From the IMG/VR virus record IMGVR_UViG_3300035698_022738, positions 32,852 to 96,851 of that record: DNA of 64,000 bases; one strand, given 5' to 3'. Both the position numbers and the translations under genes were made by a program. The notes beneath the pieces are model-generated. The model did not search any database and was not told where the DNA came from. It saw nothing but the letters and a program-made list of their open reading frames with translations. Below, one piece after another: positions 1 through 64,000 of the stretch. How positions within the stretch are numbered: the first letter of the stretch is position 1; each line of letters opens with the position of its first letter. The stretch is from a virus.

Positions 1-677
1 CCGTAGCAACTCACACAGGAGTAGATGTAATCCATCAGCATTTGGGGACACAGGCTGCAATTGCGGCAGCTTTCACTTACGATGATAGTGCAGCAACCTA
101 CACAGATGTGACAGCTGCTTTTGCGGCAGCGGGCGTTGACGTTCAGTTGTTTGCTGAAGACGATGATCAGGTTTTGATAGCTTCTGCTGCGAAGTTCGAT
201 CAAGTAAATGTGCTGCTTGAGATTTTAGCCAGTGTCACTGTTAGTCCAACGTTCCATTTTATAGAGGATGACGGTGACTGGATAGCATACACCCCATCTG
301 ATGATACTAATGGATTTCAGCAAAATGGGTCCATTAGATGGGATAGCGATTCTTTAGCAACATGGGGACAGAGGACAGTAAACGAAGTGACAGGTGAAGC
401 TGGAGCAGTTGATTATTACTGGATCAAGATTACAAGAACCAGGAATATTGTTGCAACTCCTCCGACGGAAGATACTGTTAAGGTTACGGTAACTGGAACG
501 TTTCATGAATGGGATAGTGCGGGAAGATTGGCAATCAAAACATACAATCAAGCGGGAGAGCCGGACACAACAGACCTGCCTGCCAGCAAGTTTTGTTTTT
601 GGAGTGACACAGATGACTCCAAGCTATACCTTTGCTATAATCATGGTGGCACTATCAAGACGGTAGAAATGACATAA
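1..677 (+). CDS. Tail fibre/virion structural protein, C-terminal part (5' truncated by window)
   Basis: The frame is open from the window start. The product is beta-rich and T/D/G/W-rich and lies upstream of another fibre-like gene and the lysis genes. Confidence 0.55.
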   Translation, partial: VATHTGVDVIHQHLGTQAAIAAAFTYDDSAATYTDVTAAFAAAGVDVQLFAEDDDQVLIASAAKFDQVNVLLEILASVTVSPTFHFIEDDGDWIAYTPSDDTNGFQQNGSIRWDSDSLATWGQRTVNEVTGEAGAVDYYWIKITRTRNIVATPPTEDTVKVTVTGTFHEWDSAGRLAIKTYNQAGEPDTTDLPASKFCFWSDTDDSKLYLCYNHGGTIKTVEMT

Positions 678-695
678 TGCCGGAACAAGAGGTAA

Positions 696-1835
696 GTGAA
701 TATGGCACAGACTAAAATAACCGAGAGACTGATTGTAGAGGACCCAACGTGGCTAGGCGATCACACCTGGCAGCCGTCTGTAGATGGTGTGGTCTGGACT
801 ATCAACGACAATGCAGCCACTGAGCAATTGACATTTGATACTACTACTGGACAGTTGGCAGTGGCTACTGAGGGGGTGGCTGCTGGTTTATTGCTTGGTG
901 GGGATGCACTGTTGTACAGAAGTGCTGTCGATGTTTTATATACACCTGGTGATTTGTATGTCGCTGGTGGTGATTTGTATGTCGGAGCTGACCATACGCA
1001 AGTGGGTACAATAGAATTTTTTGGGTCCGCCGGGGGCTCAGATGTCGGCGGACGTGTGAAGAAGTACATGGCCGCTGACTATGACGGCACAGACGATCTT
1101 TGGTGGTCTGAAGTCTATCAAGACGATTACAGATGGCGTCTTGATGATACAGGCGTGAGAATGACGCTCACCTATCAAGGCCAATTGCAACTGCCAGTGC
1201 AAGGTGATACGGGTGGTCTTCTCATTGGCGAGGATGTTCATTTGTACAGAAGTGCGGCGGATGAGCTTACAACATCAGACCAGCTAAAGGTTACAAATGC
1301 AAGTTCTGGCGCAATTGAAATAGGCGCATCTATCGCTAATGTGGACTTGGATTCATATTCCCATTTGACTATCAATAATGCATTCACAGCCAGGCTTTCC
1401 ATAGTGTCGCCAGAGCAAGGCAACTGGGAAGGAGGCATTGTTATCACAAATGTGTATGCCGACAATGACATGAGGAATTGGGGCATTGGGCAAGCCTCAG
1501 TAGCATTTGGTGGTGCCTTGCACTTTGGTTATCTCAGGAACACAACTGGGGCAGCAGTCGATACATTTGCTTCTATGTCAAATGCGCTTGTTATAGATGA
1601 TAATAGTAGAGTTGCCGTTGGTCATACCGTCCCAGCAGCTATGCTGGACGTATTACAAACAGAAAATGCTGGTGGAATCCCTGTACTTGAGTTGGACCAA
1701 GATGATATATCTGAGGGCTTTATCAATTTTGTCGGAGAAAACAGAGGTAGCATTGATGAGACAGACTCAGCTGCTAGTGTCAGGGTAGAGTTGAATGGTA
1801 CAGTATACACCATAGCACTGTATGCTAACCAGTAA
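696..1835 (+). CDS. Tail fibre / receptor-binding-like protein
   Basis: 379 aa, Gly-rich beta-strand composition, with internal repeat GLL(L/I)GxDxxLYRSAxDxL present twice. Confidence 0.6.
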   Translation: MNMAQTKITERLIVEDPTWLGDHTWQPSVDGVVWTINDNAATEQLTFDTTTGQLAVATEGVAAGLLLGGDALLYRSAVDVLYTPGDLYVAGGDLYVGADHTQVGTIEFFGSAGGSDVGGRVKKYMAADYDGTDDLWWSEVYQDDYRWRLDDTGVRMTLTYQGQLQLPVQGDTGGLLIGEDVHLYRSAADELTTSDQLKVTNASSGAIEIGASIANVDLDSYSHLTINNAFTARLSIVSPEQGNWEGGIVITNVYADNDMRNWGIGQASVAFGGALHFGYLRNTTGAAVDTFASMSNALVIDDNSRVAVGHTVPAAMLDVLQTENAGGIPVLELDQDDISEGFINFVGENRGSIDETDSAASVRVELNGTVYTIALYANQ

Positions 1836-1856
1836 AAATAATATGTGAGGTAACAA

Positions 1857-1958
1857 GTGGCACAAACTAAAATGACAGCAAGACAGATAGTCGGCAATAG
1901 TACCAATGTGGCTTGTACTCCTGCGCCGGATGGAGCGGAGACCGTATTTACCATGTAG
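1857..1958 (+). pseudogene. 33-codon remnant paralogous to the N-terminus of the upstream fibre gene
   Basis: GAGGT SD, then VAQTKMTARQIV, versus MAQTKITERLIV in the 696 gene; early stop. Confidence 0.45.
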
Positions 1959-2004
1959 CAAAAAGAGACACCATGCTTGTTCAATACAGTTGTAAAAGGA
2001 GAGT

Positions 2005-2376
2005 ATGATTATGAAGATCACAGTAGGTACATTGGCAGAATCCAATGAGGCTTTGGGCTGGATGTCTGAGCAAAAGACATTGAAGTCCAAAGACAAATTT
2101 GCGCTCGCATTATTGCTTGTGCAAGTTAGTGGGTATTTGAAAGCTTTTGAAGAGACCAGACAGGCAGCGATTAACAATTACGGGGTGGTTGAAGGCGACA
2201 GGTTTCGTATCCTGCCCGAGAACCTTGAGGCGTTCACTACTGAGATGGGAGAACTGACATCACAGGAGTGTGAACTGCCAGACGTAAGTATAGACGTAGA
2301 ATCATTGATTGATGAGATGACCACGGCTCAGCTGGTCCAGTTGGATTGGTTGTTGATCAGGGATGAGAGTGAATGA
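2005..2376 (+). CDS. Conserved phage protein following tail fibre genes (DUF1617-like)
   Basis: Helical 123-aa protein with FEETRQAAINNYG...FTTEMGELT pattern; typical position after fibre genes. Confidence 0.45.
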   Translation: MIMKITVGTLAESNEALGWMSEQKTLKSKDKFALALLLVQVSGYLKAFEETRQAAINNYGVVEGDRFRILPENLEAFTTEMGELTSQECELPDVSIDVESLIDEMTTAQLVQLDWLLIRDESE

Positions 2377-2410
2377 AAATTTTATCTGCTTTGTACGAAA
2401 GGTGAGACCA

Positions 2411-2806
2411 ATGCCAGCACCCAGAGTTTTGATAGTTGATGACGATGATTCCGTTTTGCAGTATTTGAGTATGTGGTTCGAGCAGCAGGCTATTATGCAT
2501 GAGTGCGTTTCGAGTTGTGCGGATGCCCTAGGTTTGTTGGATGACCATGTTTACGATCTCATCCTCATGGATATCCGCATGCCGGAAGAAGATGGAATTT
2601 CTTGTCGAAAGACTATTCTATCATTGCATCCCTCTGCATGTATCCGGATGATCACAGGTTTTCCGGATGACGCTTTTGAGGCTGGCATACCTCCAGTCCA
2701 AGTTGTGCGAAAACCTTTCGAGAAGGGGCAATTGTTTGATATGTCTGTACTGGCCTCTCAAAGGTATAGACATCGGGTAGGGGGGAGGGTAGTGAACTGT
2801 GCGTAG
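2411..2806 (+). CDS. Stand-alone response regulator receiver (CheY-like) protein
   Basis: VLIVDDD, LILMDIRMPEEDG, MITG and KPF: all canonical receiver motifs are present. Confidence 0.9.
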   Translation: MPAPRVLIVDDDDSVLQYLSMWFEQQAIMHECVSSCADALGLLDDHVYDLILMDIRMPEEDGISCRKTILSLHPSACIRMITGFPDDAFEAGIPPVQVVRKPFEKGQLFDMSVLASQRYRHRVGGRVVNCA

Positions 2807-5144
2807 GCCTGGAATGTGGACCTCAAACGGTTGGAATGATCGAGTATCAGAAATGCTCTCATGGCGGCCTGGAAGTCTTATGGGATTCTACGCTTATCTT
2901 GGATTCAATGGAGTTGCAGAATACAAAGAGCAATACCCGGAAGCCAGGATAATGATCAGATTTCAGCACCCTACGAACTGGCACGAGAACCTGATTCAGA
3001 GCTCTCAGGATCATGCCAACAACATTGCGAGCAAGTGGCCTGATATCAAGTCTTTGGACCCAGATGTGATCATATGGAATGAGTTGAACCTGCACTATGA
3101 GAATGGGGACCCAAACGTAGGAAATCAGTGGAAGTATCAGACGCCAGAATGGTATGCCAAGGTCGCAGAGTGGACTCAGATGGTAGCTCTTGAGATCAAG
3201 GATGTCGTTCCAGGCATGCGTCTTGTGCTTCCACCTTTTGCGTTTGGTCATAGTGAGGATGGGTCTCCGGACAATACAGGAGTTCCAAAGGAAGGATGGG
3301 CTGGCTATGACTTTTTTGAGGAGCGAGGTTTGTTTTCCCTTTTTGACAACATCGTATGCATGCATCCCTACTGGGGGGATGCGGGGGGAGAAAAACTTGA
3401 TAGGCTGTACGATGAGGAACTGGCAAGCTGGTATGCGTTTAGATGGCAGCGTGTTTACAATCTTTGCAAATCTCGGTATGGAAAGGACGTAAGATTCTTG
3501 CTTGACGAGTGTGGGAACATGCAAGCCGGATCGGGAACCTTTACAGACCAGGTAGTCTACTATGCAACACGCTGCTTGAAAGACAAAAGAATTCTAGCAC
3601 TTGCCATGTTCCTCTGGTTTGACCCAACAGGATCGCTCGGAAATATCATGAACAGCTGGGTCAACAACATGGTCATCGGAGGCGATGAGTCCCGCCTTAC
3701 TCAGCATGTCGAAACATTAGCCAACATGCCAGACGTAGAAATTGAGGCACCTCCCCACGAGGGGGATAATTGCATTGATGATGAATTGGTGAGAGTCCAG
3801 ATGTCGGACTCTATTTGGGAGGGGACCGTAGAGGCAGCCCTCAAGCATATAATCCCTGCTGAGATCAATGTCCATGACAATCAATGGGCATGGCCTGATG
3901 AGGCAGTTAAGGCCAATGTTACAGAGCTCAGAACTTACATTGCCCACCGATTAGAACACCCCAGAGATGGTGGTACTCACTACGATCTACGAGTGAGCGA
4001 TGTTGCCTGGAAGGTGTCCCCCAAAGACGAGGAACTTAGACGGACCACGGCAGCTATTGAGGCTACTCGGGGGATGGTTGTTACCTCAAACGGGATGGTA
4101 GTAGAATACGAGTGTGTGAGTCAGTGCGGCAGAAGGGTAATCTGCAATGATCCAGAATGCGCTGTTGGGAACGGGTATGTGAATCCCGAGCACCCCGAGT
4201 ACGGTGGCCCAGTCTGGAACACTAGATTTTGTCAGGAGGGGAGCAAGGAATGGGCGGAAGAAGGAAAAGGTTGGGAGTGGATCGTTCTCCGGTATACGGA
4301 GGGCGTTTATGAAGATGTCAAATTAGAGAGGAGATGTGAAATGGCATTAAATCCAGGAGTACCTGCCTCTCAGCTGCCAGTGTTGACAATTGAAGAGGCA
4401 AATAGTGGAATCTTTGGAGTCCGGCTTGGCCCAGATACCCACAAGTGGTTGTGGGATGATAATGGGATTAAGAGTGGTGTCGTGCGAGTGGTCGATGCAA
4501 TTACGGCGCATAAGAAGTATGGTCATGATGATGTGATTGGGCCGGATGACCTTGTGTGGATTGTTGACCGCGCTAGAATTATCACTAGTGCCGCTGGTGG
4601 TGATAACCATTTTATCGCGTTCAGTTTCATTGATGAGCGTGGCATTCCTGTTTGGAATGTTCCGCTGTTCTCGGCGTGGCCCACTGATCGTCTCAAAAAC
4701 GCATCTTGGAATGCTGAGATGTGGGATGAGTATCGCCTTGACTATATGTCACCGCAGACAAACCAGTTTGCAATGGGTGGTGGGAATTTCGGCCCGACGA
4801 ACAACAGCGACGAAGTTGGACCGTACACGTTCATGGTTTTGGATGTTGACCCGACAAGTCCATACGCGCATCCATCTGAAGTTGCTGAAGGTTGGGGAAT
4901 GCCTGGAAACTGGCATATCCCTGGTGATTGCGCGTGGATGTTGGTCAAGGCAAGGGACGCATACCCATGGATGTTTGGGGGGCCAGACCCCGATCCAGAC
5001 CCCGATCCAGACCCAGACCCCGATCCAGACCCAGACCCTGATCCTGATCCAGGACCCTGTGAGTTTGAGAGAGCTACAGGCTGCTTGGTTGGAGTTATCG
5101 AGAATCTGACTGGGGCAGAGTATTACGTCGAAAAGGCCGGTTAG
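2799..5144 (+). CDS. Multidomain cell-wall hydrolase / endolysin candidate (glycoside-hydrolase-like N-terminus, SpoIID/LytB-like middle, PD linker)
   Basis: WNELN, MHPYW and LDECG resemble clan GH-A catalytic segments; IIPAEI..WPDEAVKA..RTY..AIEATRGMVV resembles SpoIID/LytB; directly upstream of a holin-like gene. Confidence 0.6.
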   Translation: MRRPGMWTSNGWNDRVSEMLSWRPGSLMGFYAYLGFNGVAEYKEQYPEARIMIRFQHPTNWHENLIQSSQDHANNIASKWPDIKSLDPDVIIWNELNLHYENGDPNVGNQWKYQTPEWYAKVAEWTQMVALEIKDVVPGMRLVLPPFAFGHSEDGSPDNTGVPKEGWAGYDFFEERGLFSLFDNIVCMHPYWGDAGGEKLDRLYDEELASWYAFRWQRVYNLCKSRYGKDVRFLLDECGNMQAGSGTFTDQVVYYATRCLKDKRILALAMFLWFDPTGSLGNIMNSWVNNMVIGGDESRLTQHVETLANMPDVEIEAPPHEGDNCIDDELVRVQMSDSIWEGTVEAALKHIIPAEINVHDNQWAWPDEAVKANVTELRTYIAHRLEHPRDGGTHYDLRVSDVAWKVSPKDEELRRTTAAIEATRGMVVTSNGMVVEYECVSQCGRRVICNDPECAVGNGYVNPEHPEYGGPVWNTRFCQEGSKEWAEEGKGWEWIVLRYTEGVYEDVKLERRCEMALNPGVPASQLPVLTIEEANSGIFGVRLGPDTHKWLWDDNGIKSGVVRVVDAITAHKKYGHDDVIGPDDLVWIVDRARIITSAAGGDNHFIAFSFIDERGIPVWNVPLFSAWPTDRLKNASWNAEMWDEYRLDYMSPQTNQFAMGGGNFGPTNNSDEVGPYTFMVLDVDPTSPYAHPSEVAEGWGMPGNWHIPGDCAWMLVKARDAYPWMFGGPDPDPDPDPDPDPDPDPDPDPDPGPCEFERATGCLVGVIENLTGAEYYVEKAG
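4984..5050 (+). repeat. Tandem hexamer repeat (CCnGAy) encoding a (PD)n linker
   Basis: ccagaccccgatccagac... encodes about 11 PD units. Confidence 0.95.
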
Positions 5145-5196
5145 ACTTGAGTAGCTCACATTGTGAGTCAAACGCAATAGCGAAAGGAACCAAAAA

Positions 5197-5610
5197 ATGA
5201 AGAAGTTCGTGATACCGTTCACAATCGTCTTGGTCACATTTGTGCTTGCTGGGGCGGCCTTCGCCCAGGATACCGTGGATTTTGTTCAGTTGCCGTCCGA
5301 GCAACTGAGTGGGATTTTGGTTTTGGCTGGAGTCCCTCTGGGAGCTGTGATATTCATTTTGATTGAGATGCTGAAATTGTTCGGTAAGGCAATCGGCACC
5401 GCATTCTTTGATACCACAGCCGTCTGGTGGAATTTGGTACTATCTATACTGGCCTTTGCCTTGGTCTTTGTCTGGCAACTCGGGTATCTTCCGGAGGGTA
5501 CCACACAGACCCTGGTTGCCATCTTCACGTTCCTGACAACGTTTGCGTCGGCAGCGGGTATCTACAATCTGACAGCGCAGTCTGGGGTATTCCCATCTCG
5601 TAAAGGATAA
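5197..5610 (+). CDS. Holin-like membrane protein
   Basis: Signal-like N-terminus plus three hydrophobic segments and a basic C-terminus; follows the lysin candidate. Confidence 0.6.
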   Translation: MKKFVIPFTIVLVTFVLAGAAFAQDTVDFVQLPSEQLSGILVLAGVPLGAVIFILIEMLKLFGKAIGTAFFDTTAVWWNLVLSILAFALVFVWQLGYLPEGTTQTLVAIFTFLTTFASAAGIYNLTAQSGVFPSRKG

Positions 5611-5623
5611 ATTGTTATAGCTC

Positions 5624-5669
5624 AAAAACTGCCTCGTTTTCGTTCTATGATACGAGGCAGTTTTTTTTT
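5624..5669 (+). terminator. Intrinsic (probably bidirectional) terminator
   Basis: aaaaactgcctcgt ... acgaggcagttttttttt perfect stem followed by a U-tract. Confidence 0.85.
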
Positions 5670-7037
5670 GTGGAGAAAATGCTTACATTTTTGGTTGGAG
5701 ATACCTACACAAAAATAGAGGACGCTAACCTTGCGGTCAGGTCGAAGATCAAAAAAGCTGTGTCGGCCAGACCCCAGGGTTTTCAGTATATGAAGAAGTT
5801 TAGGGATGGGTTTTGGGATGGCTATATCTCATTGCTCAAAGATAGCAGGTTCCCTACGGGACTCTTGCAACAAGTCACAGATGATCTGGATGAGTCCGGC
5901 ACTGAGTATCAAATATCGAGGGTATCTGAAACTCCCTGTCCTGATATGGATGCAATTGAAATCGAGGGATTTGATCTACGACCCTACCAAAGAGATGCGG
6001 TTGAAAAATCTCTAAGGGCCGGGCGTGGTGTTTTGGAAATGGCTACAAACTCCGGTAAGACTCTTGTTGCGGCCTCGATTATCCGAGCAACTGGTATGCA
6101 GGCCATTGTCATTGTACCCAATCGTACCCTGCTTTTTCAGACAGCGGAAAGTCTGTCTAAAATGCTTGGTGCTGAGATTGGGATGTTTGGTGGAAACCAC
6201 AAAGATTTCCTGCCTGTGACTGTGACTACAATGCAGTCACTAAAAAAGATGACAAAAACAGAGGATATATCCAGCAACCAAACTCTCATCATTGATGAAT
6301 GTCATCATACTCGGGCCGGACAGATTTTTGATACAATCTTCTCCGTTCCAGGTTATTTTAGATTTGGAATGTCTGGGACCCCCATCCGAGGTGATGACTT
6401 GAGCGACCTCAAGCTGATGGCAGCTACCGGAGGTGTAATCTGCTCAGTCTCCAACATGGACCTAATTGACAGTGATTTCTCGGAGATGCCTACGGTCTTT
6501 TTTCTCTCAGTCGAGGTGCCTAACCGTGGGGGTGAGACAGACTATCAAGAGGCCTATCGAGCGTGCATTGTCCGCAACCACGTCCGCAATGATTTGATTG
6601 TCTCAATTGCAGAGAGAGAGTCAAAGAGTCGGGGGCCTGTTCTGGTTCTGGTTGACTGGATTGAGCACCTTGATTCAATACGATCTCTCTACTCAGGGGA
6701 AGGAAACTGGCTGTTTTTGAATGGCTCTATGTCACAGGCTGAGATAGTTAGTGGCCTCGAAGAGTTTAGATCAGGGACGGTAGATGCCATGGTTGCCACT
6801 GATATATTTGGTGAGGGTATCGACGTGCCTGCAATTTGTACCGTTGTCATGGCAAGCGGGGGGAAAAGTCGTATCAAGGTCCTGCAAAGGATTGGTCGGG
6901 GTATGCGTAAAGGAAAAGAGTGCGAAGGTCTGCATGTGTATGATTTTTTGGATGATACCCACGACATATTGCTATCTCATTCCGCTCAGAGATATGAGGT
7001 TTACAAGGGAGAGGGATTTGCCATTAAAAGAGCCTGA
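5670..7037 (+). CDS. Superfamily 2 DNA helicase (UvsW-like)
   Basis: LRPYQ, ATNSGKT, IIDECHH, SGTP, GEGIDVP and QRIGRGMR motifs. Confidence 0.9.
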   Translation: MEKMLTFLVGDTYTKIEDANLAVRSKIKKAVSARPQGFQYMKKFRDGFWDGYISLLKDSRFPTGLLQQVTDDLDESGTEYQISRVSETPCPDMDAIEIEGFDLRPYQRDAVEKSLRAGRGVLEMATNSGKTLVAASIIRATGMQAIVIVPNRTLLFQTAESLSKMLGAEIGMFGGNHKDFLPVTVTTMQSLKKMTKTEDISSNQTLIIDECHHTRAGQIFDTIFSVPGYFRFGMSGTPIRGDDLSDLKLMAATGGVICSVSNMDLIDSDFSEMPTVFFLSVEVPNRGGETDYQEAYRACIVRNHVRNDLIVSIAERESKSRGPVLVLVDWIEHLDSIRSLYSGEGNWLFLNGSMSQAEIVSGLEEFRSGTVDAMVATDIFGEGIDVPAICTVVMASGGKSRIKVLQRIGRGMRKGKECEGLHVYDFLDDTHDILLSHSAQRYEVYKGEGFAIKRA

Positions 7038-7572
7038 TCTCGTTATACAATATAAGCAAGCATGCCGGGAGGTCCTGGGGGCCTCTGTCAGGGTTGCCAA
7101 AAAACACTTCGAGAAATTTAATCTTGTGGAAGGTAGCCTGGCTCGGGAAGGTGTCTCACCCAGGCACTTTGCATTTTCTGTCGTGAAATATTGGAGACCA
7201 TTCGTAGAATCAAAGGGTTGGCGAAGTCTCCCCATCAACATTTTCCTCGGGAAGAAAGCTCGTGACAGATACTTTGATGAGATCATCGAAAAGCCATATC
7301 TCAATCTGGGGTTCTCCGAGAAAACAAGAACTGAGTCCAATGTCCTGGCCGATGAGATATGCGTTGGTCGATATGTGATTGAGAGTTACATCTACTACGA
7401 TTTGGAAGTCAGCCCAGAAGAAGCCATAGGGAATTTGAGGCTTTCAGAGGACTGGCAATTTGCCATGGAACAAGGCCAGCGACCAGTTCAAAAAGCTGCT
7501 CGGGCTCTCTGCTCTTTGTACGGGATAGACAGCAAATCATCTAACTACAATCGATTGGCGGAGGATGCATGA
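7018..7572 (+). CDS. Hypothetical replication-module protein
   Basis: Likely TTG start after a GAGGG SD; couples to the flanking helicase genes. Confidence 0.6.
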   Translation: MPLKEPDLVIQYKQACREVLGASVRVAKKHFEKFNLVEGSLAREGVSPRHFAFSVVKYWRPFVESKGWRSLPINIFLGKKARDRYFDEIIEKPYLNLGFSEKTRTESNVLADEICVGRYVIESYIYYDLEVSPEEAIGNLRLSEDWQFAMEQGQRPVQKAARALCSLYGIDSKSSNYNRLAEDA

Positions 7573-8873
7573 AAGAGCAATATGGGTGGAGCCTTGAGTT
7601 CCGGCGCAGGATTATTGCCCTATGCCTCGATCCTACATGGTTCTCAAGTTTTGGTGTGTTAGTTATCAAACCAGAATTTTTTGATCTGGAAGAGGAGCGT
7701 GAAGTTGTCACAGAAATTATTGATTTTTACGAGAAATATCAAAGGGCTCCATATGAGGACGAGCTGCTGACAATATTCGATGGAGAGGACGATATATTTT
7801 CTGACCTTGTGGAAGAATGCTTTGACCTTCTGGAAGTGGGGGACCTTGAATTTGCCAAGGACAGCTCCCTGCAATTTGCTAAAGAGCAAGCCATGAAAAA
7901 TGCGATCCTTGCCTCTGCTGATGACATTAAGGGCGGGGACTTGTCAAAGCCAATTGAACGGGTCGAAGAGGCTATGCACGTCGGCTTGGATATCAATGAT
8001 CTTGGCCTGTCCCTGAAGGATGACAGGAGTTGGGCTTATGAGGAACGGTCAGACAACAAGATGATGACTGGCTGGCATTTGGTTGACATCATGCTTGAGG
8101 GAGGTCTTGGCCCAGGTGAATTGGGAGTTATCCTGGGGTCAACAAATGTTGGCAAGACCAGAGCTCTCATCAACATCGGAGTCGGGGCCTCTGGAATTGT
8201 AGGTAGGGCAACTGTTGGACATGTGACGTTGGAGTTGTCTGCTCGAAAAGTTGCCAAGAGGTATGCAGCTCGGACGGTCTTCCGGTGGATTGGTACAGAG
8301 GACCCCGATGAGTATTTGGATGAGTTCCACGAATCTACTGCGTTCAAGATGCCGGGGAACATTTACATAAAAGAGTTCCCAACTTCATCTGCCAGTGCGC
8401 GTGAGGTAGACATTTGGATAGAGCGTCTGAAGATGTCTGGGGTTGAACTTGATCTGCTCATCGTAGACTCTCCGGATGAGATGGCACATGAATCTATCGG
8501 AGAATATCGGCACAACATCGGCCATACGTTTAAGCTGCTTCGGGCCATTGGGATCAAGTGGGATATCCCCGTGTGGGTAGCTGCCCAGGGAACCAGAGAC
8601 AGCCTATCGAAAGAAGTCGTGACCCTCAAGGATATTGCTGAGAGCTTTGACAAGGCTCGGATAGCTGATGTTGTTCTGGCCCTATGCCAAACCGTTGCTG
8701 AAGAAGAAGATGAAAAGCTACGTTTGTTTGCGGCAAAGGTCAGGGACGGCGATAAGGGTTGGATGGTAGAATGTCATACTGACAGCGATAGTCATGCAAT
8801 AATTTCTGAGAGTTTTATAACCCGGTCTGAAATGGCAGAGCGGAAAAACGAAAGAATGCAGAGTAGGATGTAG
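7569..8873 (+). CDS. Replicative DnaB-like helicase
   Basis: GELGVILGSTNVGKT Walker A, VTLEL, LLIVD, WVAAQ, DIAESFDKARIAD and KVRDG. Confidence 0.9.
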   Translation: MKEQYGWSLEFRRRIIALCLDPTWFSSFGVLVIKPEFFDLEEEREVVTEIIDFYEKYQRAPYEDELLTIFDGEDDIFSDLVEECFDLLEVGDLEFAKDSSLQFAKEQAMKNAILASADDIKGGDLSKPIERVEEAMHVGLDINDLGLSLKDDRSWAYEERSDNKMMTGWHLVDIMLEGGLGPGELGVILGSTNVGKTRALINIGVGASGIVGRATVGHVTLELSARKVAKRYAARTVFRWIGTEDPDEYLDEFHESTAFKMPGNIYIKEFPTSSASAREVDIWIERLKMSGVELDLLIVDSPDEMAHESIGEYRHNIGHTFKLLRAIGIKWDIPVWVAAQGTRDSLSKEVVTLKDIAESFDKARIADVVLALCQTVAEEEDEKLRLFAAKVRDGDKGWMVECHTDSDSHAIISESFITRSEMAERKNERMQSRM

Positions 8874-9215
8874 AGGAGAGATATGAGAGACATTGCACTC
8901 AGGCCGATGGTAGGCAAAAAAGAGCTTGGAGTTGACGAGCTGGGAGAAGTCTCCAAACTTTACAGCTTGTGGCAAGGCCTCTGCAAGTACGAGAGGCTGA
9001 ACCATATGATACCATTTATCATCATTACATCAGATGATAATCCATACGTTGTAGAGTACAAAAATTTGTACCGTAAACTGCACCTGGCGGCGAAGCAAAA
9101 AACACAGATTGGCCGCTAAGGCCTGTTTCAATGTGTTCAGGTCATTTCATGCCTATAACAACAAAAAACGTCAGGAACGGGCCTCCAGGGGCCTTAGAAG
9201 GCAGGTAGGGGGTAT

Positions 9216-9656
9216 ATGATGGGGGAAAAGACGAAAGAAGGAACGAAAATGGCTCTCCATAAGGGTGACAGGGTGAGGATCATGGCGACTGTCGATTCTC
9301 AATACATTGGCTACTTGGAGATTCAGGAGCTTGCTAAGAGTGCAGAGAAATCAATTGTCGTGTGGCCGAATGACGCGAGCAACCTGGAAGAACTGAGAAA
9401 ATTGTGGTTGGAAAATCAGCCCAAAGTTGCTGTCAGAGAAATGCTCTCGAAGCCAGAGGTCGGGATTTTCCTTGGCTGGTCACGGAGAGCTGTTGGTCGG
9501 TATATCTCTGGCTACGATGGGGGAAATGGATTGAGTATACACAAGCTGTACCGAGTTGGGGTTGTGGCAATCCTGGATGGGACAATCAGGTATTTTATAC
9601 CTCGTTATGCTTTGCCGGATGATCTCATTCTTGTTGACCAAAGAGAGGAAACGTGA
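9216..9656 (+). CDS. Hypothetical protein
   Basis: ORF with SD; no recognisable motif. Confidence 0.55.
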   Translation: MMGEKTKEGTKMALHKGDRVRIMATVDSQYIGYLEIQELAKSAEKSIVVWPNDASNLEELRKLWLENQPKVAVREMLSKPEVGIFLGWSRRAVGRYISGYDGGNGLSIHKLYRVGVVAILDGTIRYFIPRYALPDDLILVDQREET

Positions 9657-9848
9657 TACCATTGAGTTGGATAGCAGCTTTCGATGTCTTCAGCGGCTGC
9701 ATCCCTTCCTCTTGCGGGGGACGGGGTACTGACAACATACCCTGTCCCTCGCTTTGATTCAGGGACAGCCCCAGAGAGACAATCTCCTGCGTTATATATC
9801 TAAGATGGGGGAAATTTCGATGAAACTTTACAGGAAAGGGGTCGTAAA

Positions 9849-10190
9849 ATGACGAAAAAATTTGATGCACGGATTCAAGGGGAACGAAAAACGATGTCAG
9901 TCAGAGAGTTCCGTAAGCTGGGTTTTCTGCAAGAGGTCAACCGCCAAATTCTGCACCCCATTGGTCTGGCTCTTGAGGTCAGGCTGTTGGAGGATGGGAC
10001 AGAGGAATTTGGCAGGATTTGGGACAGTCGGGATGACCCGGAAGGGTTTGCCTATGTGGATGGCCCCGATCAAGAAAAAGCCATCCCCTATTTGGAGCAT
10101 TGGGTACAACATGCTCGGGCTCGGGTTAAGAGATTTGGCTGGCTCATTCAGCCTGTCGGAGAAAAGATTGAGGTAAAGGATGAGGGATGA
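9849..10190 (+). CDS. Conserved hypothetical phage protein
   Basis: EFRKLGFLQEVNRQILHPIGLALEV...IWDSRDDPEG pattern; preceded by the phage promoter motif. Confidence 0.65.
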   Translation: MTKKFDARIQGERKTMSVREFRKLGFLQEVNRQILHPIGLALEVRLLEDGTEEFGRIWDSRDDPEGFAYVDGPDQEKAIPYLEHWVQHARARVKRFGWLIQPVGEKIEVKDEG

Positions 10191-10397
10191 CATGTTTCCA
10201 GGGATCGATCCCTTGATTGGTGGGGATTCTGCTTTGTACAGAAGCCACATTGCCTCAGCGATAGATATTCCTGAGTACAAATCCTATCTCTATTTGACTG
10301 AGTCTTGTTGGGTGCCATCCACAAAGACAATGCCCAACCGATGGATAAGGTTCTGGCACAAAGTCTTTTTTGGGTTCCGGTGGGAGGCACCAAAAGA

Positions 10398-11330
10398 ATG
10401 ATCGAAAGTTGGCTCGAACAGAACTTTGATACATTGCTGGCACGGGACGGGCAAGAGATCAGGATCAATTGCCCGTTTTGTGCTGGGGGTGATACGGATC
10501 ACCACTTGTATGTCAATGTCTATGACGCCCCTGTGGCTCATTGCTTCAAGTGTGAATGGAGAGGCAATCATTATCAGTTGCTCATGCAATGCGGGATGTT
10601 TGAGACAGCTCGTGATGTATTTGATGTCTTGGAGGGTAGAGGTACTCCAGACGTTGGAGAGTTTTCTTCTTTGGCAGATAGACTGTCTCTAACGGATAAG
10701 TTGCTTGATACCCCGCAGGACCTTGAGATGCCTGACTGGTTTGTACCCTTCAAGTATGGTGGGAAGTTGGATACTCATGCGGGTATGGTTTTTCGGTACG
10801 CTTGTAACAGAATGGACCTGTCTGACATCCTTGCTTATGGAGTTGGCTATTGCAAAGACACAACGCATCCGGCAGCTTTCAGGTTGATCCTACCTGTCGA
10901 AAGAGGGTTCTGGCAAGGCCGCTCGATATCATCTAATTCAAGGGCAAAGTATCTATCTACAAGCAGTCCCAAAGGGGATGTATTGTTCAATGCTGGTGCT
11001 TTGGATAGTCAGGGGACATTGTACATAGCTGAGGGCATACTGAGTGCTATTGCCCTTGGACCAAAAGCTCTTGCAATCCTGGGTAAGAGAGCGACACGAG
11101 GTCAGATAAAGAGGATGTTGGCACGAGCTCAGGCCCGAGAGGTCATCATAGCTTTGGATGCCGGGGAAGCATACAGTCCTGGGACAATCGAGTTGGCAAA
11201 GGCTTTTGCCAATATCGGGGCTCAAGTCAAAATCAGGAATTATGCTTTTGGGGACCCTGACAATTACACGGAATACACAGACATACCATTTACAGATCGG
11301 TATGAGATTGAGGCGGCACTGTCTTTTTAG
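10398..11330 (+). CDS. DNA primase (Zn finger + TOPRIM)
   Basis: CPFC...HCFKC zinc finger; YIAEGILSA and IALDA TOPRIM motifs. Confidence 0.9.
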   Translation: MIESWLEQNFDTLLARDGQEIRINCPFCAGGDTDHHLYVNVYDAPVAHCFKCEWRGNHYQLLMQCGMFETARDVFDVLEGRGTPDVGEFSSLADRLSLTDKLLDTPQDLEMPDWFVPFKYGGKLDTHAGMVFRYACNRMDLSDILAYGVGYCKDTTHPAAFRLILPVERGFWQGRSISSNSRAKYLSTSSPKGDVLFNAGALDSQGTLYIAEGILSAIALGPKALAILGKRATRGQIKRMLARAQAREVIIALDAGEAYSPGTIELAKAFANIGAQVKIRNYAFGDPDNYTEYTDIPFTDRYEIEAALSF

Positions 11331-11331
11331 A

Positions 11332-11365
11332 TGCCACACTTTTGTGGTGTGCGACGTTATATATA
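11332..11365 (+). promoter_or_regulatory. Phage-type promoter (TGCCACAC...CGTTATAT)
   Basis: Same sequence and spacing as the site at 15188-15220. Confidence 0.6.
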
Positions 11366-11626
11366 GTGCAGCTGGCTAAGTCAGCTGTCTCCTATGCGAG
11401 AGGCGATCCTTGATTGTATGGGGTCGCCTCTCTGCTAAAATGAGAGGTGCAAGATAAAAATAAAAGTGAGTGGAAAAGTGTACGAGGTGTCATACACTAG
11501 CAAGGGAGTATGCCTCGATTGTGGTAGTCATACCACTGTGTACCATACAGTGGATACCAAGTCTTTTCGAGACTGCGATTGCTCTGATGCTCGTAATGTA
11601 ATTGAGATGGAAAGTGAGAGGCAAGT

Positions 11627-11824
11627 ATGCCACATATTGTAGGAGCCACAATAGCCAAAGTGGATTTTGCACGATTGGTAGCAAAGGCTACAGAGACCGG
11701 GGAACCAATCCACACTGTACGGTTCAATAAGCCGTTTGCGGTCTTAGTCAGTTGTGACACTTGGCAAGCCCTGAATGACAGGGTTGATGAGTTAGAGGAA
11801 AAATTGAAAGGGGATGTAGAATGA
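11627..11824 (+). CDS. Phd/YefM-family antitoxin-like protein (orphan)
   Basis: VGATIAKVDFARLV...GEPI..RFNKPFAVLVS matches the Phd pattern. Confidence 0.7.
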   Translation: MPHIVGATIAKVDFARLVAKATETGEPIHTVRFNKPFAVLVSCDTWQALNDRVDELEEKLKGDVE

Positions 11825-12180
11825 AACGTGTCTTGATAGTTGTGTTGTCGTTGGTGCTGTTGTTGGGATTTGTGATGGCCTGCGGTGGGACTGAAGATAC
11901 CGGGGGTGCTCAGTTGAGCAAGCCGTGTGAGCCGACAATGCTTGCTGGTCGTGGAGATGATATTGTAGATGTATCCGGCGTAGAGGGCTGCACCCGTGTT
12001 GTGTATACCCACAAAGGTGAGTCAAATTTCATTGTCAAACCGTATGATTCCAGCAACGAGCTGATGTCTGGCTTTATCAACGAGGTCGGGGACTACGCTG
12101 GCACAAGCAAATGGAACCAGAGAACTGCGTCCCTTGAGATAACAGCCGACGGGAGCTGGACAATCAATATCAGCAAGTAA
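11821..12180 (+). CDS. Lipoprotein
   Basis: Signal peptide with lipobox VMAC; GRGDDIV..HKGESNFIV..LEITADGSWTI beta domain. Confidence 0.75.
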   Translation: MKRVLIVVLSLVLLLGFVMACGGTEDTGGAQLSKPCEPTMLAGRGDDIVDVSGVEGCTRVVYTHKGESNFIVKPYDSSNELMSGFINEVGDYAGTSKWNQRTASLEITADGSWTINISK

Positions 12181-12233
12181 CCAAATCATACTGAGCTGGT
12201 GCTCTAAGTGCCAGCTCAGTGTAAGGAGAAATT

Positions 12234-12776
12234 ATGATGGCTAAGGTTATTCCATTTCCAAAAGGCAAATATGATATAATTCTTGCTGACCCTCCATGGA
12301 ATGAGACAGGCGGGGATCGCCTCCGACGTGGTGCAGATAGACACTACGACCTGATGAAAACAAAGGATATAGCATGTCTCCCTGTGTCGGAGATATCTGC
12401 TGACAACGCCCACCTGTACTTATGGGTAACAAACAACTTCTTGCACGACGGCTTGCATGTGATGCAAGCATGGGGTTTCGATTACAAGACAGCAGTGACA
12501 TGGGTGAAGGACAGATTTGGTCTTGGTCAATACTTCCGAGGTCAACCTGAGCATTGTTTGTTTGGTGTACGTGGGATGCTCCCTTACAAAGTTGTTGACG
12601 GGAAAAGGCAACAGGGTGTGACTGTAATCAATGCACCACGAGGGGAGCACAGCAAAAAGCCAGAAGAGTTGCGGACAATGATTGAAAAGGTGTCTGACCG
12701 CGATGGATACAAAAAGATTGAGTTGTTTGCGAGAAATAAAGTTGCTGGTTGGGATTCGTGGGGCCTGGAAGTCTGA
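12234..12776 (+). CDS. MT-A70 family adenine methyltransferase
   Basis: IILADPPW, LYLWVTN, WGFDYKT, EHCLFG, HSKKP and IELFAR. Confidence 0.92.
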   Translation: MMAKVIPFPKGKYDIILADPPWNETGGDRLRRGADRHYDLMKTKDIACLPVSEISADNAHLYLWVTNNFLHDGLHVMQAWGFDYKTAVTWVKDRFGLGQYFRGQPEHCLFGVRGMLPYKVVDGKRQQGVTVINAPRGEHSKKPEELRTMIEKVSDRDGYKKIELFARNKVAGWDSWGLEV

Positions 12777-12805
12777 TTGTTGCATAACTGAGAGGAACTC
12801 AAAAC

Positions 12806-12943
12806 ATGGGAAGAGACAAAAAGGATTACGGAATGGGGCGGATCGGCCTGAGAACTTGCTTTGCTTATTTCCTGATGCTGTCGATAATGGTGGTGGCTAT
12901 CGGGATTACATTTTACTGCATGATCAAAGTTTTTGGAGGATAG
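12806..12943 (+). CDS. 45-aa single-pass membrane protein, copy 1
   Basis: MGRDKKDYGMGRIGLRTCFAYFLMLSIMVVAIGITFYCMIKVFGG; GAGGA SD; duplicated at 14436. Confidence 0.65.
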   Translation: MGRDKKDYGMGRIGLRTCFAYFLMLSIMVVAIGITFYCMIKVFGG

Positions 12944-13079
12944 TCCGGTTGGTTCTTTGGTCCTCATATTTCACGAGAGGACTCGGGGACTTTACGGCCC
13001 GGAATTGTAATTATATTAAAGCATATTCTCTTCAATTCGTCTCACCTCTAAAGAGGGTGGGTTTCCAGGAGGTTTTAAT

Positions 13080-13769
13080 ATGATAGGGATGGGTGTGAAC
13101 TTATGGACAAAGAGTGGTGCGGGTGCTCCTGCTCCTGACCTTTGGTGGAATTTAGATGGAACCATCGTAGATCCGCAGGTAGCTTATCAGCCAAAGGGGG
13201 CATTATCATATGCAGCCAGCAAGCTTAATTTACCAGACCCTGGAACGAATGACGCCAGCGAAGGGACGGCACCAACCTGGGATAGTGTGAACGGTTGGAC
13301 ATTTGATGGTATTAACGATTTTCTACGTACTGGTGCGGTGCCAACTGTCTCAACTGGTTCTATGATTGTGCAATACGCTAATAATCCCATAGGTTCTATC
13401 GCCGATGGGCCTTGTGGTTGTCTTGCTTCGCCGTTGACGCAGGATAGATTCTATTTTTATATAGACGGCACCAGCAACCTAACACTCTACGGCAATGGCA
13501 AATATTCTGCTGGTACTTGGATGGCTGGTGGAAATATAGCAATAGCCGGATTGAAGGGGTATAAGAATGGAGCGTTTGATGTAAATATTGCAGCTGGTGG
13601 CGAAGCGACACATACAACTGTAGCCGTCGGTTGTTTACATTCTGTCTATGCTCCACCTGATGATTGGGTAAATTTTTTTGATGGAAACATTATTGCATTT
13701 GCCCTCTATGATTACACTCTGACGGGACCAAACGTGACAGCACTGGCAGCGAGAATGGCAGCGATCTAA
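13080..13769 (+). CDS. Head spike/fibre-like protein with lectin (ConA/LamG-like) domain
   Basis: N-terminal MIGMGVNL resembles head-fibre anchors; GWTFDGINDFL...FFDGNIIAFALYDYTL is a LamG-like pattern. Confidence 0.5.
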   Translation: MIGMGVNLWTKSGAGAPAPDLWWNLDGTIVDPQVAYQPKGALSYAASKLNLPDPGTNDASEGTAPTWDSVNGWTFDGINDFLRTGAVPTVSTGSMIVQYANNPIGSIADGPCGCLASPLTQDRFYFYIDGTSNLTLYGNGKYSAGTWMAGGNIAIAGLKGYKNGAFDVNIAAGGEATHTTVAVGCLHSVYAPPDDWVNFFDGNIIAFALYDYTLTGPNVTALAARMAAI

Positions 13770-13973
13770 CGGAGGAAACAATGATGGATTCAAAAACGCA
13801 TGTGGTCGTAATATTCCCAGACAAAACTCTGACATCGAAAGAAGTGACGTCTGTATATTGGTGGATGAAACAGTGTCTAATTGATGTGTTCCATTCACAA
13901 TTTTCCTCAAACCCCGATAGTCTGACCAACGATGTCAATCCAGGTGTCCATGATGCTGTGATGGGAGGATGAA

Positions 13974-14402
13974 ATGGGCTGGTGGGGATATATCGTACTA
14001 ACAAAGTCGGACAGCATCACTCAGAAGGATTGGGAAGATAAAGTCATTCCTGAACTCTGTAAGAAGTGGAATACAGCACCAAAGTCAGAGAACTGGGCGG
14101 CCAGATTATGGCCCCCAAGATTCTCGCATGATAAAACTAAGTGTATTATTGAGTCAACCTTTGATGAGAGAGATTTGGATACACAAGATTTAACACGCTT
14201 GCCAAAGTACATGGCTGATGCACTAAATGCCGAAGAATCTGTGACAACAGTAGAGATATGCAAGGACGCACTGACTGACAAAGTGACCTGCTTTGATCTG
14301 GGTCATGAGTGGTCAATGAGTGGAGACGCATGCCGGGAATACATTGCAAAAAACAACGCAGAATGGGAAAGGCCACTAGAGTTTGAAGTGTTGGATAAGT
14401 GA
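13974..14402 (+). CDS. Hypothetical protein in repeat-flanked cassette
   Basis: ORF coupled to 13781-13972 with SD. Confidence 0.55.
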   Translation: MGWWGYIVLTKSDSITQKDWEDKVIPELCKKWNTAPKSENWAARLWPPRFSHDKTKCIIESTFDERDLDTQDLTRLPKYMADALNAEESVTTVEICKDALTDKVTCFDLGHEWSMSGDACREYIAKNNAEWERPLEFEVLDK

Positions 14403-14435
14403 TCTCAGGGAAACCCTGAATGAAAGGAACAGAGC

Positions 14436-14573
14436 ATGGGAAGAGACAAAAAGGATTACGGAATGGGGCGGATCGGCCTGAGAACTTGCTTTGCTTATTT
14501 CCTGATGCTGTCGATAATGGTGGTGGCTATCGGGATTACATTTTACTACCTGATCAAATTCTTTGGGGGATAG
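14436..14573 (+). CDS. 45-aa single-pass membrane protein, copy 2
   Basis: Paralogue of 12806-12943, ending ITFYYLIKFFGG. Confidence 0.65.
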   Translation: MGRDKKDYGMGRIGLRTCFAYFLMLSIMVVAIGITFYYLIKFFGG

Positions 14574-14588
14574 TCCGGGAGGGACAAG

Positions 14589-14879
14589 ATGAAATTCATA
14601 TCTGGTTGGGGTTCTGTAATTGGTTTAACGATCATAGCCATGGTGGTACTTCTGGTGCTTTTCGGGGTGACAGTCCAGTATGTAGAGGCTTCTCAGGACA
14701 CCCCAGCAACCTATCTACAGTGTATTTCATATGAGGGCTGCTGGGTGAAAGACATTCCATCAGGAACGGCCTATCCGGTAGCCTATTCTTATTGTGTGCC
14801 ATCCTACACCTCTGCTCCCCTCAAAGGAGAGTTTATCTGGAAGTATTTCTACCCAGGCCAGTATGCCCCAACAATCTGA
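14589..14879 (+). CDS. Secreted/membrane-anchored hypothetical protein
   Basis: Hydrophobic N-terminus followed by a Y/P/C-rich tail. Confidence 0.55.
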   Translation: MKFISGWGSVIGLTIIAMVVLLVLFGVTVQYVEASQDTPATYLQCISYEGCWVKDIPSGTAYPVAYSYCVPSYTSAPLKGEFIWKYFYPGQYAPTI

Positions 14880-14920
14880 GAGGTTACTCTACTGACTAAG
14901 TTGACATAACTGTCCCCTTC

Positions 14921-15165
14921 TCATGAGCTCATGAACTCCTCTATCATGAGCTCTTTTTTCATGAATCCATGAGCTCATGAGCTTATTGGCCCATGGGCCG
15001 ATTGAGCAAGGGCTCATGGATTCATGGAGCAAGGGCCAATTGGCCCATGAAATCATGAGATCATGAAGTCATGAATATAAGTGAAAACATGAGCTCATGA
15101 ATATAAGTGAAAACATGAGCTCATGAGCTCATGAATATAAGTGTTTGATGTAAAGACCATGATGT
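14921..15165. repeat. CATG/TCATGA array; candidate replication origin
   Basis: 19 CATG in ~245 bp, often 8 bp apart; 26-bp direct repeat catgaatataagtgaaaacatgagct; followed by an AT-rich tract. Confidence 0.85.
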
Positions 15166-15187
15166 TCTTCTTGAATTTTATTTTTGA

Positions 15188-15222
15188 TGCCACACTTTTA
15201 TATGTTCTTTCGTTTTATATAT
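15188..15222 (+). promoter_or_regulatory. Phage-type promoter (TGCCACAC...CGTTTTATAT)
   Basis: Matches the 11332 site; upstream of the 15269 ORF. Confidence 0.6.
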
Positions 15223-15268
15223 AAAAAGCCAACGGAGAATCTTCAGAGTTGCCTACAAGGAGATCGAA

Positions 15269-15847
15269 ATGAGAGAGAAGATTGTAGTGGGTGTATTTGC
15301 GAGGTTGTGTTCAGTCTTGATGATATCTGTCTTGCTCTGCTGTCTGATTTTAGGGACGTGGATTTTTGAGGCCTCAATACATAGCCTTGAGGTCCAAGCT
15401 GATGGACCTGTATATCCCGGAAATTATATTGACAGCTCGGGTTACTGGGTTTGTGTCCGGCCTCCCTGTCAGTATGCTCTTCCAGGTGGGGGATTAAATT
15501 CAGCATATGACCCGTGGGAATCCTATGGTTCAACTCAGATTGTTCCCAGGCCATCAATTTCAATTGATGGTCAGAATGATTATATCGATATGCCATGGGC
15601 ATACTTACCTCCATATTCTCAATGGTATTCATCCGAGACACAGAATATCCCTCAAGACCAATTGCTGTATATGGAATCTACAATTCCAGGCCCCGACTAT
15701 GTAACTCCAGGACAAGCACCTGCACCAAACTTGAGCATCTATGCACACCAGGCTCAGGACTATTCTCAGGGTGTCTCACAACCTCAGCAATTAACGTCTC
15801 GGGGTTACTTCGGTCCAGGCTATGATTCATCCTGGATTCCCCAATGA
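15269..15847 (+). CDS. Secreted Pro/Gln/Tyr-rich protein
   Basis: N-terminal TM segment, GGAG SD, low-complexity P/Q/Y/S body. Confidence 0.55.
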   Translation: MREKIVVGVFARLCSVLMISVLLCCLILGTWIFEASIHSLEVQADGPVYPGNYIDSSGYWVCVRPPCQYALPGGGLNSAYDPWESYGSTQIVPRPSISIDGQNDYIDMPWAYLPPYSQWYSSETQNIPQDQLLYMESTIPGPDYVTPGQAPAPNLSIYAHQAQDYSQGVSQPQQLTSRGYFGPGYDSSWIPQ

Positions 15848-16647
15848 GTGATTTTGAGGTATCTCTTATTGATATAGTGGGGGGTGCATTGCATCAGATT
15901 GAGAGAGAGAAGACTCCAATTGTTCGATTCTCTGGACTAAGCCGTAGGCAGCTCGTGCATTGGTTCTTTAACTCAATTGTTAGGATCAAGTCAATAGAGA
16001 TCGAAATCTATGAGCCATTTGAGGATTGTGCTGAATATTTGGTGCATTGCCGGAGTGGAAGTGAATCGTTTTTCTTAGCAATATATGAAACATATGAGCG
16101 TAGTCATAATTTGGATACAGCAGATGTAAGAATCACGATTGCTAACATTGAGAATGCAAAGAAGTATCTGAGTGAGATGTGCAGGCTTATAGATGGTTTG
16201 TTAGTTGACATGAACTCTGTTCGTGATTTCTATTGTCTTCGATCTGAGACGTGTGGAAAGGAAAAGAACGCATGAACATGGTCAAGATTGATGGATGGTT
16301 TGTAGATATTTCTGACGTAGCGTCTACGGCAAAGCCGTGTGATATGGCTGAGTTGCTGAAAGATTATTCGTCTCGATCTGATCCAAGAGAGGTTGCCAAG
16401 TTTTTGGCTGCGTGGTCCTCATCTGATCAGGCACAGACTATTCGATTTCTGCGTAATTTGCTTTTGTCATATGCTGAGACGCCAGATGATCTTATTGATG
16501 ACAATACAGAGCGGGAACGACATTTCTGTCAGCGGGTGGAACAATTTTGGCAGGCAGGCATGTTATGATGGGCTTATTGGATGTGGATAGTTTTGTAGTG
16601 AGTCGAAAAGTTTTTCCAGAATTCCCCAAAAATTTTCGATCCCGTAT

Positions 16648-16676
16648 TTGACTTTACATGTAACATGTGGTATACT
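16648..16676 (+). promoter_or_regulatory. Strong sigma70-type early promoter
   Basis: TTGACT-N17-TATACT with extended -10 TG, an A/T-tract UP element and a palindromic spacer (ttacatgtaa). Confidence 0.85.
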
Positions 16677-16682
16677 GTTTGT

Positions 16683-17182
16683 GGGTAAGGGCTCCCAGCC
16701 CAAACCCGCCACCTAGCAAGTAGTTAGGGGGTCAGTAGAATAGAATCTGGATGGGATCACTGGCAATGATGGGGGATGGTAGACGGCCTGAACCCTGAGC
16801 TCGGTCCAGATCGAGGGCAGGAAAGTCAGTAGACAGGATAGCCCTCATTGATGGCCCACCAAAAGCTTTTCTGGGCGATCTACACCACACCTTGGAACTG
16901 GCACGCAAGGGATGGTCACTGGTAAATTCCAACCTGACTGGTAAACACTCCGACGACAATGAGGGACCAGGGACCAAACTGGAAACGGGGTCAAGGCACA
17001 CCACATCTAACCTCTGGATCGACTATGAAAAGAGAACTGCCAGGGTCAAGTTTCCCCCCTCACGGTATACGACTTTTGTATCCGTGATTGCACTGATGAG
17101 TGACTAACGTCTCATCACAGCGACATCAAACGCAGGCTATCGCTGTACGCCTGAGTGCAATCACGGCTACAAAAGTCTTTTT
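16683..17182 (+). ncRNA. Candidate large structured ncRNA / leader (~500 nt)
   Basis: No credible CDS; many complementary segments; ends in a long stem with internal hairpins, a pseudoknot and a U-run. Confidence 0.55.
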
Positions 17183-17201
17183 GATTCAAAGCATAGGGGG
17201 T

Positions 17202-17636
17202 ATGAAAATGAACATGGCTAACAGGTCTTATGAGTTGGTCAAAGCGGGTCTCGATAGTATTTCACACTACACTTCTGGTGATTACGCTGCGGTGACCATG
17301 TGGCAGGGGATGTCTCGGTTTGCGTTTGTCGATGACCTGATGCAAAAAATGGGGTTGGATTGCTTTACCAATCACATTACGGTTTACGGGGAACGCTCGT
17401 GGATCGTAGAGTTATACAGCATCCTGGACAGGGAAAAACGCCTTGATGCCTCAGTGTATCTCAGTTTGGACGTGGGCACAGCTGATGTCAATTCTAAGGT
17501 CTGTGTCTCAATAATGATGTCGGACGATGGTTTTGGTCGTTTCATCTATCGAGCCAAGGTAACTCAGAAGCAACTGGAAGCTGAGATTGCTGTCATCAAA
17601 GAGGCAGCCATTCGATTTGAAATGGGGGAAAAATGA
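17202..17636 (+). CDS. Hypothetical early protein
   Basis: AAGCATAGGGGG leader then ATG. Confidence 0.6.
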   Translation: MKMNMANRSYELVKAGLDSISHYTSGDYAAVTMWQGMSRFAFVDDLMQKMGLDCFTNHITVYGERSWIVELYSILDREKRLDASVYLSLDVGTADVNSKVCVSIMMSDDGFGRFIYRAKVTQKQLEAEIAVIKEAAIRFEMGEK

Positions 17637-19234
17637 GCTGGGAAAAAGAGGACCTGATCCAGACCCGTTACGGCTGGTATCGGCTTGATACCAGTCACAA
17701 AACAAATGTTCATGAGGACTACCTCAGCACGGAGCTTTTCTGGAACGAGTGGGCGGCATTGAGAGAGTGCATCCAGAACGCTCTCGATGAGGCAGATATT
17801 ATGTCTCAGTTGCAGGGTGGGGAAATCCACGATTACATTAGCATCAAACGTCGTGGGGAACGAGTTATCCTGGCTGATCGTGGTCGGGGTGTTGACGTTG
17901 AGAGTATCCTCTTAATTGGCAAGTCCGGAAAACGTGGGGCTGGCCTTCGAGGGGATAAGGGTGAGGGTCAGTTGATGTCTTTTCTGGTGTTCACTCGTCT
18001 TGGGATTGACATTGAAATGTTTTCACGAGACTGGCTGGCCCGTCCTCGTTTCGAGAATTTCAACGGTAGCGATGCCAACACCAATAAGGTGTTGGTTGTG
18101 GACTTTTACCGATGCACTGATACCGACAGCCAAAAGGCTCTCAAAGAGGGTTCGGTCTGGCATATCGAGCGGACATCAGAAATTGATGAGATGGTAGCAA
18201 CCATCGGGGATTATTTCCCTGAAATCTCACCAGCTGCCAAACGACAGGCCAAACGTCGGAAAGAGCAAGAGCAAGAGGAACGCTGGCGGGAACAGGATGC
18301 TCATAGCAGAAAACAACAAAGTCGAGAGCGGAATGAAATCCGTCGGAAATCAACGACGGTCAACAAGCCAGTGTTCCGGCCTCGAAAAGGAACTCCCGCT
18401 CGGTTGTACTTGAGAGGGATTTACGTCAAGGACCTGACCGACAGCCAAAAGGCTCTCTGGTCTTACAACCTTGTGGATGCCTCGATTGACAGGGACCGCA
18501 AGATGGTCAACGAGCTTGAGTTGCTCGATGACATAGCCGAGAAAATGGGGTCTGAGTACGTGACTCCTTCGATGGCTCGGGAGTATTGGGAGCACGCCAA
18601 AGCTCAGGACAGGGCGTTGTATCTTGAGTTCAGAGTGGTCCCCCGACCTCAGAACGACGAAGTGTTTGAAATGTGGGCCAAGGCGTTCTGGAAAGTCTTT
18701 GGCCCGAAGACTTGTATCTACACCAACAGCTATGCCGCTGGTGACGCTGCGCGTGAGGGGTGGAACGTGATACCCCTTGACAATATTCAGTTGCGGTTTG
18801 CTCTTGACTCGTTGGGGGTCAAGACTGATAAGCAAGCCGCTGGTTTCACCTCTGGCGACTTCAAGCTGGTTGACAAGGTGACACAGCGGGAAACCGATAT
18901 GATAACCAAGACCTTGGAGATTTTCGATCTGCTGGGTCTCGCTCAGAGCTTCTCTCGGTTCCATGTTGTTGGAACCATACTTGGTGATGAGGAGACAGAG
19001 GCCTTTGCTTATGCGGGTGAGATATACGTCACTCGTAAGGCCTTCAAGCGAGGGGGCTTGCATGTCTTGGAGTGTGCCCTGCACGAAAAGGGGCATATTG
19101 AAACTCTGACGCAGGACTTTACGCGGGGATTTACTCACTGGTTCCTGCACAACTGGGTGCAGGCGTTACGTGGAACCGATCTCAATCGTCAAGTTGAGAT
19201 CGCTCAGAAAATTGCAGAACTAGAATCAATCTAA
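17633..19234 (+). CDS. GHKL (HATPase_c) ATPase with C-terminal HEXXH zincin-like motif
   Basis: ALRECIQNALD, LADRGRG, GKSGK..GDKGEG; C-terminal LHEKGH. Confidence 0.75.
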   Translation: MSWEKEDLIQTRYGWYRLDTSHKTNVHEDYLSTELFWNEWAALRECIQNALDEADIMSQLQGGEIHDYISIKRRGERVILADRGRGVDVESILLIGKSGKRGAGLRGDKGEGQLMSFLVFTRLGIDIEMFSRDWLARPRFENFNGSDANTNKVLVVDFYRCTDTDSQKALKEGSVWHIERTSEIDEMVATIGDYFPEISPAAKRQAKRRKEQEQEERWREQDAHSRKQQSRERNEIRRKSTTVNKPVFRPRKGTPARLYLRGIYVKDLTDSQKALWSYNLVDASIDRDRKMVNELELLDDIAEKMGSEYVTPSMAREYWEHAKAQDRALYLEFRVVPRPQNDEVFEMWAKAFWKVFGPKTCIYTNSYAAGDAAREGWNVIPLDNIQLRFALDSLGVKTDKQAAGFTSGDFKLVDKVTQRETDMITKTLEIFDLLGLAQSFSRFHVVGTILGDEETEAFAYAGEIYVTRKAFKRGGLHVLECALHEKGHIETLTQDFTRGFTHWFLHNWVQALRGTDLNRQVEIAQKIAELESI

Positions 19235-19484
19235 AGGAGATTTCAATGCCACGGATCGTAAGAAATTTTTTCATCTCTGGTGAGGTGGATGGACGCAAGA
19301 CAGCGATTTCGGTCGGACCCGCCTCGAAAGAGGGGGGGTTTGATGTGCAGTTCCTCATTCGGAGTGCGGGTGAGGTAGCTCAGTCGGTGAGGGTTATCGG
19401 TGAGGCCTTCGAGGGGGGTGATCTCAAGCTCACTGTTCTCGATGAGAACGGAAATGACATTCATGTACACCGGACTGTCCGGTA

Positions 19485-19565
19485 ACGTCGTTTGGGCGAC
19501 GTAAAATAGCCGTCAAGCCCAAAGCGTAGAGAGCTCCGAGTTGGAAGTTGGAGCTCTCTGGTCGG
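19485..19565 (+). ncRNA. Pistol self-cleaving ribozyme 1
   Basis: P1 CGUCG/CGACG; loop UUUGGG pairing with CCCAAA (pseudoknot); AAAUAG; P2 CCG/CGG; GCG; P3 UAGAGAGCUCC/GGAGCUCUCUG; GU cleavage site at 19561-19562. Confidence 0.88.
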
Positions 19566-19597
19566 GGATAAGCCCGAGCATAGGATGGGAGTGAAAA

Positions 19598-19903
19598 ATG
19601 AATGAATTTCTGGAACGTCACATTGTAGTATGTCCGATGGAAAGACCGACATTTGTGGTACGTTGTCCCCTCTGTGGTTTCGAGACAGAGGTCGATGACC
19701 ATCTGTCGGAGCACATCCTCGAAAAGCATGAGCTTGAAGCTCGTGATGGGACAGTTGATCTCAGCTCTCTGAGTGAGGATGTCAGAGAGAACATCAAAGA
19801 GACCCTGGCTGATTGGGATTTGGATGCGTCTCTCTGCGAGGAAAGTACACAAGAATATGATGATTGGTGTCAGGGGATGGCGGAAAAGGAGTGCAAGAAA
19901 TGA
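19598..19903 (+). CDS. Small Zn-finger-like early protein
   Basis: CPLC...HILEKH. Confidence 0.55.
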   Translation: MNEFLERHIVVCPMERPTFVVRCPLCGFETEVDDHLSEHILEKHELEARDGTVDLSSLSEDVRENIKETLADWDLDASLCEESTQEYDDWCQGMAEKECKK

Positions 19904-20449
19904 GCAAAGACATATATGAACTTGTTTTAACGGACTGTAATTTCGAGCGGCTGATAGATGCCTATGAGGCGTTTTGTACATTGTTCTTGGTACAGCCTGA
20001 AGTGTATGTACGAGGGGTTTTCAAGAACAACGAGGGCGGAGAAATAGTTGCTCTTTCGTCGGATATCAAGGTCTTGAATGTGAATCCTTTGGTTGGACTT
20101 GTGAACAATGGGAACCTTGAACTTGTTCCAAGTAGCCAATGTGAGTGGTCTATGTATCTCAATCGAAAGAGAGGGTTACAAAAATGAAATATAAGTGGCT
20201 GGCAGAGGCAGGTATCGCTGGGTGCCTGCCTGGGTTTACTTCCATCTGTGATACCAAGGCAGATGCTATTCAGACTGTTACAGACCTTTTCGACCTTTCA
20301 CGTTATGGACGTGTTGCCAAGGACCTGTCACAGGCTGGTGATACCGTTTCGGATCGTGATGAGTCGGAACATGATCTGATGCGTTTTCAGGTTTACAAGG
20401 TAGTCCCGGCTGACCTGAATGTGGAGAGCTGGGATGAATTGGAGTTCAA

Positions 20450-20850
20450 TGATGATCTCTAATCGGATAGACAGGGCGCGGAAAGCTGTCGAGTTTTGCC
20501 ACGTTGGTACTGAGCGGAAAGGGATCATCCAGACTGTGTTTGTCCCAGGTCACGAGGGTCGGAAATATCGAGTGATCCTCAAGCGCGGAAAGGGATTGGT
20601 CACTCTGGAATGTCAGCGGATGTTGCCCTATGACACGTCTGTCCTATGTCCAGGGGGCTGTAAGACGGTTTGTTACCATTGTATGGCAGCTCTCATCTTT
20701 ACGGCTCACCAGGCTGGATTTGATACCTCGTTCTGTGAGTCGAAAGAGGATGCTCTCAGGCTCAAGAATTTGCACGAGGGTGCGCTGATGATGCGAGTGG
20801 TGAGCAAGCATGCACCATCAAACGGATGTTTTGCTGTATTCGGCAAATAG
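20450..20850 (+). CDS. SWIM-type Zn-finger-like early protein
   Basis: YRV...LEC...CPG..TVCYHC pattern. Confidence 0.45.
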
Positions 20851-20858
20851 GGTAGTTC

Positions 20859-20986
20859 CGGCGACTTTGGAAGTCACGTCCAGGGGACAATACCTCATTG
20901 ACGCTATGAAGCCTAACTAGCAGACGTGGATATGGGGCTGGCATAGAATGGTCGTAAGGAGTCCGGCTAGTGTACAGCCGTCGCCG
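20859..20986 (+). ncRNA. Candidate structured intergenic RNA
   Basis: Outer stem cggcgac/gtcgccg; internal pairings cacgtc/gacgtg, ctatg/catag, actagc/gctagt, cggct/agccg. Confidence 0.5.
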
Positions 20987-21014
20987 TCAATCAATTCAAG
21001 CATGGGAGATTAAA

Positions 21015-21719
21015 ATGGAAAAATTGTTTCCGACATGGGATGAAAAGCCAACAGATTCTGGGCGTATGATTGCTTATGTTTCCGGACATTTCCGGTACTG
21101 GACTGGGAACTCGTGGAACCAATCCACGAGCTACGCGCATAACGTCAAGATTCCGAGGCTGGGTCTTGACAGTGAGACACGGGACAAGTGCTATGCTGCA
21201 CTGGATATTCCACAGGCTTTTGATGAGGTAAATGAAATTCTTGAAGACTTCGCTGTCCGGCACAACTACGCCTGGAAGATTTCGTTTAATGACCGCTCTG
21301 GGGGCTACCTTGTACTCTATCAGGGTGGGGTGAAAGACAACAAGTCATTTGTCTATCCAGTTCGAGGAGTGGGAGAGATGGACTGGGTGGACGGTGATTT
21401 TCTGACGGACTTGGTTGATGTGATATGGGATTTCGATGAGACTTGTCAGAGGGCTGTCGAAGTCTTTGTCGAATTTGCAGTGTCACATACCGTAGTGGAA
21501 GAAGAGATTATGGTTTCCAAAACAGTCCTTGTGGCAATCTCAAATGAGGATGCAAACCGCAGGGAGTCCAACAGGCTTTGGGAGTCGGCCTGTCAGTTCG
21601 ATGGGTACGATCCGGATGAAAAGTTTGTATGCTTTTCGGATGAAAATCCGTTCACCTCTGAGTACAACGCACGTATGATCGAGCGTCTGGAATACAGTCG
21701 GCAAGGCGACGTTAAATAG
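21015..21719 (+). CDS. Conserved hypothetical early protein
   Basis: GHFRYWTGNSWNQSTSYAHNVK...FNDRSGGYLVLY pattern; GGGAG SD. Confidence 0.65.
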   Translation: MEKLFPTWDEKPTDSGRMIAYVSGHFRYWTGNSWNQSTSYAHNVKIPRLGLDSETRDKCYAALDIPQAFDEVNEILEDFAVRHNYAWKISFNDRSGGYLVLYQGGVKDNKSFVYPVRGVGEMDWVDGDFLTDLVDVIWDFDETCQRAVEVFVEFAVSHTVVEEEIMVSKTVLVAISNEDANRRESNRLWESACQFDGYDPDEKFVCFSDENPFTSEYNARMIERLEYSRQGDVK

Positions 21720-21764
21720 CCATCAGGCCTTGCGCGTCAGGCCCCCTCTCGGGGCCTGGGTTGG
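21697..21764 (+). ncRNA. Pistol self-cleaving ribozyme 2
   Basis: P1 GUCG/CGAC; loop GCAAGG pairing with CCUUGC; UUAAAUAG; P2 CCA/UGG; GCG; P3 UCAGGCCCC/GGGGCCUGG; GU at 21760-21761; covaries with copy 1. Confidence 0.85.
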
Positions 21765-21791
21765 AACACAAATCAAGCATGGGAGACTAAA

Positions 21792-22313
21792 ATGGCAAAT
21801 GTGTTGATTTTCACAAAGGAAGAATTTGAGGCTGCTTTGCCTTGTCACAAAGATACAAGCAAGCAGCTATGGACTTATGAGGGGATCGAGAACAATGAGC
21901 ACTGCTATTCGATAAACATTCCGGGGGGGAAACCTCATCGGGTGTTTATCCGGTCCTCTGTGGGTCTTTCAGGTTTGTCAGCTACGTGTGGAGAGGATAG
22001 CATTCGTATCTGGCTCGAAGAGAAACGGCCTATCGGTATCGGGAATCGAGAGGCCTGGGCCGGTGTTAAGAAAAAACAACGCTGGGTGACACGAGTCACA
22101 GGCTGGCAAGAGCGTGTTGTGAATGTTTGTCGGGAGACATACCGGCTTGGAGTCAACAAAGTGAATCTGGAAAGTGCAGCTCCACTTTGTCCGAAGTGTC
22201 AAACAGAGATGCGGATCAGGTTCCGCAAATCTGATGACAATCCCTTTTGGGGATGCCCTGGGTTCCCAGCTTGCAGGGGGACCGCAAATGTTAAAGTTTC
22301 AGCGGGTCTTTGA
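21792..22313 (+). CDS. Protein with C-terminal topoisomerase-type C4 zinc ribbon
   Basis: CPKCQTEM..R....FWGCPGFPACR. Confidence 0.75.
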   Translation: MANVLIFTKEEFEAALPCHKDTSKQLWTYEGIENNEHCYSINIPGGKPHRVFIRSSVGLSGLSATCGEDSIRIWLEEKRPIGIGNREAWAGVKKKQRWVTRVTGWQERVVNVCRETYRLGVNKVNLESAAPLCPKCQTEMRIRFRKSDDNPFWGCPGFPACRGTANVKVSAGL

Positions 22314-22320
22314 GTTGTCC

Positions 22321-22349
22321 TTGATGGATTTTGCGGGTTGTGGTACAAT
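22321..22349 (+). promoter_or_regulatory. sigma70-type promoter
   Basis: TTGATG-N17-TACAAT with extended -10 TG, upstream of the helicase. Confidence 0.6.
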
Positions 22350-22396
22350 TGACCCTAGACTCAAGTAGAGTTAGCACAAGCATAGGAGAGTGTAAA

Positions 22397-24103
22397 ATGT
22401 CTAGTAAGACAATGGTATGCCCCGCTTGCGGAGCAGAGATGGTTCTGCGGAATGGCCGCCGTGGCAAATTCTTTGGCTGTTCCACATTCCCCAAATGTCG
22501 CAAGACCGTGGATGCGGCAAACGGAGCATCTGGGATATTCCCAGTCAAAAAAGAGGTGCCAGCTGTAATGCACCCCCCTACTCCTCAGCAAGAGGAAATC
22601 TTTCAGGCCATAGCCAGTGATGATTGCGACGATATTGTCATTGAGGCTGGCCCCGGTTCTGGAAAGACCTACACGATTGTCCAGTCCCTCCAAAAAACGG
22701 CTGGTCGTGGAAAGGTGGTCGTGGTTGCATTCAACAAGGCCATTCAGCTAGTCCTTAACCGACTAGCACCTGACCACGTTCTCACAAGCACGTTCCACAG
22801 CCTGGGGTTCTCAATTTGCCGCAACGCAGCAAGCGGTCAGATTTCTGTAGACCAGAACAAAAAATACGGGATTGCGAAGAATATTCTGTTCCCCAATGAT
22901 GCCGACAAGGCAGCTAGGGGAGCTGTCGTGAAACTGGCGAGTATCTGTCAGAACACACTGGCTGACCCGACAGACCAGGCCCTGATGTACCACCTGATGG
23001 ATGAATACGACATTGGGGATGTCTTGAAAGAAAAACACCAGCCAGCTATGGTTGTCGATGCTGTCCCCACGTTGTTGGCTCACAGTGCAAGCTTGGAACT
23101 TTTAATCGACTTTGATGACATGATCTGGATGCCTGTCATCAAGGGTATGAAACCAACTGTGTTTGATTGGGTCAATGTCGATGAGGCGCAGGACTGCAAT
23201 GCGTGCCAGATCGAGTTGATTAAGATGATCACTTCCCCCTATGGGCGGGTCAATGCAGTAGGGGATCGACACCAGTCGATCTATGGGTTCCGTGGGGCTG
23301 ACTCGCACGCCATTCCCCGGCTCATATCTGAGTTGAACAACACCTCGGTGCTACCCCTGAATATTACTTTCAGGTGTCCAACATCTCACGTTGCTCTGAT
23401 CCAGCAGCTGGTTCCAGAAATCACTGCTCGGGACGGAGCTCCGGAAGGAATCATCAATGAGGGCGTGCGTTTGCACGAGATGTATGATCAGGCAAAGCCA
23501 GGGGACTTGATCCTGAGTCGGATCAATGCCCCTCTGGCTGGGGATTGCCTTGAATTTCTCCGCAGGGGGAAAAAGGCAGTCGTGATGGGTCGGGACATCG
23601 GCAAAAATCTTATCACCTTGATGGATCGGGTTGATACGGAAAAAACCGATGACATGATCAAGGGCCTTGCTGATCACCTTGATGTGGAACGTACTCGGTT
23701 TGCTTTGGCTGGCAAAGAGCACAAGATAGCTGCTCTTGAGGACAAGGTGGAAACCATTTTCGTGCTGGCTGAGGGGACAAAGTTGGTCAGTGAAATCGTC
23801 CAGAAAATCAATGCGATATACAGCGACACTGCTGAGGGCATTGTGCTCTCGACAGTTCACCGGGCCAAGGGACTGGAAGCTGAGGATGGTTACATTCGTA
23901 AGCCGTCCCTCTTTCCTCACCCACGAGCTAAGAGTGAAAAAGACATCATCCAGGAGCGCAACATTCTGTACGTTGCTCTTTCCCGGTTCAAAAAATCACT
24001 CTCATTTGTCGAAGGAAAATCACCCATTTCGATCTCATCAGAATTAGTGACAACAGAGGCAGCTGATCCAGTAGCTGCCTCTGAGGCGCAGGGGCTGCTA
24101 TGA
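22397..24103 (+). CDS. UvrD/Rep-like SF1 helicase with N-terminal topoisomerase Zn ribbon
   Basis: CPACGAEM..FFGCSTFPKC; AGPGSGKT, DEAQD, VGDRHQSIYGFRGA, TVHRAKGLE, YVALSR. Confidence 0.9.
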   Translation: MSSKTMVCPACGAEMVLRNGRRGKFFGCSTFPKCRKTVDAANGASGIFPVKKEVPAVMHPPTPQQEEIFQAIASDDCDDIVIEAGPGSGKTYTIVQSLQKTAGRGKVVVVAFNKAIQLVLNRLAPDHVLTSTFHSLGFSICRNAASGQISVDQNKKYGIAKNILFPNDADKAARGAVVKLASICQNTLADPTDQALMYHLMDEYDIGDVLKEKHQPAMVVDAVPTLLAHSASLELLIDFDDMIWMPVIKGMKPTVFDWVNVDEAQDCNACQIELIKMITSPYGRVNAVGDRHQSIYGFRGADSHAIPRLISELNNTSVLPLNITFRCPTSHVALIQQLVPEITARDGAPEGIINEGVRLHEMYDQAKPGDLILSRINAPLAGDCLEFLRRGKKAVVMGRDIGKNLITLMDRVDTEKTDDMIKGLADHLDVERTRFALAGKEHKIAALEDKVETIFVLAEGTKLVSEIVQKINAIYSDTAEGIVLSTVHRAKGLEAEDGYIRKPSLFPHPRAKSEKDIIQERNILYVALSRFKKSLSFVEGKSPISISSELVTTEAADPVAASEAQGLL

Positions 24104-24741
24104 ATGAGTTGGGTGAAAGAGTTCATGGCGATCTCAAGAATCTGGTGCACTGGATGGGGGCAAACAGCAAGATGTCCGGTTGGCGCATGCAGCCGGATGA
24201 GCTTGAGGGTGAGTGTTGGTTGGCTGTTGCACGCTGTCTTGATCGGTATGGGAAGTCCATAGAATACCCAGAGCTGCTCAGGGCATGCCGACAGTCGATG
24301 AAATTTGCCGTGATAGACGCCTCACGTTTATCTGGGCGTGAGACTGAAATGTACTTAGAAGACGCATTAGATACACAAGGGGAGGAAAGTTGGGATGAAT
24401 CAATTCCAGACGATCTCATCTATACCCCTGAGTTACACCTTGAGGCAATGGAACTGGTAACATCTCTGTCTGGTTCTCTTTCAGATACTGACAGAGATGT
24501 TCTGGACGCCATTTTGGGAAAGAATAAAAGGGTTCCTATCTATCTTGACCTGTGGATCAAGCGGTCAAGAGCTGCATTTTCGGGTAGGTCTGTGTCGACG
24601 AATATCTACGTTATTTCAAGGGCATTGTGCCTGTCGGAGTGGACCATCCGGAGAAGTTTGAGGCGTATAAAAGCCTCGTCAGAGGCGCATAGGGGGAGAA
24701 GGAGAAATGGATCTGACAGACCATGTATCGAAGGAGTTTAA
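24100..24741 (+). CDS. Sigma-factor-like protein 1
   Basis: DELEGECWLA..RY...AVIDASR is region-2-like; C-terminal HTH-like ISRALCLSEWTIRRSL. Confidence 0.55.
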   Translation: MNELGERVHGDLKNLVHWMGANSKMSGWRMQPDELEGECWLAVARCLDRYGKSIEYPELLRACRQSMKFAVIDASRLSGRETEMYLEDALDTQGEESWDESIPDDLIYTPELHLEAMELVTSLSGSLSDTDRDVLDAILGKNKRVPIYLDLWIKRSRAAFSGRSVSTNIYVISRALCLSEWTIRRSLRRIKASSEAHRGRRRNGSDRPCIEGV

Positions 24742-25162
24742 TCACGGGGAGTTGGTCAAGGTAGCTGAAATGATGGGCCTGGCTCCCACCTCTAGGTGGG
24801 GAGAACGCAAGCTCGTTGATTCCATCTTTGCCAAATGCAAAAAGGATGGGGTTCCGGAGCTTTCCCTTCGGGATGACGATCAAAGGCTTTTCACTGATTT
24901 TCTGTTCGTTGCTGAGCTCATTGATGAGCCAGAGGATGCTAAGAAATCAAAGTCAGATGAGGATGCGTTTGACCAAGAGTCTAAGCCGGATTGCTTTATG
25001 TTTGCAGATGATAAAGACCCGGCCTGTGGTCGGTGCAAGGTCTATAAGTTTTGTGTCGATGCCCGGCTCAGGAACCTCCCAGATTGCTTTGGTCACAGGT
25101 TTGATTTGGAGACACCGGAATGTCAGCTGTGCATCTATGCACCTGACTGTAAGATGGCATAG
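24707..25162 (+). CDS. Cys-rich hypothetical protein
   Basis: Two PDCF...C..C...C repeats. Confidence 0.6.
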   Translation: MDLTDHVSKEFNHGELVKVAEMMGLAPTSRWGERKLVDSIFAKCKKDGVPELSLRDDDQRLFTDFLFVAELIDEPEDAKKSKSDEDAFDQESKPDCFMFADDKDPACGRCKVYKFCVDARLRNLPDCFGHRFDLETPECQLCIYAPDCKMA

Positions 25163-25684
25163 GAGAGTAAAATGATTAGAGAACTGAAGTACACTGTGAA
25201 GGCGTTTAGGTCCATCTTGTCGGGACCTTTGGGTTGGGTAGTTGCCACAGAGGATGAGTGGCGACCAGCTGAATTGATGGATTGGTCGTTTAGCTCGTGG
25301 TACATCTGTGCTGAGTACCAGAACGGGCGGCACATCCCGTTTCCTGTTCTGGACGGGGTAAGTGGTAGCTGGTTCCAGAGACGGGCCATTCGAGCAGCTG
25401 AGTGGTTGTCAGGAAATTCAGCTTTCCCAAGTGATCCCCCAGACACCTCAAACTCCGGCATGTGCGTTGTAAGTCCGGGAGCTTTGGGCCTTGAGTCCAG
25501 TATTTTGGCGGGTTTGGTAAGGGACACCATTGCTGAGGATTGTCATCAGCGTGATGCGGGTGTCCGTAGATACAGACATCCAAATATGCAGAGCTTGCAT
25601 GAGAATACTAAGCTCGGAACAGAAGTCAAAGAGTCTCTGTACAGACATATGTACGGCGGGAAGTGAGTTGACAGGCAGGACAAT

Positions 25685-25719
25685 GGCACACATCCTAAAT
25701 CGGGTGTGTGCCTTTTTTT
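25685..25719 (+). terminator. Intrinsic terminator ending early region
   Basis: ggcacacatcc/gggtgtgtgcc stem followed by T7. Confidence 0.85.
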
Positions 25720-26112
25720 GTTGCTCAAAAAATGGTGTGATTCCGTTTAATATAGTAGGAGAGATTGAATGGAAATTAAAGTGAATGTTGGGGATGTCAA
25801 TACATACCTCGTCGTGGTGTTTGGGGAGGTAGATATCATGACCAATGCTCTCAGGGCTATTGCTCGTTTTAGGTCTGTAACAGGGGCACTCTGGCCGTCT
25901 GAGGTTGTGGTGCATGAAAACAATCGCATGTGTTTGTCATTGCCGACAACACAGCGGAAAGCTCCCTGGAATTTGCGGGATGCCTTGTATATGCTCACGG
26001 CATATCCCATCAAAGGGGATGAGGAAAGTGAACGAGTTCCCGTTGTTTTTGACGGGGAACGTAAGCCTGTTGGCAAGGCTTTTAGAGACAGACCACTGAG
26101 GAAAGGGATATA

Positions 26113-26373
26113 ATGAAAACAATGGGGATTACGAAAGCTCGTGAAAATTTCACACACCTTGTGACTGAGGCAGCTCAAGAATGTCCGGTTGTCCTGACCA
26201 GCCTCAAGGTGCCAAAGGCTGTATTGATTAGCTATAATGCGTGGGTCAGATTGAATGATCAGGTGGATGACTTGGAGGATTTGGTCACATATGTTAATCG
26301 ACGCAATGAGTCATCGACACCATTTGAGAGGTTTGTGAAGGATCACGCAATAGAGGGTGAAGATGCTACCTGA
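26113..26373 (+). CDS. Phd/YefM-family antitoxin-like protein (orphan)
   Basis: MKTMGITKARENFTHLV...PVVLT...PKAVLISY. Confidence 0.8.
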   Translation: MKTMGITKARENFTHLVTEAAQECPVVLTSLKVPKAVLISYNAWVRLNDQVDDLEDLVTYVNRRNESSTPFERFVKDHAIEGEDAT

Positions 26374-28945
26374 TCCCTGCAAAGAGTGCGGGTTACACAA
26401 GACTTGCAAAACGCACATGGTGCCGGGATCGGGTTCTGATCATCCGTTAGTTCTTTTTGTAGGGGAGGCCCCTGGAGCGGAAGAGGATGAAACAGGGGTG
26501 GTGTTTATGGGTAAGGCTGGTCAGGTTCTCAGAGAGGCTATCAATCAGTTGGGCCTCTCTGATGACCAGTATCGTATCACAAATGTTGTACGGTGTCGGC
26601 CCCCCAAAAATCGGACACCTCGGGCCAGAGAGATAGAGCTGTGCTCTGAGTTCCTTTTTGAGGAAATTAAACAGCATCCCCCCAAAGTTATTGTGTTGCT
26701 GGGTAACACCCCACTCAAAGCTGTTTTGGGGGAAAACAAGATTAGTGAGTGGAACGGGCTTGCAGTTCAACGGGGAGATTTTGTGTATGCTCCGGCTTTT
26801 CATCCATCAGCGTTCAACTATGGGAACCGGGATCGCCTTGAGGATTGGTACGATGCTCTGGAACAAGCGGTGCGTATTGCTCACGGAGAAAAGGTTCCCG
26901 ATAGGAATGCTGGCTGGGAGTACATCTACCCCAAATCGTATGATGACCTAGTGGCTATGGAACGCGAGCTGGCAAAAAGTGAGACCATCACCTATGACGT
27001 AGAGACTCGATTTCTCAATATTCATGATCCGGAGAACACTGTGATATCTGTCTCATTTGGGATGGATGGTGTGGCCTGGTCGTTCCCCTTGTATCACACT
27101 GAAGGGTCGGAATGGTGGAAGGGAACTCGAATATTGTCGGTGGTTGGTATGGTTTTGAACATACTTAGTAAGTCACAAGTAGTAGGGCATAACGTCAAGT
27201 TTGATAGGTCAGCTACTCGGAAGTTGTTGGGGCAGGACTTTGTTCCATTTGGGGACACAATGCGTATCTCTCAGCTGATCGACAGCCAGCCAGGAATACA
27301 CGGCCTGAAGAGATTGGCTGGCATGAAATTAGGGATGTTTGATTATGACCAGGAGTTGACTGATTACACCGACGCTCACCCAGAGGCTAATCCCAAAAAA
27401 GGTGGGGACTTCGGGCTGGTTCCACTGAAGAAGTTGCTTCCCTATGGGGCCATGGATTCAGCGGCAACTTACAGGCTGTATCATTTGTTGTTGTCTGAGT
27501 TGACACCGGAACAAACTGTCTTGTACAAGCAGCTCATTATGCCAGCTGATGACGCGCTAGCTGAAATGGAATATCGAGGTATTCTGTTGGATACCTATAT
27601 GGCAGAGCGGTATGAGCGGATATATAAGTTTGTTCGGGAAGAGAAGTATAGGGCGGCTATCTTGCAGGACCCCGACGTGCAGAGGTTTATAGCACGTAAG
27701 CAAAAGATTGTGGATATTGAGCTCAAAAAACGTCGGGAAAAGAGTACACGTAAGCTCAAGGACAGAAAATTCTCATTCAACGCAAACAGCACAGAAATGA
27801 TGGGGGAAGTGTTTTTTACGATCAAGGATCACGTCCCCCCCGCACTGACAAAAACTGGAAAGCCCTCAATGGATGCCGGACTGTTGGCTCAGAGTCCAGT
27901 TGCGGATGATCCACTATTTCAGCTCTATCGCAAGTATCGGCTCTATGGGTCGATGCTGTCCAAGTATCTTGGTCCTGCCTCTAAAGGGCTAAGGGATTGG
28001 CGGACTTGTGTCGATGGGCGGATACACACTCATTTCAATGTCGGGGGTGCAACAACTGGCCGATTATCTTCGAGTCAGCCAAACCTCCAGAACATTCCGT
28101 CTCCGGAAAAAGAGCAAGGGACCCTGCTTGAGAGCTTGCCTATTCGTAACTTGTTCAAGCATACCCATCCCGGTGGATGTCTGGCCTCAGTTGACTTTTC
28201 TGGTATGGAATTGAGGATCATGGCCTCAATGTCTGAGTGCCTACCCATGATCAAGGTATTCAGGGAAAACGGGGACCTGCATAGGTTTGTTACCTCAGCT
28301 GCGTTTTCCATCCCTGAAAAAGATGTAACAAAGACAAAGCGACGTACTGGGAAGTCGATCAATTTTTTAATCATCTACGGGGGCGGACCTGAGTCTTTGC
28401 ACAGAAAATATGGGGTCCCTTTGAGTCAAAGCAAGCGTCTAATGAAAAACTACTTCAAGAGGTTCCCCGAAGTCCATGAGTTTCACAATAAGGTTATTGA
28501 CTTTGCAGAACGAAATGGCTATGTAGAGACACCCTTTGGGCGTCGCAGGTATCTCAGGAATATCAACTCTGTGATCTCTTACAAAAAAGAGGCGGATGAG
28601 AGGGCGGCTATCAATATGCCTATCCAGTCTCTGGCCTCTGATATATTGTTGTGCTGTATTGCAATCCTGGAGCGTAAGCTGATAAAAGGTGGGTTCAAGT
28701 CTCGGATGGTCAACACGGTACACGACTCCATCACCTTTGATGTATACCCAGGTGAGTTGGATACGATCTTGGTTATGGCAAGAGACATCATGGTCAATAT
28801 CAAATACTATGCCAAGCGGTACTTCCCTGGTCTTGATTTTAGCTGGCTGAAAGTGCCTCTCAATGTGGATGCTGAGGTAGGGTCCCATTACGGGAGCATG
28901 AGCGATTATGAGATACCTGGGGTGGTGAGAGGGAGAGGAAAATGA
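26357..28945 (+). CDS. polA: Family A DNA polymerase with N-terminal family-4 uracil-DNA-glycosylase-like domain and 3'-5' exonuclease
   Basis: GEAPG, NVVRCRPPKNRTP and HPS (UDG); DVET, HNVKFD, YGAMD (exo); DFSGMELR, KSINFLIIYG, TVHDS (pol A/B/C). Confidence 0.95.
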   Translation: MKMLPDPCKECGLHKTCKTHMVPGSGSDHPLVLFVGEAPGAEEDETGVVFMGKAGQVLREAINQLGLSDDQYRITNVVRCRPPKNRTPRAREIELCSEFLFEEIKQHPPKVIVLLGNTPLKAVLGENKISEWNGLAVQRGDFVYAPAFHPSAFNYGNRDRLEDWYDALEQAVRIAHGEKVPDRNAGWEYIYPKSYDDLVAMERELAKSETITYDVETRFLNIHDPENTVISVSFGMDGVAWSFPLYHTEGSEWWKGTRILSVVGMVLNILSKSQVVGHNVKFDRSATRKLLGQDFVPFGDTMRISQLIDSQPGIHGLKRLAGMKLGMFDYDQELTDYTDAHPEANPKKGGDFGLVPLKKLLPYGAMDSAATYRLYHLLLSELTPEQTVLYKQLIMPADDALAEMEYRGILLDTYMAERYERIYKFVREEKYRAAILQDPDVQRFIARKQKIVDIELKKRREKSTRKLKDRKFSFNANSTEMMGEVFFTIKDHVPPALTKTGKPSMDAGLLAQSPVADDPLFQLYRKYRLYGSMLSKYLGPASKGLRDWRTCVDGRIHTHFNVGGATTGRLSSSQPNLQNIPSPEKEQGTLLESLPIRNLFKHTHPGGCLASVDFSGMELRIMASMSECLPMIKVFRENGDLHRFVTSAAFSIPEKDVTKTKRRTGKSINFLIIYGGGPESLHRKYGVPLSQSKRLMKNYFKRFPEVHEFHNKVIDFAERNGYVETPFGRRRYLRNINSVISYKKEADERAAINMPIQSLASDILLCCIAILERKLIKGGFKSRMVNTVHDSITFDVYPGELDTILVMARDIMVNIKYYAKRYFPGLDFSWLKVPLNVDAEVGSHYGSMSDYEIPGVVRGRGK

Positions 28946-29658
28946 AATCGAGACTTAGAATTGATGGAGTTCCTTGCACTGTGTTTGAGGGATTGTTTCA
29001 TACGTGCAAGCTAGACTCGGTTGTTGTTGAAGCCGGACAGATTCTAGTTCCATTTGAAGTTGAAACATCAGAGGGAACCTGTCTGACAGGGGATGCTGGT
29101 GATTGGCTGATACGTGTTGATGGGGAATTGTACCCGTGTACGGACAGCAAGTTTAGAGACGCTTGTGGGGTGGTGGAGAACAAAGAATGGATGTTCAAGA
29201 CATCTATCAAAGGTTATGACATGGGTAAGGGAAGTCAAATGAGTGAACTAACACCCGTATCATTTGTTCAGGATGATGGTGATCACCGATGGCCGCCAAC
29301 ATGTGAAGTTTGCAAAAAAGAGATGGAGTGCGACCATGCTGAAGAATGGAAAGATGGAACTCTGGTCGAGCGTGTACCGTTTGCTACGGGCTATTCTATC
29401 CATGCGTCATCTTTCGACTTGGCAACTTGGCCGGAAGGCCGTCGTATTGATGTAACAGACGAAGGGTGGGAAGAAGGCCCAATCTGCTTCGAGTGCTTTA
29501 AGAAAATGTTGCATGCCCATGAGATGTATAAAGCTCTGGAATGGATAATTAACGTGGAAGGTGGTGCAGGGCTGGCGGGGGGTGAGCCGCAGATAGGTGA
29601 AATGTCGACTGCGATAGATGCTGGCAAGGCCGCTATTGACAAAGTGGGAGTGAGATGA
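28942..29658 (+). CDS. Hypothetical protein (PGDYG-like N-terminus)
   Basis: VETSEG..GDAGDWLI..GELYPC motif. Confidence 0.55.
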   Translation: MKSRLRIDGVPCTVFEGLFHTCKLDSVVVEAGQILVPFEVETSEGTCLTGDAGDWLIRVDGELYPCTDSKFRDACGVVENKEWMFKTSIKGYDMGKGSQMSELTPVSFVQDDGDHRWPPTCEVCKKEMECDHAEEWKDGTLVERVPFATGYSIHASSFDLATWPEGRRIDVTDEGWEEGPICFECFKKMLHAHEMYKALEWIINVEGGAGLAGGEPQIGEMSTAIDAGKAAIDKVGVR

Positions 29659-30202
29659 AAAAAATGAATAGCAGAACGGGAGAGAGTGATGGGTGATTGG
29701 CTGACGTGGTGTAACGTACTTGACAACGAACAGGTTGCGCGGTTGGAGGCAATCGAGGCGCGAGCGAAGGCTGTGGCTGACAACGAAACAGGTATTGCTG
29801 GCGATGCTGAGATACGACTGGAAATCAATGCTCGACCCGACATACCTTGGCTGCTGGAACTGGTCAGCGATTTGGTAGCCAGTATCGAAAGCGAAGTTGA
29901 AAATTCAATGGGGGATGATATCTGATGAGTAATGGAGTAGCAAAGGCAATGATGGAGCGTATTGATCAGCTGGTAGCAGAGCGGGATACACTACTAGCAG
30001 ATGGGCGGACTGTAATTCGTGAGCGCGACAAAGCCTTGGCCGAGTTGGATACCCAGGCTGCCGAGATTGAGCGACTGCGAGGTATCATCAACGAGGCGCA
30101 CGGCCTGTTTAGCACGATTGCATTCGACTGCGAGGATGAGGACGTGTCCGAGCAGGCTGCCAGTTATGCGGTGCACGTAATTGAGCAAATGGAGGCTTCT
30201 CT

Positions 30203-30832
30203 ATGAGTGAATGTCGGGCGGCAATCGTTGGAGCAGATTTGAAGGGTGAGCGGAGTCCACAAGATTTCTACCGGACACCCTCAGAGGCCGTTACGTCTCT
30301 CATGAAGAGAGAGACCTTTCCCGGTCTTGTTTGGGAACCAGCGTGTGGTGACGGGGCAATCAGTGAAGTCCTTTTAGATTACAAGGGGCATGAGTATGTA
30401 CCAAACGGAGGGAAGGGGCCAAAAGACGGGGTATACAGCTCTGACAAGTATGATTGGGGATATGGCGTTCCAGGAGTTGATTTCCTGGGGTCAGTGGATG
30501 CTCTTCCGCTGAATACAGTGGATCATGTGGTGACAAATCCCCCTTACGGTGTGGCAAAAGAATTTGTCCAACGAGCGTTGTATGTGACAACAGGCAAGGT
30601 TGCCATGTTCCTGAAGCTCACTTTCCTGGAGGGCAAGGGGCGTCATGTGTTCCTGGACCATAGTCCTCTGAGATCGGTCTATGTTTTCTCGGGGCGTGTC
30701 AAGGTCTACCGTCATGACATCGAAAATTTAGACTCTAGGCCGACTGGTTATTTTTGTTACGCATGGTTCATTTGGGAGCATGGCTACCGAGGAAAGCCTG
30801 AGATTGACTGGATATATGAGGCAGGGATGTAA
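30203..30832 (+). CDS. DNA adenine methyltransferase (phage type)
   Basis: DFYRTP, WEPACGDG, VTNPPY, YAWFIW. Confidence 0.85.
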   Translation: MSECRAAIVGADLKGERSPQDFYRTPSEAVTSLMKRETFPGLVWEPACGDGAISEVLLDYKGHEYVPNGGKGPKDGVYSSDKYDWGYGVPGVDFLGSVDALPLNTVDHVVTNPPYGVAKEFVQRALYVTTGKVAMFLKLTFLEGKGRHVFLDHSPLRSVYVFSGRVKVYRHDIENLDSRPTGYFCYAWFIWEHGYRGKPEIDWIYEAGM

Positions 30833-31467
30833 GGCATGAGAAATTTTATCAAGAATTTGTTTTCTCCATCTCGTTGCTACATGTTCTTTTTTTCCTACAC
30901 TTATGATGCAGATGGCTTCTCTGGTCAGGGGTTTGGAAATGATCGGTTTTGGATTCGAGGGAAGATAACACATGAAAAAATAAGGGAGATAGAGAATCTT
31001 TTGAAGTATTCGATTCCGGAAATTGTACTGCCAGAGAACCATGACAATCTCGATTATTTCAATATTGTCTCTCTTGGATGGGAACGTATTTGGGAGTAAA
31101 TGCATGAAACTGAGTGTCTCCATTAACCAGCCGGATGAAAAATATTTGGCAAACGGCGACTTTGCTGATGTTCTCTTTTCAGACATACGTGAAGAATTTC
31201 TCAATACCCTGGAAGAGCATGGGTTTGTGGATTGCGATCTGCCGTGGGAGCTGCTTGAGTTGACTGCTTGGACTGACTATGGAGCAGGCAAGTACCGTGG
31301 AATTATCCGTTGTAGTGATGGGGAATTCAGGGAATTTGAGGCGCAGTATTCCAGTGATTGGTATGAATATTCAAGGGAGTGCGATTTTTGGGCTTCTGTA
31401 GGGGATGTTGCACGTTTTCCGTTCCTATTTCGTTATTATGAGTATGACAAGAAAGGTAGGTTAGTTA

Positions 31468-32091
31468 ATGAGCAAGCATCTTGATGATCAGGAATTGGGT
31501 GAGCACGATGATGATGATGATGAAGTTCTCGAAAATTTAGATGGTGATTTCGACGAAGGGGATGATTTTCTCGAAGACCTGAATGAGTTTGATTTCACGG
31601 TCTCCCAATCCATTGTTACCCTGGGAACCAAGGAATATACTTTCGAGGAGCTTTTTATCATCCACCCCGAGACGATCTCTGAGGCCTTTTCCACACAAGC
31701 CGCCAGACTGGCTTATCTTGGCATGGTACTGGCTCGATCAGAGGCAAGTTGGAATGAGGCCAAGACCGACAAAGAGGCTGTCTATGCTACCCTGGATATT
31801 AGGACCAGGGAATTGTTTGCAGAGACCGGAGAAAAAGTAACAGAGGGAAAAATAAAATCCACTGTGGCCATGGATGGGGCGTACATAGACATCATGCGGA
31901 AAGAGAACGACGCCTTGCTCCAGATGAGAACCCTGAAAGCTCTGGTTGATGCCATGCGCCAGAGAGGGGATATGATGATCTCTCTGGGGGCTACGCTCCG
32001 CCAGGAATGGGATATGACTGACGTATCCATGAAAATTGCGGAAGAGGTCAAGAAGGACATCCGGAGGGTTTACGATGAGTCGAGCGAGTGA
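31468..32091 (+). CDS. UvsY-like recombination mediator candidate
   Basis: Helical protein with KVTEGKIKSTV...LVDAMRQRGDMMISLGATLRQE; near SSB and RecA. Confidence 0.55.
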   Translation: MSKHLDDQELGEHDDDDDEVLENLDGDFDEGDDFLEDLNEFDFTVSQSIVTLGTKEYTFEELFIIHPETISEAFSTQAARLAYLGMVLARSEASWNEAKTDKEAVYATLDIRTRELFAETGEKVTEGKIKSTVAMDGAYIDIMRKENDALLQMRTLKALVDAMRQRGDMMISLGATLRQEWDMTDVSMKIAEEVKKDIRRVYDESSE

Positions 32092-32311
32092 TGAGGAACT
32101 TCAGGCGATAATCGAGTATATCCAAGCCAATTATCCAGGGGTAACTGGTTTGTGCAGACATGCCGATGTTATTGCTCAAATTGTCTATGCCATGTCAGCA
32201 GGTGAGATTCCTGGGAGCGGTGTGAAAATTCTTGAGCTTAGTGTCACTGAAGAGCGGCCAATGGTCGTTAAGGTGCAACTTGATATCTCAGTTGAACCTA
32301 TGAGGGGCTAG

Positions 32312-33070
32312 ATGACAAAAAAACGACTGACGTATGAGAACCCTGCCAAGTATGGCAGGATCGACCCAAAGAAGTGGCGGAAGTATCCCGATTATTTTAC
32401 ACAAGTTCTCTGGCCTTCTGAGTTGCCCTCACGGCCTGCCCAATATGGGTCAAATGATTTTCATGGTCGTACTCACCCTGAGATAGCTTTTGTATCTTTG
32501 GAGCGTTACACCGAGCGAGCTGAGACTGTTTGGGATGTCTTTGCAGGTTCGGGTACGATTGCAGATGTCTGCAAGGAAATGGGCAATCCGTGTATCTCTA
32601 CCGACATCAATCCAGTTCGGGAAGATATAGTCAAGGTCGATGTACGTTACTGGAAACCGTCTGGGACTGTCCAAATGGCTGTCGTACACCCACCCTATCT
32701 GGACATCGTTAAGTATGGCCCAGAGCCAGGGTTGACCACGGGGGATGTTTTTGATTACACCTGGGACATGGGCCGGGTTCTAAAGAATGTTGACAAAGCA
32801 CTTGATCCTGGCAGAGTTGTCGTTCTGATTGTGGGTCAGGTGTACAATGATAAACAGGTTGTGATGTTGGATGCTCAATTACATCCTCTGCTTCGTTCTA
32901 TGGAATATAGGCTATTGGGTCGAGTTGTGAGGAGCTATGGGGAAACTAAAGGGGGTGAGACAGCCGGAAATCGTAATGAAAATTTGTGGAAGTACCGGAG
33001 ACTGAAAACTGGTTTATGGTCTCTGGCGTTTGAGACAGTTCTGTTTTATCAAAAGCCAAATACCAAATAG
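32312..33070 (+). CDS. DNA methyltransferase
   Basis: FHGR, VWDVFAGSGT, HPPY. Confidence 0.8.
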   Translation: MTKKRLTYENPAKYGRIDPKKWRKYPDYFTQVLWPSELPSRPAQYGSNDFHGRTHPEIAFVSLERYTERAETVWDVFAGSGTIADVCKEMGNPCISTDINPVREDIVKVDVRYWKPSGTVQMAVVHPPYLDIVKYGPEPGLTTGDVFDYTWDMGRVLKNVDKALDPGRVVVLIVGQVYNDKQVVMLDAQLHPLLRSMEYRLLGRVVRSYGETKGGETAGNRNENLWKYRRLKTGLWSLAFETVLFYQKPNTK

Positions 33071-33107
33071 TCGTAGGCCAATACGGGCCAAGACAAGGAA
33101 AGGAATC

Positions 33108-33983
33108 ATGGCAATTAGCAGAGATGAGCAGTTGGAAGCCCTTCGGAAAAAAATGGGGGGCATTGACATGGGGGGTTCCTCTGGTTTTTGGAGACCTCCC
33201 AAAGGTGAACGCTCGACTATCCGTATCCTGCCTCCAGTTGGGGAAATGGATTTCTTTTTCCAAGAGGTCGGGCGTCATTACGGGCTGGCTGATTTTGGGC
33301 CTATCGTGTGCCCGAAGTTCACAACGGGGGGTGAGATGGAATGCCCCATTTGTGAACTGAATAGCAGACTCTGGAAAGGCTCAAAGGCGGACAAGGCTTT
33401 GGCGGGTAAGTTGCGGGTCAGCAAAAGTTTCTGGATGAATATCGTGGTGCGTGACCCTGACGACGAAGAAGGTACTGCGATTTTAGGGGACCCTGCAATT
33501 TACACTCCGGGGACAACGGTCCTGACTGCAATACAGTCCTTGATCAATGATCCTGAATACGGTCTCATCTACGAGATCGAGGAAAAAGAGGGCAAGGACC
33601 TACAAATTGAGCGCATAGGTGACGGGATTGACACCAAATACCATGTCAATCCACGCCGGATGGATTGTGCGCTTCACTCCGATCCTGATGTTGTAGATGA
33701 TCTCCTTGAAAAAGCCAAGGACCTCAGTATTGTCTACCTCACTGACGATTCCGATGAGGATGCTGAGCTGCTTCAGGGCGCGGTGGTTGTGGTCAAGTCA
33801 TATGACAGGATCGTGAGCGAGTACGGGATTGACCCGGCTGCATCCACGGATGAGTTGGAGAGCCTGATGACCAATGATGACGAAGAGGACGAAAAGCCCT
33901 CCCGGACCTCAAGGTCACGACGCTCATCCTCATCTGATGACGTTGGTAGTGACATCAGTCGTAGGCGACGGCGACGTAAGTAG
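33108..33983 (+). CDS. gp32-like single-stranded DNA-binding protein
   Basis: IRILPP, CP...CPIC zinc site, GKDLQIER..TKY, acidic tail. Confidence 0.75.
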   Translation: MAISRDEQLEALRKKMGGIDMGGSSGFWRPPKGERSTIRILPPVGEMDFFFQEVGRHYGLADFGPIVCPKFTTGGEMECPICELNSRLWKGSKADKALAGKLRVSKSFWMNIVVRDPDDEEGTAILGDPAIYTPGTTVLTAIQSLINDPEYGLIYEIEEKEGKDLQIERIGDGIDTKYHVNPRRMDCALHSDPDVVDDLLEKAKDLSIVYLTDDSDEDAELLQGAVVVVKSYDRIVSEYGIDPAASTDELESLMTNDDEEDEKPSRTSRSRRSSSSDDVGSDISRRRRRRK

Positions 33984-34002
33984 AGAACAAAGGGGAAGTT
34001 GC

Positions 34003-34881
34003 ATGTGGTCTTTTACGAGTTCGGGGCAAGCTGATTTGTACAATTGTGATTGCCTGAAAATGCGAGAGTATTTGGCAGACGACTCGGTGTCGCTCACTGT
34101 GACTTCCCCTCCCTACTGGAATGCGATTGACTACGGGCGGTATAGTCCTGACACAGAAGAGGATTACAGGACCCGTAGTGATGAGCCCCGTGATTACTGT
34201 AATTTCTTGAATTTCCTCAAGGGGGTTTTTGCAACTGTTGGTCGTGTCACCAAGAGCGGGGGGTTTGCAGCTGTGGTAGTGGGGACTGTCTTGAGCAATG
34301 GGACCCACTACCCGCTCCCATATAATCTGGTTGCAGCTTTGGATGGGATGGGGGATTGGGAGTTCCATCAGGATATCATCTGGCACAAGTGCACGGCTGG
34401 GGTGAAACGAGCTGGGGTAGCAATTCAGCATCCTTACCCAGGCTACTATTATCCCAACATCATGACTGAGTATATCATGGTGTTCCGGAAAAAGGGGCCA
34501 AAAATTTTTGAGCACCGGAGTGCAGGGGAAAAGTCTCTGTCGGAGTTCCCGGTAGATGATTTGTTCAAGAAGGATACCGCCAACAACGTTTGGCATATTG
34601 CTCCGGTTCCACCAAGGCACTTGGCTCACCCCTGCCCGTTTCCAGAGGAAATTCCATACAGGCTGATCCAGTTGTATTCGTACCCTGATGATCTGATCCT
34701 CGATCCATTTGCTGGGTCTGGACAGACGCTGAAGGTAGCAAATCATTTGGGACGGCGTTCCGTAGGCTTTGAGACGGATTATGAGTTCTATAAGTATGCC
34801 AGCAGCCGACTAAAATCTCCGTCGAAGATCAGGAAACAACAGCTCGTGGTAGGGTTTGACAAGGTGGATTTCGATGCGTGA
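34003..34881 (+). CDS. N4-C/N6-A DNA methyltransferase (beta class)
   Basis: VTSPPY, IIWHK, HPCPFP, LDPFAGSG. Confidence 0.9.
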   Translation: MWSFTSSGQADLYNCDCLKMREYLADDSVSLTVTSPPYWNAIDYGRYSPDTEEDYRTRSDEPRDYCNFLNFLKGVFATVGRVTKSGGFAAVVVGTVLSNGTHYPLPYNLVAALDGMGDWEFHQDIIWHKCTAGVKRAGVAIQHPYPGYYYPNIMTEYIMVFRKKGPKIFEHRSAGEKSLSEFPVDDLFKKDTANNVWHIAPVPPRHLAHPCPFPEEIPYRLIQLYSYPDDLILDPFAGSGQTLKVANHLGRRSVGFETDYEFYKYASSRLKSPSKIRKQQLVVGFDKVDFDA

Positions 34882-35125
34882 GTTCCTAAAGGCAATTTTT
34901 ATTGTGGGTTGTGCGATTGTCGTTGGACTCACGACCTGGGCAATCATTTTTATCCTAATTTTTGGAAGTCCGTGCCTTTGACGGCCTCCCTAAGGCCTCA
35001 TTTATGCCCTCTGTGACGTTTTATATCATGAGGGTAGGAACGGGTCTTAGAAAGGCTTCTAGGGGCCTTAGAACGGAAGGTAGCATTCATCCAGTGCATA
35101 AGTACCTGTTTTTGGGGTAGTAGTG

Positions 35126-35244
35126 CCGGGAAGATGCTGCTCGATAGCAGGGGGCTGTGACTGTCGATCCTGCGGTTGCAGTCCCCCTGCATACGGGGTT
35201 TACGCTGATGAGCGGTCAAGCCATCAGCTATACCTATCGCCCGG
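35126..35244 (+). ncRNA. Candidate multi-stem ncRNA
   Basis: ccggg/cccgg and cgatag/ctatcg close a long gcagggggctgtgactg/cggttgcagtccccctgc stem and a gctgatg/catcagc hairpin. Confidence 0.45.
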
Positions 35245-35885
35245 ATGCGGTACAATTGAATAGTTTGGTAGACAACAAGTGATTTGGCGTTCCTGTGTCA
35301 GTTCCCAGGCCCCCTGATCCGGCAGGGGGCGAAGGAAAAAATGAAAAAGCGCACGGTGTCATTTATCATCCAGGGATGTCTGGCGATTGATTTGGTCTTA
35401 CTGCTTGTTATTGTTGTATTGGGAAGCCCAGTTGCTGTTGTGACATCGGTAATTATTTTTCTTGCTTTACTTCTGGCCTATGCTTTGTACCTCAATTTGC
35501 CCGTCTCCCCTCTGTGATGCCCATTTGGGTGACATGCTCAAACTGAGGGGGTGACTCTAAGACATCCTCTCGGACAGCACAAAAGTTAGATTTGGGGGTA
35601 GTTAAGGTAGTCAGGGTAGTTGGGTAGAGCTTGACTCAGGTGGGTGTCACAGAGGAGAGAAAAAATGAAGGTCAGGGTATCTGTTGGAGCAACACTCAAG
35701 GTTGGGGATGATTATGTGAAAGCGGTTGTCGATATTGAAGATGAGGTGGATGCCGGGGAATTTAGTATGGTCGCTGAAAGGCTTGACCAGGTCAGAGAGC
35801 ACTCTGATACACTGGCTAAGGTTGCAGAGAATGCTCTCGTTGAACGTTTGAACGAGGTCATCGAGATAGTGGAAGGTGAAATAGG

Positions 35886-36998
35886 ATGACAGAGAAAAAT
35901 GTGATTGGTGAGATAGCCAAGGACCTGATCCCAAAGGATGGGAGCTTTCAGGTTGCTACCCTGGCAGATGATGATTTGCGGTGTCAGGTGAACAGTTGGA
36001 TACCATCCGGCTGCTTGCCTGTCGATCTCGCTTTGAGTCTGGGATATGGGTGGCCTGTTGGCAGGCTTGTCGAAGTCTATGGGGAAAACTCCACTGGAAA
36101 GACCCTGTTGGCTGTAGAGGCGATTGTAGCAGCTCAGGCGATGGGAGCCTTGTGCGTCTTGGCAGATGTAGAGACGGCTATCTCAAAGCCGTTGTTGGAA
36201 ACGTTGGGGGTGGATAGTGATAAATTGATCTATTTCAATCCGTCCACAATTGCTGATGTCTTCTCCGTGCTTGGAAAGACCATGAAATCCAAGGAAAAAC
36301 GTATGAGTCGAGAGACACCCATGCTTTTTGTTTGGGATTCAGTTGCTTCTAGCACCACAGAAGAGGAGATTTCGACACTGGAAGAAAATCTGGAAAAGCG
36401 TTATTTCTCTCCGGCAGCCCGTCAAATATCGGCAGCTTTTCGGGGGGGATTGTGCGGAGAATTTGCTCATCACAATGTTTGCGCCATGTTCATAAACCAG
36501 ACCAGAACCAACGTTGGTGTGATGTTTGGGGACAAGGTTGTGACTTTTGGGGGCAAGGCCATTGGGTTCTATTCTACAATGAGGGTTGAACTTAACTCGA
36601 AGGGTTTGATCAAGGATACCAAGCGCAAGTTGAATAAGACTGTCGGGGTTAATCTGTCGATGACGGTCAAGAAAAACAAGGTTGCACCCCCATACCAGAC
36701 TGCCAAGTTTCCTGTGTATTTCGGGGAAGGAATTGACAACGCTGAGGCAATTTTTGATTTGGCGTCTGTTTTGGGGGTTATCCGGACATCTGGCAGCTTC
36801 CGGAAGATTGATCTGGCAGGGGAAGAGAAAACGTTTCGGACATCGGAGTGGTCAAGCATCTACGATGAAAATTGGGAAGAGATCGACAGCCTTGTGACGG
36901 AAACCTATTTGAATCAAGAGGTAGGAAATTCCTCAGTTGAATCTATGAAAAGAGAGGATGAAAATAATGGCGAAGAAGAAGGTAGTGAGTCCGACTGA
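35886..36998 (+). CDS. recA: RecA/UvsX recombinase
   Basis: GWPVGRLVEVYGENSTGKT, VWDSVA, FINQTR, GGKAIGFY, KNKVAPP. Confidence 0.95.
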   Translation: MTEKNVIGEIAKDLIPKDGSFQVATLADDDLRCQVNSWIPSGCLPVDLALSLGYGWPVGRLVEVYGENSTGKTLLAVEAIVAAQAMGALCVLADVETAISKPLLETLGVDSDKLIYFNPSTIADVFSVLGKTMKSKEKRMSRETPMLFVWDSVASSTTEEEISTLEENLEKRYFSPAARQISAAFRGGLCGEFAHHNVCAMFINQTRTNVGVMFGDKVVTFGGKAIGFYSTMRVELNSKGLIKDTKRKLNKTVGVNLSMTVKKNKVAPPYQTAKFPVYFGEGIDNAEAIFDLASVLGVIRTSGSFRKIDLAGEEKTFRTSEWSSIYDENWEEIDSLVTETYLNQEVGNSSVESMKREDENNGEEEGSESD

Positions 36999-38429
36999 AG
37001 AAGAGAATAGAATCAGAAACACACAAGAGGCCAGGATAGATAATGCAGTCTGGTGTGCCAGGGCAATCCTTCAGGGCCGTCCGGCGGAGTATACGTTGGA
37101 GCAAGCTGCCCATGATATTATGTTCCTGGTCGATGTATTCCAAGAGTTGGAGGTACGGAAGGTTCCGATTGCCGATCAGGTTGTCTCAGGGGGCGTAGCC
37201 CTTACAGCGGAGTTCATGAGTGTCTGAAATCGTAGGGATATATGTTCTGCACATGAATCGAGATGGCATTGATTCACAGGCACCTGGGGGGCGGGTGGAT
37301 AATCATTCAATCTACTACCCATCTTTTCGGAAAGCAGAGAGTCGACTTAGCTCTGTGTTTGGGGACAAGCACGACTTTGCGTTGTTGAACCAGCCTGAGA
37401 TTGGTTGGCTTCCGGATGAGGCTGATATTGATGTTCTGGTTATCCCAGATACTGCCAGTTGGCAAGACATCAAGTTTGGTCAGATGTGGCAACAAACTCA
37501 TCCTGATACCCTTGTGATGTTTAATGGGAGAGGGTGGGGGATTGATGGCAGATAGTCTTGATGCTGTGGAGCTAGCCAGACTGATTAAGGAAATGAAAGA
37601 CACCAGGACCCCGACATTTGGGCGTCAGACAATTGTGGGGGTCCCTATTGCGAGTCATCTGAAGGTTATTAAAGAGAGAGACGAAGCTCGGAAGTTGGCG
37701 GCTTATTTCTACAGCGCGTTGGAAGAGATCGAGAATGTGACCCCAGGCGCGTGTCCCGGTCCTGGGGTGGATGAGGAGTCTTGCTTTGGGGATACTTGGA
37801 ATATCTTAGACCGAGTTTTGGGGAGAAAAAGCGACGTTGGGGAGATATGACTGAACAGGGCAACAATTTGATTGGGGGGCCTTCAGAGGGGTCTATCTTT
37901 ATGGGATACACAGACAGTGCAAACACCTCGGATGGTAGTATTGGCCGTGAGGTTGGGATGCAGCGCAGACTGGATGAGACACGTGCGTTGGCGTCTCGGT
38001 TTTACCGTGACCGCAAAGATGCCCGACATCTGGCGTTTAGATTGTCCAGGGAGTGTGATAGGTTACGCTTCCAGTTAGAGCTGGCTACTTGGACCGACCC
38101 GATGGACGCTCCGCAATTCTGCGCTCGCTGTGGCTTACTGAAGGACATTGTGCGGCCCGGCAAGTGGCAATGCCCAGAGTGTGACTAAGCTCGCTTGAAA
38201 AGGCAATGGAAGGGAGAGTCGAAGAGGGTATGATGGAAAATGTATTTGTACTTATGCACATTGTCTTTGATGACATCAAAGTGTTGGGGGTGTACACCAC
38301 CAAGGACAAGTTGGCGGAGGCAAAGAGCGAGTATGCAAAGGTCAATGGGGATCGTAATGCCTATACGACTCTTGTCGTTATTGAACGCCAAGTTGATGAT
38401 ATGGAATTGGCGCGGCAGGATTACTGCTG

Positions 38430-39980
38430 ATGACTGATGTGACGTTGTACCATGGAGACTGCGGTGAATATCAGCAACCACAAGGCCGTTGGCCCGCCAA
38501 CCTGATACTGGAATGTTCTTGTGATTCTGAACAAGGTGAAACTCATTCACCAGATTGTGTATGTGGTATGCTGGACGCGCAAACAGGTGAGTTGAAGACC
38601 GGAGATGTAAAACCACACAAAAATGCCGGAAGTTGGAAACAGGGAAGTGAATTCATAACTGGAAGTCATAAAGGTGACACCGGCGGCGCGTCACGATTCT
38701 TTTATTGTGCAAAGGCGTCAAAAGCTGAGCGAAATGCGGGCCTGGATGATAATGTCAACGGGCATCCGACCATTAAGCCGCTAAAACTTATGGAATACCT
38801 TTGCAGACTAACAGCCCCCCCGACTGGGGGAGTTGTGCTTGACCCATTCATGGGGTCGGGGTCAACGGGTATCGCAGCCGTGAATGAGGGTCGAGATTTT
38901 ATTGGTATTGAAATCGACCGCGACTACTTCGAGATTGCCAAAAAAAGAGTTGCTACGGTTGCACCGGAAATAAAAACTCCAAACTTGCAGGTAACTGAAA
39001 TGACAGAAAAAATCCTGGTGGTAGATGGTGGAAATTTGGGACACCAGAGCAAGCATGCCTATTCTGATGTGCAGTTCAAGGGCATGTCTACTTCTGTGCT
39101 GTTTGGGTTCATGAAAATCTTGATGGGTCTGATACGGAAACATAATCCTACCTCTGTTATCGTATGTTGGGATGGTGGGGTTCCGTCTGAGCGTCGGAGG
39201 CTGATGCCTCAGTACAAAGCCAATCGAGATCATGGAGACGAAGAGGAGTATAAGAGTTTCCTGTCTCAGGTGGATATCCTGCACCGTGTTCTCCCAGAGA
39301 GATTTGGGATTACTTCTGTCAGGCGAGCTGGGATCGAGGCAGATGATCTTATGGCGGCCTGCTGCGATCTGCTGGATGTAGAGACCATCCTGGTCACAGC
39401 TGACAAGGACCTCTACCAGCTGATAAACACTCAAGTCTCCCTTTACGATCCTCGTAAACGAGCCCTCATTACGCTCCAAAACTTTGAGAAGGCAAGCGAC
39501 GGAGTCGGAGCTCTCAGTTGGCTCTCGTATAAGGCTATGATAGGCGATCCCTCAGATAATATTCCAGGGGTTGCCGGTGTGGGTCCGGTCACTGCCAAGA
39601 AAATACTCAAAGAAGCGGGTCCTGACCTGGGCTTGATTATTAAACGGGCAAAAGAGGGGGAGCTCACAGTGAACAAACGTGTCATAGAATCTCTCCGAGA
39701 GTTCGACTCACAAAAGGAAAATACACTGGCTGCTATTTCTCTCTCATCTGATATCTCAGGGGCTCGGATGGCTTTGTTGTCTAGCTTGAGGCAAGGGACA
39801 GGGTTTGATCTGACTGAGTCCCAGAAGTTTTTTAGGGGATATGGTATAATCTCCTTGTCAGGGGAAGACATCAGCGGGGCCTTTTCTTCTCTGGTTGATC
39901 CTGCACGTTTTCAGTCTGAGTCACGTTTGGAGGCTGTCAGGGTCCCGGCAATACCTCCGGAAAGGAGACCTGTGCTTTGA
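38430..39980 (+). CDS. In-frame fusion: truncated DNA methyltransferase fragment + 5'-3' exonuclease (FEN/PolI-N type; own start at 39000)
   Basis: HPTIKP and LDPFMGSG but no xPPY motif; then VVDGGN, WDGG..R..YKANR, EADD, DKD, GDPSDNIPGVAGVG. Confidence 0.85.
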   Translation: MTDVTLYHGDCGEYQQPQGRWPANLILECSCDSEQGETHSPDCVCGMLDAQTGELKTGDVKPHKNAGSWKQGSEFITGSHKGDTGGASRFFYCAKASKAERNAGLDDNVNGHPTIKPLKLMEYLCRLTAPPTGGVVLDPFMGSGSTGIAAVNEGRDFIGIEIDRDYFEIAKKRVATVAPEIKTPNLQVTEMTEKILVVDGGNLGHQSKHAYSDVQFKGMSTSVLFGFMKILMGLIRKHNPTSVIVCWDGGVPSERRRLMPQYKANRDHGDEEEYKSFLSQVDILHRVLPERFGITSVRRAGIEADDLMAACCDLLDVETILVTADKDLYQLINTQVSLYDPRKRALITLQNFEKASDGVGALSWLSYKAMIGDPSDNIPGVAGVGPVTAKKILKEAGPDLGLIIKRAKEGELTVNKRVIESLREFDSQKENTLAAISLSSDISGARMALLSSLRQGTGFDLTESQKFFRGYGIISLSGEDISGAFSSLVDPARFQSESRLEAVRVPAIPPERRPVL

Positions 39981-40573
39981 ATTCCAAGGCAAAGGGAAAC
40001 AGGTTTGAGAGGGAAATTGCTCAGGAGTTGACCGAATGGACCGGAATGAAGATGGTCAGAACACCTATGTCAGGGGCCTGGTCTGGTTGTGATGTCGATA
40101 TATGGCCCGACTCCCAGGCCATGTATTTCCCGTTTGCAGTTGAATGCAAAAAATCAGAGGGCTGGGACCTGTCTGGGGTTCTGACTGGGGGTGCCTTGTT
40201 CCAGGATTGGTGGACCCAGGCCGTCACGCAGGCAATGAGACTCTCTGAGAAGGATGGTCGTAAGTTCCATCCTATGCTTTTCTTTGCACGGAATAGATAC
40301 CCCGTCATGGTTTGTTTTGATTATTATCTCTTTGGCCCAGAAGAGGGAATGGTTTCTCAAATTCTTTGTCGCGAGTATGTGGGAGAGAGCGGCCTAAAAC
40401 CCTTCTCGATTGTTCCTCATATTGTGTCCAGTTTGAGCCCCCCTTGTGTTATTTTCCCATGGGAGGCATTTCGTGATTGGCTATCCTATGCTGAGGTCAA
40501 GATAGCTCTGGATCACGCTAAAGTGGGCAGGGTTCAGTCTTGGTATCCAGAGTCGCTTTACTGGTTTGAATAG
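39977..40573 (+). CDS. Holliday junction resolvase (Hjc/PD-(D/E)xK-like)
   Basis: SKAKGNRFEREIA, RTPMSGA, D...VECK. Confidence 0.8.
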   Translation: MNSKAKGNRFEREIAQELTEWTGMKMVRTPMSGAWSGCDVDIWPDSQAMYFPFAVECKKSEGWDLSGVLTGGALFQDWWTQAVTQAMRLSEKDGRKFHPMLFFARNRYPVMVCFDYYLFGPEEGMVSQILCREYVGESGLKPFSIVPHIVSSLSPPCVIFPWEAFRDWLSYAEVKIALDHAKVGRVQSWYPESLYWFE

Positions 40574-40584
40574 GATAATTTAGG

Positions 40585-41304
40585 GTGATCTTTGACAATG
40601 CTCTAGCTGAAAACTTATTACGAGAATACAGCATACTCAATGACTCTAACGTTTTAGATGCGTTACATTCAGAGGCAGAATCTTTAATCGAGGTTCTTGC
40701 CTCTTCTATAAATTATTGTCCGAGAGAGGACCTCATTCAGGTTGGGCATTTGAAAATGCAAGAGTTGGTCGAAAATGATATGTTTGATCCCAAACGAGGG
40801 AGCATGCATTCATTTCTCACGGTGTCCTTGAGACGTGCTATGCTCGACTACACAAAGTGGTTTCAGCTTGGAGCTCCCAGTGAGTATTGTGAGGGGGAAG
40901 ATGGTGCAGAGTACATGAGTGAAATCATGTCCTTCTGCGATATCCCCCCTTTTGAGGCCAGTCGATTTTCGTCGTTGGATCGCTATGTTGTGTCAGAGGC
41001 CAGCTGGTACATAATTGAGGCTGTATGTGAACAGGCCAGGGAAGGCTATCGAGGTATACTGAGGACACTGATTACAGTCTACCCAATCAAGCGTGATCTA
41101 GGTACATCCTTGTTTCATTCAATTTCTGCTGTGATGCGGATGGAAGTGTCCGGAGTTCAATGGCGGGACAACATAGAGGATGCCCTTGGATTGGCAGTTA
41201 TTCACGGAGAAAAGTCATTGATCCCTGAAGTTTGTCTGCTGTTTGGCAAGGAAATGTCAACTGCAATAAGTGTCGCTTTTCGAGGGGCCTACGTCAAGTT
41301 CTGA
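40585..41304 (+). CDS. Sigma-factor-like protein 2
   Basis: REDLIQVG...FDPKRGS..FL...AMLDY is sigma70 region 2. Confidence 0.7.
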   Translation: MIFDNALAENLLREYSILNDSNVLDALHSEAESLIEVLASSINYCPREDLIQVGHLKMQELVENDMFDPKRGSMHSFLTVSLRRAMLDYTKWFQLGAPSEYCEGEDGAEYMSEIMSFCDIPPFEASRFSSLDRYVVSEASWYIIEAVCEQAREGYRGILRTLITVYPIKRDLGTSLFHSISAVMRMEVSGVQWRDNIEDALGLAVIHGEKSLIPEVCLLFGKEMSTAISVAFRGAYVKF

Positions 41305-41656
41305 TGTAGTATTTATTTATAGGGGGTTTGTATGTGGCCTTTTGGGGTTTTTGCTTTCGTAATGGTTCTGATGCTCGTTTGTTCATCTTACAGGAATATC
41401 CAGGCAGCGAAGGAATTTATTGAACGTAGGGAACAAACAGATATTTGTTCTAAGTGTGGCTACCCTTACCCCAAAGATGAGATGATGCATGATCCGTTCT
41501 CTTCGTCTGGTCAAAAAGTATGCTGTTCATGCCTGACCGGAATGATAGCCTTGGACGCACTGATAGGCAGTGTTGGGGTCGAAGAGGCTGAAAATCTCAT
41601 GAGCAAGAGGATTTGGACCGTGGGTTTACTAAGTGGAAGTGGAAAGGTAGAGTCTG

Positions 41657-42310
41657 ATGGGGTTGCCAGTCAACGACGTTAAAGAAAAAGTTATCCTCTA
41701 CGTCCCAGGAACGGTGGGCGGCGGGACCTACTATATCGAGAGCAAACCACTATGCTTGAGTCCCATATCTGAGCTGGGGAAAGAGGATCAATTGTGCTCT
41801 CGGGGGGCTGGCTATGGAACCGACCACCAGGGTACAGGACGTTGTATGTACCATGGGGGGCGTCGGGGTGTGACAATTAAACATGGCAGGTATGCCGACG
41901 TTACAAAGAAGCAGCTCAGGGCTCAGATGTCCAAGTTTGAAGAAGAGGATGCCCAGGTCAAACTCAATCTGCTGCCTGAGTTGGATGTGCAGAGAGCTTT
42001 GCTGGCTGACATGATGATCATGTACCAAGAGGGAGGCCGTCGTAATCCTGATATGGTGCGTGTTTTGCAGAGTATGATAAACGATATCGGGAAGATGGTC
42101 GATAGAGTCGAAAAAATGCAGGATCGCAGGGTCCTGACCATTTCGACTGCCAAGCTCATGATGTCAAGGGCCTTGGAGGTAGCTGCTCGATTCATCCCCA
42201 AAGAGCAAATGCAAGAATTTATCTTTGCCTGGCGGGAAGAGGTTACTACGCCCCTGTCTCCATCTGGGGAAAATGGCAGGCAAAAGCAGTTGGAGCGTAT
42301 ACACGAATGA
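41657..42310 (+). CDS. Terminase small subunit candidate (HGG-motif protein)
   Basis: GRCMYHGG..KHGRY; directly upstream of TerL. Confidence 0.65.
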   Translation: MGLPVNDVKEKVILYVPGTVGGGTYYIESKPLCLSPISELGKEDQLCSRGAGYGTDHQGTGRCMYHGGRRGVTIKHGRYADVTKKQLRAQMSKFEEEDAQVKLNLLPELDVQRALLADMMIMYQEGGRRNPDMVRVLQSMINDIGKMVDRVEKMQDRRVLTISTAKLMMSRALEVAARFIPKEQMQEFIFAWREEVTTPLSPSGENGRQKQLERIHE

Positions 42311-43791
42311 GCTCTGAACTGACCCTCGATGATCTTTTTGAGTTTGCCTCTGAGTCTGTTTCAGAAGACCAGGCACCGGAAGTTGCGGTGACTTGGATAT
42401 GCGAGAATTTTATTGACCCCATAGCAAATACGCATATCAAACTTCAGCCATTCCAAAAACAAATATTGCACCATGCCCTCCAGATTGATCCAGACGGTTA
42501 CAGCAAATACGACACCGTTGTCTGGAGTCAAATTAAAAAGTCGGGGAAAACTGCTATCGCAGGTGCAGTCGGGGCCTGGATTGCTGAATGCGTAGAGGCT
42601 CCAAATGAGGTTGCCTGCGTAGCCAATGACCAGGAACAAAGTGCAGGTCGTATTTTTGCTGCCATGCTCCCTACTTTGGAACGTGTAGGTTGGACAGTGC
42701 CTTCGTCTCCAAAGGGGACAATGGCCTACAATTCCAGGGGCTCCTTGGTCAAGGCCATCACCACAAACTATAAGGGAGAGGCTGGCGGCAACCAGGGGAT
42801 TAGCCTGTGGTCAGAGTTGTGGGCTTACCAGGGGGAAAGATTGAATCGGCTCTGGGAAGAGATGACACCCCCTCCGACCCGTAAGTTCCGCATGAGATGG
42901 GTAGAGACATACGCTGGATTCCTGAATGAGTCAGACCAACTTTTTGGACTCTATTCACGGATATTCAAGGACCCAAAGACCGAAGAGTTACAAGACAATG
43001 TTGCCAAGCTTTGGGATGATCTTCCGGTCTATGAGGTCATGGATGAGAAGACTCTTGTGTTTTGGGACCACGAGCCACGCATGCCCTGGCAGACAGAAGA
43101 GTATTACGACAGCCAGAAGAGGCTTATTCGAGCATCTGCTTTCACTCGCTTGCACAAAAACATGTGGGTGCAGGCGTCTGATGAGTTCATTACAAACGAC
43201 ATGTGGGAAAACTCCCTGCGCCGCGATGGTCCTATGAATGTCAAAGCAACATACGCTCTGGACGGGTCTAAGTCGGGGGACAGCACCGTTCTGGTTGGTA
43301 CGGTCAGAGTTGGGGATACTGTGCATACCACCCATGTCAAGGTGTGGATACCAAAGGATGGGAAAGAGATAAAGCAAAAGGATGTCATGGAGTACATTCT
43401 GGCTTTGAACAAAAAACATCTTATAAGGCAGCCGCTCTACTATGATCCCTATCAAATGGTCAAGCTTGCCCAGGATTTGAGGGAAAGAGGCCTCAAGTGT
43501 GAGGAGTTCTCTCAAGGGGTGGAACGAGTTCGAGCTGATACATTTTTGCACCACCTGTATGCAAACGGATATATTGTCAATTGGCCGCATCCGGTAATGA
43601 AGAGCAATATATTGGCGGCCTCAGCTACGCAAGAGGGGAAAGATGACGCAGCCTATCGGATTGTTAAGCCCAGCGGGTTGGTATCCGAGTTGAACGCAAG
43701 GAAAGTAGATGCCGCTGTGGCTCAATCAATGTCTGCTTACAGAGCCTACCATGATAAACGAGGTGGGGGGTGGGCGTCCGTTGGAATATAA
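42307..43791 (+). CDS. terL: Terminase large subunit
   Basis: LQPFQ, KKSGKT Walker A, LWSELW Walker-B-like; nuclease ALDGS, YDPYQ, KVDAAVA. Confidence 0.9.
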   Translation: MSSELTLDDLFEFASESVSEDQAPEVAVTWICENFIDPIANTHIKLQPFQKQILHHALQIDPDGYSKYDTVVWSQIKKSGKTAIAGAVGAWIAECVEAPNEVACVANDQEQSAGRIFAAMLPTLERVGWTVPSSPKGTMAYNSRGSLVKAITTNYKGEAGGNQGISLWSELWAYQGERLNRLWEEMTPPPTRKFRMRWVETYAGFLNESDQLFGLYSRIFKDPKTEELQDNVAKLWDDLPVYEVMDEKTLVFWDHEPRMPWQTEEYYDSQKRLIRASAFTRLHKNMWVQASDEFITNDMWENSLRRDGPMNVKATYALDGSKSGDSTVLVGTVRVGDTVHTTHVKVWIPKDGKEIKQKDVMEYILALNKKHLIRQPLYYDPYQMVKLAQDLRERGLKCEEFSQGVERVRADTFLHHLYANGYIVNWPHPVMKSNILAASATQEGKDDAAYRIVKPSGLVSELNARKVDAAVAQSMSAYRAYHDKRGGGWASVGI

Positions 43792-43834
43792 GATGAGAGG
43801 ATCGTAGAGTTTGTGGTCTGGAGGGGAGATAGCA

Positions 43835-44410
43835 ATGTTGATTTTTAGCCTTTTGGGACTGAGCACTCCCAGGCTTGATATTGTGAATGAGGTGGACGTT
43901 GCGGTTATCGGGGCCGTCGTTGCTATTTCAACAGCATTGTGCACTGCTTTAATTCAAGCCATCAAATATTTTCTGGAAAAGGAAAAGAACAAAGCCTCTA
44001 CAGATGTCAGTCTTTTGCAAGAGGCGGCAAATATACGGGCCTCTCAAGCGGACCGTATTTTAGAGTTTGACGTGCGGGTAGATAACAAGGACAGGGAAAT
44101 AGATAGCTGGCAGGCATTATTTTATGAGGCGGACAAACGAGCCTCCAGGAGTGAGTTTGAGATAGATTCATTGAAAGGGAGGTTGGCGGGTCTTGAGGCA
44201 GCCATAGTAGACATAGATGCCATCCGTCAAGAAAATATTGCCATGAATCTTGAGATTTCTAGTTTTGCGAGTATCCGCAGTGAGGTAGAGAAGTTGAAAG
44301 GAGAAAATCTTGATCTCAGAAAGGAAAATGCACACCTGGCGGGAGAGATTGAATTTCTGAAGGAAAAGGTTATCGAGTTGGAAAAGGGGCGGGATGCCAG
44401 AGAAAATTAG
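43835..44410 (+). CDS. Membrane-anchored coiled-coil protein
   Basis: N-terminal TM segment followed by long heptad repeats. Confidence 0.6.
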   Translation: MLIFSLLGLSTPRLDIVNEVDVAVIGAVVAISTALCTALIQAIKYFLEKEKNKASTDVSLLQEAANIRASQADRILEFDVRVDNKDREIDSWQALFYEADKRASRSEFEIDSLKGRLAGLEAAIVDIDAIRQENIAMNLEISSFASIRSEVEKLKGENLDLRKENAHLAGEIEFLKEKVIELEKGRDAREN

Positions 44411-44668
44411 AGCAATATATAAACGGGTGTTGAGCTGGTTTGCAAAACCAGAAAAACCAGAAGAGGAATCATATTTTTTGGCTTTCAAGTGTGAGGAGTG
44501 CGACTCACAACTTTTGTTGAAATCAGAAATTGATTATGGACAGGTAGCTGTCATAGAGTGTGAAAATTGCGGGGAGAATTGGGTCGTGTACTCACCCCCA
44601 CTCGAAGTGCATAAGGTTAAAGAGTTTGAGCCCGTTTGGTCTCATCTTCCACAGTAAGGAGTTGAATC

Positions 44669-46174
44669 ATGGCACCAAAAAAGCCAAAAGTTTATAGTGT
44701 GCAGCCACGGTACAAAAGAGGTGGGGTTCCCCGAGGCTGGTATGTCATTGATGCGATCACTCGTTTGGGGGAAGACTTGCCAGCCTATGGATCCGTGCAT
44801 CGGGATTCCTATCTGTCAACTCAGTGGATGAATGAGCCTCTGCTGGCAGGGGTTTTTAGTACCTGGGTGGAACGAGTTCAAACTGTCAACTGGAAAATCA
44901 CTGGGGGACGGAACACAGCCAACTACTATGCCAACTTATTGAACGAGGCGGATGGGGGGTTGGGCTGGTCGTATCATGAGGGCATGTGTGCGATTGATTA
45001 TCTGTCAACAGACAAAGGTGGTTTTGAGGAGTTGGGTCGATCCAAAGCCAGGTCAACCACAGGCCGGGTCATGGGTATTCAGCATATCGACTCGGTGCGC
45101 CTGGTCATGATCGGTGAGGTTGGACAGCGTTGGAGATATTTCCCGGAAGTTGGTCGGGGGGGTGAGCCTTTCAATATTCCGGACGCAAATATTATCCAGT
45201 TGGTAAGCTTGCCCTCTGGCAGGGAGCATTATGCCGGGAATGGTGTTTGTGCACTGTCCAGGCTGGTCGAGTCCAAGACCTTAATGTTGGGCTACTTGGT
45301 CTACTTCCGGCAAGAGATTGGCAACCTTCCGCCAGAACTGGTAGCTATCATCAATGGCCTACCACAGACTGTTGTAGAGGACAGTCTGAAAAAATACCGC
45401 ATGGAATTGAAAAAGAAAAACCTGGACACCTATGGCAGGGTGTGGTGGTTGGGTTCTGATGACGAAGCAGTTCCGGTGACGTTGGACATCAAGAGTCTGA
45501 CGGTCCCCAACAAGTCGTTTGATTATAGAGTCATGACTGAGTGGTGGGCTAAGCTGCTGGCATTGAACACTGGGGAAGATGTTGGGGAATATTGGCTCAT
45601 TCAGCACTCTGGCAGCACCAAAGCAGTTCAAAGCGTGCAGGCCATGAAGTCCAGGGGCAAGGGTACAGCCAAATATTTGCAGGAAAAAGAACGGCTCTAC
45701 AACTTTAGGGTTCTACCGTATGGTGTTGTTTTCCAGTATGACAATAAGGATGATGATCAGGATAGGGCGGTAGCTGAGATTCTGTCTCAAAAGGTATCTA
45801 CACTCTACCAGCTGGCCTCTGTGGGAGTCGAGCAACAGGATTTTGCTTACACAATCGAAGAAATCCGGAGGTTGGCGGTTGAATGGGAAATCGTGCCTTC
45901 CGAGTTTGGGGCGGAAGAGGTCCCGAGGTTGGTTGGATCGGCCTACAAACATTTGGTAGACGAAGACACTTATGTAGTGGATCGCTCCATGAAGATGTAC
46001 AAAGTCAATCCAGTTCTGAGAGGGCGCGAGGGTCGGGAGGCAGAGCATATCTACCATGCTTTCCAGGACCTGGTGTCTGGTAAGAATAGGGAAAGTGCTA
46101 TGCAGCATAAGGCAGATGGGTTGGAGGGTGGAAATGGAGTCCAAAAGGTCACAGAGAGCCAAGTCGTATCCTAA
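44669..46174 (+). CDS. Portal protein
   Basis: 501 aa shortly after TerL; portal-like pattern (DYL..DKGGFEEL, HIDS, YTIEEIRRL). Confidence 0.7.
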   Translation: MAPKKPKVYSVQPRYKRGGVPRGWYVIDAITRLGEDLPAYGSVHRDSYLSTQWMNEPLLAGVFSTWVERVQTVNWKITGGRNTANYYANLLNEADGGLGWSYHEGMCAIDYLSTDKGGFEELGRSKARSTTGRVMGIQHIDSVRLVMIGEVGQRWRYFPEVGRGGEPFNIPDANIIQLVSLPSGREHYAGNGVCALSRLVESKTLMLGYLVYFRQEIGNLPPELVAIINGLPQTVVEDSLKKYRMELKKKNLDTYGRVWWLGSDDEAVPVTLDIKSLTVPNKSFDYRVMTEWWAKLLALNTGEDVGEYWLIQHSGSTKAVQSVQAMKSRGKGTAKYLQEKERLYNFRVLPYGVVFQYDNKDDDQDRAVAEILSQKVSTLYQLASVGVEQQDFAYTIEEIRRLAVEWEIVPSEFGAEEVPRLVGSAYKHLVDEDTYVVDRSMKMYKVNPVLRGREGREAEHIYHAFQDLVSGKNRESAMQHKADGLEGGNGVQKVTESQVVS

Positions 46175-47885
46175 TCCTGGTCATGAGGGTTTGGATGAAA
46201 AATGGGGGGGCTCGAAACCACGTAGCTCTGGGGATGAGTCCAGTTCTGCCTCTGTGGATGGAGAGGATCGTAAAGTCTCGGTAGCTGACCTGGCTGACAG
46301 GGATAGTGAGGTCAACAAGCTCGGAAGAGAAAATTGGGACGATCTGTCTGATGCAGAGAGAATGTCTCTGATGGACCCAGATGCTATCGACATGTCGATG
46401 CAAGATGAGCTTGATCGGTATCGACAGCCCTACAGCTCCCAGGTTAAATTCCAGGGGAAAAAGCTGACCTCGAAGGGCATTGAGGATATTGGGAAAAACG
46501 CAGATGCTTACATAGAATCTCTCGATGACGCCTTGACTCCAATCACTCGTGAAAAATTGAACAAGTTTGTCCACGATTTCTATCTTCCCGCTGTGGATGC
46601 CTCTGTCTCGGACGGGTCGTTGGAGTTGACAGACAAAGAGATGGATGTGATCATGCGGGGTAACATTGACAAGCTTGTCTTCCAAGAGATTGAATCAAGG
46701 AAAAGACAGATGGGTGATCATGGTATCCGACATGTTGTTGGCAATATTGAAAGATCATTCCAAATGATAGATGAGTTGGAGTCGGTGCCGTCGTTGGACC
46801 GTCTCATGGTTGCTCAGGCTATGGTGGATCATGATATCGGTTTGACAGCTGGTGTTGCGACTCAATCCTTTACAGCAACCAATTATCACCCTCAGTATTC
46901 TGAAAAATTTGTAAGGGCACAAGACTATCCAAACAGGCTTTTTCCTGGGCAAGAGGATAGATTGTACGATATGGTTTTGACTCACTCCGATCCTGACATG
47001 GATTGGGAGGGTGAGCCAGCTAGATCAGCTTTGAGGGTATCCGACAACACAGCTCTTTTTCAAGAGGATAAACTCCCAACTCTTTTTGTTGAGATTCCAG
47101 GAGCAACCACTGAGTTGTACAGGTTGCAGCTGGCAAAGCAAGCCGGGATGGAACAGGATTATTTGCCAGAGACAAAAAGAAGGTTGAAAGAGTTGGTTGG
47201 TGAGTCGGACTTTGACCCACGGATCAAAGCGGAATTGGTCTCAGCAGCTGATGAGGTGTTTTTTCTGACACCTAAATTCAATCTTGGTATGTTGGCAGGT
47301 GAGGTGTCTGAGTTTGATTATGATCCAGAAGCGGTTCGGATGGATATTTACCTTACTTCCACCCCAGAGCGTGAGCCATTGAATGGGATATTTGACATGG
47401 GTGAGCGTCAGTTCGAGAAATTTATGAAATCTTACGATTCTGAGGGGAGTCCAGATGAGGGTTTGCTGTTGCGGGAAAGGAACTCAGGGGACGCCGTGCT
47501 CAGCTTTACATACAATGAGAGCGAGGCTGGTACTTCCCAGGAGCTGAGTAACTTGAACGCCATGAGTATTCGGCCTGTTCTGTCGGCAATGGAACGTCAA
47601 CTGGGGCCGTCTCCAACGCCGGAGCGTAGGCAGGCTGTTTGGGATGAGTTTTCACCAGAGGTATCAAGACGGTTAACAGATTCAGAGATTGGGGCTATGA
47701 AGGCTCTCTATGGTGAGGGGGTTAATTTGACTGGTTTCCCGCTCACTAAGAGGGAGAGAACTTTCATGCAGTTGGAAAGCTTGAAGAGTCTGAAGATACT
47801 CGTTAATCTAATGGAAGGAAACCCAGGTCACGCCGACAATTTGCTGCGTTCCTACTTTGGGCGTAGCACAATAAGAGGTATGTGA
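46134..47885 (+). CDS. HD-domain phosphohydrolase-like protein with N-terminal NPGH..GGS tag
   Basis: DHGIRH...DHDIG...HPQYS...THS...RVSD HD-superfamily motif order; GGAGG SD. Confidence 0.7.
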   Translation: MESKRSQRAKSYPNPGHEGLDEKWGGSKPRSSGDESSSASVDGEDRKVSVADLADRDSEVNKLGRENWDDLSDAERMSLMDPDAIDMSMQDELDRYRQPYSSQVKFQGKKLTSKGIEDIGKNADAYIESLDDALTPITREKLNKFVHDFYLPAVDASVSDGSLELTDKEMDVIMRGNIDKLVFQEIESRKRQMGDHGIRHVVGNIERSFQMIDELESVPSLDRLMVAQAMVDHDIGLTAGVATQSFTATNYHPQYSEKFVRAQDYPNRLFPGQEDRLYDMVLTHSDPDMDWEGEPARSALRVSDNTALFQEDKLPTLFVEIPGATTELYRLQLAKQAGMEQDYLPETKRRLKELVGESDFDPRIKAELVSAADEVFFLTPKFNLGMLAGEVSEFDYDPEAVRMDIYLTSTPEREPLNGIFDMGERQFEKFMKSYDSEGSPDEGLLLRERNSGDAVLSFTYNESEAGTSQELSNLNAMSIRPVLSAMERQLGPSPTPERRQAVWDEFSPEVSRRLTDSEIGAMKALYGEGVNLTGFPLTKRERTFMQLESLKSLKILVNLMEGNPGHADNLLRSYFGRSTIRGM

Positions 47886-47916
47886 ACGTTATATTGAATG
47901 AAGGGAGTCAAGTGAG

Positions 47917-48117
47917 ATGGCTGAGAGAAAAAGGATCGTGTTGGATGCCAGTCCGGAAGAGGCAGACTGGATCAAGACCATAGTTGGGCCGGATGGAAAG
48001 ACTGCAAGGGAGCGCGATTTGGAGGCGCATGATGAGGCGTCTCGGATGCATGCTGAAGAGGTAGGTCTCTCCGAGTTGGCTGAAGTTCTGGAGGAGTCCG
48101 ATGAGCCATCTGATTGA
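47917..48117 (+). CDS. Small acidic protein (possible immunity partner)
   Basis: Has its own phage-type promoter motif at 47865-47895; follows the HD gene. Confidence 0.5.
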   Translation: MAERKRIVLDASPEEADWIKTIVGPDGKTARERDLEAHDEASRMHAEEVGLSELAEVLEESDEPSD

Positions 48118-48640
48118 TTTGATTGAGAGCGCAAAGGTTCTGGTCAAGGAAAAACATCTCCCTGGTCAGCATAATCAAGATGATCATGGAAACTGGGCGG
48201 ATGGGGGTGAGAGTGGGATGCTTGGCCCTCGGGGTTCTAAAGCAGAGGCCCAAAAGATCAGACACCTGTTAGATTTGTTGGAAAAGGAGAAGGGGTTCTC
48301 AATTGATGTTGTTGGTTGGAAGCCCCCGGTCTCTGGGAGCATGGTCTCGATTTACCCAGATCGAGAGAAGCAGATTGTTGACCTTGGAAAGTCCAGTTTT
48401 GAAGAGCAGCAGGACTTGATTGGTGATTACGTTGCCGATAACTCTGATTTGTTGGAATTGCCCGATCACTATTTGGGTGGGTGGTTGGAAAAGGGAGTTG
48501 TATTTTTGGATGTGTCGGTCAATATCGCCAGCCAAGAGAAGGCAATGAAATTGGGGATTGAGCATAACCAGTATGCAATCTTTGATGTTAAATCCTGTAC
48601 TGTAATCAAAACCGGGTATGAGGGTGCCAGAGAGGAATGA
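48101..48640 (+). CDS. KHLPGQH-tagged protein with conserved phage domain (GGW..LDVS..Q.AIFD)
   Basis: Tag at 48152-48199 followed by a ~130-aa globular domain. Confidence 0.7.
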   Translation: MSHLIDLIESAKVLVKEKHLPGQHNQDDHGNWADGGESGMLGPRGSKAEAQKIRHLLDLLEKEKGFSIDVVGWKPPVSGSMVSIYPDREKQIVDLGKSSFEEQQDLIGDYVADNSDLLELPDHYLGGWLEKGVVFLDVSVNIASQEKAMKLGIEHNQYAIFDVKSCTVIKTGYEGAREE

Positions 48641-49008
48641 GTGTTTTTGATGCAGTTGTTTGTGTTGTCGCTCTGATCTCAGCAGTTGCGTTGGTATATG
48701 CAATATACCAGGTGCTCTACCCCCGCAAAATAAAGTAGTTTGTGAAAAGGAGAACGTTAGAATGGCAAAGAAAAAGTTGGTCTATTCCAGGGGAAAGGTT
48801 AAGTCCTTGGAAGAGTTCAAAGAAATGGTGATCGGAACGGTGTCAGCTCTGACAGGTGCCCCTAAACGGGATGCTCTGACACCAGAAGCCTGGGAAGAGA
48901 AGTATACCAGGTACGTTAAGAACGCTCAGAAGGCCCCTAAAGACCTGTAAGATGGATGTAGGTCATTTGATACCTAATTGGCTGTAAAACGCCGTAGCGA
49001 GGCCCTGG

Positions 49009-49953
49009 ATGTGTTCTGATTGCTCAAACGATATCTCAAAAACATTTGCCAGCCTATTGCCGTGGTATGCTGTTCTGGTTTTCAAGGAGTCGAAAGAGGA
49101 GCTTGAGAAAAAGGCCCTTGATGACCTGCCAGAGTATATCACGGCAATTGCAGAGGGGACGCTTGGCTATGAGCAAGCTATTCGTGTTGCATGGGACAAG
49201 CTGAAAGCTCTTCCAAGTGATAAGGCAGCTCGTGAGTTCATAGAGACCCTCAAGCGAGAGTCCAAGCAGCGGTATGAAGAGGTTTTGAAGGCTGTTTTGG
49301 AGCTTGATGAGCTCTATCCTGTGCAGATAGAATTCCTGGAAAAGTATCTGAGAGAGCATTATGAGTATCTGGAAGATGCCTTGTTGCCAGATATCATGAC
49401 AGCCATGTCAATAGGCACCCCAGTTGACGTGAAATCTAAGCTGGGTTCTATGGACTACCGGGTGATTGTGATGTATGCCGGGGCTTTGTGGGGTTTTGGC
49501 ATGTTGTCTACTATAGTGTTTGATGGTATCCAGTTGCGTGATGCCCTGTCCTTATTCATGTTTTCTGGCCCCAATGATGAGCGGACCTGCACTGGACCTC
49601 GGGGATGTGCCCAGCATGTTGGTCAGGTCTATACGGTTGCCCAGATATTGCTCTATGATATTATTCCTGGGCATATGAAGTGCGGGGGGAATTGCAGGCA
49701 CATGCTATTTCCGATTTTACTTTGGCCTGATTTCAAGGGCAAAACCAAAGTGGCATGTCTTGAGAGAGGATGTATCCGCTATCGGGGTGCAGTTGACAAT
49801 CCGTTTGGTAAAGGTCTTGATTATGTTTGTGATGCCTATCCTTTTGGAATTCCCTCAGTGATCGTATCAGGAAAGGATAAGCATATGGTATCTCGGGGGG
49901 ATGATATGGGGATTACATATCTCGGGCCGGAGCTGTGGAGTCCGGGGACCTAG
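49009..49953 (+). CDS. MuF/SPP1 gp7-like head morphogenesis protein with C-terminal Cys domain
   Basis: DERTC...C...G.VY...PG...NCRH MuF-like motif; C-terminal CDAYPFGIP..I.SG..H...GDDMGI. Confidence 0.6.
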   Translation: MCSDCSNDISKTFASLLPWYAVLVFKESKEELEKKALDDLPEYITAIAEGTLGYEQAIRVAWDKLKALPSDKAAREFIETLKRESKQRYEEVLKAVLELDELYPVQIEFLEKYLREHYEYLEDALLPDIMTAMSIGTPVDVKSKLGSMDYRVIVMYAGALWGFGMLSTIVFDGIQLRDALSLFMFSGPNDERTCTGPRGCAQHVGQVYTVAQILLYDIIPGHMKCGGNCRHMLFPILLWPDFKGKTKVACLERGCIRYRGAVDNPFGKGLDYVCDAYPFGIPSVIVSGKDKHMVSRGDDMGITYLGPELWSPGT

Positions 49954-49962
49954 GGAGGTAGG

Positions 49963-50451
49963 ATGAGATTTTTGGCTTATGCTCGTTACGTTTTTATTCA
50001 CAAGTGGTACGTGTTTTGGGCCTGTTTGAAGCTTGGAGTTCCTATTTGGCTGGCAATTTTTCATGACGCATCAAAGTTCCTGCCCAGGGAGTTTATTCCT
50101 TACGCATATCAGTTCTATGACTCGAAGGGTGCTCCTAAAGATGTAAGAGATTCGAGTGGTGCCTATGACCCGAATTCTCAGTCGGATTCGTTCAAAAAAG
50201 CTTGGATATCTCATCAAAAAAATTGTCATCATTGGCAGGCATGGGTATCTATTGGGAATTTCGGGACCCTGGAGCCCTCCCCATTTCCGGAGAGATATGT
50301 CCGTGAGATGGTGGCAGACTGGATAGGGGCTGGGAAAGCTCGTGGGCAATCTGACCCGTCCGGTTGGTTTGAAAAGAACAGAAGTAGCATGGTGATCCAT
50401 CCGGAAACGGAAAAAAGAATTGATGAGATACTTGAGGGACTCGGTGAGTAG
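49963..50451 (+). CDS. DUF5662-like HD-related protein
   Basis: HKWYV, HDASKF, AW..H..N.HHWQ, EMVADW. Confidence 0.75.
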   Translation: MRFLAYARYVFIHKWYVFWACLKLGVPIWLAIFHDASKFLPREFIPYAYQFYDSKGAPKDVRDSSGAYDPNSQSDSFKKAWISHQKNCHHWQAWVSIGNFGTLEPSPFPERYVREMVADWIGAGKARGQSDPSGWFEKNRSSMVIHPETEKRIDEILEGLGE

Positions 50452-52315
50452 AATCTTTGAGTAAAAGAAGAGGCAGATATGCAAGAGCACGAGAACGTCC
50501 AGTATGGACGGGTGAGAATTTTAGCATTGGGTCAGATGGTGCAGAACCTTTTGGGAGACGATCCCAATACTGTTATCCAGTTGACATACCAGTTGGATGA
50601 TAGTGGGAATCAAGGCTATCCTCGGTTTATTGAAGTTACTTGCTCAACACCGCTTGCTGTCAGTATGGAAAAGATAAGGCAGGCAGTGGAACAGACCATG
50701 GAGGGGAACTGGTTATTTTTGGGGTCAGTTCCGAGAGAGGGAACGGCTGCTGAGGGGGTATTCATCACGGCTACATTCCAACGGCTTGTGACTATAGTTG
50801 GGAATACCCAACATATTTGATACATTTTTCGTTCTATCCTATAGGAGAGTTTTACATGAAATTGCTAGGAGTTGTCGTAATTCTGCTGATTGCTATTTTC
50901 TTGCTGGTGAGTCCGACCTTTGCCCAGAATACAGATCGCCCTCCGCAAATGCAGGGGTTTTGGGTGTGTCAGGATACTTGGTGTCTTGCTTTGCAGTGGA
51001 CAACTTCATGCCCACCAAGCGGCTGTCCTGTCGTTTATCCCTTTGGTTCCATAGTTTACGATTGGGAGCCAGTGATTGTGAAGGCACCCGCATGGATACA
51101 CTATTCCCTTCCACCTGGGCCGCATCGAGCGAGTTGATAAGAATACTGATTGAGTCAAAATGGAACAAAAAAGAGAGGAGCCAGTAGGCTATGGGAAAGA
51201 CGTTTACAAGCAGGGGAAGTGATCTCAGACAGGCGTTGGAAGCTGTTCGAGAGCAAGAGCAAAAATCTGTGGGTGACCGGGAGCTAATTTCTCGTGACGT
51301 TGGAGAATTGGTATGGGAGTATGTGCGAGAGCGGCTCTGGCACCTGAGATGGTCGTCCAGTGTCCAAAAGTACGATGAGAGGATTTCATTTACAATCTCA
51401 GAATCATCGAATAGTTCTAGCAACCTGGCCCAGAGAAGGTCAATTATGGCTCGCATGTTTGATCTGAGCGGAGAGTGTACTCTCGGTCCTGGTGTGCTTT
51501 TCCTGTGGAACGGGCGTGATTTCGAGGTCGTTGCTCAGTTCACTGATGATGCCTCTTCCACCCTGGCAACGTTAGTGAGTGAGGGGATGATACTGGACAG
51601 GTTTCAATTGGGTTTGTGCACGATGGCTCTGAGTAAGAAAGCTGATGGGCATAGCAAATTGCTCCATAGAGTCGATGAGAAAATCATCTACTTGAATGGT
51701 ATCCAAATGTTTCAGGCAAAGATTATAGACTCTGGTAAGAGCCCTGAGTAAGGGAAAGGAAAAGGAAAATGACTGAATTGATAAGTGAGATCAAGCTGTT
51801 GGATATTGAGGATGAGGTCAAGCTGGCTGGGTCACTTTTGGTTGTGGCTCAAGATATTTTGAAGGGTGTGCAAACTCTTTCCATAGGCATAACTCGGGTC
51901 CTGGTAGGCTCAGATGACCTTGCTCGTGAGCTGGACGGGGAAGCTGCCCACAAGAAGATTTCGAGTCTGATGGAGTCGGCAAAGAAGTCTGGTAGTATTC
52001 TTAATTTCATTGAGGGTCTACCTGCTGATGACCTCAAAAACTTCGGAGACATGAGTGCCAGGGCAATCAATGCCATTATGCTCGATGAGCAAGTCATGGG
52101 AACCAAGCTGGCTATTCAGAGCATCATTGAAGCTGAGCGAGCTTTGAAGGCTGCTTGCTCCGAGCTGAAAAAGTCTCAGAGTCTTTTGGAGGCAGTGGCA
52201 GAGGTTCCAGGAGAGTTGGAAGTGACAGCGGAGTCCATGAGCTCCGTGCTAGATGAGGTTTCTGAGATACTCTGCAAGAATTGTGATAGAAACGGAGAGC
52301 GCGTTGGAGAATCTT

Positions 52316-52969
52316 ATGGAGAGTGCTGAGGTCAAGCCCCAGGTTTTCATTTTAGCTGCGGGTGCTGGTGAACGTTGGCGAAGATCTGTCAGTGGCGGCA
52401 ATCCAAAGCAGACAATGAAGCTGGATGGTACTACCTCCATCATATCCAGGATCGAGGGGCAGTGCATCAGTCTCGGGTACACTCCGATTGTTGTAACCAA
52501 TTCAGACCAAATACGGGAATGCACGGGGCATAGTATGCAAGTGTCTCCACAGAATGATAAGTTCACTGTGGAGACACTTCTTTCATGTGAGTCCTGGTTT
52601 ATACATAGAAATGTCGTGTTGCTGGGGGACGTTGTTTATTCTCCGCAAGCTATCCGTAAGATATTGACCAGTCAGAGCAGCCTAAAATTCTTCGGAAGCA
52701 AGGATGAGATATTTGGACTCATATTTGAATATAGTCCCGAGCTCATGGACAAGTTGAAAGCTGTCTGGCAGGTTGCGGAGGCTGGTAAATGCTCTGGAAT
52801 CCTATGGTGTCTGTACAGGTTTTTAGAGGGCTTTGGCTACCAGGACTATAAATTTGGATCACTCTATGAGTTCATAGAGGACGGGACAGATGACATTGAT
52901 GAGTGGGTGGATTTCAATCGGATGCGGCATGCCTATCAATCCTTACGTGTGAAGTGGGGTGAGGTATGA
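52316..52969 (+). CDS. Nucleotidyltransferase (NTP transferase family)
   Basis: ILAAGAGERW..PKQ, LLGDV, DDID. Confidence 0.8.
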   Translation: MESAEVKPQVFILAAGAGERWRRSVSGGNPKQTMKLDGTTSIISRIEGQCISLGYTPIVVTNSDQIRECTGHSMQVSPQNDKFTVETLLSCESWFIHRNVVLLGDVVYSPQAIRKILTSQSSLKFFGSKDEIFGLIFEYSPELMDKLKAVWQVAEAGKCSGILWCLYRFLEGFGYQDYKFGSLYEFIEDGTDDIDEWVDFNRMRHAYQSLRVKWGEV

Positions 52970-53178
52970 TTGTAAACGAAGATCGTACAAATCCAGTTCA
53001 AGTAAAACAGGCTGAATGGCGAGGCCAGAGACGGCTTGATATTCGTCATATTTTCTACCGTGAGGATGGGGAAGTATTTCCAACCAAAAAGGGGGTAGCA
53101 ATCCCTGAAGAGGATATACCCTCGTTCATCGAAGCTATCCAAGGGGTTGTAGACGAAATGGGGACGCCCGATGAGTGA
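52966..53178 (+). CDS. PC4/YdbC-family ssDNA-binding protein
   Basis: EWRGQRRLDIR...PTKKGVAI. Confidence 0.85.
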   Translation: MIVNEDRTNPVQVKQAEWRGQRRLDIRHIFYREDGEVFPTKKGVAIPEEDIPSFIEAIQGVVDEMGTPDE

Positions 53179-53229
53179 GGCTGGTAGAGTTGGGGATTTA
53201 GAGGTACAATAACAGAGGAGGTACAAAAC

Positions 53230-53622
53230 ATGGTTATCGCAATAGGACCAAGGAGTCAGCAGGGACCAGGTGGGGGCATTGTGAGGTTGGACGTGCCACT
53301 TGCGACAGGCGCGGCTGTTTCTGATGTCATAGACCTGGAAGAGATGATGGCCGTTGGAGTTATGGTTCCTGTGGGTTTTGTGGGGAATGAGTTGTATTTT
53401 GAAGCTGGTTTTGGGCGTACAGGTGCTTACATGCATCCGCTCTATGATGATGCCGGGAATCGGATGATTGTAACCTGCGGAGCAGACAGGTATGTCGACT
53501 TTGAGCATGATGCTTTTGATGGTGTGCGTTTTCTGCGTATTCTGACAATGGCCCAGGGTTCTGAGCAGGTCCAGACATCTGATATTGTCCTTCAGCTTGC
53601 TTTGAGACGAGCTTTGTCATAG
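53230..53622 (+). CDS. Probable virion decoration protein
   Basis: Beta-sandwich-like sequence adjacent to the spike-base gene. Confidence 0.45.
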   Translation: MVIAIGPRSQQGPGGGIVRLDVPLATGAAVSDVIDLEEMMAVGVMVPVGFVGNELYFEAGFGRTGAYMHPLYDDAGNRMIVTCGADRYVDFEHDAFDGVRFLRILTMAQGSEQVQTSDIVLQLALRRALS

Positions 53623-53638
53623 TTCATGGAGGTGATCT

Positions 53639-53881
53639 ATGTTACTACGAAATCAAGACGCGAGTTCATTTTCCAATGGGTTTAGCATTACGCCCTCAGA
53701 TGTTGCGGAGATCACAGAGACTCGTGGAATCTTTGTTGGGGTGTCTGGAAATTTGAGGGTACAGACAGCTGGCGGAGATGACCTGACATTTGCAACAGTT
53801 CCTGTCGGGATATTTCCCGTCAAAGCTATAATGGTGTACGCCACCAGCACAACTGCCTCCAGTCTTGTGGGTGTGTACTAA
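53639..53881 (+). CDS. Head spike base protein (RcGTA rcc01079-like)
   Basis: ITPSD....TRGIFVGVSGNLRV...TF..VP.G..PV...V.ATSTTA..LVG pattern. Confidence 0.75.
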   Translation: MLLRNQDASSFSNGFSITPSDVAEITETRGIFVGVSGNLRVQTAGGDDLTFATVPVGIFPVKAIMVYATSTTASSLVGVY

Positions 53882-53905
53882 TGAGATCACGTAGGGGGGA
53901 ATAGT

Positions 53906-54514
53906 ATGATTCAAATGGATAGCGCACAAATCAAAAATTACATTGAAGCTATCGGTCCCTGGCATTACTGTTGGAAGCTGCCCTCCAACCATTTGACGGG
54001 TGATAGTGCACCAAACCTGATCCCGGAGAAGATGCCCATGATGATTGAATCTGGGGCGTTTGCCAGGGACAGCTACCCAGAAGTCTTGGACCTGGGGGCC
54101 AACTCAGGCTATATTTCCAAGTGGTTCGTAGAGAACAAGGATAGTCACGTCCTGGCTGTTGAGCGTGGTGAGAAGTTCTGGCTTCAGCTGAATTTCATTG
54201 TAGAAGTCTATGGGCTTGAGTCCAGGATTGCAACAATGAACGCACCCATTGAAGCTTGTGCATGGATGATCTCTGCGCCCTATGACTTGATCATATTCCT
54301 GGGGACTTTACACCATATTCAGCGCAAGCATCATGACAAGATTTTCGAGCACTGCTTTCAGGCACTTCGGCCTGGGGGTGAGATTGTAATCCAGACCAAG
54401 CGGGAAGAGGATGTCATTCAGAAGTTTGAAGCTGCTGGCTTTGAGGACGCAGACCTGCTTTACTGGAGTGACAAACAGGAAAGAGGCGCATGGGTAGCAA
54501 AAAGACCAAAGTAA
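53906..54514 (+). CDS. Class I SAM-dependent methyltransferase
   Basis: VLDLGANSG, YDLIIFLGTLHH, LRPGG. Confidence 0.85.
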   Translation: MIQMDSAQIKNYIEAIGPWHYCWKLPSNHLTGDSAPNLIPEKMPMMIESGAFARDSYPEVLDLGANSGYISKWFVENKDSHVLAVERGEKFWLQLNFIVEVYGLESRIATMNAPIEACAWMISAPYDLIIFLGTLHHIQRKHHDKIFEHCFQALRPGGEIVIQTKREEDVIQKFEAAGFEDADLLYWSDKQERGAWVAKRPK

Positions 54515-55322
54515 GTGCCAAGGAATTGAGAGTCTTGTTGGGCATTGAAGATGATGATGAGTTGGCAGTCCTTATGATGTCAATTCTATCCCGGCAAGTT
54601 GTCATGCTTCATTATTTGAGAGGCATGTTCCATCTGCTGGAGTTCTACAACCACGCTTTCGACACCGAGCATAACATGACTCATTCCTACAACGGCTTGC
54701 GTGGTCTCCTGGATGGGCTTGAGGAGACTCTATGGAAGCATGTTCCACCTCGGGCTGCGATCACGCCCCTCTTTAACTGGATTGAAGAGGGAGAGTTGCC
54801 GGAGGATATGCTTGAGATATTGAAGTGTGATCGACATGGCAGGAAATTTGGACCCAATGATCAAGAGGGAGAGCTCGGGAATGACTCATTTCGAGCTGCC
54901 ATGGGTATGGAGGCAACGAAGAAAAAGCCCTGATTCTAAGCCTTCTTTCGTTCTATAGAGTAGGAGTTCATTAAATCTTACAAGGAGACAAATATGTTAA
55001 AGCGACTAGCTTTGAAGCTCTTCGTGGCGTTAGGTCTCGAAGAGATTGTGTTGGAAAAGACACAAGAAAACGTCAAGGACTGGGCATACCGCGCACTTTG
55101 GGGGTATGCCGGGGGTGAGAACAACTATTTCCTGGCGGATGACATTCTGGCCCGTTATGCTCTTCAGATGCTATTGGAGCTGGAAACTAAGGCACTGTTT
55201 GAGAAAAGATATCAGGAACCCATTTCACCAGGATCATTGGCAGAGAGTGCTCAAGGGGGGATTGACGTTTGGGATTTGAAGAGGGGGAGGGTCGAGGATG
55301 ATGAGGACTAAAGCCAAGTCAA

Positions 55323-56069
55323 TTGACAGTGATTGAAGTAGACGGCCCGGTAGGGCAAGGAGACAGTATGTCAAATTTACATGCGTTAAAAAATCTGGTA
55401 CATGAGGATGAGGCATTCATGTTGTTTGAGTCGTTTGCGGTGTCCTCACATTTGGTCAAAGAAAACGTATACCGTTTCCGTGGTTTTCAGTTTGATACCA
55501 TGGAGAATCGAGAGCTCTTTTCTCCGCATGGTGATGATCTGATGCTGGTTTTCCGCCAGCCCTGGAACACGACAGAGCCCGTCAGTACAGTGGCTTTCAT
55601 GAAGTTGCCGTACAATTGCAGTCCCGAGTCGGATGAACTACAGTATTTGGGCAGCTACCCGCTCAATATAACAGACGTGGTAAGACAGGCCCATATGAAG
55701 CTGGTTCCAGATGAGTTCATCGGCAAGGTCAAATTCATTGATCGGAATGAAGGCCAGCTGGGTACGATTGCCCGCTATGAGTTGGAAAAGGACTCATTGC
55801 CGACAGTCAAAGAACGACGCATTTCAGTGGTGAGTTTTTTCACACCAGGATCGGGGAGCGACGGAGAGCCTACTATCAATCGAGTCGAGCTTTGGACCGG
55901 AGAGGGAACCTACGCGCTCCAGAACGAAGAGAGGTCCCCATTGCAGCTGGCTTTGATCCTGGAATATGCTGTAAGCAACACAGAGGCCTTATCGTATTTG
56001 ATGTGTCGAACAGCGTTTCCGATTTATGATGAGCACTGCAAGTCGCTTGGACTTGATAGCATGGCGTAG
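55323..56069 (+). CDS. Hypothetical protein
   Basis: 248-aa ORF; no recognised motif. Confidence 0.6.
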   Translation: MTVIEVDGPVGQGDSMSNLHALKNLVHEDEAFMLFESFAVSSHLVKENVYRFRGFQFDTMENRELFSPHGDDLMLVFRQPWNTTEPVSTVAFMKLPYNCSPESDELQYLGSYPLNITDVVRQAHMKLVPDEFIGKVKFIDRNEGQLGTIARYELEKDSLPTVKERRISVVSFFTPGSGSDGEPTINRVELWTGEGTYALQNEERSPLQLALILEYAVSNTEALSYLMCRTAFPIYDEHCKSLGLDSMA

Positions 56070-56216
56070 CTTAGAATCAAAGCCTCGTAGGGTCAGGGGA
56101 GTACCCCAGCTCATGCAGTATTTATATGTAGGTGTGACACGCATATAAATACATGTTATGTCAACAATGAAGCTGCTCCAAGGAACCGATAGTGGAGGGG
56201 GTACACTAAGGAACCT

Positions 56217-59200
56217 ATGAGGCTTTCAATTCTTTCATGCGGTTCAATCGTTGTAGATGGATCAAATGGCAACAGCAGGTTGCTATTTGGAGTCCCCGAT
56301 GGTGTCATTCATTCCCTCAAAGAGAGTGGCATGGATCACCCGACCATGGCGTTCACTACTTCCATGAGAGCCCCAGGTGTCGGGTCGATGGAACAAGCTA
56401 TCCCCATTTTTCGAGAGAGCCCTTACAGCAACGGAGAGCTCAGTGCATCCCTCATAAGACACAAACATGGCAGCGACTATTGTATTGAAGCTGACGGCGC
56501 AAAGCTCCTTTTCTCCGAGAGGGGCGATGTCTCAGTTTTGGATACCGCGAATTATGACCTGGCAATCATCAAAAACAAACATAGAGCTGACGCCCTGGGT
56601 GAGCACGTTATCACATGGCCCTGGCCGGATAGCGAGGTATCAATCGTGGATCACGACGTTCATTTTAGTTCCACGGAAAAGGTTTGGGGAAGGCTATCAG
56701 AGGTCCCCAGCAATTTGAAAAAAGTAGACGGCAAACCCTTGACTCTTTCCCAGGCCAATTGGCTGGCAAGTGCAGCGGATAGCATTGAAGCTGACGGAGA
56801 TGCCAAAGAGCCGTGGGCAATCGCCATGTCTCAATTCAAAAAAACCTTTGAGAAAACAGAGGATGGTTGGCAGAGAACCGAGTGCCTAACCGGACAGAGA
56901 GATAAGGAAACCGTCGGAACTGAAGCTGACTTGCAAGAGACAAACGTAGAGAGTGAAGGAACCTACGAGACAGAGCAATTTGGAAAAGTCTCAGTTGACA
57001 ACGTGCGCCGGGTAGAGATGGGAACCAAGCGCGGTATGACTGAAGCTAAGATTTTCTCAAGAGACGGTAGAACAACCACGACTCTTGTTGGAGGCGAAGC
57101 TGAGAATTTCCTGGACTGGTGGAACCAAAACAAACCAGAAGGACCCCAGAGTTCAAGAACCAATACCCTGCCGCCAGCCCCTACCGTAGTTTCGTCTCAA
57201 CCAAGCCCGTCTCAAAAGGGAGTCAGGCCAAAACCCCTAAGAAAAGCGGTTGCTGATTCTCAGGGAGCCCAGCAACTTGAAACAAAGCCAGAGAGTGAAG
57301 TTGGTGTTGAAGATGAAACAACGCCGCAAGAGGAGCCAGAGCAAATGAAAAAGGATCCAAAAGACAAATCAGAAGAGGCCCTGGCAGAAATGGCAGACGA
57401 AGAGGAACCTGATTTCAAAAAGGATTCCAAACCAGATCAATCAAATGAAGCTGACACAAAGCCCTCAGACGAAGAGAAGCCTGTAAATGACACAGAAGAA
57501 AATCAAGATCAATCAGTGGATAACACCGAAGAGAAGCCAACAGAATCAAATGAAGCTGATGAACCTCAGCCAAAGAAGTCAGCTAAGCCTACTGAGAGGC
57601 CCTCAGACGAAGAGAAGCCTAATCCTGAAGGGAATTCCTCTGAAGAGGATCAAGAGAATGAAGCTGACAGAGAGCCTAATCCCAAAGAGGATAAGAACAG
57701 CAATCAATCAGGCAAACCAAAAGTCCCGGCTTATCTTACAGAGGGAGAGACACCTGAAGCGCAACCACTACCAAAAGATACAGATGAGGACCCAGATCAG
57801 TCAAAGGGAAAGAAGTCCCCTGAGAATGAAGCTGACACAAAGGCAGATAGTGAGCCAGAGGATGAAGACATAGCAGATAGAGATCAAGAGAAAAAGGATC
57901 AATCAGAAGAAGAGGATTCAAGTAAGAAAAAACCCACAAAGAAAAAAGCAAAGGAACTACAGGCTAAGGAAAGACTAGAGAGAGCCTGGGTAGACAGAGA
58001 CTTTGAAAGCATTGAAGCTGAGAGAGTAGCAGAGAAGGCAGTAAGGGAAGTACAGGAAACAGTAGGGGAAAGCATTGGAGCTGAGAACGTAGGGGAAGTA
58101 CAGAGAGTAGGGAAGGCAGAAGGAGTCACGGAGCAGGGAACAGAGAGAACAGAAGAGAACACGGAGCATGGAACAGAGAGAGTAGGGAAAACAGAAGGAA
58201 AAGAAGAGAAAACAGAAGGAATCACGGAGCATGTAAAAATCAAAACAGAAGAGAACACGGAGCATGTAAAAATCAAAACAGAAGAATCCCGCCCCGCAGG
58301 GCGTGTGCAAAAATTCACAAACGCCAATCCGGAACACATCGCTCAAAAAGAGGGGCTCCAGGCTACAATGGATCGCTTTGCAGCCACCCTCCGGCAACAG
58401 TTCTGGGCCTCCGACATTGAAGCTGACACCGTTGACTGCTCTGGCACTTACAGGCCCTGGCTGGTAGAGTTGGAGCCTGGTCTGGCCTACGTGGAATTGA
58501 ATGGGGGCTACTTTGCGGTCCCCTACACAATAGAGGGATCAAAGAGAGAAGATATCAAGTTTGCTCCCAGAGAGCTTTGGTTGGATGCCGCCAGAACGTG
58601 GGGCATTGAAGCTGATGAGGCCCAGATCGACGCACTTTTGACATTCTACGCGCCCACAGGTGAGATACCTAAAATGGGCGCAGTGATGCTTGGAAAAGGT
58701 GAAATAACCAAAAACAAGGCAGGCCTGACTGCTACAGACTACCTGGCAGTTGAAGACCCAGACAAGCCTGCCACCTGGAGGCTGCCTGTGGCCGTTAAAC
58801 ACGGGCAACCAAGCCCTAGACTAATGAAGGCGGCTGCGGACGCTCTAGCAGCCCCAGGGGGCTTCAGGGGCAAATCCTATGAAGGTCCTAAAGCAGAGGG
58901 AGCACGAAAGAAGCTCCTGGCAATCTACAACAAGCTTGAGTTGGACGCGCCGGGGAGCCTGGCCCAGTTCAAGAGTATTTGGGAGAACGCTCCCAGTTAT
59001 GAAGACTGGCAGGCAAGCAAAAAGGGCTTTTCAGACATTGAAGCTCCCAGTTATCTTGAATGGGGAGCTGAGCATGGGGACCTCATGGCCCTGGCATTCT
59101 ACCCAGACCTCATGGACGTGAGTCGCACGCTTGAAGAAAAAACGGTAAAAGAATGGACAGAAGAAGGCCCCGAGAGACGTTTGGGAGACGTGCTAACCTC

Positions 59201-60557
59201 AAGTATCCACAAGGCGTTTACCACTGAAGCTGACAACCTATACGGAGAGGGCTTTATGAATGAAGAGGAGAGGATCGCCCTCAGTTCCGCCATAGGCGAT
59301 ATGTTAGGGCTATTTAGGGAAAAGGCAGACAAAAAAGTGCTAGAGAGGCCGCTCATGACCACGACCAAGATTCCATTGAAGTTGAAAGAATATTGCCCAC
59401 AGGCCCCAGATGAAATAGAGGGTATTTGGACTTCAGTTTGGAAAGAAGACGGTAAGTGGAAATGGGCAGCGATTACAGCTGTTTCCATGTGGGATCGCCA
59501 GGGTGAGTTTTTGACCCACAAAGCGATTGACTGGGCTTTGGCTATGTCAAAAGTAATTGGCCCTGGCCCATTGCGATATAAGCATATTCCCGGCCTGGAC
59601 GGAGGAGATTGTGACCGTCAAATTAGAGTCGGGGATTATCTGTTTGAAGCTGGGACATTCCGTGACAGCCCCATAGGACTGGCTATGAGGACTAAAATGC
59701 AGAGTGACCCTACATGGCAAATATCGCCCGGACTGGCCTTCAGAGCTAGTGACCTACAGAGAGGGGTGTATCAGAGAGCCTCGATATTTGAAAGGTCGAT
59801 TACACAATCCCCAGCTATTCCGGCGACAGCCATCCTATCTATCACGCAAGGAAATGAGGACATTGAAATGGCCGTTAAGGAGTTGGATCAGAACGCTATT
59901 CAAGCGGTTGCAAAAGAGCTTGGCCTGGACGTAGGCTACGTGGAAGAGCTCCACAAACGCAGCCTGGCAGGCACGGGTGATCCTCTAGGATTGTCTGAAT
60001 TCAAGGAGTTTGTGGCCTATAAGGCAGGTAAGAAGGCAGACCCGCCAGCAGCCATACCCCCTGAAGAAGAGGACATGGAAGAGGACGAAGATGAAGAGGA
60101 TACCAAAAAGAAGCCCTCCAAGGAGAGTGAATTCTCCAAGGTAGTAGGCTCCATGAAGAGCGTGGCCCCGAAGCTCACACGCGCACAACGTGAGCAGTTG
60201 GCTAACGTGCTTGACCCACGGCATACAGCTACCAAGCACGAAGAGGACGGAGACCTGGCAGAAATCAAGCAAGTGCTCAAGCAGCAGGCAGCTGTGATGG
60301 GCAGCCTGGTATCAGCCGTATCCGACCTCCAAGAGGTAGCAGGGACGCAGGCAGGCCTACCACGCAGCCAGGCCGCACAATTCATGGTAGCCGCCAAAGA
60401 GGACGCACCGGCAACGCAAGCAACCGACCAAGAAATCCTCGCAAAGCTGGATCAAATCCAGCAGGCCGTAAAGGCCGTCGAGGCTAATCCCCTGGCAGCA
60501 GGGGGTAACGTGTACGAATTGTTTACCAGCGACAAGCTGAACCAGCGTGGGGCGTAG
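56217..60557 (+). CDS. Giant prohead protease/scaffold fusion protein
   Basis: Immediately upstream of the capsid gene; protease-like DRQGE..L.YKH..G...ISPG...ERS..PA region; ChaB-like segment; long acidic low-complexity tract; helical scaffold-like C-terminus. Confidence 0.65.
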   Translation: MRLSILSCGSIVVDGSNGNSRLLFGVPDGVIHSLKESGMDHPTMAFTTSMRAPGVGSMEQAIPIFRESPYSNGELSASLIRHKHGSDYCIEADGAKLLFSERGDVSVLDTANYDLAIIKNKHRADALGEHVITWPWPDSEVSIVDHDVHFSSTEKVWGRLSEVPSNLKKVDGKPLTLSQANWLASAADSIEADGDAKEPWAIAMSQFKKTFEKTEDGWQRTECLTGQRDKETVGTEADLQETNVESEGTYETEQFGKVSVDNVRRVEMGTKRGMTEAKIFSRDGRTTTTLVGGEAENFLDWWNQNKPEGPQSSRTNTLPPAPTVVSSQPSPSQKGVRPKPLRKAVADSQGAQQLETKPESEVGVEDETTPQEEPEQMKKDPKDKSEEALAEMADEEEPDFKKDSKPDQSNEADTKPSDEEKPVNDTEENQDQSVDNTEEKPTESNEADEPQPKKSAKPTERPSDEEKPNPEGNSSEEDQENEADREPNPKEDKNSNQSGKPKVPAYLTEGETPEAQPLPKDTDEDPDQSKGKKSPENEADTKADSEPEDEDIADRDQEKKDQSEEEDSSKKKPTKKKAKELQAKERLERAWVDRDFESIEAERVAEKAVREVQETVGESIGAENVGEVQRVGKAEGVTEQGTERTEENTEHGTERVGKTEGKEEKTEGITEHVKIKTEENTEHVKIKTEESRPAGRVQKFTNANPEHIAQKEGLQATMDRFAATLRQQFWASDIEADTVDCSGTYRPWLVELEPGLAYVELNGGYFAVPYTIEGSKREDIKFAPRELWLDAARTWGIEADEAQIDALLTFYAPTGEIPKMGAVMLGKGEITKNKAGLTATDYLAVEDPDKPATWRLPVAVKHGQPSPRLMKAAADALAAPGGFRGKSYEGPKAEGARKKLLAIYNKLELDAPGSLAQFKSIWENAPSYEDWQASKKGFSDIEAPSYLEWGAEHGDLMALAFYPDLMDVSRTLEEKTVKEWTEEGPERRLGDVLTSSIHKAFTTEADNLYGEGFMNEEERIALSSAIGDMLGLFREKADKKVLERPLMTTTKIPLKLKEYCPQAPDEIEGIWTSVWKEDGKWKWAAITAVSMWDRQGEFLTHKAIDWALAMSKVIGPGPLRYKHIPGLDGGDCDRQIRVGDYLFEAGTFRDSPIGLAMRTKMQSDPTWQISPGLAFRASDLQRGVYQRASIFERSITQSPAIPATAILSITQGNEDIEMAVKELDQNAIQAVAKELGLDVGYVEELHKRSLAGTGDPLGLSEFKEFVAYKAGKKADPPAAIPPEEEDMEEDEDEEDTKKKPSKESEFSKVVGSMKSVAPKLTRAQREQLANVLDPRHTATKHEEDGDLAEIKQVLKQQAAVMGSLVSAVSDLQEVAGTQAGLPRSQAAQFMVAAKEDAPATQATDQEILAKLDQIQQAVKAVEANPLAAGGNVYELFTSDKLNQRGA
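56486..59233 (+). repeat. Dispersed TGAAGCTGA motif array (11 exact copies)
   Basis: Copies at 56486, 56786, 56921, 57446, 57551, 57659, 57827, 58013, 58418, 58607 and 59225. Confidence 0.9.
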
Positions 60558-60873
60558 GGGGTAGAACGTGCAGGGTATACAGGTAAGGGTGAGCGATAGC
60601 AGGGGTAAGGGGGTCACAGCTGGGCGTAAGGCAGGATACCAGCTAAGCCACCACCCAGGCCCAAATCGCAAATCTCGTGGAAAAAGTGGACCCCCTTACC
60701 TACCGCACGGATTTCTCTCAAATTGCGAGAGGGATGAAAATGTGTAAGAGACTTTACATAACACACGGTTCTCTCCCACATTGCGAGAGGGGCAGTAATG
60801 AGCAAGGCACATAACACACATCCCCCCCACGCAAGCAACGGTAAACTTAGCATATAACGCAACGAGGTGAAAG

Positions 60874-62403
60874 ATGCCTGGACAGGGTTTTAACAGTAAT
60901 CCGATGGTAGACAGTTCGTTCATTCAGTTCATGAAACAGTTCATTGCTGAGTCAGAAGGCAGTGATCCGTTTGCGACTACCATCCCCAACGATCCGGCTC
61001 GGACCATGACCTGGACTGAGTACCAGAAATTGCGAGACCTGGGTCGCCTGAAAGAAGTCAGAATCAAAGAATCGGCCTTGACCCCCACGGGCAATACACT
61101 CTACGGGACAGGTGGACTCTTCGGCCTTTGTGGTCCTGATGACATAATCGGCCTGGTCATGCAGGATGACCCGCTGGTACCGTGGATTGGCTTTGAGCCT
61201 GATACGGCCCAGGAGAAGTTCGTCAAGATGTGGACCTACATGGATGTCTCAGGGACAGCGGCTGGCTCAATTGGCACCACTGTCTACGGGGATGCCTGTG
61301 ATGATCCTCCAACTTCTGAGAAGGGTGTTTGTGAAGTGTACCAGGGCGACTTTGGTACCTTGCGTGCCTGCGGTGAGGCAGTGAAGGTTGCTGACTTGGC
61401 TTTGCGGAAATGCGACAAACAACCGACTTACACCGTGCCGCTCGAAGGCGTCGGCAAAGTCCGGATTGACAACGATCTCGATCTGGAAACAATTGCAGCC
61501 GCCCAGGTAGTCAAGCACGAAGTCAGTCGTGAGTTGATCACAGGCGACAAGAACACCACCGGCCAGTTCGACGGCCTGACCAATCTGGTCAAGAGTGGCT
61601 GGGCTTCCATCAATGGAGATCGCTGCTACGGCATGGACTCCGTTATTCAGGATTGGGAGAACGACACTCTGACTGGCGCGGTCAACGGCCACGGCTCGAT
61701 CATCGGCAAGGTCAGAGACATCTGGCGACGTATCAAATGGCGGATTCAACAGACTGGCATGGGGCTTCCGAGTGAGGGTGATGTTGTTCTTATGATGCCC
61801 TCGTGGATGGCCTGGCAGTTCTTGGATGAGTGGGCGTGGTGGACAATCCGCACAGGAGCTCAGTACAATGAGGTCTTCCGTGATAACTACGCAATGCGCG
61901 AATTCCGAGAAAAGCATGCCAATGGACGCTTTGGTGGTGGATACATTACCATCGACGGGTTCAACATCCATATCATGCCGCATGACTGGATGGCAGTTGA
62001 CCAGACTGCTCCCTACTTCTGCTCTGACATCTACCTTTTGGTAAGAGGATTTGGTGGAAGACGAGTGATGCAGGGTCAGTTCGTTCCAGCAGATGTCGGT
62101 TCAAGTGCTGTAGCAGATGTGGCTGGTTACAGGTACTTCAATGTCGAGAGTATGCAGAGTGGTCGTGCATTGCGCTGGACAAAGTTTGACAATGCCTGTG
62201 TCAGTCCTTGTTTGCTGATCCGACCTCGTTTGTTCATGGAATGTCCATGGGCTCAGGGAAAAATCGAGAACGTGTGTGTAAGCACCCAGTTCGATCCTCA
62301 AACTCTTGATCCTCAGTCGGACTACTTCATCGAGCAGAATCCAGTAGTCTCGACACACCATACTCAATACTGGTACGAAGAGGGTTCTGGCTGGTTCCAT
62401 TGA
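60874..62403 (+). CDS. Major capsid protein
   Basis: 509 aa after the protease; LITGD...QFDGL and SDIYLL are HK97-fold-like patterns; strong SD and terminator. Confidence 0.8.
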   Translation: MPGQGFNSNPMVDSSFIQFMKQFIAESEGSDPFATTIPNDPARTMTWTEYQKLRDLGRLKEVRIKESALTPTGNTLYGTGGLFGLCGPDDIIGLVMQDDPLVPWIGFEPDTAQEKFVKMWTYMDVSGTAAGSIGTTVYGDACDDPPTSEKGVCEVYQGDFGTLRACGEAVKVADLALRKCDKQPTYTVPLEGVGKVRIDNDLDLETIAAAQVVKHEVSRELITGDKNTTGQFDGLTNLVKSGWASINGDRCYGMDSVIQDWENDTLTGAVNGHGSIIGKVRDIWRRIKWRIQQTGMGLPSEGDVVLMMPSWMAWQFLDEWAWWTIRTGAQYNEVFRDNYAMREFREKHANGRFGGGYITIDGFNIHIMPHDWMAVDQTAPYFCSDIYLLVRGFGGRRVMQGQFVPADVGSSAVADVAGYRYFNVESMQSGRALRWTKFDNACVSPCLLIRPRLFMECPWAQGKIENVCVSTQFDPQTLDPQSDYFIEQNPVVSTHHTQYWYEEGSGWFH

Positions 62404-62437
62404 GTTAGCTGAAGTATCCAGCTAACCACCGCTCAAA

Positions 62438-62472
62438 GAGGGGGATGGGGAGTAAATCCCCTCCCCCTTTTC
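62438..62472 (+). terminator. Intrinsic terminator after capsid gene
   Basis: agggggatgggg/cccctccccct stem followed by a T-run. Confidence 0.75.
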
Positions 62473-62516
62473 TTACAGATTTTAGGGGTATTCTCTGAGT
62501 TTTGACGGGGTTTTCT

Positions 62517-64000
62517 ATGATTGCTACTACTTTACATAAGAGTTCTGCGCTAAAACACCTGCCTGGTCAGCACGAACAGATTTCACACGGGAATTGGGCG
62601 GAGGGAAGTGCGAGTAAATACATCACAAACGCAGATTCAATGGATGACGCCCTCCGTCAAAAGGATGTATTGTGGAATCCAAACCCAGATGGACCGGGAG
62701 TGTATATAAATCCTCCCTCGATTGAATCCTTGCTCAACAAACCAATGGAAAGAGGTGTATTATCGAGCAAAGGAAAGACAGTCAAGGACTACTTGAGAGA
62801 TTTCCTGCCGTTGAAGATCATCTATGATCCAGTCACTAATTCAATAATTGCTCCAACCTCCGGTGAGCAGACCACTCATTATGACGTTGCTGCGGGTGTA
62901 GTTGGACACACCCCAGGACGTGTGCTTGATGTAGAGGACAATGAGACGTATGCAGCAATAGTCGGTCTTGTGTCTGAGTTGGAAGACAGGTCTGTGAGAT
63001 TGGTCCTGACAGGGAACTCAGCTGGAACTCCTGATTTCATCCAAGTCAACATTGAGTCAGCTGGAGCTGTGGGCGACAAGGATAAGGCCCTCAAGAATAT
63101 CTATGAGGCACTGGACAAGATGTCAGAGTTGGGTCTTCCAAATGACCTGGAAGTTGAAATAGAGGATAGGTCTGGAGATACAATCCAGACTTCCATCAAA
63201 CATCTCCCAGGCCAGCATGAGCAAGAATCTCATGGAAACTGGGCCTCTGGAACAATAGAGCACCCCTCCTCAGAGCTGCCAATTCAGTCTGAAGTGAGTG
63301 ATGCCGCCAGAAAAGCTTTGACAACCGTTGCTGACAACATCCGAGACAAGGAATGGGAAGAGTTCTACTCTATTGATCCTGAGACAGGGCGCAATCGGTA
63401 CAATGCTATCGGAACAAGGCTCAGCTGTAACATTGGGCAGGACCTTCTATCATTTGAAGGCACCCTTGCGATTCACAACCACCCGCTGGGCAGCTACACG
63501 TTTTCAGCTGATGACCTCTTGGTGTTTGCAAAAGCGGGAGTAGCCGAAGGAATCGTCGTAGGCCGGGACTACTTTGGGAATGAGGTTTTTGCCAGCATCG
63601 CGCCCAGTGATGGTGATATAGCATCGTGGCCTGACCCGTATCGGCTTATGGAGAAGTATCAAGACCTCAATCATTCTATTCATTCTGAGCTTGAAAGAGA
63701 GTTGAAAGGAAAGGGGTACTCTTTCCCCGAGATCAGGGGTGCTGTTGCAGACGAATCAGCAAGACAGGTGGCCGACTATTTTGGTCTGAGTTACGTGTCA
63801 CATGGATTTCCAGATTTGGATGCCATGAGAAGTAGGGGTCCGGCCTCCAACGAAGGACAAGAATACTTTGATAAGATGGCAGAGTCCAGAGATGCGTACC
63901 TTGCCCGAAGACCAGAAATCACAGCTGAGCTGCAAGAGGCCCGTCAAGCACTATTACAAAACAAATACAGCGTTATCAAACATCTTCCAGGCCAGCATGA
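62517..64000 (+). CDS. Modular polyprotein-like protein with repeated KHLPGQHxQxSHGNWA tags; module 2 is JAB/MPN-like (3' truncated by window)
   Basis: Manually translated open frame from ATG 62517 to the window end; tags at 62553, 63198 and 63978; module 2 has E...IHNHP..TFSADD. Confidence 0.85.
   Translation, partial: MIATTLHKSSALKHLPGQHEQISHGNWAEGSASKYITNADSMDDALRQKDVLWNPNPDGPGVYINPPSIESLLNKPMERGVLSSKGKTVKDYLRDFLPLKIIYDPVTNSIIAPTSGEQTTHYDVAAGVVGHTPGRVLDVEDNETYAAIVGLVSELEDRSVRLVLTGNSAGTPDFIQVNIESAGAVGDKDKALKNIYEALDKMSELGLPNDLEVEIEDRSGDTIQTSIKHLPGQHEQESHGNWASGTIEHPSSELPIQSEVSDAARKALTTVADNIRDKEWEEFYSIDPETGRNRYNAIGTRLSCNIGQDLLSFEGTLAIHNHPLGSYTFSADDLLVFAKAGVAEGIVVGRDYFGNEVFASIAPSDGDIASWPDPYRLMEKYQDLNHSIHSELERELKGKGYSFPEIRGAVADESARQVADYFGLSYVSHGFPDLDAMRSRGPASNEGQEYFDKMAESRDAYLARRPEITAELQEARQALLQNKYSVIKHLPGQH

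Follow-up and report, generated by a model that had tools for sequence, protein, structure and literature searches.

Two canonical pistol ribozymes at gene boundaries of a replication-type gene block in an uncultivated phage

Gene context of the two elements

The two elements described here, pistol 1 and pistol 2, lie in a 64,000-nt stretch (the window; positions 32,852 to 96,851) of the 96,851-bp IMG/VR virus record IMGVR_UViG_3300035698_022738, within a tightly packed, co-directional block that holds a helicase and other replication-type genes. All genes of the block are on the plus strand with a median gap of 11 nt, and the elements occupy two of its few gaps (Table 1). An earlier note on this DNA had placed each of them at a stop codon, and this was borne out: the TAA of the 79-aa ORF abuts pistol 1, while pistol 2 takes in the last 8 codons and the TAG of the 234-aa ORF, over P1, the loop and the linker, the TAG being identical with the UAG of the linker. 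The 234-aa ORF carries a C-terminal extension of about 60 residues, which is absent from every aligned relative. The same note had put the predicted cuts 30-37 nt before the next start codon, in agreement with the leaders of 36 and 31 nt found here. As each cut would fall between a stop and a start 31-36 nt further on, all reading frames would stay intact. The tight fit at the stop codon may reflect genome compaction alone, which would speak against a role in processing.

Upstream of the block, the best sigma-70-like promoter match was found at 16648, and the only plus-strand site with a clean T-run between 15000 and 27000 was a terminator-like hairpin at 25685, which likely marks the end of the transcription unit, judging from its match to the consensus. 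A consensus scan showed no terminator-like sites at the two ribozymes or directly next to them. A ribosome-site motif, GCAURGGRG with AUG after it, occurs at six plus-strand sites between 17191 and 25165, with a variant at 19577; four of these sites precede genes without a ribozyme. The earlier proposal that self-processing provides the messages with a uniform leader therefore does not hold, as the motif is operon-wide and the ribozymes are not its source. A 5'-terminal hairpin of the 3' product was considered as a general device for release or protection and rejected, as 45% of 69 products have one but so do 41% of shuffled ones, and it is hence not enriched.

The block contains a third large gap, of 164 nt, and the 20-nt leader at its end recurs after pistol 2. 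A 281-nt stretch around it gave no Rfam matches even at E <= 10, its fold stability is not unusual (z +0.82), and it holds no credible small ORF; neither a paralogue in the genome nor a homologue in 2 Mb of phage loci was found. By these searches, the gap was ruled out as a known ribozyme.

Table 1. Features of the locus (window coordinates, all on the plus strand).
Feature	Position	Strand	Details
Best sigma-70-like promoter match upstream of block	16648..16676	+	TTGACT, 17 nt, TATACT, with TG; consensus match only
79-aa ORF	19246..19485	+	phrog_37977, unknown function; TAA stop 19483-19485 abuts pistol 1
Pistol ribozyme 1	19486..19566	+	P1 5 bp, pseudoknot 6 bp, P2 3 bp, P3 13 bp with 8-nt loop
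Pistol 1 P1	19486-19490 with 19497-19501	+	direct reading, descriptor
Pistol 1 pseudoknot	19491-19496 (UUUGGG) with 19518-19523 (CCCAAA)	+	direct reading, descriptor
Pistol 1 P2	19510-19512 with 19563-19565	+	direct reading, descriptor
Pistol 1 P3	19527-19539 with 19548-19560	+	direct reading, descriptor
Pistol 1 predicted cleavage	between G19561 and U19562	+	P2 3' strand directly after
36-nt leader	19562..19597	+	predicted 3' product of pistol 1; SD GGGAG 19587-19591
101-aa ORF after pistol 1	ATG 19598	+	sole family matches: two zinc-binding Pfam matches below cut-off
Third large gap in block, 164 nt	20851..21014	+	ends in same 20-nt leader as after pistol 2
234-aa ORF	21015..21719	+	widespread phage family, without Pfam or PHROG match; TAG 21717-21719
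Pistol ribozyme 2	21696..21765	+	P1 4 bp, pseudoknot 6 bp, P2 3 bp, P3 9 bp with 5-nt loop
Pistol 2 P1	21697-21700 with 21707-21710	+	
Pistol 2 pseudoknot	21701-21706 (GCAAGG) with 21728-21733 (CCUUGC)	+	
Pistol 2 P2	21720-21722 with 21762-21764	+	
Pistol 2 P3	21737-21745 with 21751-21759	+	
Pistol 2 predicted cleavage	between G21760 and U21761	+	P2 3' strand directly after
31-nt leader	21761..21791	+	predicted 3' product of pistol 2; SD GGGAG 21781-21785
173-aa ORF after pistol 2	ATG 21792	+	C-terminal Zn-ribbon-like match; UvrD-type helicase next
Catalytic GCG	19524-19526 (pistol 1), 21734-21736 (pistol 2)	+	
Conserved G (metal site)	19517 (pistol 1), 21727 (pistol 2)	+	
AAA of linker	19504-19506 (pistol 1), 21714-21716 (pistol 2)	+	
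Intrinsic-terminator-like hairpin and T-run	25685..25712	+	consensus match only

Identification of two pistol ribozymes

The whole window was scanned with Rfam 15 at gathering thresholds, which yielded two matches to the Pistol model (RF02679), both on the plus strand, as the only ones. Pistol 2 was aligned over its full length (21696-21765) with 60.7 bits and an E-value of 1.4e-08, and pistol 1 was matched at 19486-19545 with 42.2 bits and an E-value of 2.4e-04; both scores exceed the gathering score of 34.5 bits. The scan thus agreed with the structural descriptor in upholding the two pistol architectures that had been read from the sequence. In the Rfam alignment of pistol 1, half of P3 is deleted and the match ends on GUUGGA inside the P3 loop, so that P3 is misplaced; the true extent, 19486-19566, was obtained from direct reading and the structural descriptor. 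Its low score is explained by the long P3, which causes this alignment artefact, the helices and catalytic residues being intact. The pseudoknot is left unscored by the Rfam model.

With 3.6 Mb of reversed sequence as a control, a strict structural descriptor gave no matches, and chance is therefore excluded. Across the whole 96.8-kb record, Rfam returned the same two Pistol matches and none further, and a core-only descriptor recovered just the two canonical copies and one minus-strand match at control level, with no reduced or P1-less pistols. No other RNA family was matched in the window at E <= 1 except for one meaningless lncRNA match, and the window contains no tRNAs.

Structure of the two copies

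Pistol is said to have been reported as a self-cleaving ribozyme class by Weinberg et al. in 2015. The class is recognised by its three stems P1, P2 and P3, and is associated with phages (PMC4604425, Harris et al. 2015); both copies have all three stems. The residues important for catalysis are G40-C41-G42 (the GCG before P3), G33 (metal site) and the AAA of the linker (PMC10946891), where we infer that the published numbering maps onto the corresponding Rfam positions. In 64 phage pistols, the columns for GCG, G and AAA are invariant. Direct reading located the linker AAAUAG in both copies, as well as the two-nucleotide G-U junction between P3 and the P2 3' strand, and all six pseudoknot pairs are Watson-Crick in either copy. 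Compensatory changes between the copies had also been claimed, and they are present: both bases are changed in four pseudoknot pairs out of six and in one pair of P2. In the family alignment, which comprises 64 phage pistol cores with the window copies among them, pairing reaches 97.6% in P1 and the pseudoknot, a percentage inflated by the alignment having been picked for pairing; 10 of 11 pairs change on both sides, among them all 6 of the pseudoknot.

The window copies thus share with the class P1, the loop-junction pseudoknot, the AAA-containing linker, P2, GCG, P3, the G-U cleavage junction, the conserved nucleotides and the association with phage genes, and differ from it in nothing essential. 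Minor variants are UCA for UUA after P2, U for A as the first linker base, and the 13-bp P3 of copy 1, and all three recur in other natural phage pistols; a P2 of 3 bp is the norm among the phage pistols examined. By family membership and architecture, both elements are canonical pistol ribozymes, and with the family consensus matched they are an ordinary case of a known class, to which they add new members. Both copies would cut themselves at the predicted G-U sites, and the earlier note's reading of a self-processed message is plausible.

Relatives and pistols in other phages

The phage has no DNA match among GenBank phages, a single-protein scan for the 234-aa ORF gave no relatives in IMG/VR, and the lineage-specific pistol pattern is unmatched there. 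In IMG/VR and JGI metagenomes, no relative of the helicase exceeds 43% identity. None of 16 records encoding a related helicase contains a pistol, nor do any of 37 with a homologue of the 234-aa ORF, which makes the elements sporadic, and dispensable, at that evolutionary distance. Near-identical contigs were obtained from four salt-lake DNA runs, with the sole two differences located outside the ribozymes, and thus provide no natural covariation. For RNA runs, a search with 18500-23500 of the window listed none that contains this stretch.

In 33 of 35 Rfam-verified pistols of phage contigs, the stop of a co-directional upstream gene is found at an offset of -39 to +31 nt (median 0) from where the ribozyme starts. 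The leader after the pistol has a median length of 37.5 nt and measures between 25 and 48 nt in 23 of 32 cases, with a full span of 4 to 287 nt. The position of the window pistols relative to genes is typical of the class. Most of the 50 pistol-bearing IMG/VR records (38) hold a single copy and 12 hold 2-8 copies, which in the multi-copy records with listed placements are always on one strand. The phage contig L120 (IMG/VR) contains 8 pistols and, in a ninth equivalent slot, a probable hammerhead, with the core motifs present and an Rfam score below its cut-off; a shared leader follows all nine slots (seven exact copies, two variants). A further contig, L046, contains 4 pistols. As in the window, the ribozymes of both arrays occupy one gap after another on a single strand, start at or in the upstream stop and are followed by a short SD-bearing leader. 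The window differs from the arrays in having only two copies; moreover, the shared leader of L120 occurs solely after ribozymes, whereas the ribosome-site motif of the window also stands before ribozyme-free genes. That ribozymes of different classes can fill such a slot suggests that selection acts on cutting as such.

Discussion

We favour, with a probability of roughly 0.6, the reading that two active canonical pistols are carried on one long rightward message, which would cut itself and be split into uncoupled units. This message would span the block of replication-type genes, from about 16.7 to about 25.7 kb in the window. Each pistol RNA would fold once the P2 3' strand has been made, and would then cut, at 19561/19562 and 21760/21761, respectively. 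The upstream piece would retain the full reading frame, the stop and the whole folded ribozyme, with a 2',3'-cyclic phosphate as its 3' end, and the downstream piece would start with a 5'-OH and the 31-36-nt leader with its ribosome-binding site. Three units of about 2-4 kb would result, with their stability and translation no longer tied together. Co-transcription, cleavage in vivo and an effect on expression are what we infer from the arrangement of the locus.

The earlier note had likened this to phage T7, in which RNase III cuts the early polycistronic mRNA between genes, with the hairpin staying on the 3' end of the upstream product. RNase III is a host protein, and leaves 5'-phosphate and 3'-OH ends. 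The would-be outcome is the same, as intergenic cuts would turn a long transcript into smaller messages with a hairpin on the upstream 3' end; here, in contrast, the RNA would cut itself and leave a 5'-OH and a 2',3'-cyclic phosphate. The parallel is an analogy of outcome only, and the early expression that the note ascribed to the operon is an assumption.

Translation could itself control cleavage, with the terminating ribosome covering P1 and the linker and the ribozyme folding only if the upstream frame is untranslated. Stops at -12 nt or later relative to the ribozyme start are within reach of the terminating ribosome, given the size of its footprint, and this is where 26 of 33 upstream stops are found (27 after correcting window copy 2 to +24). 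As the upstream stop lies in or against the ribozyme in both copies (the linker UAG of pistol 2 for the 234-aa ORF, next to P1 of pistol 1 for the 79-aa ORF) and in about four in five phage pistols, terminating ribosome and folded ribozyme would be mutually exclusive. If so, upstream translation would be reflected in cleavage and in what then happens to the downstream message, and the pistol would be a switch rather than a constitutive cutter. However, the offsets of -39 to +31 nt show no preferred register, genome compaction would give the same pattern, and the linker has UAA and UAG in two frames, so that any frame reading into it stops regardless of function; we regard such gating as distinctly unlikely. 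It is unlikely, too, that the pistols are active but selfish or neutral cassettes, sometimes with a leader, which spread into gaps where cutting after a stop is harmless. The sporadic distribution (absence from the 16 helicase-related records and the 37 with a homologue of the 234-aa ORF), the single copy in most carriers (38/50) and the ribozyme-plus-leader repeats of L120 and L046, which resemble duplicated cassettes, would all fit passengers, but the strict co-orientation with genes, the position 3' of a stop and 5' of a ribosome site in 33 of 35 cases, and the other ribozyme class in an equivalent slot of L120 speak against them; likewise, the base pairing is kept by compensatory changes, a sign that activity is under selection.

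After cleavage, the whole ribozyme except for its last 4-5 nt would remain on the upstream piece, and the offset of the stop (median 0, -39 to +31 nt) is far more consistent than the length of the leader (4 to 287 nt). Both points are compatible with a selected effect on the upstream fragment, for which the ribozyme fold and the cyclic phosphate would form a protective 3' cap, the downstream leader being incidental. That most leaders have an SD and a length of 25-48 nt, and that the arrays of L120 and L046 retain a conserved leader right after the cut, makes this highly improbable. We consider it extremely improbable that either copy, or both, is an inactive mimic or the relic of a decayed ribozyme. 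Copy 1 scores just 42.2 bits with P3 unaligned by the model, P2 has only 3 bp, and the P2 3' strand of copy 1 can form a 5-bp hairpin with downstream sequence; but the score is the artefact of the long P3 described above in a copy with all helices and catalytic residues intact, a P2 of this length is normal in the phage pistols examined, and the competing hairpin is no commoner than in shuffled controls.

Processing of polycistronic messages by pistols is not a new idea: the association of pistols with phages has already appeared in print, and so has, as a suggestion, the processing of polycistronic transcripts by ribozymes (PMC4604425, PMC6765202). A part in processing polycistronic mRNAs has likewise been proposed for hammerhead and twister ribozymes of bacteria (review PMC6765202). 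They are similar to the pistols in suggested role and gene neighbourhood, with different classes found in equivalent slots, and differ in their catalytic fold; the role is a proposal for them as it is for pistols. Any effect of cleavage may go in either direction: in some hosts, RNAs with a 5'-OH end can be destabilised instead of protected, as is the product of the glmS ribozyme (PMC6765202).

Coming from an uncultivated salt-lake phage and matching the consensus, the locus adds two clean examples of pistols but little by itself. The processing of polycistronic messages, as suggested in the literature, is the sole role on offer for pistols, and across the phage contigs a positional rule emerges, by which the ribozyme starts at the upstream stop and would cut about 25-48 nt before the next start, sometimes in arrays.

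Detection and anatomy of the ribozymes

The window was scanned against Rfam 15 at gathering thresholds, and the sole matches were two to Pistol (RF02679), both on the + strand (see table). An earlier note had read two pistol ribozymes from the sequence and named a covariance-model search as a check; both copies lie above the gathering score of 34.5, and their structural elements are complete. No further pistol copies were found in the whole 96,851-bp record, no other ribozyme classes in the window by a permissive scan, and no reduced pistol copies in this genome by a core-only search. The model alignment spans copy 2 completely. In copy 1 it leaves out the 3' half of P3 and stops at GUUGGA within the P3 loop; direct reading gives a P3 of 13 bp (19527-19539 with 19548-19560), followed by G19561-U19562 and a CGG that pairs with CCG at 19510-19512, so that the true element spans 19486-19566. 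A structural descriptor demanding P1, pseudoknot, AAA, two catalytic G positions, P3, junction and P2 recovered both copies; reversed control sequence totalling 3.6 Mb gave no match.

The pseudoknot is left unscored by the Rfam model and therefore constitutes independent evidence. It comprises six perfect pairs in each copy: copy 1 pairs UUUGGG with CCCAAA, copy 2 GCAAGG with CCUUGC, and 4 of the 6 pairs differ on both sides between the copies. P2 is CCG/CGG in copy 1 versus CCA/UGG in copy 2. These compensatory changes are as described from the sequence. The residues named as catalytic in the literature (PMC10946891) are all present in both copies: GCG in front of P3 (G40-C41-G42), G33, which binds metal, and G53-U54, the site of cleavage. 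When 64 distinct phage pistol cores, the window pair among them, were aligned, the catalytic columns proved invariant. P1 and pseudoknot are 97.6% paired in this alignment, a percentage inflated by the pairing filter with which the set was picked, and 10 of 11 pairs show changes on both sides. The window pair are canonical, ordinary pistols, and the earlier reading of them is correct.

Gene block

The record, an IMG/VR virus with a CheckV completeness of 53%, ends with the window as its final 64 kb, and the window DNA is present nearly identically in several salt-lake metagenomes sampled from 2017 to 2019. All genes are carried on the + strand, with a median intergenic gap of 11 nt and no tRNAs in the window. 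In cultured phages, the closest DNA polymerases are those of Bacillus phages, at only 29% identity.

Features of the ribozyme-bearing gene block (window coordinates)
Feature	Position	Strand	Remarks
Best promoter-like site upstream of block	16648-16676	+	consensus match only
GCAURGGRG motif, variant included	17191, 19577, 21000, 21777, 22380, 24687, 25157	+	seven genes, all in 17.1-25.2 kb
79-aa ORF (phrog_37977)	TAA 19483-19485	+	followed by pistol 1
Pistol 1	19486-19545 as aligned by model	+	RF02679, 42.2 bits
101-aa ORF	ATG 19598	+	36 nt past predicted cut 1, behind GGGAG Shine-Dalgarno
Pistol 2	21696-21765	+	RF02679, 60.7 bits
173-aa ORF, Zn-ribbon-like match	ATG 21792	+	31 nt past predicted cut 2
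Terminator-like site, sole one with clean T-run on + strand	25685-25712	+	consensus match only

Both ribozymes meet a stop codon, as had been claimed: the TAA of the 79-aa ORF adjoins pistol 1, and the TAG of a 234-aa ORF (21717-21719) lies within the AAAUAG linker of pistol 2, the P1 and loop of which form the final eight codons of that ORF. The distances from cut to next start likewise fall within the 30-37 nt proposed. The 173-aa ORF is followed by a UvrD-type helicase and, farther along, by DNA polymerase and other replication genes. The 234-aa protein (21015-21719) belongs to a large, widespread phage family without Pfam or PHROG match; its C-terminal extension of about 60 residues, which runs into the ribozyme, is absent from all aligned relatives. 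Invariant motifs of the family include HFRY.T.NSWN and GRSGGYLVLY, and a four-cysteine insert present in most members is missing from the window copy.

No terminator-like site was found by consensus scan at or directly beside either ribozyme. The promoter-like and terminator-like sites are consistent with a single transcript of about 9 kb, which cuts by the two ribozymes would turn into three parts. Upstream, 16569-17201 is a long stretch without convincing gene that follows the best promoter-like site; at its 3' end lie a long, imperfect stem (about 17071-17176) and a T-run, directly ahead of the shared motif's first copy. The first gene of the block probably starts at ATG 17202 or 17208 rather than GTG 17100. 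For the helicase, ATG 22397, which lies behind the shared motif, is a more probable start than TTG 22331; the resulting gap of 83 nt (22314-22396) contains a promoter-like sequence (TTGATG, 17 nt, TACAAT, with TG).

Leader motif

The earlier note had attributed a uniform leader to ribozyme processing, which did not hold up: the leader motif stands equally before genes with no ribozyme upstream. The leader following pistol 2 shares a 20-nt string (21776) with the end of a ribozyme-less 164-nt gap, 20851-21014, and the looser motif GCAURGGRG occurs a few bases before AUG at six + strand sites, all within 17191-25165, preceding genes that start near 17202, 21015, 21792, 22397, 24707 and 25172; a variant precedes ATG 19598. 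GCAURGGRG is a ribosome-site motif of the gene block, ribozyme upstream or not, and ribozyme cleavage is not its source. It is longer than a plain Shine-Dalgarno, and a translational regulator of the block may bind it.

The 164-nt gap opens directly after a TAG that belongs to an AAAUAG string. Rfam gave no match there with the threshold relaxed to E <= 10, the fold is not unusually stable, no small ORF in it is credible, and neither a paralogue in the genome nor a homologue among 2 Mb of phage loci was found. The gap possibly holds an unrecognised self-cutting RNA, because the equivalent pistol-less slot of another phage contig holds a probable hammerhead (see below); it could equally well be a promoter or plain spacer.

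Relatives and other phage contigs

Searches of GenBank phages, IMG/VR and JGI metagenomes revealed no close relatives of the phage; the closest helicases reach at most 43% identity, and neither their carriers nor those of the 234-aa gene family contain pistols. The two sites therefore look like lineage-specific acquisitions.

A 2015 publication described the pistol class together with its clustering and its association with phage genes (PMC4604425). With a degenerate pistol-core pattern, more than 117 IMG/VR loci were drawn, in which a first matcher found 78 pistols (66 non-redundant with flanks) and a position-specific descriptor 92, this last count listing the window pair a second time through their locus copies; 33 pistols, from 20 of the fetched loci, were confirmed with Rfam. 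Among 35 verified ribozymes, the window pair included, an upstream co-directional ORF stops -39 to +31 nt from the ribozyme start in 33 (median 0), often by using the linker's UAA or UAG or a stop triplet from the P1 loop. From cut to next SD-preceded start the median is 37.5 nt, with 25-48 nt in 23 of 32 verified ribozymes, so the leaders of 36 and 31 nt in the window are the norm. Among 50 pistol-bearing records, one copy was counted in 38, two in 8, four in 2 and eight in 1, and copies share a strand in each multi-copy record with listed placements. One pistol-bearing phage contig also carries a c-di-GMP-I-GGC riboswitch match over the cut-off (L104:1589-1667, 66.3 bits).

Proposed function

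Most likely, the two ribozymes cleave the polycistronic message as it is being made, each past a stop codon. The upstream part would keep the folded ribozyme, ending in a cyclic phosphate, and the downstream part would have a 5'-OH end and a short leader bearing the ribosome site. Neither predicted cut would truncate a reading frame. Processing of polycistronic transcripts has been proposed for bacterial ribozymes and is still unproven (PMC6765202); no later paper testing it for pistols was found in the literature searched. The idea that the P2 strand is generally captured in a hairpin at the start of the 3' product was rejected (45% observed versus 41% in shuffles).

Alternatively, the pistols could be selfish cassettes that do no harm, a switch controlled by ribosomes that terminate inside the ribozyme, chiefly a 3' cap for upstream genes, or inactive. 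A 131-kb IMG/VR contig, L120, bears on the processing reading. At L120:3360-8574, eight pistols and one probable hammerhead occupy nine consecutive intergenic gaps, with a pistol behind nearly every gene of the 5-kb run and the next ATG 33-43 nt downstream of each pistol cut. Each ribozyme is followed by a common leader, 20 nt long and identical in seven slots and a variant in two, and the only slot with this leader but without a pistol holds the probable hammerhead, L120:5014-5075, in which the core motifs CUGACGAG and CGAAAC were found and which scores 24.7 bits in Rfam, under the cut-off. The occupation of the same slot by different ribozyme classes argues that the cutting itself is what matters, and as a model system for the processing idea the L120 array is far superior to the window.

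Follow-up and report, generated by a model that had tools for sequence, protein, structure and literature searches.

A short nucleotide word recurs on one strand of a 9.6-kb block of head-assembly genes in this uncultured phage, and the array is very probably a nucleotide-level signal superimposed on protein-coding DNA. We tentatively favour a cis-acting, operon-restricted signal that is read on the sense transcript, with a polar DNA signal as its main rival. In the window, which is the whole 64,000-nt stretch of DNA that was analysed, the 9-mer TGAAGCTGA occurs 12 times, always on the + strand, whereas dinucleotide shuffles average 1.1 copies and never exceed 5. Eleven copies are located at 56486–59233 within the ORF 56217–60557, as described in the initial annotation (11 exact co-oriented copies in 2.75 kb), and the exact copy that it placed at 52128 is also present. 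A k-mer search of both strands of the whole 96,851-bp genome found TGAAGCTGA 13 times on the + strand and never on the − strand; it is the commonest 9-mer of the genome without being common throughout it.

The full motif, C-W-H-TGAAGCT-G-A-C, is a non-palindromic word of 10–12 nt with sharp edges. The core W-N-TGAAGCT is present in 24 copies at 50027–59645, all on the + strand (Markov-3 expectation for the region, 0.49), and is absent from both strands of the other 87 kb of the genome; the five remaining TGAAGCT copies in the genome carry G or C at position −2 (8e-6). The block covers approximately 10% of the genome, between the MuF gene and the protease domain and just upstream of the major capsid gene. 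The core copies are spread over at least 8 genes, in coding DNA, with irregular spacings of 105 to 2101 nt. Of the near-matches listed earlier, those at 56168, 57041, 57095, 58076 and 59645 were observed; the one at 59039 (TGAAGCTCC) differs from the 9-mer at two positions and was recovered as a TGAAGCT core copy. The array had been placed inside the protease gene, where 14 core copies do lie, but it is not confined to this gene: ten of the 24 are upstream of ORF 56217–60557, in other ORFs (two reading frames) and one leader.

50025..50035, + strand, core copy TTTGAAGCTTG, L-K-L frame of the DUF5662 gene 49963–50451
52126..52136, + strand, exact 9-mer copy ATTGAAGCTGA, IEAE in ORF 51769–52329
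52414..52424, + strand, core copy AATGAAGCTGG, M-K-L frame of the NTP_transf_3-like ORF 52253–52969
53398..53408, + strand, core copy TTTGAAGCTGG, FEAG in ORF 53230–53622
53942..53952, + strand, core copy ATTGAAGCTAT, IEAI in the SAM methyltransferase gene 53906–54514
54248..54258, + strand, core copy ATTGAAGCTTG, IEAC in the same methyltransferase gene
54425..54435, + strand, core copy TTTGAAGCTGC, FEAA in the same methyltransferase gene
55011..55021, + strand, core copy TTTGAAGCTCT, L-K-L frame of ORF 54994–55311
55694..55704, + strand, core copy TATGAAGCTGG, M-K-L frame of ORF 55323–56069
56166..56176, + strand, core copy AATGAAGCTGC, intergenic leader, 49 nt before the P0001 ATG

The ORF 56217–60557 encodes a polyprotein, P0001, with no match in Pfam, PHROG or PDB sequences. 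Structure modelling indicates that the product starts with a metallo-beta-lactamase-fold domain and ends in a prohead protease of the T4 gp21 fold.

56217..60557, + strand, ORF for the 1446-aa polyprotein P0001, with 14 core copies
56217..56666, + strand, metallo-beta-lactamase-fold domain, about residues 1–150 (model pLDDT 92), HxHxDH motif degenerate
56877..59141, + strand, lineage-specific insertion, about residues 221–975 (occupancy map against 21 relatives)
59421..59816, + strand, prohead protease domain of T4 gp21/assemblin fold, about residues 1069–1200 (model pLDDT 79)

The Foldseek matches of the N-terminal domain are PqqB, ELAC/RNase Z, YhfI, CPSF73 and Apyc1, at E values of 1e-5 to 1e-3, and its residues H84, D87 and D104 are invariant among relatives. 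The insertion includes an acidic low-complexity stretch and a 33-nt tandem repeat (58127–58285). The C-terminal domain bears out the earlier label of a protease gene. VIA-align matched it to the T4 gp21 fold (5jbl_A; Z 10.4, rmsd 2.3 over 127 aa), followed by the herpesvirus proteases of VZV and HCMV (Z 6.9 and 5.5), with unrelated folds at 4.2 or lower; H1123 and S1170, the candidate catalytic His and Ser, are invariant in 6–10 relatives. Eleven of the 14 copies in this ORF are exact 9-mers.

56484..56494, + strand, exact copy, C-IEAD-G (residues 90–93), beta-hairpin turn of the metallo-beta-lactamase-fold domain (model)
56784..56794, + strand, exact copy, S-IEAD-G (residues 190–193), loop joining two helices (model)
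56919..56929, + strand, exact copy, G-TEAD-L (residues 235–238)
57039..57049, + strand, core copy ACTGAAGCTAA, M-TEAK
57444..57454, + strand, exact copy, S-NEAD-T, acidic spacer
57549..57559, + strand, exact copy, S-NEAD-E, acidic spacer
57657..57667, + strand, exact copy, E-NEAD-R, acidic spacer
57825..57835, + strand, exact copy, E-NEAD-T, acidic spacer
58011..58021, + strand, exact copy, S-IEAE-R
58416..58426, + strand, exact copy, D-IEAD-T
58605..58615, + strand, exact copy, G-IEAD-E
59037..59047, + strand, core copy ATTGAAGCTCC, D-IEAP
59223..59233, + strand, exact copy, T-TEAD-N (residue 1003)
59643..59653, + strand, core copy TTTGAAGCTGG, LFEAG, protease domain, within the family-conserved LFE[AS]G

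All in-gene copies read xxT GAA GCT, in agreement with the xxT GAA GCT GA reading proposed earlier, and no silent position varies in any of the 11 exact or the 24 core copies. Glu-Ala is written GAA GCT in 15 of the 19 pairs in ORF 56217–60557, compared with 11 of 131 (8%) in the rest of the genome (Fisher 1e-10). Similarly, [INTF]EA appears as xxT GAA GCT in 18/18 cases in the region versus 1/25 elsewhere (3e-11), and other genomic occurrences of IEAD are spelled with different codons. The variable residue (I, N or T) corresponds to the codon ANT. Four upstream copies fall in real ORFs and are read there in the (L/M)KL frame; another is in the leader of P0001. The same phage provides an internal control, the peptide tag KHLPGQH, the silent sites of which vary freely among its 12 copies. 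Because the synonymous positions are frozen, the degeneracy takes the form ANT, copies occur out of frame and in a leader, the edges are sharp and the control tag uses its codons freely, the constraint acts on nucleotides and not on residues. Annotation ends at the protein, so nucleic-acid signals overprinted on phage structural genes are seldom recognised; the present array is an unusually clean case, with 24 codon-frozen copies on one strand of one 9.6-kb block and a free-codon tag as negative control. The initial annotation had proposed protein-binding DNA sites; its inference of a nucleotide-level signal written over genes is upheld by these features, but the readers that it named are not (discussed below).

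More than 70 relatives (41–55% identity) carry 0–1 copies of the motif each. It had been proposed that conservation of EAD with variable codons in relatives would speak for a protein-level motif; EAD was not found to be kept in the relatives, which lack it altogether. The other refuting condition named in the initial annotation, a 9-mer uniformly common across the genome, likewise came out in favour of its inference. The comparison with relatives shows the motif to be specific to the phage's own lineage.

In the favoured reading on the sense transcript, selection at the nucleotide level would keep the word on the sense strand and in the 9.6-kb block only. A sequence-specific RNA-binding or RNA-cutting factor, of phage or host, would read it on the transcript and thereby set the stability or translation of the low-copy part of the head operon, which comprises the enzymes and the protease polyprotein, against that of the downstream capsid gene. 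In the polyprotein gene, the word sits in the sole frame giving x-Glu-Ala-Asp/Glu, a peptide tolerated in loops and the acidic spacer, and the in-frame copies may double as Glu|Ala cut sites for the gene's own gp21-fold protease. The sense-strand restriction, the leader copy and the lack of copies in the remaining + strand sequence (0 W-N-TGAAGCT against 4.4 expected at order 3, p 0.013; 2.25 at order 4, p 0.105) favour an RNA reader. However, the copies have no RNA structural context in common, their accessibility is similar to that of controls, and no transcription-unit boundaries matching the array could be shown. The − strand has no copy where 2.5 are expected; if this depletion is real, it would fit a reader of duplex DNA better.

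Motif-targeted mRNA cleavage is represented by T4 RegB (GGAG) and by MazF-site-rich mRNAs, such as S. aureus sraP. The RegB and MazF words are 4–7 nt long and not operon-restricted, whereas the present word is longer (10–12 nt) and operon-restricted, and its reader is putative. For the autoregulation of the P22 scaffolding protein, we know of no sequence motif. According to the account in PMC5529062, which cites Wyckoff and Casjens 1985, this autoregulation of a head-assembly gene is post-transcriptional. Under the favoured reading, the array would resemble these systems in that message-specific sense-strand elements set the fate of the message; the scaffold gene is a known target of dosage control at the RNA level. 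With an RNA-level reader, the phage would be balancing its protease and scaffold against its capsid protein by a novel mechanism.

The main rival, to which we assign a modest probability, is a polar DNA-level signal that would be read on one genome strand by an enzyme moving along the DNA or processing its ends. It could be a Chi-like motif for the host RecBCD/AddAB, a mark that orients a packaging or segregation motor, or a terminase recognition region of unusual extent. Chi and KOPS/SRS are polar motifs that occur genome-wide with strand skew. Like them, the word is short (7–9 nt), asymmetric, strand-specific, irregularly spaced and indifferent to frame, and beyond the region both strands may avoid it (0 W-N-TGAAGCT against 6.8 expected at order 3, p 0.001; 3.8 at order 4, p 0.02). 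DNA sites overprinted on genes also have precedents: pacA of P1 contains the pac hexamers (TGATCA/G, 7 copies), and gene O of lambda contains the ori iterons. In contrast to Chi and KOPS/SRS, the array is restricted to 10% of the genome, with no copy in the other 87 kb. The terminase genes lie 6–16 kb upstream of the array and known pac sites are compact; moreover, the contig is circularly permuted, so that it does not place the array near a DNA end. With a DNA-level reader, the array would be a polar landmark of a new type within a head operon.

A dual use of the array is unlikely, in which the in-frame copies would be Glu|Ala cut sites of the gp21-fold protease and the identical DNA would be kept or regenerated by microhomology-mediated recombination, with in-frame gain, loss and shuffling of segments. 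The in-gene copies share one frame (14/14) though a second frame is open, compared with a 5:4 split upstream (p 0.014), which points to an added protein-level meaning. All 14 give x-E-A, with Glu at P1 and a small residue at P1′; ten are within the insertion of ~750 aa, and both copies in the N-terminal conserved region are at modelled surface-type positions (the hairpin turn and the inter-helix loop). Proteases of the gp21 type cut after Glu, following L/I-x-E in T4 and A/S/G-x-E in phiKZ and SPN3US (PMC5694885). Because the same gene encodes a gp21-fold protease, the in-frame copies may carry this second meaning, and multiple cuts would fragment the scaffold-like spacer. However, the family motifs act at the protein level without codon constraint, whereas the array is codon-frozen, lacks Leu/Ile or Ala at P3, and includes out-of-frame and leader copies amid unrelated genes upstream. 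In the relatives, L-K-E recurs instead and GL[KS]EF is retained downstream of the protease domain, a pattern suggestive of LxE specificity as in T4. Conversion tracts could not be traced in the flanks, and the insertion boundaries do not visibly coincide with copies. As a protein-level prohead-protease motif in its own right, the array is not supported, given that its silent positions are not free, the capsid protein contains no xEAD and relatives have 0–1 copies. The recurrence of a peptide in a polyprotein does not by itself make it a protease site.

It is quite improbable that a phage factor, possibly the RNase Z/CPSF-like N-terminal domain of P0001, reads the word as a sense-strand address, with RNA-level autoregulation of the protease-scaffold and the neighbouring enzyme against the capsid and with the in-frame copies as later polyprotein cut sites. 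A purely protein-level cleavage or docking motif spread by duplication, with codon identity inherited or due to codon bias, is extremely improbable. The four NEAD copies of the acidic spacer have a few extra bases in common, and other phages often encode xEA[DE] with TGAAGCTGA in acidic tandem repeats (IMG/VR). In contrast to those repeats, the similarity here does not reach into the flanks, which contain no information; duplication, the alternative offered earlier, fails as a sole explanation because pairwise flank identity and extension are the same as in controls. GAA GCT runs against the codon use of the genome, and W at −2, like the nucleotide-level features above, the free-codon tag and the few copies in relatives, also argues against it.

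The pac, parS-like or origin role suggested initially is not supported by sites that are non-palindromic, on one strand and irregular over 9.6 kb. A pac/TerS site is unsupported, as the copies are not compact and lie 6–16 kb downstream of the terminase genes (TerL at 42307–43791; a weak TerS candidate at 41657–42310). A parS-type centromere, with palindromic sites, is not supported by an asymmetric motif that is absent from the − strand. Nor are replication-origin iterons, canonically tandem or regularly spaced repeats beside an AT-rich stretch, supported by irregular spacings in coding DNA; a cluster of that canonical kind lies elsewhere, at 14.9–15.15 kb. The array shares with P1 pac and lambda ori short repeated words embedded in an ORF, with a repeated peptide as by-product. 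In those systems, however, the sites are compact (~160 bp or tandem), within the gene whose product uses them, and in both orientations or a regular array, whereas the 24 co-oriented copies here are scattered and distant from both the terminase genes and the origin-like iterons. The latter form a palindromic, origin- or operator-like cluster at 14.9–15.2 kb, away from the array.

The 9-mer TGAAGCTGA occurs 12 times in the window, always on the + strand, and 11 of these copies lie between 56486 and 59233 (mean of 1.1 copies in shuffled controls of the window), which confirms the eleven co-oriented exact copies that the initial annotation placed in the protease gene. The window belongs to one contig of 96,851 bp; when both strands of this contig were counted, TGAAGCTGA was found 13 times on the + strand and never on the - strand, and no other 9-mer is as frequent. 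Of the 29 + strand copies of the core TGAAGCT in the genome, 24 fall between 50027 and 59645 (hereafter the region). Position -2 is A or T in 24 of 24 region copies and G or C in 5 of 5 copies elsewhere (p = 8e-6), and therefore the array word W-N-TGAAGCT is confined to 9.6 kb, with 24 copies there and none elsewhere on either strand. A Markov-3 model trained on the sequence outside the region predicts 0.49 copies in the region; outside it, 4.4 (+) and 2.5 (-) copies were expected and none was observed. We regard this as a modest hint that the word is avoided outside the region (both strands taken together, p = 0.001 with the order-3 and 0.02 with the order-4 model). The logo of the copies is C(-3) W H TGAAGCT G A C, the flanks beyond carry no information, and the spacings (105 to 2101 nt) are unphased.

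The array had been described as hidden inside the protease/scaffold gene. Fourteen core copies do lie in this gene, which encodes the polyprotein P0001, but ten more are located upstream of it. Five of the latter are read as x-Glu-Ala and four as (Leu/Met)-Lys-Leu, and one is in the leader, 49 nt upstream of the P0001 ATG. The (Leu/Met)-Lys-Leu-frame copies sit in real ORFs (DUF5662, an NTP-transferase-like gene, and two unknown genes). The surroundings of the P0001 start are as follows.

56144-56220: stretch that holds, on the + strand, TATAAATA, the T4 late-promoter consensus, 73 nt before the P0001 ATG; its single + strand occurrence in the genome
56167-56220: 17-codon upstream ORF; the leader motif copy marks its start, and its end overlaps the P0001 ATG as ATGA
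56217-60557, + strand: P0001 ORF, 1446 aa
56217-56666: residues 1-150 of P0001, confidently modeled as a metallo-beta-lactamase fold

A late-promoter word common to intergenic regions was looked for, and none was found.

In the model of residues 1069-1200 of P0001 (pLDDT 79), the fold matches that of the prohead protease gp21 of T4 (Z 10.4; 127 residues aligned at rmsd 2.3 Å), with herpesvirus proteases as the next structural matches, and His1123 and Ser1170 are invariant among the relatives compared. The N-terminal fold is nearest to RNase Z/ELAC, CPSF73, PqqB, and the anti-Pycsar nuclease Apyc1; its HxHxDH metal motif is degenerate, and only H84, D87, and D104 are invariant. Two copies fall in the N-terminal conserved region, where the model places one in a hairpin turn and the other in an inter-helix loop. 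Residues 221-975 are mostly a lineage-specific insertion, and the comparison with relatives revealed no indel boundaries that coincide with the copies. An assignment of residues 155-220 to ChaB was not confirmed by Pfam, and only a distant homologue in locus L011 scores.

The in-gene copies invariably read as xxT GAA GCT GA, and the codon use of the gene is 51% for GAA, 29% for GCT, and 13% for ACT. Glu-Ala is written as GAA GCT at 15 of 19 sites in the P0001 gene versus 11 of 131 outside the region (Fisher 1e-10), and [I/N/T/F]-Glu-Ala as xxT GAA GCT at 18 of 18 sites in the region versus 1 of 25 elsewhere, where both IEAD outside the region are ATC GAG GCA GAT. The variable residue I/N/T corresponds exactly to the codon ANT. 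As a control within the genome, the Leu, Pro, Gly, Gln, and His codons of a 12-copy peptide tag vary freely.

48137, 62538, 63183, 63963, and eight further sites within the genome's first 11 kb: peptide tag KHLPGQH(E/D)Q.SHG.WA, in cargo-like polyproteins

The frozen codons, the ANT degeneracy, and the free codons of the control tag show that the initial annotation was right to read the array at the nucleotide level, and a purely protein-level motif is excluded. Codon bias was rejected as the cause because GAG GCx is the preferred spelling in this genome, and the 9-mer second in frequency, TGAGTTGGA, is spread genome-wide. Flank identity between pairs of copies equals that of phase-matched controls; the copies are thus not leftovers of a longer duplicated unit, and duplication is ruled out as their source. 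A sequence similar to the tag, HQPGKHSQKTHG, is carried by P0033, a relative of the protease polyprotein.

Because every copy is on one strand, two kinds of reader remain, one for a signal on the transcript and one for a polar DNA signal. We favor the former, in which a putative reader would recognize the word on the transcript, because only the sense strand carries the word, the word occurs irrespective of reading frame, one copy stands in the leader of the main gene, the array is limited to a block that directly precedes the capsid gene, and the rest of the + strand is depleted of the word. The same strand exclusivity admits a polar DNA signal as the remaining class. No RNA hairpin context was found around the copies, predicted RNA accessibility there is about the same as in controls, and a search for a complementary sRNA seed within the phage found none. 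An Rfam scan returned no tRNAs and only two pistol ribozymes, both distant from the array.

19486-19545 and 21696-21765: pistol ribozymes, above the Rfam gathering score (42 and 61 bits)

The DNA-binding proteins initially proposed as readers are not supported. The array is located 6-16 kb downstream of TerL, which counts against a compact pac site. The 14 nt that the two contig ends share (window 63985-64000 and genome 1-14) fall within the repeated HLPGQH tag, and a cargo ORF continues through the junction; the contig is either circular (a circularly permuted genome) or an assembly break at the repeat, so that its ends do not place the array near a physical end. Origin-binding sites are disfavored because the copies are scattered in coding DNA and canonical palindromic iterons with an AT-rich flank occur at 14.9-15.2 kb. 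The asymmetry of the motif, with all copies on one strand, speaks against parS-like sites.

14900-15230, intergenic: CATGAGCTCATG palindrome cluster with 5+6 copies of ATGAGCTCA within 200 nt, in which a longer unit also recurs; an AT-rich stretch comes next, and the whole resembles an origin or operator region

Besides the favored transcript signal, the copies may carry a second, protein-level meaning. Those in the gene are all in one frame (14:0, versus 5:4 upstream; p = 0.014), and gp21-type proteases cleave after Glu (PMC5694885), which leaves room for in-frame copies that would also be Glu|Ala cut sites. This much survives of the cleavage motif spread by duplication that had been offered as the alternative. 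However, the motif is without a P3 Leu/Ile, and relatives repeat Leu-Lys-Glu instead (5-8 copies each in P0002, P0016, P0020, P0023, and P0026) and keep a conserved GL[KS]EF right after the protease domain. The latter two sequences are a candidate for a T4-like L-x-E cleavage motif of the family.

The P0001 family comprises 1127 representatives at E 0.001 or better, none with more than 55% identity to P0001 and none with the insertion. No close relative was found in GenBank phages, IMG/VR, JGI metagenomes, or GTDB genomes (best match overall, 55% amino acid identity), nor by a word-indexed search of 5.8 billion non-redundant proteins and a full HMMER search of 1.8 billion cluster representatives. 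At homologous positions relatives have IE-DG, TGADG, or DTSD, and more than 70 of them contain 0-1 [INT]EA[DE] each. The word is absent from the DNA of the relatives' loci L002-L004, nor do these loci have a convincing array of their own. Candidate k-mer arrays in such loci (AAGGCAG and TGAAGGAA in L002, CAAGGAGGC in L011, and CTGGAAAG in L009) were rejected as non-significant after correction, or as due to codon use, SD-like words, or local repeats. A scan of IMG/VR for three spaced copies gave 42 loci, mostly tandem acidic or coiled-coil repeats; in a few (L037, L041, L043, and L044) the copies lie in acidic or coiled-coil ORFs and have flanks that differ, one is a non-coding, CRISPR-like array, and none of the 42 could be shown to be a dispersed multi-gene array like the present one. 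A literature search for the 9-mer returned primers only. In an IMG/VR contig (L015:4436-6504, reverse strand of the locus), 20 non-coding repeats with CGCCCTTGAAGCTGAGAC, mostly 43-77 nt apart, look like a CRISPR-like array that has the same 9-mer by chance. A metagenome contig (L009:5684-11248) encodes an 1855-aa polyprotein in which a Dam-type DNA methyltransferase and an ATP-dependent DNA ligase are joined to the same protease domain.

What the first reader, a model, noticed from the sequence alone, without database searches (positions are those of the whole stretch)
62517..64000. Tag-delimited cargo polyprotein: KHLPGQHxQxxHGNWA as a candidate capsid-loading/processing signal
Seen in sequence: an ORF absent from the supplied track starts right after the major capsid gene. 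It carries the same His-rich peptide three times in frame: KHLPGQHEQISHGNWA (62553), KHLPGQHEQESHGNWA (63198) and KHLPGQH.. (63978, cut by the window). The segments between tags (215 and 260 aa) are unrelated to each other; the second has a JAB/MPN metalloenzyme signature (E...HNHP...FSxDD). The same tag heads a separate gene 14 kb away (48152, KHLPGQHNQDDHGNWA), with partly different synonymous codons, so the peptide rather than the DNA is conserved. Inference: the tag is a portable address label that binds the prohead interior and/or is cut by the prohead protease (e.g. K/H), releasing a swappable set of enzymes packaged in the virion and injected. This is analogous to the T4 capsid-targeting sequence and MuF toxins, but built as a polyprotein.
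Basis: partly seen in the sequence, partly recalled or inferred. Interest (0 to 1): 0.9.

Follow-up and report, generated by a model that had tools for sequence, protein, structure and literature searches.

The report
His-rich header tag on phage cargo
A conserved, disordered 16-residue histidine-rich peptide stands in front of every enzyme module of the giant multi-enzyme proteins this salt-lake phage encodes beside its capsid gene, and of over a thousand similar proteins in uncultured phages; it is probably an undescribed signal for loading and/or cutting apart proteins carried in the phage head, though neither step has been shown.

Summary
KHLPGQHxQxxHGNWA occurs in frame at 48152, 62553, 63198 and 63978, against none in 100 shuffles. 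The 96.8-kb contig holds 14 copies.

The ORF cut by the window end very probably continues at the contig start: a 14-nt in-frame overlap gives 2,023 aa with 7 tags.

The peptide, not the DNA, is conserved. AlphaFold2 models the tags as disordered between folded modules.

Modules in this phage are five paralogs of an unknown "domain X", two RadC/JAB-like domains, two DRAT-like ADP-ribosyltransferases and four others.

A tag profile finds 1,447 protein clusters, all unnamed metagenome proteins. Genuine copies are absent from 185,579 prokaryotic genomes.

In relatives the tag precedes the known polyvalent-protein effector set, follows MuF or portal domains, and lies in head-gene modules. All 10 near-complete tag-bearing genomes encode an S78, XkdF-type (S78_2) or Mu-like prohead protease.

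So this is a phage polyvalent effector array (a known kind) with an undescribed cassette header.

Loading into the head and cleavage there remain inferences. This scan found the same tag earlier in at least three other genomes.

The parts
62517..64000 (+). 5' part of the tag-delimited cargo polyprotein ORF. It is 3'-open at the window and contig end and probably continues at contig base 1, giving 2,023 aa with 7 tags.
   Evidence: Logan contigs run 21-57 nt beyond 64000
62553..62600 (+). Tag copy 1 (KHLPGQHEQISHGNWA), 12 aa after the ATG
   Evidence: pLDDT below 50 in the AlphaFold2 model
62601..63197 (+). Module 1: 'domain X', an unknown alpha/beta fold with four paralogs at the contig start
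   Evidence: model pLDDT 80-95; no convincing PDB match
63198..63245 (+). Tag copy 2 (KHLPGQHEQESHGNWA)
   Evidence: predicted disordered
63246..63977 (+). Module 2: RadC/JAB(MPN)-like domain with a complete JAMM motif
   Evidence: no Pfam hit
63978..64000 (+). Tag copy 3, cut by the window end. The 14-nt overlap with the contig start completes it in frame as KHLPGQHDQISHGNWA.
48101..48640 (+). Stand-alone tagged gene: a 16-aa leader, the tag at 48152-48199, then a 146-aa module that also exists untagged elsewhere
60874..62403 (+). Probable major capsid protein (SU10-like)
   Evidence: lead only; 21% identity to a gene next to a protease homolog in L063
59412..59858 (+). Probable HK97-type (S78-like) prohead protease domain inside the 1446-aa protein (56217-60557). 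His and Ser are invariant in three homologs.
   Evidence: Pfam does not detect it
62438..62475 (+). G+C-rich hairpin followed by a T run between the capsid gene and the polyprotein ORF (terminator-like)

Best explanation
The ORF is the start of a phage-type polyvalent effector polyprotein. It is a string of autonomous enzyme modules that the phage most likely carries in its head and delivers with its DNA. Each module is a cassette opened by one conserved, intrinsically disordered linear motif: hydrophobic-x-K-H-L-x-G-x-H-[DNE]-Q-x-x-H-G-x-W-A, often followed by a Gly-rich spacer. The motif is most likely the signal by which the head-assembly machinery recognises these cassettes. It would address them to the prohead and/or provide the site where the polyprotein is cut into units of about 25-50 kDa, most plausibly by the S78-type prohead protease near the hydrophobic-x-K|H boundary. 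N-terminal copies would then act like the T4 capsid-targeting propeptide. Shown here: the motif, its disorder, its portability, its selection at peptide level, its effector repertoire and its head-module context. Inferred: packaging, loading, cleavage and the enzyme that cuts.
For: There are 14 in-frame copies with none in shuffles, and they are conserved at the peptide level. The tags are disordered between confidently folded modules. The profile search finds 1,447 clusters, with 2-10 tags in most of the best 150, a median spacing of 249 aa, and a first tag within 60 aa of the N-terminus in 81 of 145 proteins. Modules after the tag carry the polyvalent-protein repertoire. Segments before the first tag are MuF in 9 of 74 cases and portal in 4 of 74, where targeting is already supplied, so release is the obvious need. 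The commonest neighbouring families are MuF (81 of 118 contigs), Mu-type portal, capsid, S78 protease and terminase. All 10 tag-bearing genomes that are at least 90% complete have an S78, S78_2 or Mu-like prohead protease, and this phage has an S78-like domain just upstream of its capsid gene. A hydrophobic residue at -3 with a fixed residue at -1 matches the P3/P1 pattern of assemblin-fold proteases (T4 L/I-x-E, herpesvirus V/L-x-A|S; my own knowledge). Tag subtype co-varies with protease family: W-A after H-G in S78_2 phages, G-G in S78 phages.
Against: No proteomic, structural or biochemical datum shows packaging, binding or cleavage. The invariant part is about 12 residues on the would-be prime side, which is far more than assemblin-type proteases usually read. 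The capsid protein and scaffold of this phage carry no tag-like site, unlike T4 and phiKZ, where cargo and shell share one cleavage motif. The same core occurs with S78, XkdF-type, Mu-like and, in one record, ClpP-type proteases, so the core probably does not serve the protease active site. Position -1 is F in about 10% of copies. The co-variation with protease family is confounded by relatedness. No Pfam MuF domain is detectable in this contig.
Confidence: 0.55

Rival explanations
1. The tag is a pure docking label and is not cleaved. It binds a conserved head component (capsid interior, scaffold, MuF or portal) much as an encapsulin cargo-loading peptide does. Repeated copies give multivalent retention, and the polyprotein stays intact.
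For: A 12-residue invariant core is typical of a binding motif rather than a protease site. The tag is disordered. Many tags are N-terminal on single-module proteins, where cutting would remove only 12-20 residues. MuF is the most frequent neighbour.
Against: The core is invariant across phages whose capsid, portal and protease are only 21-37% identical or belong to different families, which is hard to match with one binding surface. Tags also sit after MuF and portal domains that already anchor the protein. A 2,000-aa intact polyprotein would have to pass through the tail.
Confidence: 0.2
2. The tags are inter-effector processing sites cut by a metallopeptidase module of the array itself (zincin HExxH or JAB), in the head or after injection, in the manner of MARTX toxins.
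For: HExxH is 5.6-fold enriched in tagged modules over untagged ORFs. Nine of 10 arrays with at least 4 tags hold a zincin- or JAMM-motif module, and this phage has two JAMM modules. Iyer et al. predicted autoprocessing of polyvalent proteins by their zincin domains.
Against: Only 29 of 113 tag-bearing contigs show such a module in the DNA examined. RadC-type JAB domains are argued to act on nucleic acids rather than peptides. Two unrelated peptidase folds would have to read the same invariant core.
Confidence: 0.12
3. The core has an intrinsic chemical role. It forms a His3/Asp metal site (Zn, Ni or Cu) that condenses the cargo, helps unfolding and ejection, or acts only once inside the host. 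It is not a signal for head assembly.
For: H, H-D and H are invariant at i, i+5/6 and i+10, together with Q and two G, whatever the capsid or protease lineage. The segment is disordered on its own.
Against: No known metal-binding motif or solved structure matches it. This reading does not explain the strict position at module boundaries or the conserved residues at -3 and -1.
Confidence: 0.08
4. The tag has no signal function. It is a conserved linker copied along with modules by duplication and recombination.
For: Two copies share 47 identical nucleotides, and five modules are paralogs.
Against: Synonymous differences outnumber non-synonymous ones. The same core heads at least 59 unrelated module clusters in more than 100 contigs and 1,447 protein clusters. 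Paralogous modules are only 27-37% identical while their tags stay about 85% identical.
Confidence: 0.05

Closest known systems
Phage-type polyvalent proteins (Iyer, Burroughs, Anand, de Souza, Aravind 2017, PMC5512222)
   Same: Giant proteins with many unrelated effector domains (ARTs, RadC-JAB, zincins, ddrB-ParB, MuF and portal fusions), encoded with portal, terminase and head genes and predicted to be packaged and injected.
   Different: The paper's main text describes no conserved inter-domain peptide. Here every cassette opens with one invariant disordered motif. Most modules of this phage match no LPD or other Pfam family.
T4 capsid-targeting sequence of internal proteins IPI-III and Alt, removed by the gp21 prohead protease
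   Same: A short N-terminal peptide on head-internal, injected proteins (including an ART), which is portable to foreign proteins. A hydrophobic-x-residue pattern precedes the presumed cut.
   Different: The sequence is unrelated. The T4 signal is used once per protein, not between modules, and its cleavage motif is shared with shell proteins. Neither targeting nor cleavage is shown for the present tag.
MuF polymorphic toxins (Jamet et al. 2017, PMC5576092)
   Same: A head-associated anchor followed by variable toxin or effector domains. In relatives the tag sits directly after MuF domains.
   Different: Those proteins come from temperate phages and prophages, carry one toxin per protein, and have no junction motif in the paper's text. 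Here there is no Pfam MuF in the contig, the tag is absent from cellular genomes, and one protein holds many modules.
MARTX toxins and encapsulin cargo-loading peptides (analogies only)
   Same: MARTX toxins are effector arrays cut at inter-effector sites by a built-in protease. Encapsulin cargo carries a short disordered peptide that addresses it to the interior of an HK97-fold shell.
   Different: There is no sequence or family relationship, and both mechanisms are untested here.

Membership tests
Phage-type polyvalent proteins | One polypeptide with several unrelated, autonomous domains | tested here: met
   Domain X, RadC/JAB-like, DRAT-like ART and unknown modules lie in one frame. Two modules fold independently.
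Phage-type polyvalent proteins | Hallmark effector domains (ART, RadC-JAB, zincin, ddrB-ParB, MuF or portal fusion) | tested here: met
   This phage has a DRAT-like ART (29.2 bits against a cut-off of 25) and a JAMM motif. Relatives have ART-PolyVal, ddrB-ParB, SprT, ATLF, MuF and portal.
Phage-type polyvalent proteins | Encoded with portal, terminase and head genes | tested here: met
   Terminase matches phrog_9, with a capsid lead and a protease lead. Neighbourhoods of 118 contigs agree.
Phage-type polyvalent proteins | Packaged in the virion and delivered to the host | not testable with these tools
   This needs virion proteomics.
T4-type capsid-targeting sequence | Short N-terminal peptide on head-internal proteins | tested here: inconclusive
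   All five tagged genes of this phage have a tag within about 12-40 aa of the start, but the tag is also internal.
T4-type capsid-targeting sequence | Removed by the prohead protease at its general cleavage motif, which shell proteins share | tested here: not met
   No tag-like site occurs outside the cargo genes. Cleavage itself cannot be tested here.
MuF polymorphic toxins | N-terminal MuF domain (PF04233) | tested here: not met
   No match in this contig at E <= 1 or in the ORF. MuF is present in 9 of 74 pre-tag segments of relatives.
MuF polymorphic toxins | Encoded by temperate phages or prophages | tested here: not met
   One pattern match in 185,579 prokaryotic genomes, and it looks like chance.
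JAB/MPN (RadC-like) for module 2 | JAMM motif E...HxHx7SxxD | tested here: met
   E38, H77, H79, S87 and D90 are invariant in five homologs.
JAB/MPN (RadC-like) for module 2 | JAB/MPN fold | tested here: inconclusive
   Nearly all top Foldseek rows are JAB/MPN domains (BRCC36, Prp8 Jab1, PfJAMM1, RadC 2qlc), with probability up to 0.97, but E >= 0.005 and TM about 0.3.
JAB/MPN (RadC-like) for module 2 | Match to a curated family model | tested here: not met
   No Pfam family at E <= 0.01 and no NCBIfam family.

The most novel reading that the evidence does not exclude
The invariant core H-L-x-G-x-H-D-Q-x-x-H-G is a self-sufficient, lineage-independent cargo module, possibly a metal-dependent docking or self-processing element. 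It would work with any HK97-type head regardless of capsid or protease family. That would make it a general 'zip code' by which tailed phages load arbitrary proteins into capsids and release them as separate units, and one that could be transplanted to package proteins of choice.
Probability: 0.15. Interest if true: 0.85.

Novelty: new variant of a known kind. Interest (0 to 1): 0.62.

Why it matters
How tailed phages choose, load and release the proteins they inject is known for only a few model phages, such as T4, P1 and the phiKZ-like phages. Here a single short motif marks the cargo cassettes of more than a thousand protein families. That turns the question into simple experiments: tag-reporter packaging, N-terminomics of virions and mutagenesis of a dozen residues. 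The motif also gives a sequence handle for cataloguing injected anti-host effectors in metagenomes, most of which match no known family. If the tag is portable in practice, it could be used to load chosen proteins into phage heads.

Tried and rejected
- The complex prediction of the tag peptide (A3) with the S78-like protease domain (A5) returned 'no answer' (score 0.01 against a mark of 0.32). It counts neither for nor against binding.
- tblastn of the ORF and of the bare tag against 50,697 GenBank phages found nothing.
- The word-indexed protein search with the 499-aa ORF found nothing.
- PDB sequence searches with module 2, module 7, the domain X profile and the tag profile found nothing useful.
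- Foldseek and VIA-align gave no convincing fold for domain X; the best was Z 4.8 to a Stay-Green protein.
- Laid Logan contigs run past base 64000, but their letters are not shown.
- No RNA holder was listed among the sequencing runs.
- jackhmmer and phmmer with this phage's protease region against pre- and post-tag segments gave no hits.
- The single match in a prokaryotic genome (L129) looks like chance in a spurious frame.
- Three ideas were considered and dropped. A 2A-like ribosome skip fails because the P before G is not conserved. Ni-dependent (S/T)-x-H hydrolysis fails because this phage's tags read I/E-S-H. K-Q isopeptide cross-linking to the shell has no support and is incompatible with ejection.

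Full report
**Observation**

The degenerate DNA pattern for K-H-L-P-G-Q-H matches the window four times, at 48152, 62553, 63198 and 63978, all on the + strand. None of 100 shuffles gave a match. The last three lie in one frame of an ORF that starts at TTG 62502 or, more likely, ATG 62517 (preceded by GGGG). This ORF runs off the window end.

The window is the last 64 kb of a 96,851-nt IMG/VR contig. Across the whole contig there are 14 copies, counting a KHLPGRH variant and an ..HESWA variant. Ten of them lie in the first 10.5 kb.

The last 14 nt of the contig equal its first 14 nt, inside a tag and in frame. Joining them gives a 2,023-aa ORF with 7 tags. Independent Logan contigs from salt-lake metagenomes extend 21 and 57 nt past base 64000. 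Even without the join, the ORF at the contig start is a 1,528-aa polyprotein with five tags.

**Selection on the peptide**

Invariant residues use mixed synonymous codons: Leu has four, Gly three, Ala four. Over all pairs of 13 copies there are 484 synonymous and 193 non-synonymous codon differences. Mean identity is 77% at the nucleotide level and 85% at the amino-acid level. The flanking modules, where paralogous, are only 27-37% identical.

**Anatomy in this phage**

| Gene | Coordinates | Layout |
|---|---|---|
| Polyprotein A | window 62517 to contig 4584 | tag-X, tag-RadC/JAB, tag-X, tag-ART, tag-X, tag-X, tag-M7 (456 aa, unknown) |
| Gene B | contig 4587-6869 | tag-X, tag-ART |
| Gene C | contig 7590-8450 | tag-RadC/JAB |
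| Gene D | contig 9727-11394 | two tagged modules |
| Gene E | window 48101-48640 | one tagged module |

- "X" is an unknown domain of about 200 aa, present in five paralogs.
- The ART modules match Pfam DRAT, one of them above the curated cut-off.
- The JAB call rests on an invariant E...HNHP-x6-S-x-x-D motif. It is also supported by a confident model (pLDDT 80) whose top PDB neighbours are nearly all JAB/MPN domains, although with weak scores.
- Tagged genes take up about 12% of the contig.
- In every tagged gene the first tag lies about 12-40 residues from the start. These leaders resemble the residues before internal tags (...TTL-KHL...).

**The tag is a disordered linear motif**

In an AlphaFold2 model of leader-tag-X-tag, domain X is confident (pLDDT 80-95, pTM 0.70). 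Both tags have pLDDT below 50 and no secondary structure. The residues just before the second tag form the last strand of domain X. No Pfam, NCBIfam or PDB entry covers the tag. Only PHROG 2859, of unknown function, touches it.

**Distribution**

Many hold 3-11 copies.
- A 32-column profile of 140 natural copies (A3) finds 1,447 cluster representatives among 1.84 billion proteins at E <= 0.001, and 290 at E <= 1e-10. Proteins carry up to 10 clear copies.
- Among the best 150 hits the median spacing is 249 aa, and the first tag lies within 60 aa of the N-terminus in 81 of 145 proteins.
- The consensus is [VIL]-x-K-H-L-x-G-[QRK]-H-[DN]-Q-x-[TS]-H-G, then W-A or G-G and a Gly-rich stretch.
- The ten top hits looked up are all unnamed metagenome proteins.
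- The strict pattern gives one match in 185,579 prokaryotic species genomes, and that match looks like chance. GenBank phages give none.
- The tag therefore belongs to uncultured, apparently non-integrating phages.

**What the tag joins**

The 201 modules that follow a tag fall into 59 BLAST clusters. Representatives match ADPrib_exo_Tox, ART-PolyVal, DRAT, Zeta_toxin, SprT-like, ATLF and M90 zincins, ddrB-ParB, topoisomerase IB, NUDIX, GNAT and others. This is the repertoire of phage-type polyvalent proteins (PMC5512222).

Segments before the first tag are MuF in 9 of 74 cases and portal in 4. Others are an XkdF protease, ARTs, NUDIX and Acb1.

Homologous modules appear as stand-alone tagged genes, at different positions in polyproteins, and untagged. 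So tag plus module is a shuffled cassette.

**Genomic context**

Among 118 contigs, the untagged families that most often neighbour the tags are:

- MuF, in 81 contigs
- Mu-type portal, in 27
- HK97-type capsid, in 12
- E-type capsid, in 11
- Peptidase_S78, in 10
- terminase, in 10

Relatives of this phage place the array right after the portal (L028, L052) or upstream of the protease and capsid genes (L063).

In this phage the array follows a probable SU10-like capsid gene. That gene in turn follows a 1446-aa protein whose residues 1066-1214 look like an S78 prohead protease: atlas score 0.95 with 26 of 30 neighbours, and invariant His and Ser in three homologs. Pfam misses both of these genes, and it finds no MuF in the contig.

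**Mechanism: what was tested**

I asked whether the tag goes with one protease family, using 31 tag-bearing records of at least 30 kb.

| Protease family | Records of 31 | Records at least 90% complete (of 10) |
|---|---|---|
| S78 | 7 | 3 |
| XkdF-type S78_2 | 13 | 6 |
| Mu-like protease | 1 | 1 |
| ClpP-type | 2 (one dubious) | 0 |

All 10 near-complete records have one of the first three families.

Tag flanks differ between the groups. S78_2 phages have V/L at -3 and W-A after H-G. S78 phages have no preference at -3 and G-G after H-G. The core is identical in all of them, including the ClpP-type and Mu-like records.

These results fit a two-part reading. The boundary residues (hydrophobic-x-K|H, resembling the P3/P1 preference of assemblin-fold proteases; my own knowledge) would serve cleavage. 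The invariant core would serve something common to all these phages, such as loading, retention or metal binding. Relatedness among the records confounds the result, so it remains only a hint.

A rival cutter is an array-encoded metallopeptidase. HExxH is 5.6-fold enriched in tagged modules, and 9 of 10 arrays with at least 4 tags contain a zincin- or JAMM-motif module. The one complex prediction allowed (tag with protease domain) returned no verdict, so it is not used as evidence.

**Comparison with what is known**

The protein class is the phage-type polyvalent protein of Iyer et al. 2017. The first three defining features tested here are met; virion packaging cannot be tested with these tools.

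It works like, but is not a member of, three other systems:

- the T4 capsid-targeting sequence, which has a different sequence, is used once per protein, and shares its cleavage motif with shell proteins;
- the MuF polymorphic toxins, since there is no Pfam MuF here and the phages are not temperate;
- MARTX-type effector arrays.

Neither Iyer et al. nor Jamet et al. mentions a junction motif in the main text. Full-text searches for the motif strings and for cargo-targeting terms found nothing relevant.

Earlier notes of this scan report the same tag in at least three other genomes, and analogous but different header tags in further phages. I reached the same reading independently. To it I add the protease-family survey, the tag-subtype co-variation, the predicted disorder, the peptidase-module enrichment and the absence from cellular genomes.

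**Verdict**

This is a new variant, an undescribed cassette header, of a known kind, the polyvalent effector protein.

Noticed in passing
window 62601-63197; L009:40-759, 1894-2502, 2551-3165, 4752-5357: An unknown 'domain X' of about 200 aa occurs in five paralogs (27-37% identity). Its AlphaFold2 fold is confident but has no convincing PDB match. It always sits directly upstream of another module (X-RadC, X-ART, X-X-M7, X-ART), which suggests an adaptor or partner role. It also occurs in other tagged polyproteins (P0128, P0105, P0112 and others).
   Followed up: partly
window 56217-60557: This 1446-aa protein combines an N-terminal domain, an acidic low-complexity stretch of about 600 aa, an S78-like protease domain (residues 1066-1214) and a scaffold-like tail. 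Pfam and PHROGs recognise none of it.
   Followed up: partly
window 62438-62475: A strong G+C-rich hairpin with a T run lies between the capsid gene stop and the polyprotein start. It may attenuate transcription, so that the cargo is made at a lower level than the capsid protein.
   Followed up: no
window 46056-47885: The 609-aa gene after the putative portal has homologs that are tag-delimited modules in other phages (L028, L098, L051, L126). Its own N-terminus carries a tag-like ...NPGHEG..KWGG stretch, which may be a degenerate or second tag type.
   Followed up: partly
Pfam finds no MuF here or anywhere in the contig, although a ...CGGNCRH... stretch recalls the MuF C-terminal motif (my own recollection).
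   Followed up: partly
L009:1846-1893 and L009:10480-10527: Two tag copies in different genes share a 47-nt identical stretch, while other pairs differ at synonymous sites. This suggests recent gene conversion or cassette transfer.
   Followed up: no
contig ends (window 63987-64000 and L009:1-14): A 14-nt terminal overlap inside a tag suggests a circular or circularly permuted genome. It could also mean that further unresolved cassettes lie between the ends. CheckV's 53% completeness estimate may be too low.
   Followed up: partly
L009:8470-9426 and 11941-13980: Glycosyltransferase genes are interleaved with and follow the cargo genes.
   Followed up: no
P0078 (7,059 aa): A metagenome protein with 20 weak tag-like stretches and at least ten repeats of the ART-like module.
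   Followed up: no
loci: Tag subtype tracks the prohead-protease family of the phage...HG-[NS]-W-A with XkdF-type proteases...HG-R-G-G with S78. Relatedness confounds this.
   Followed up: partly
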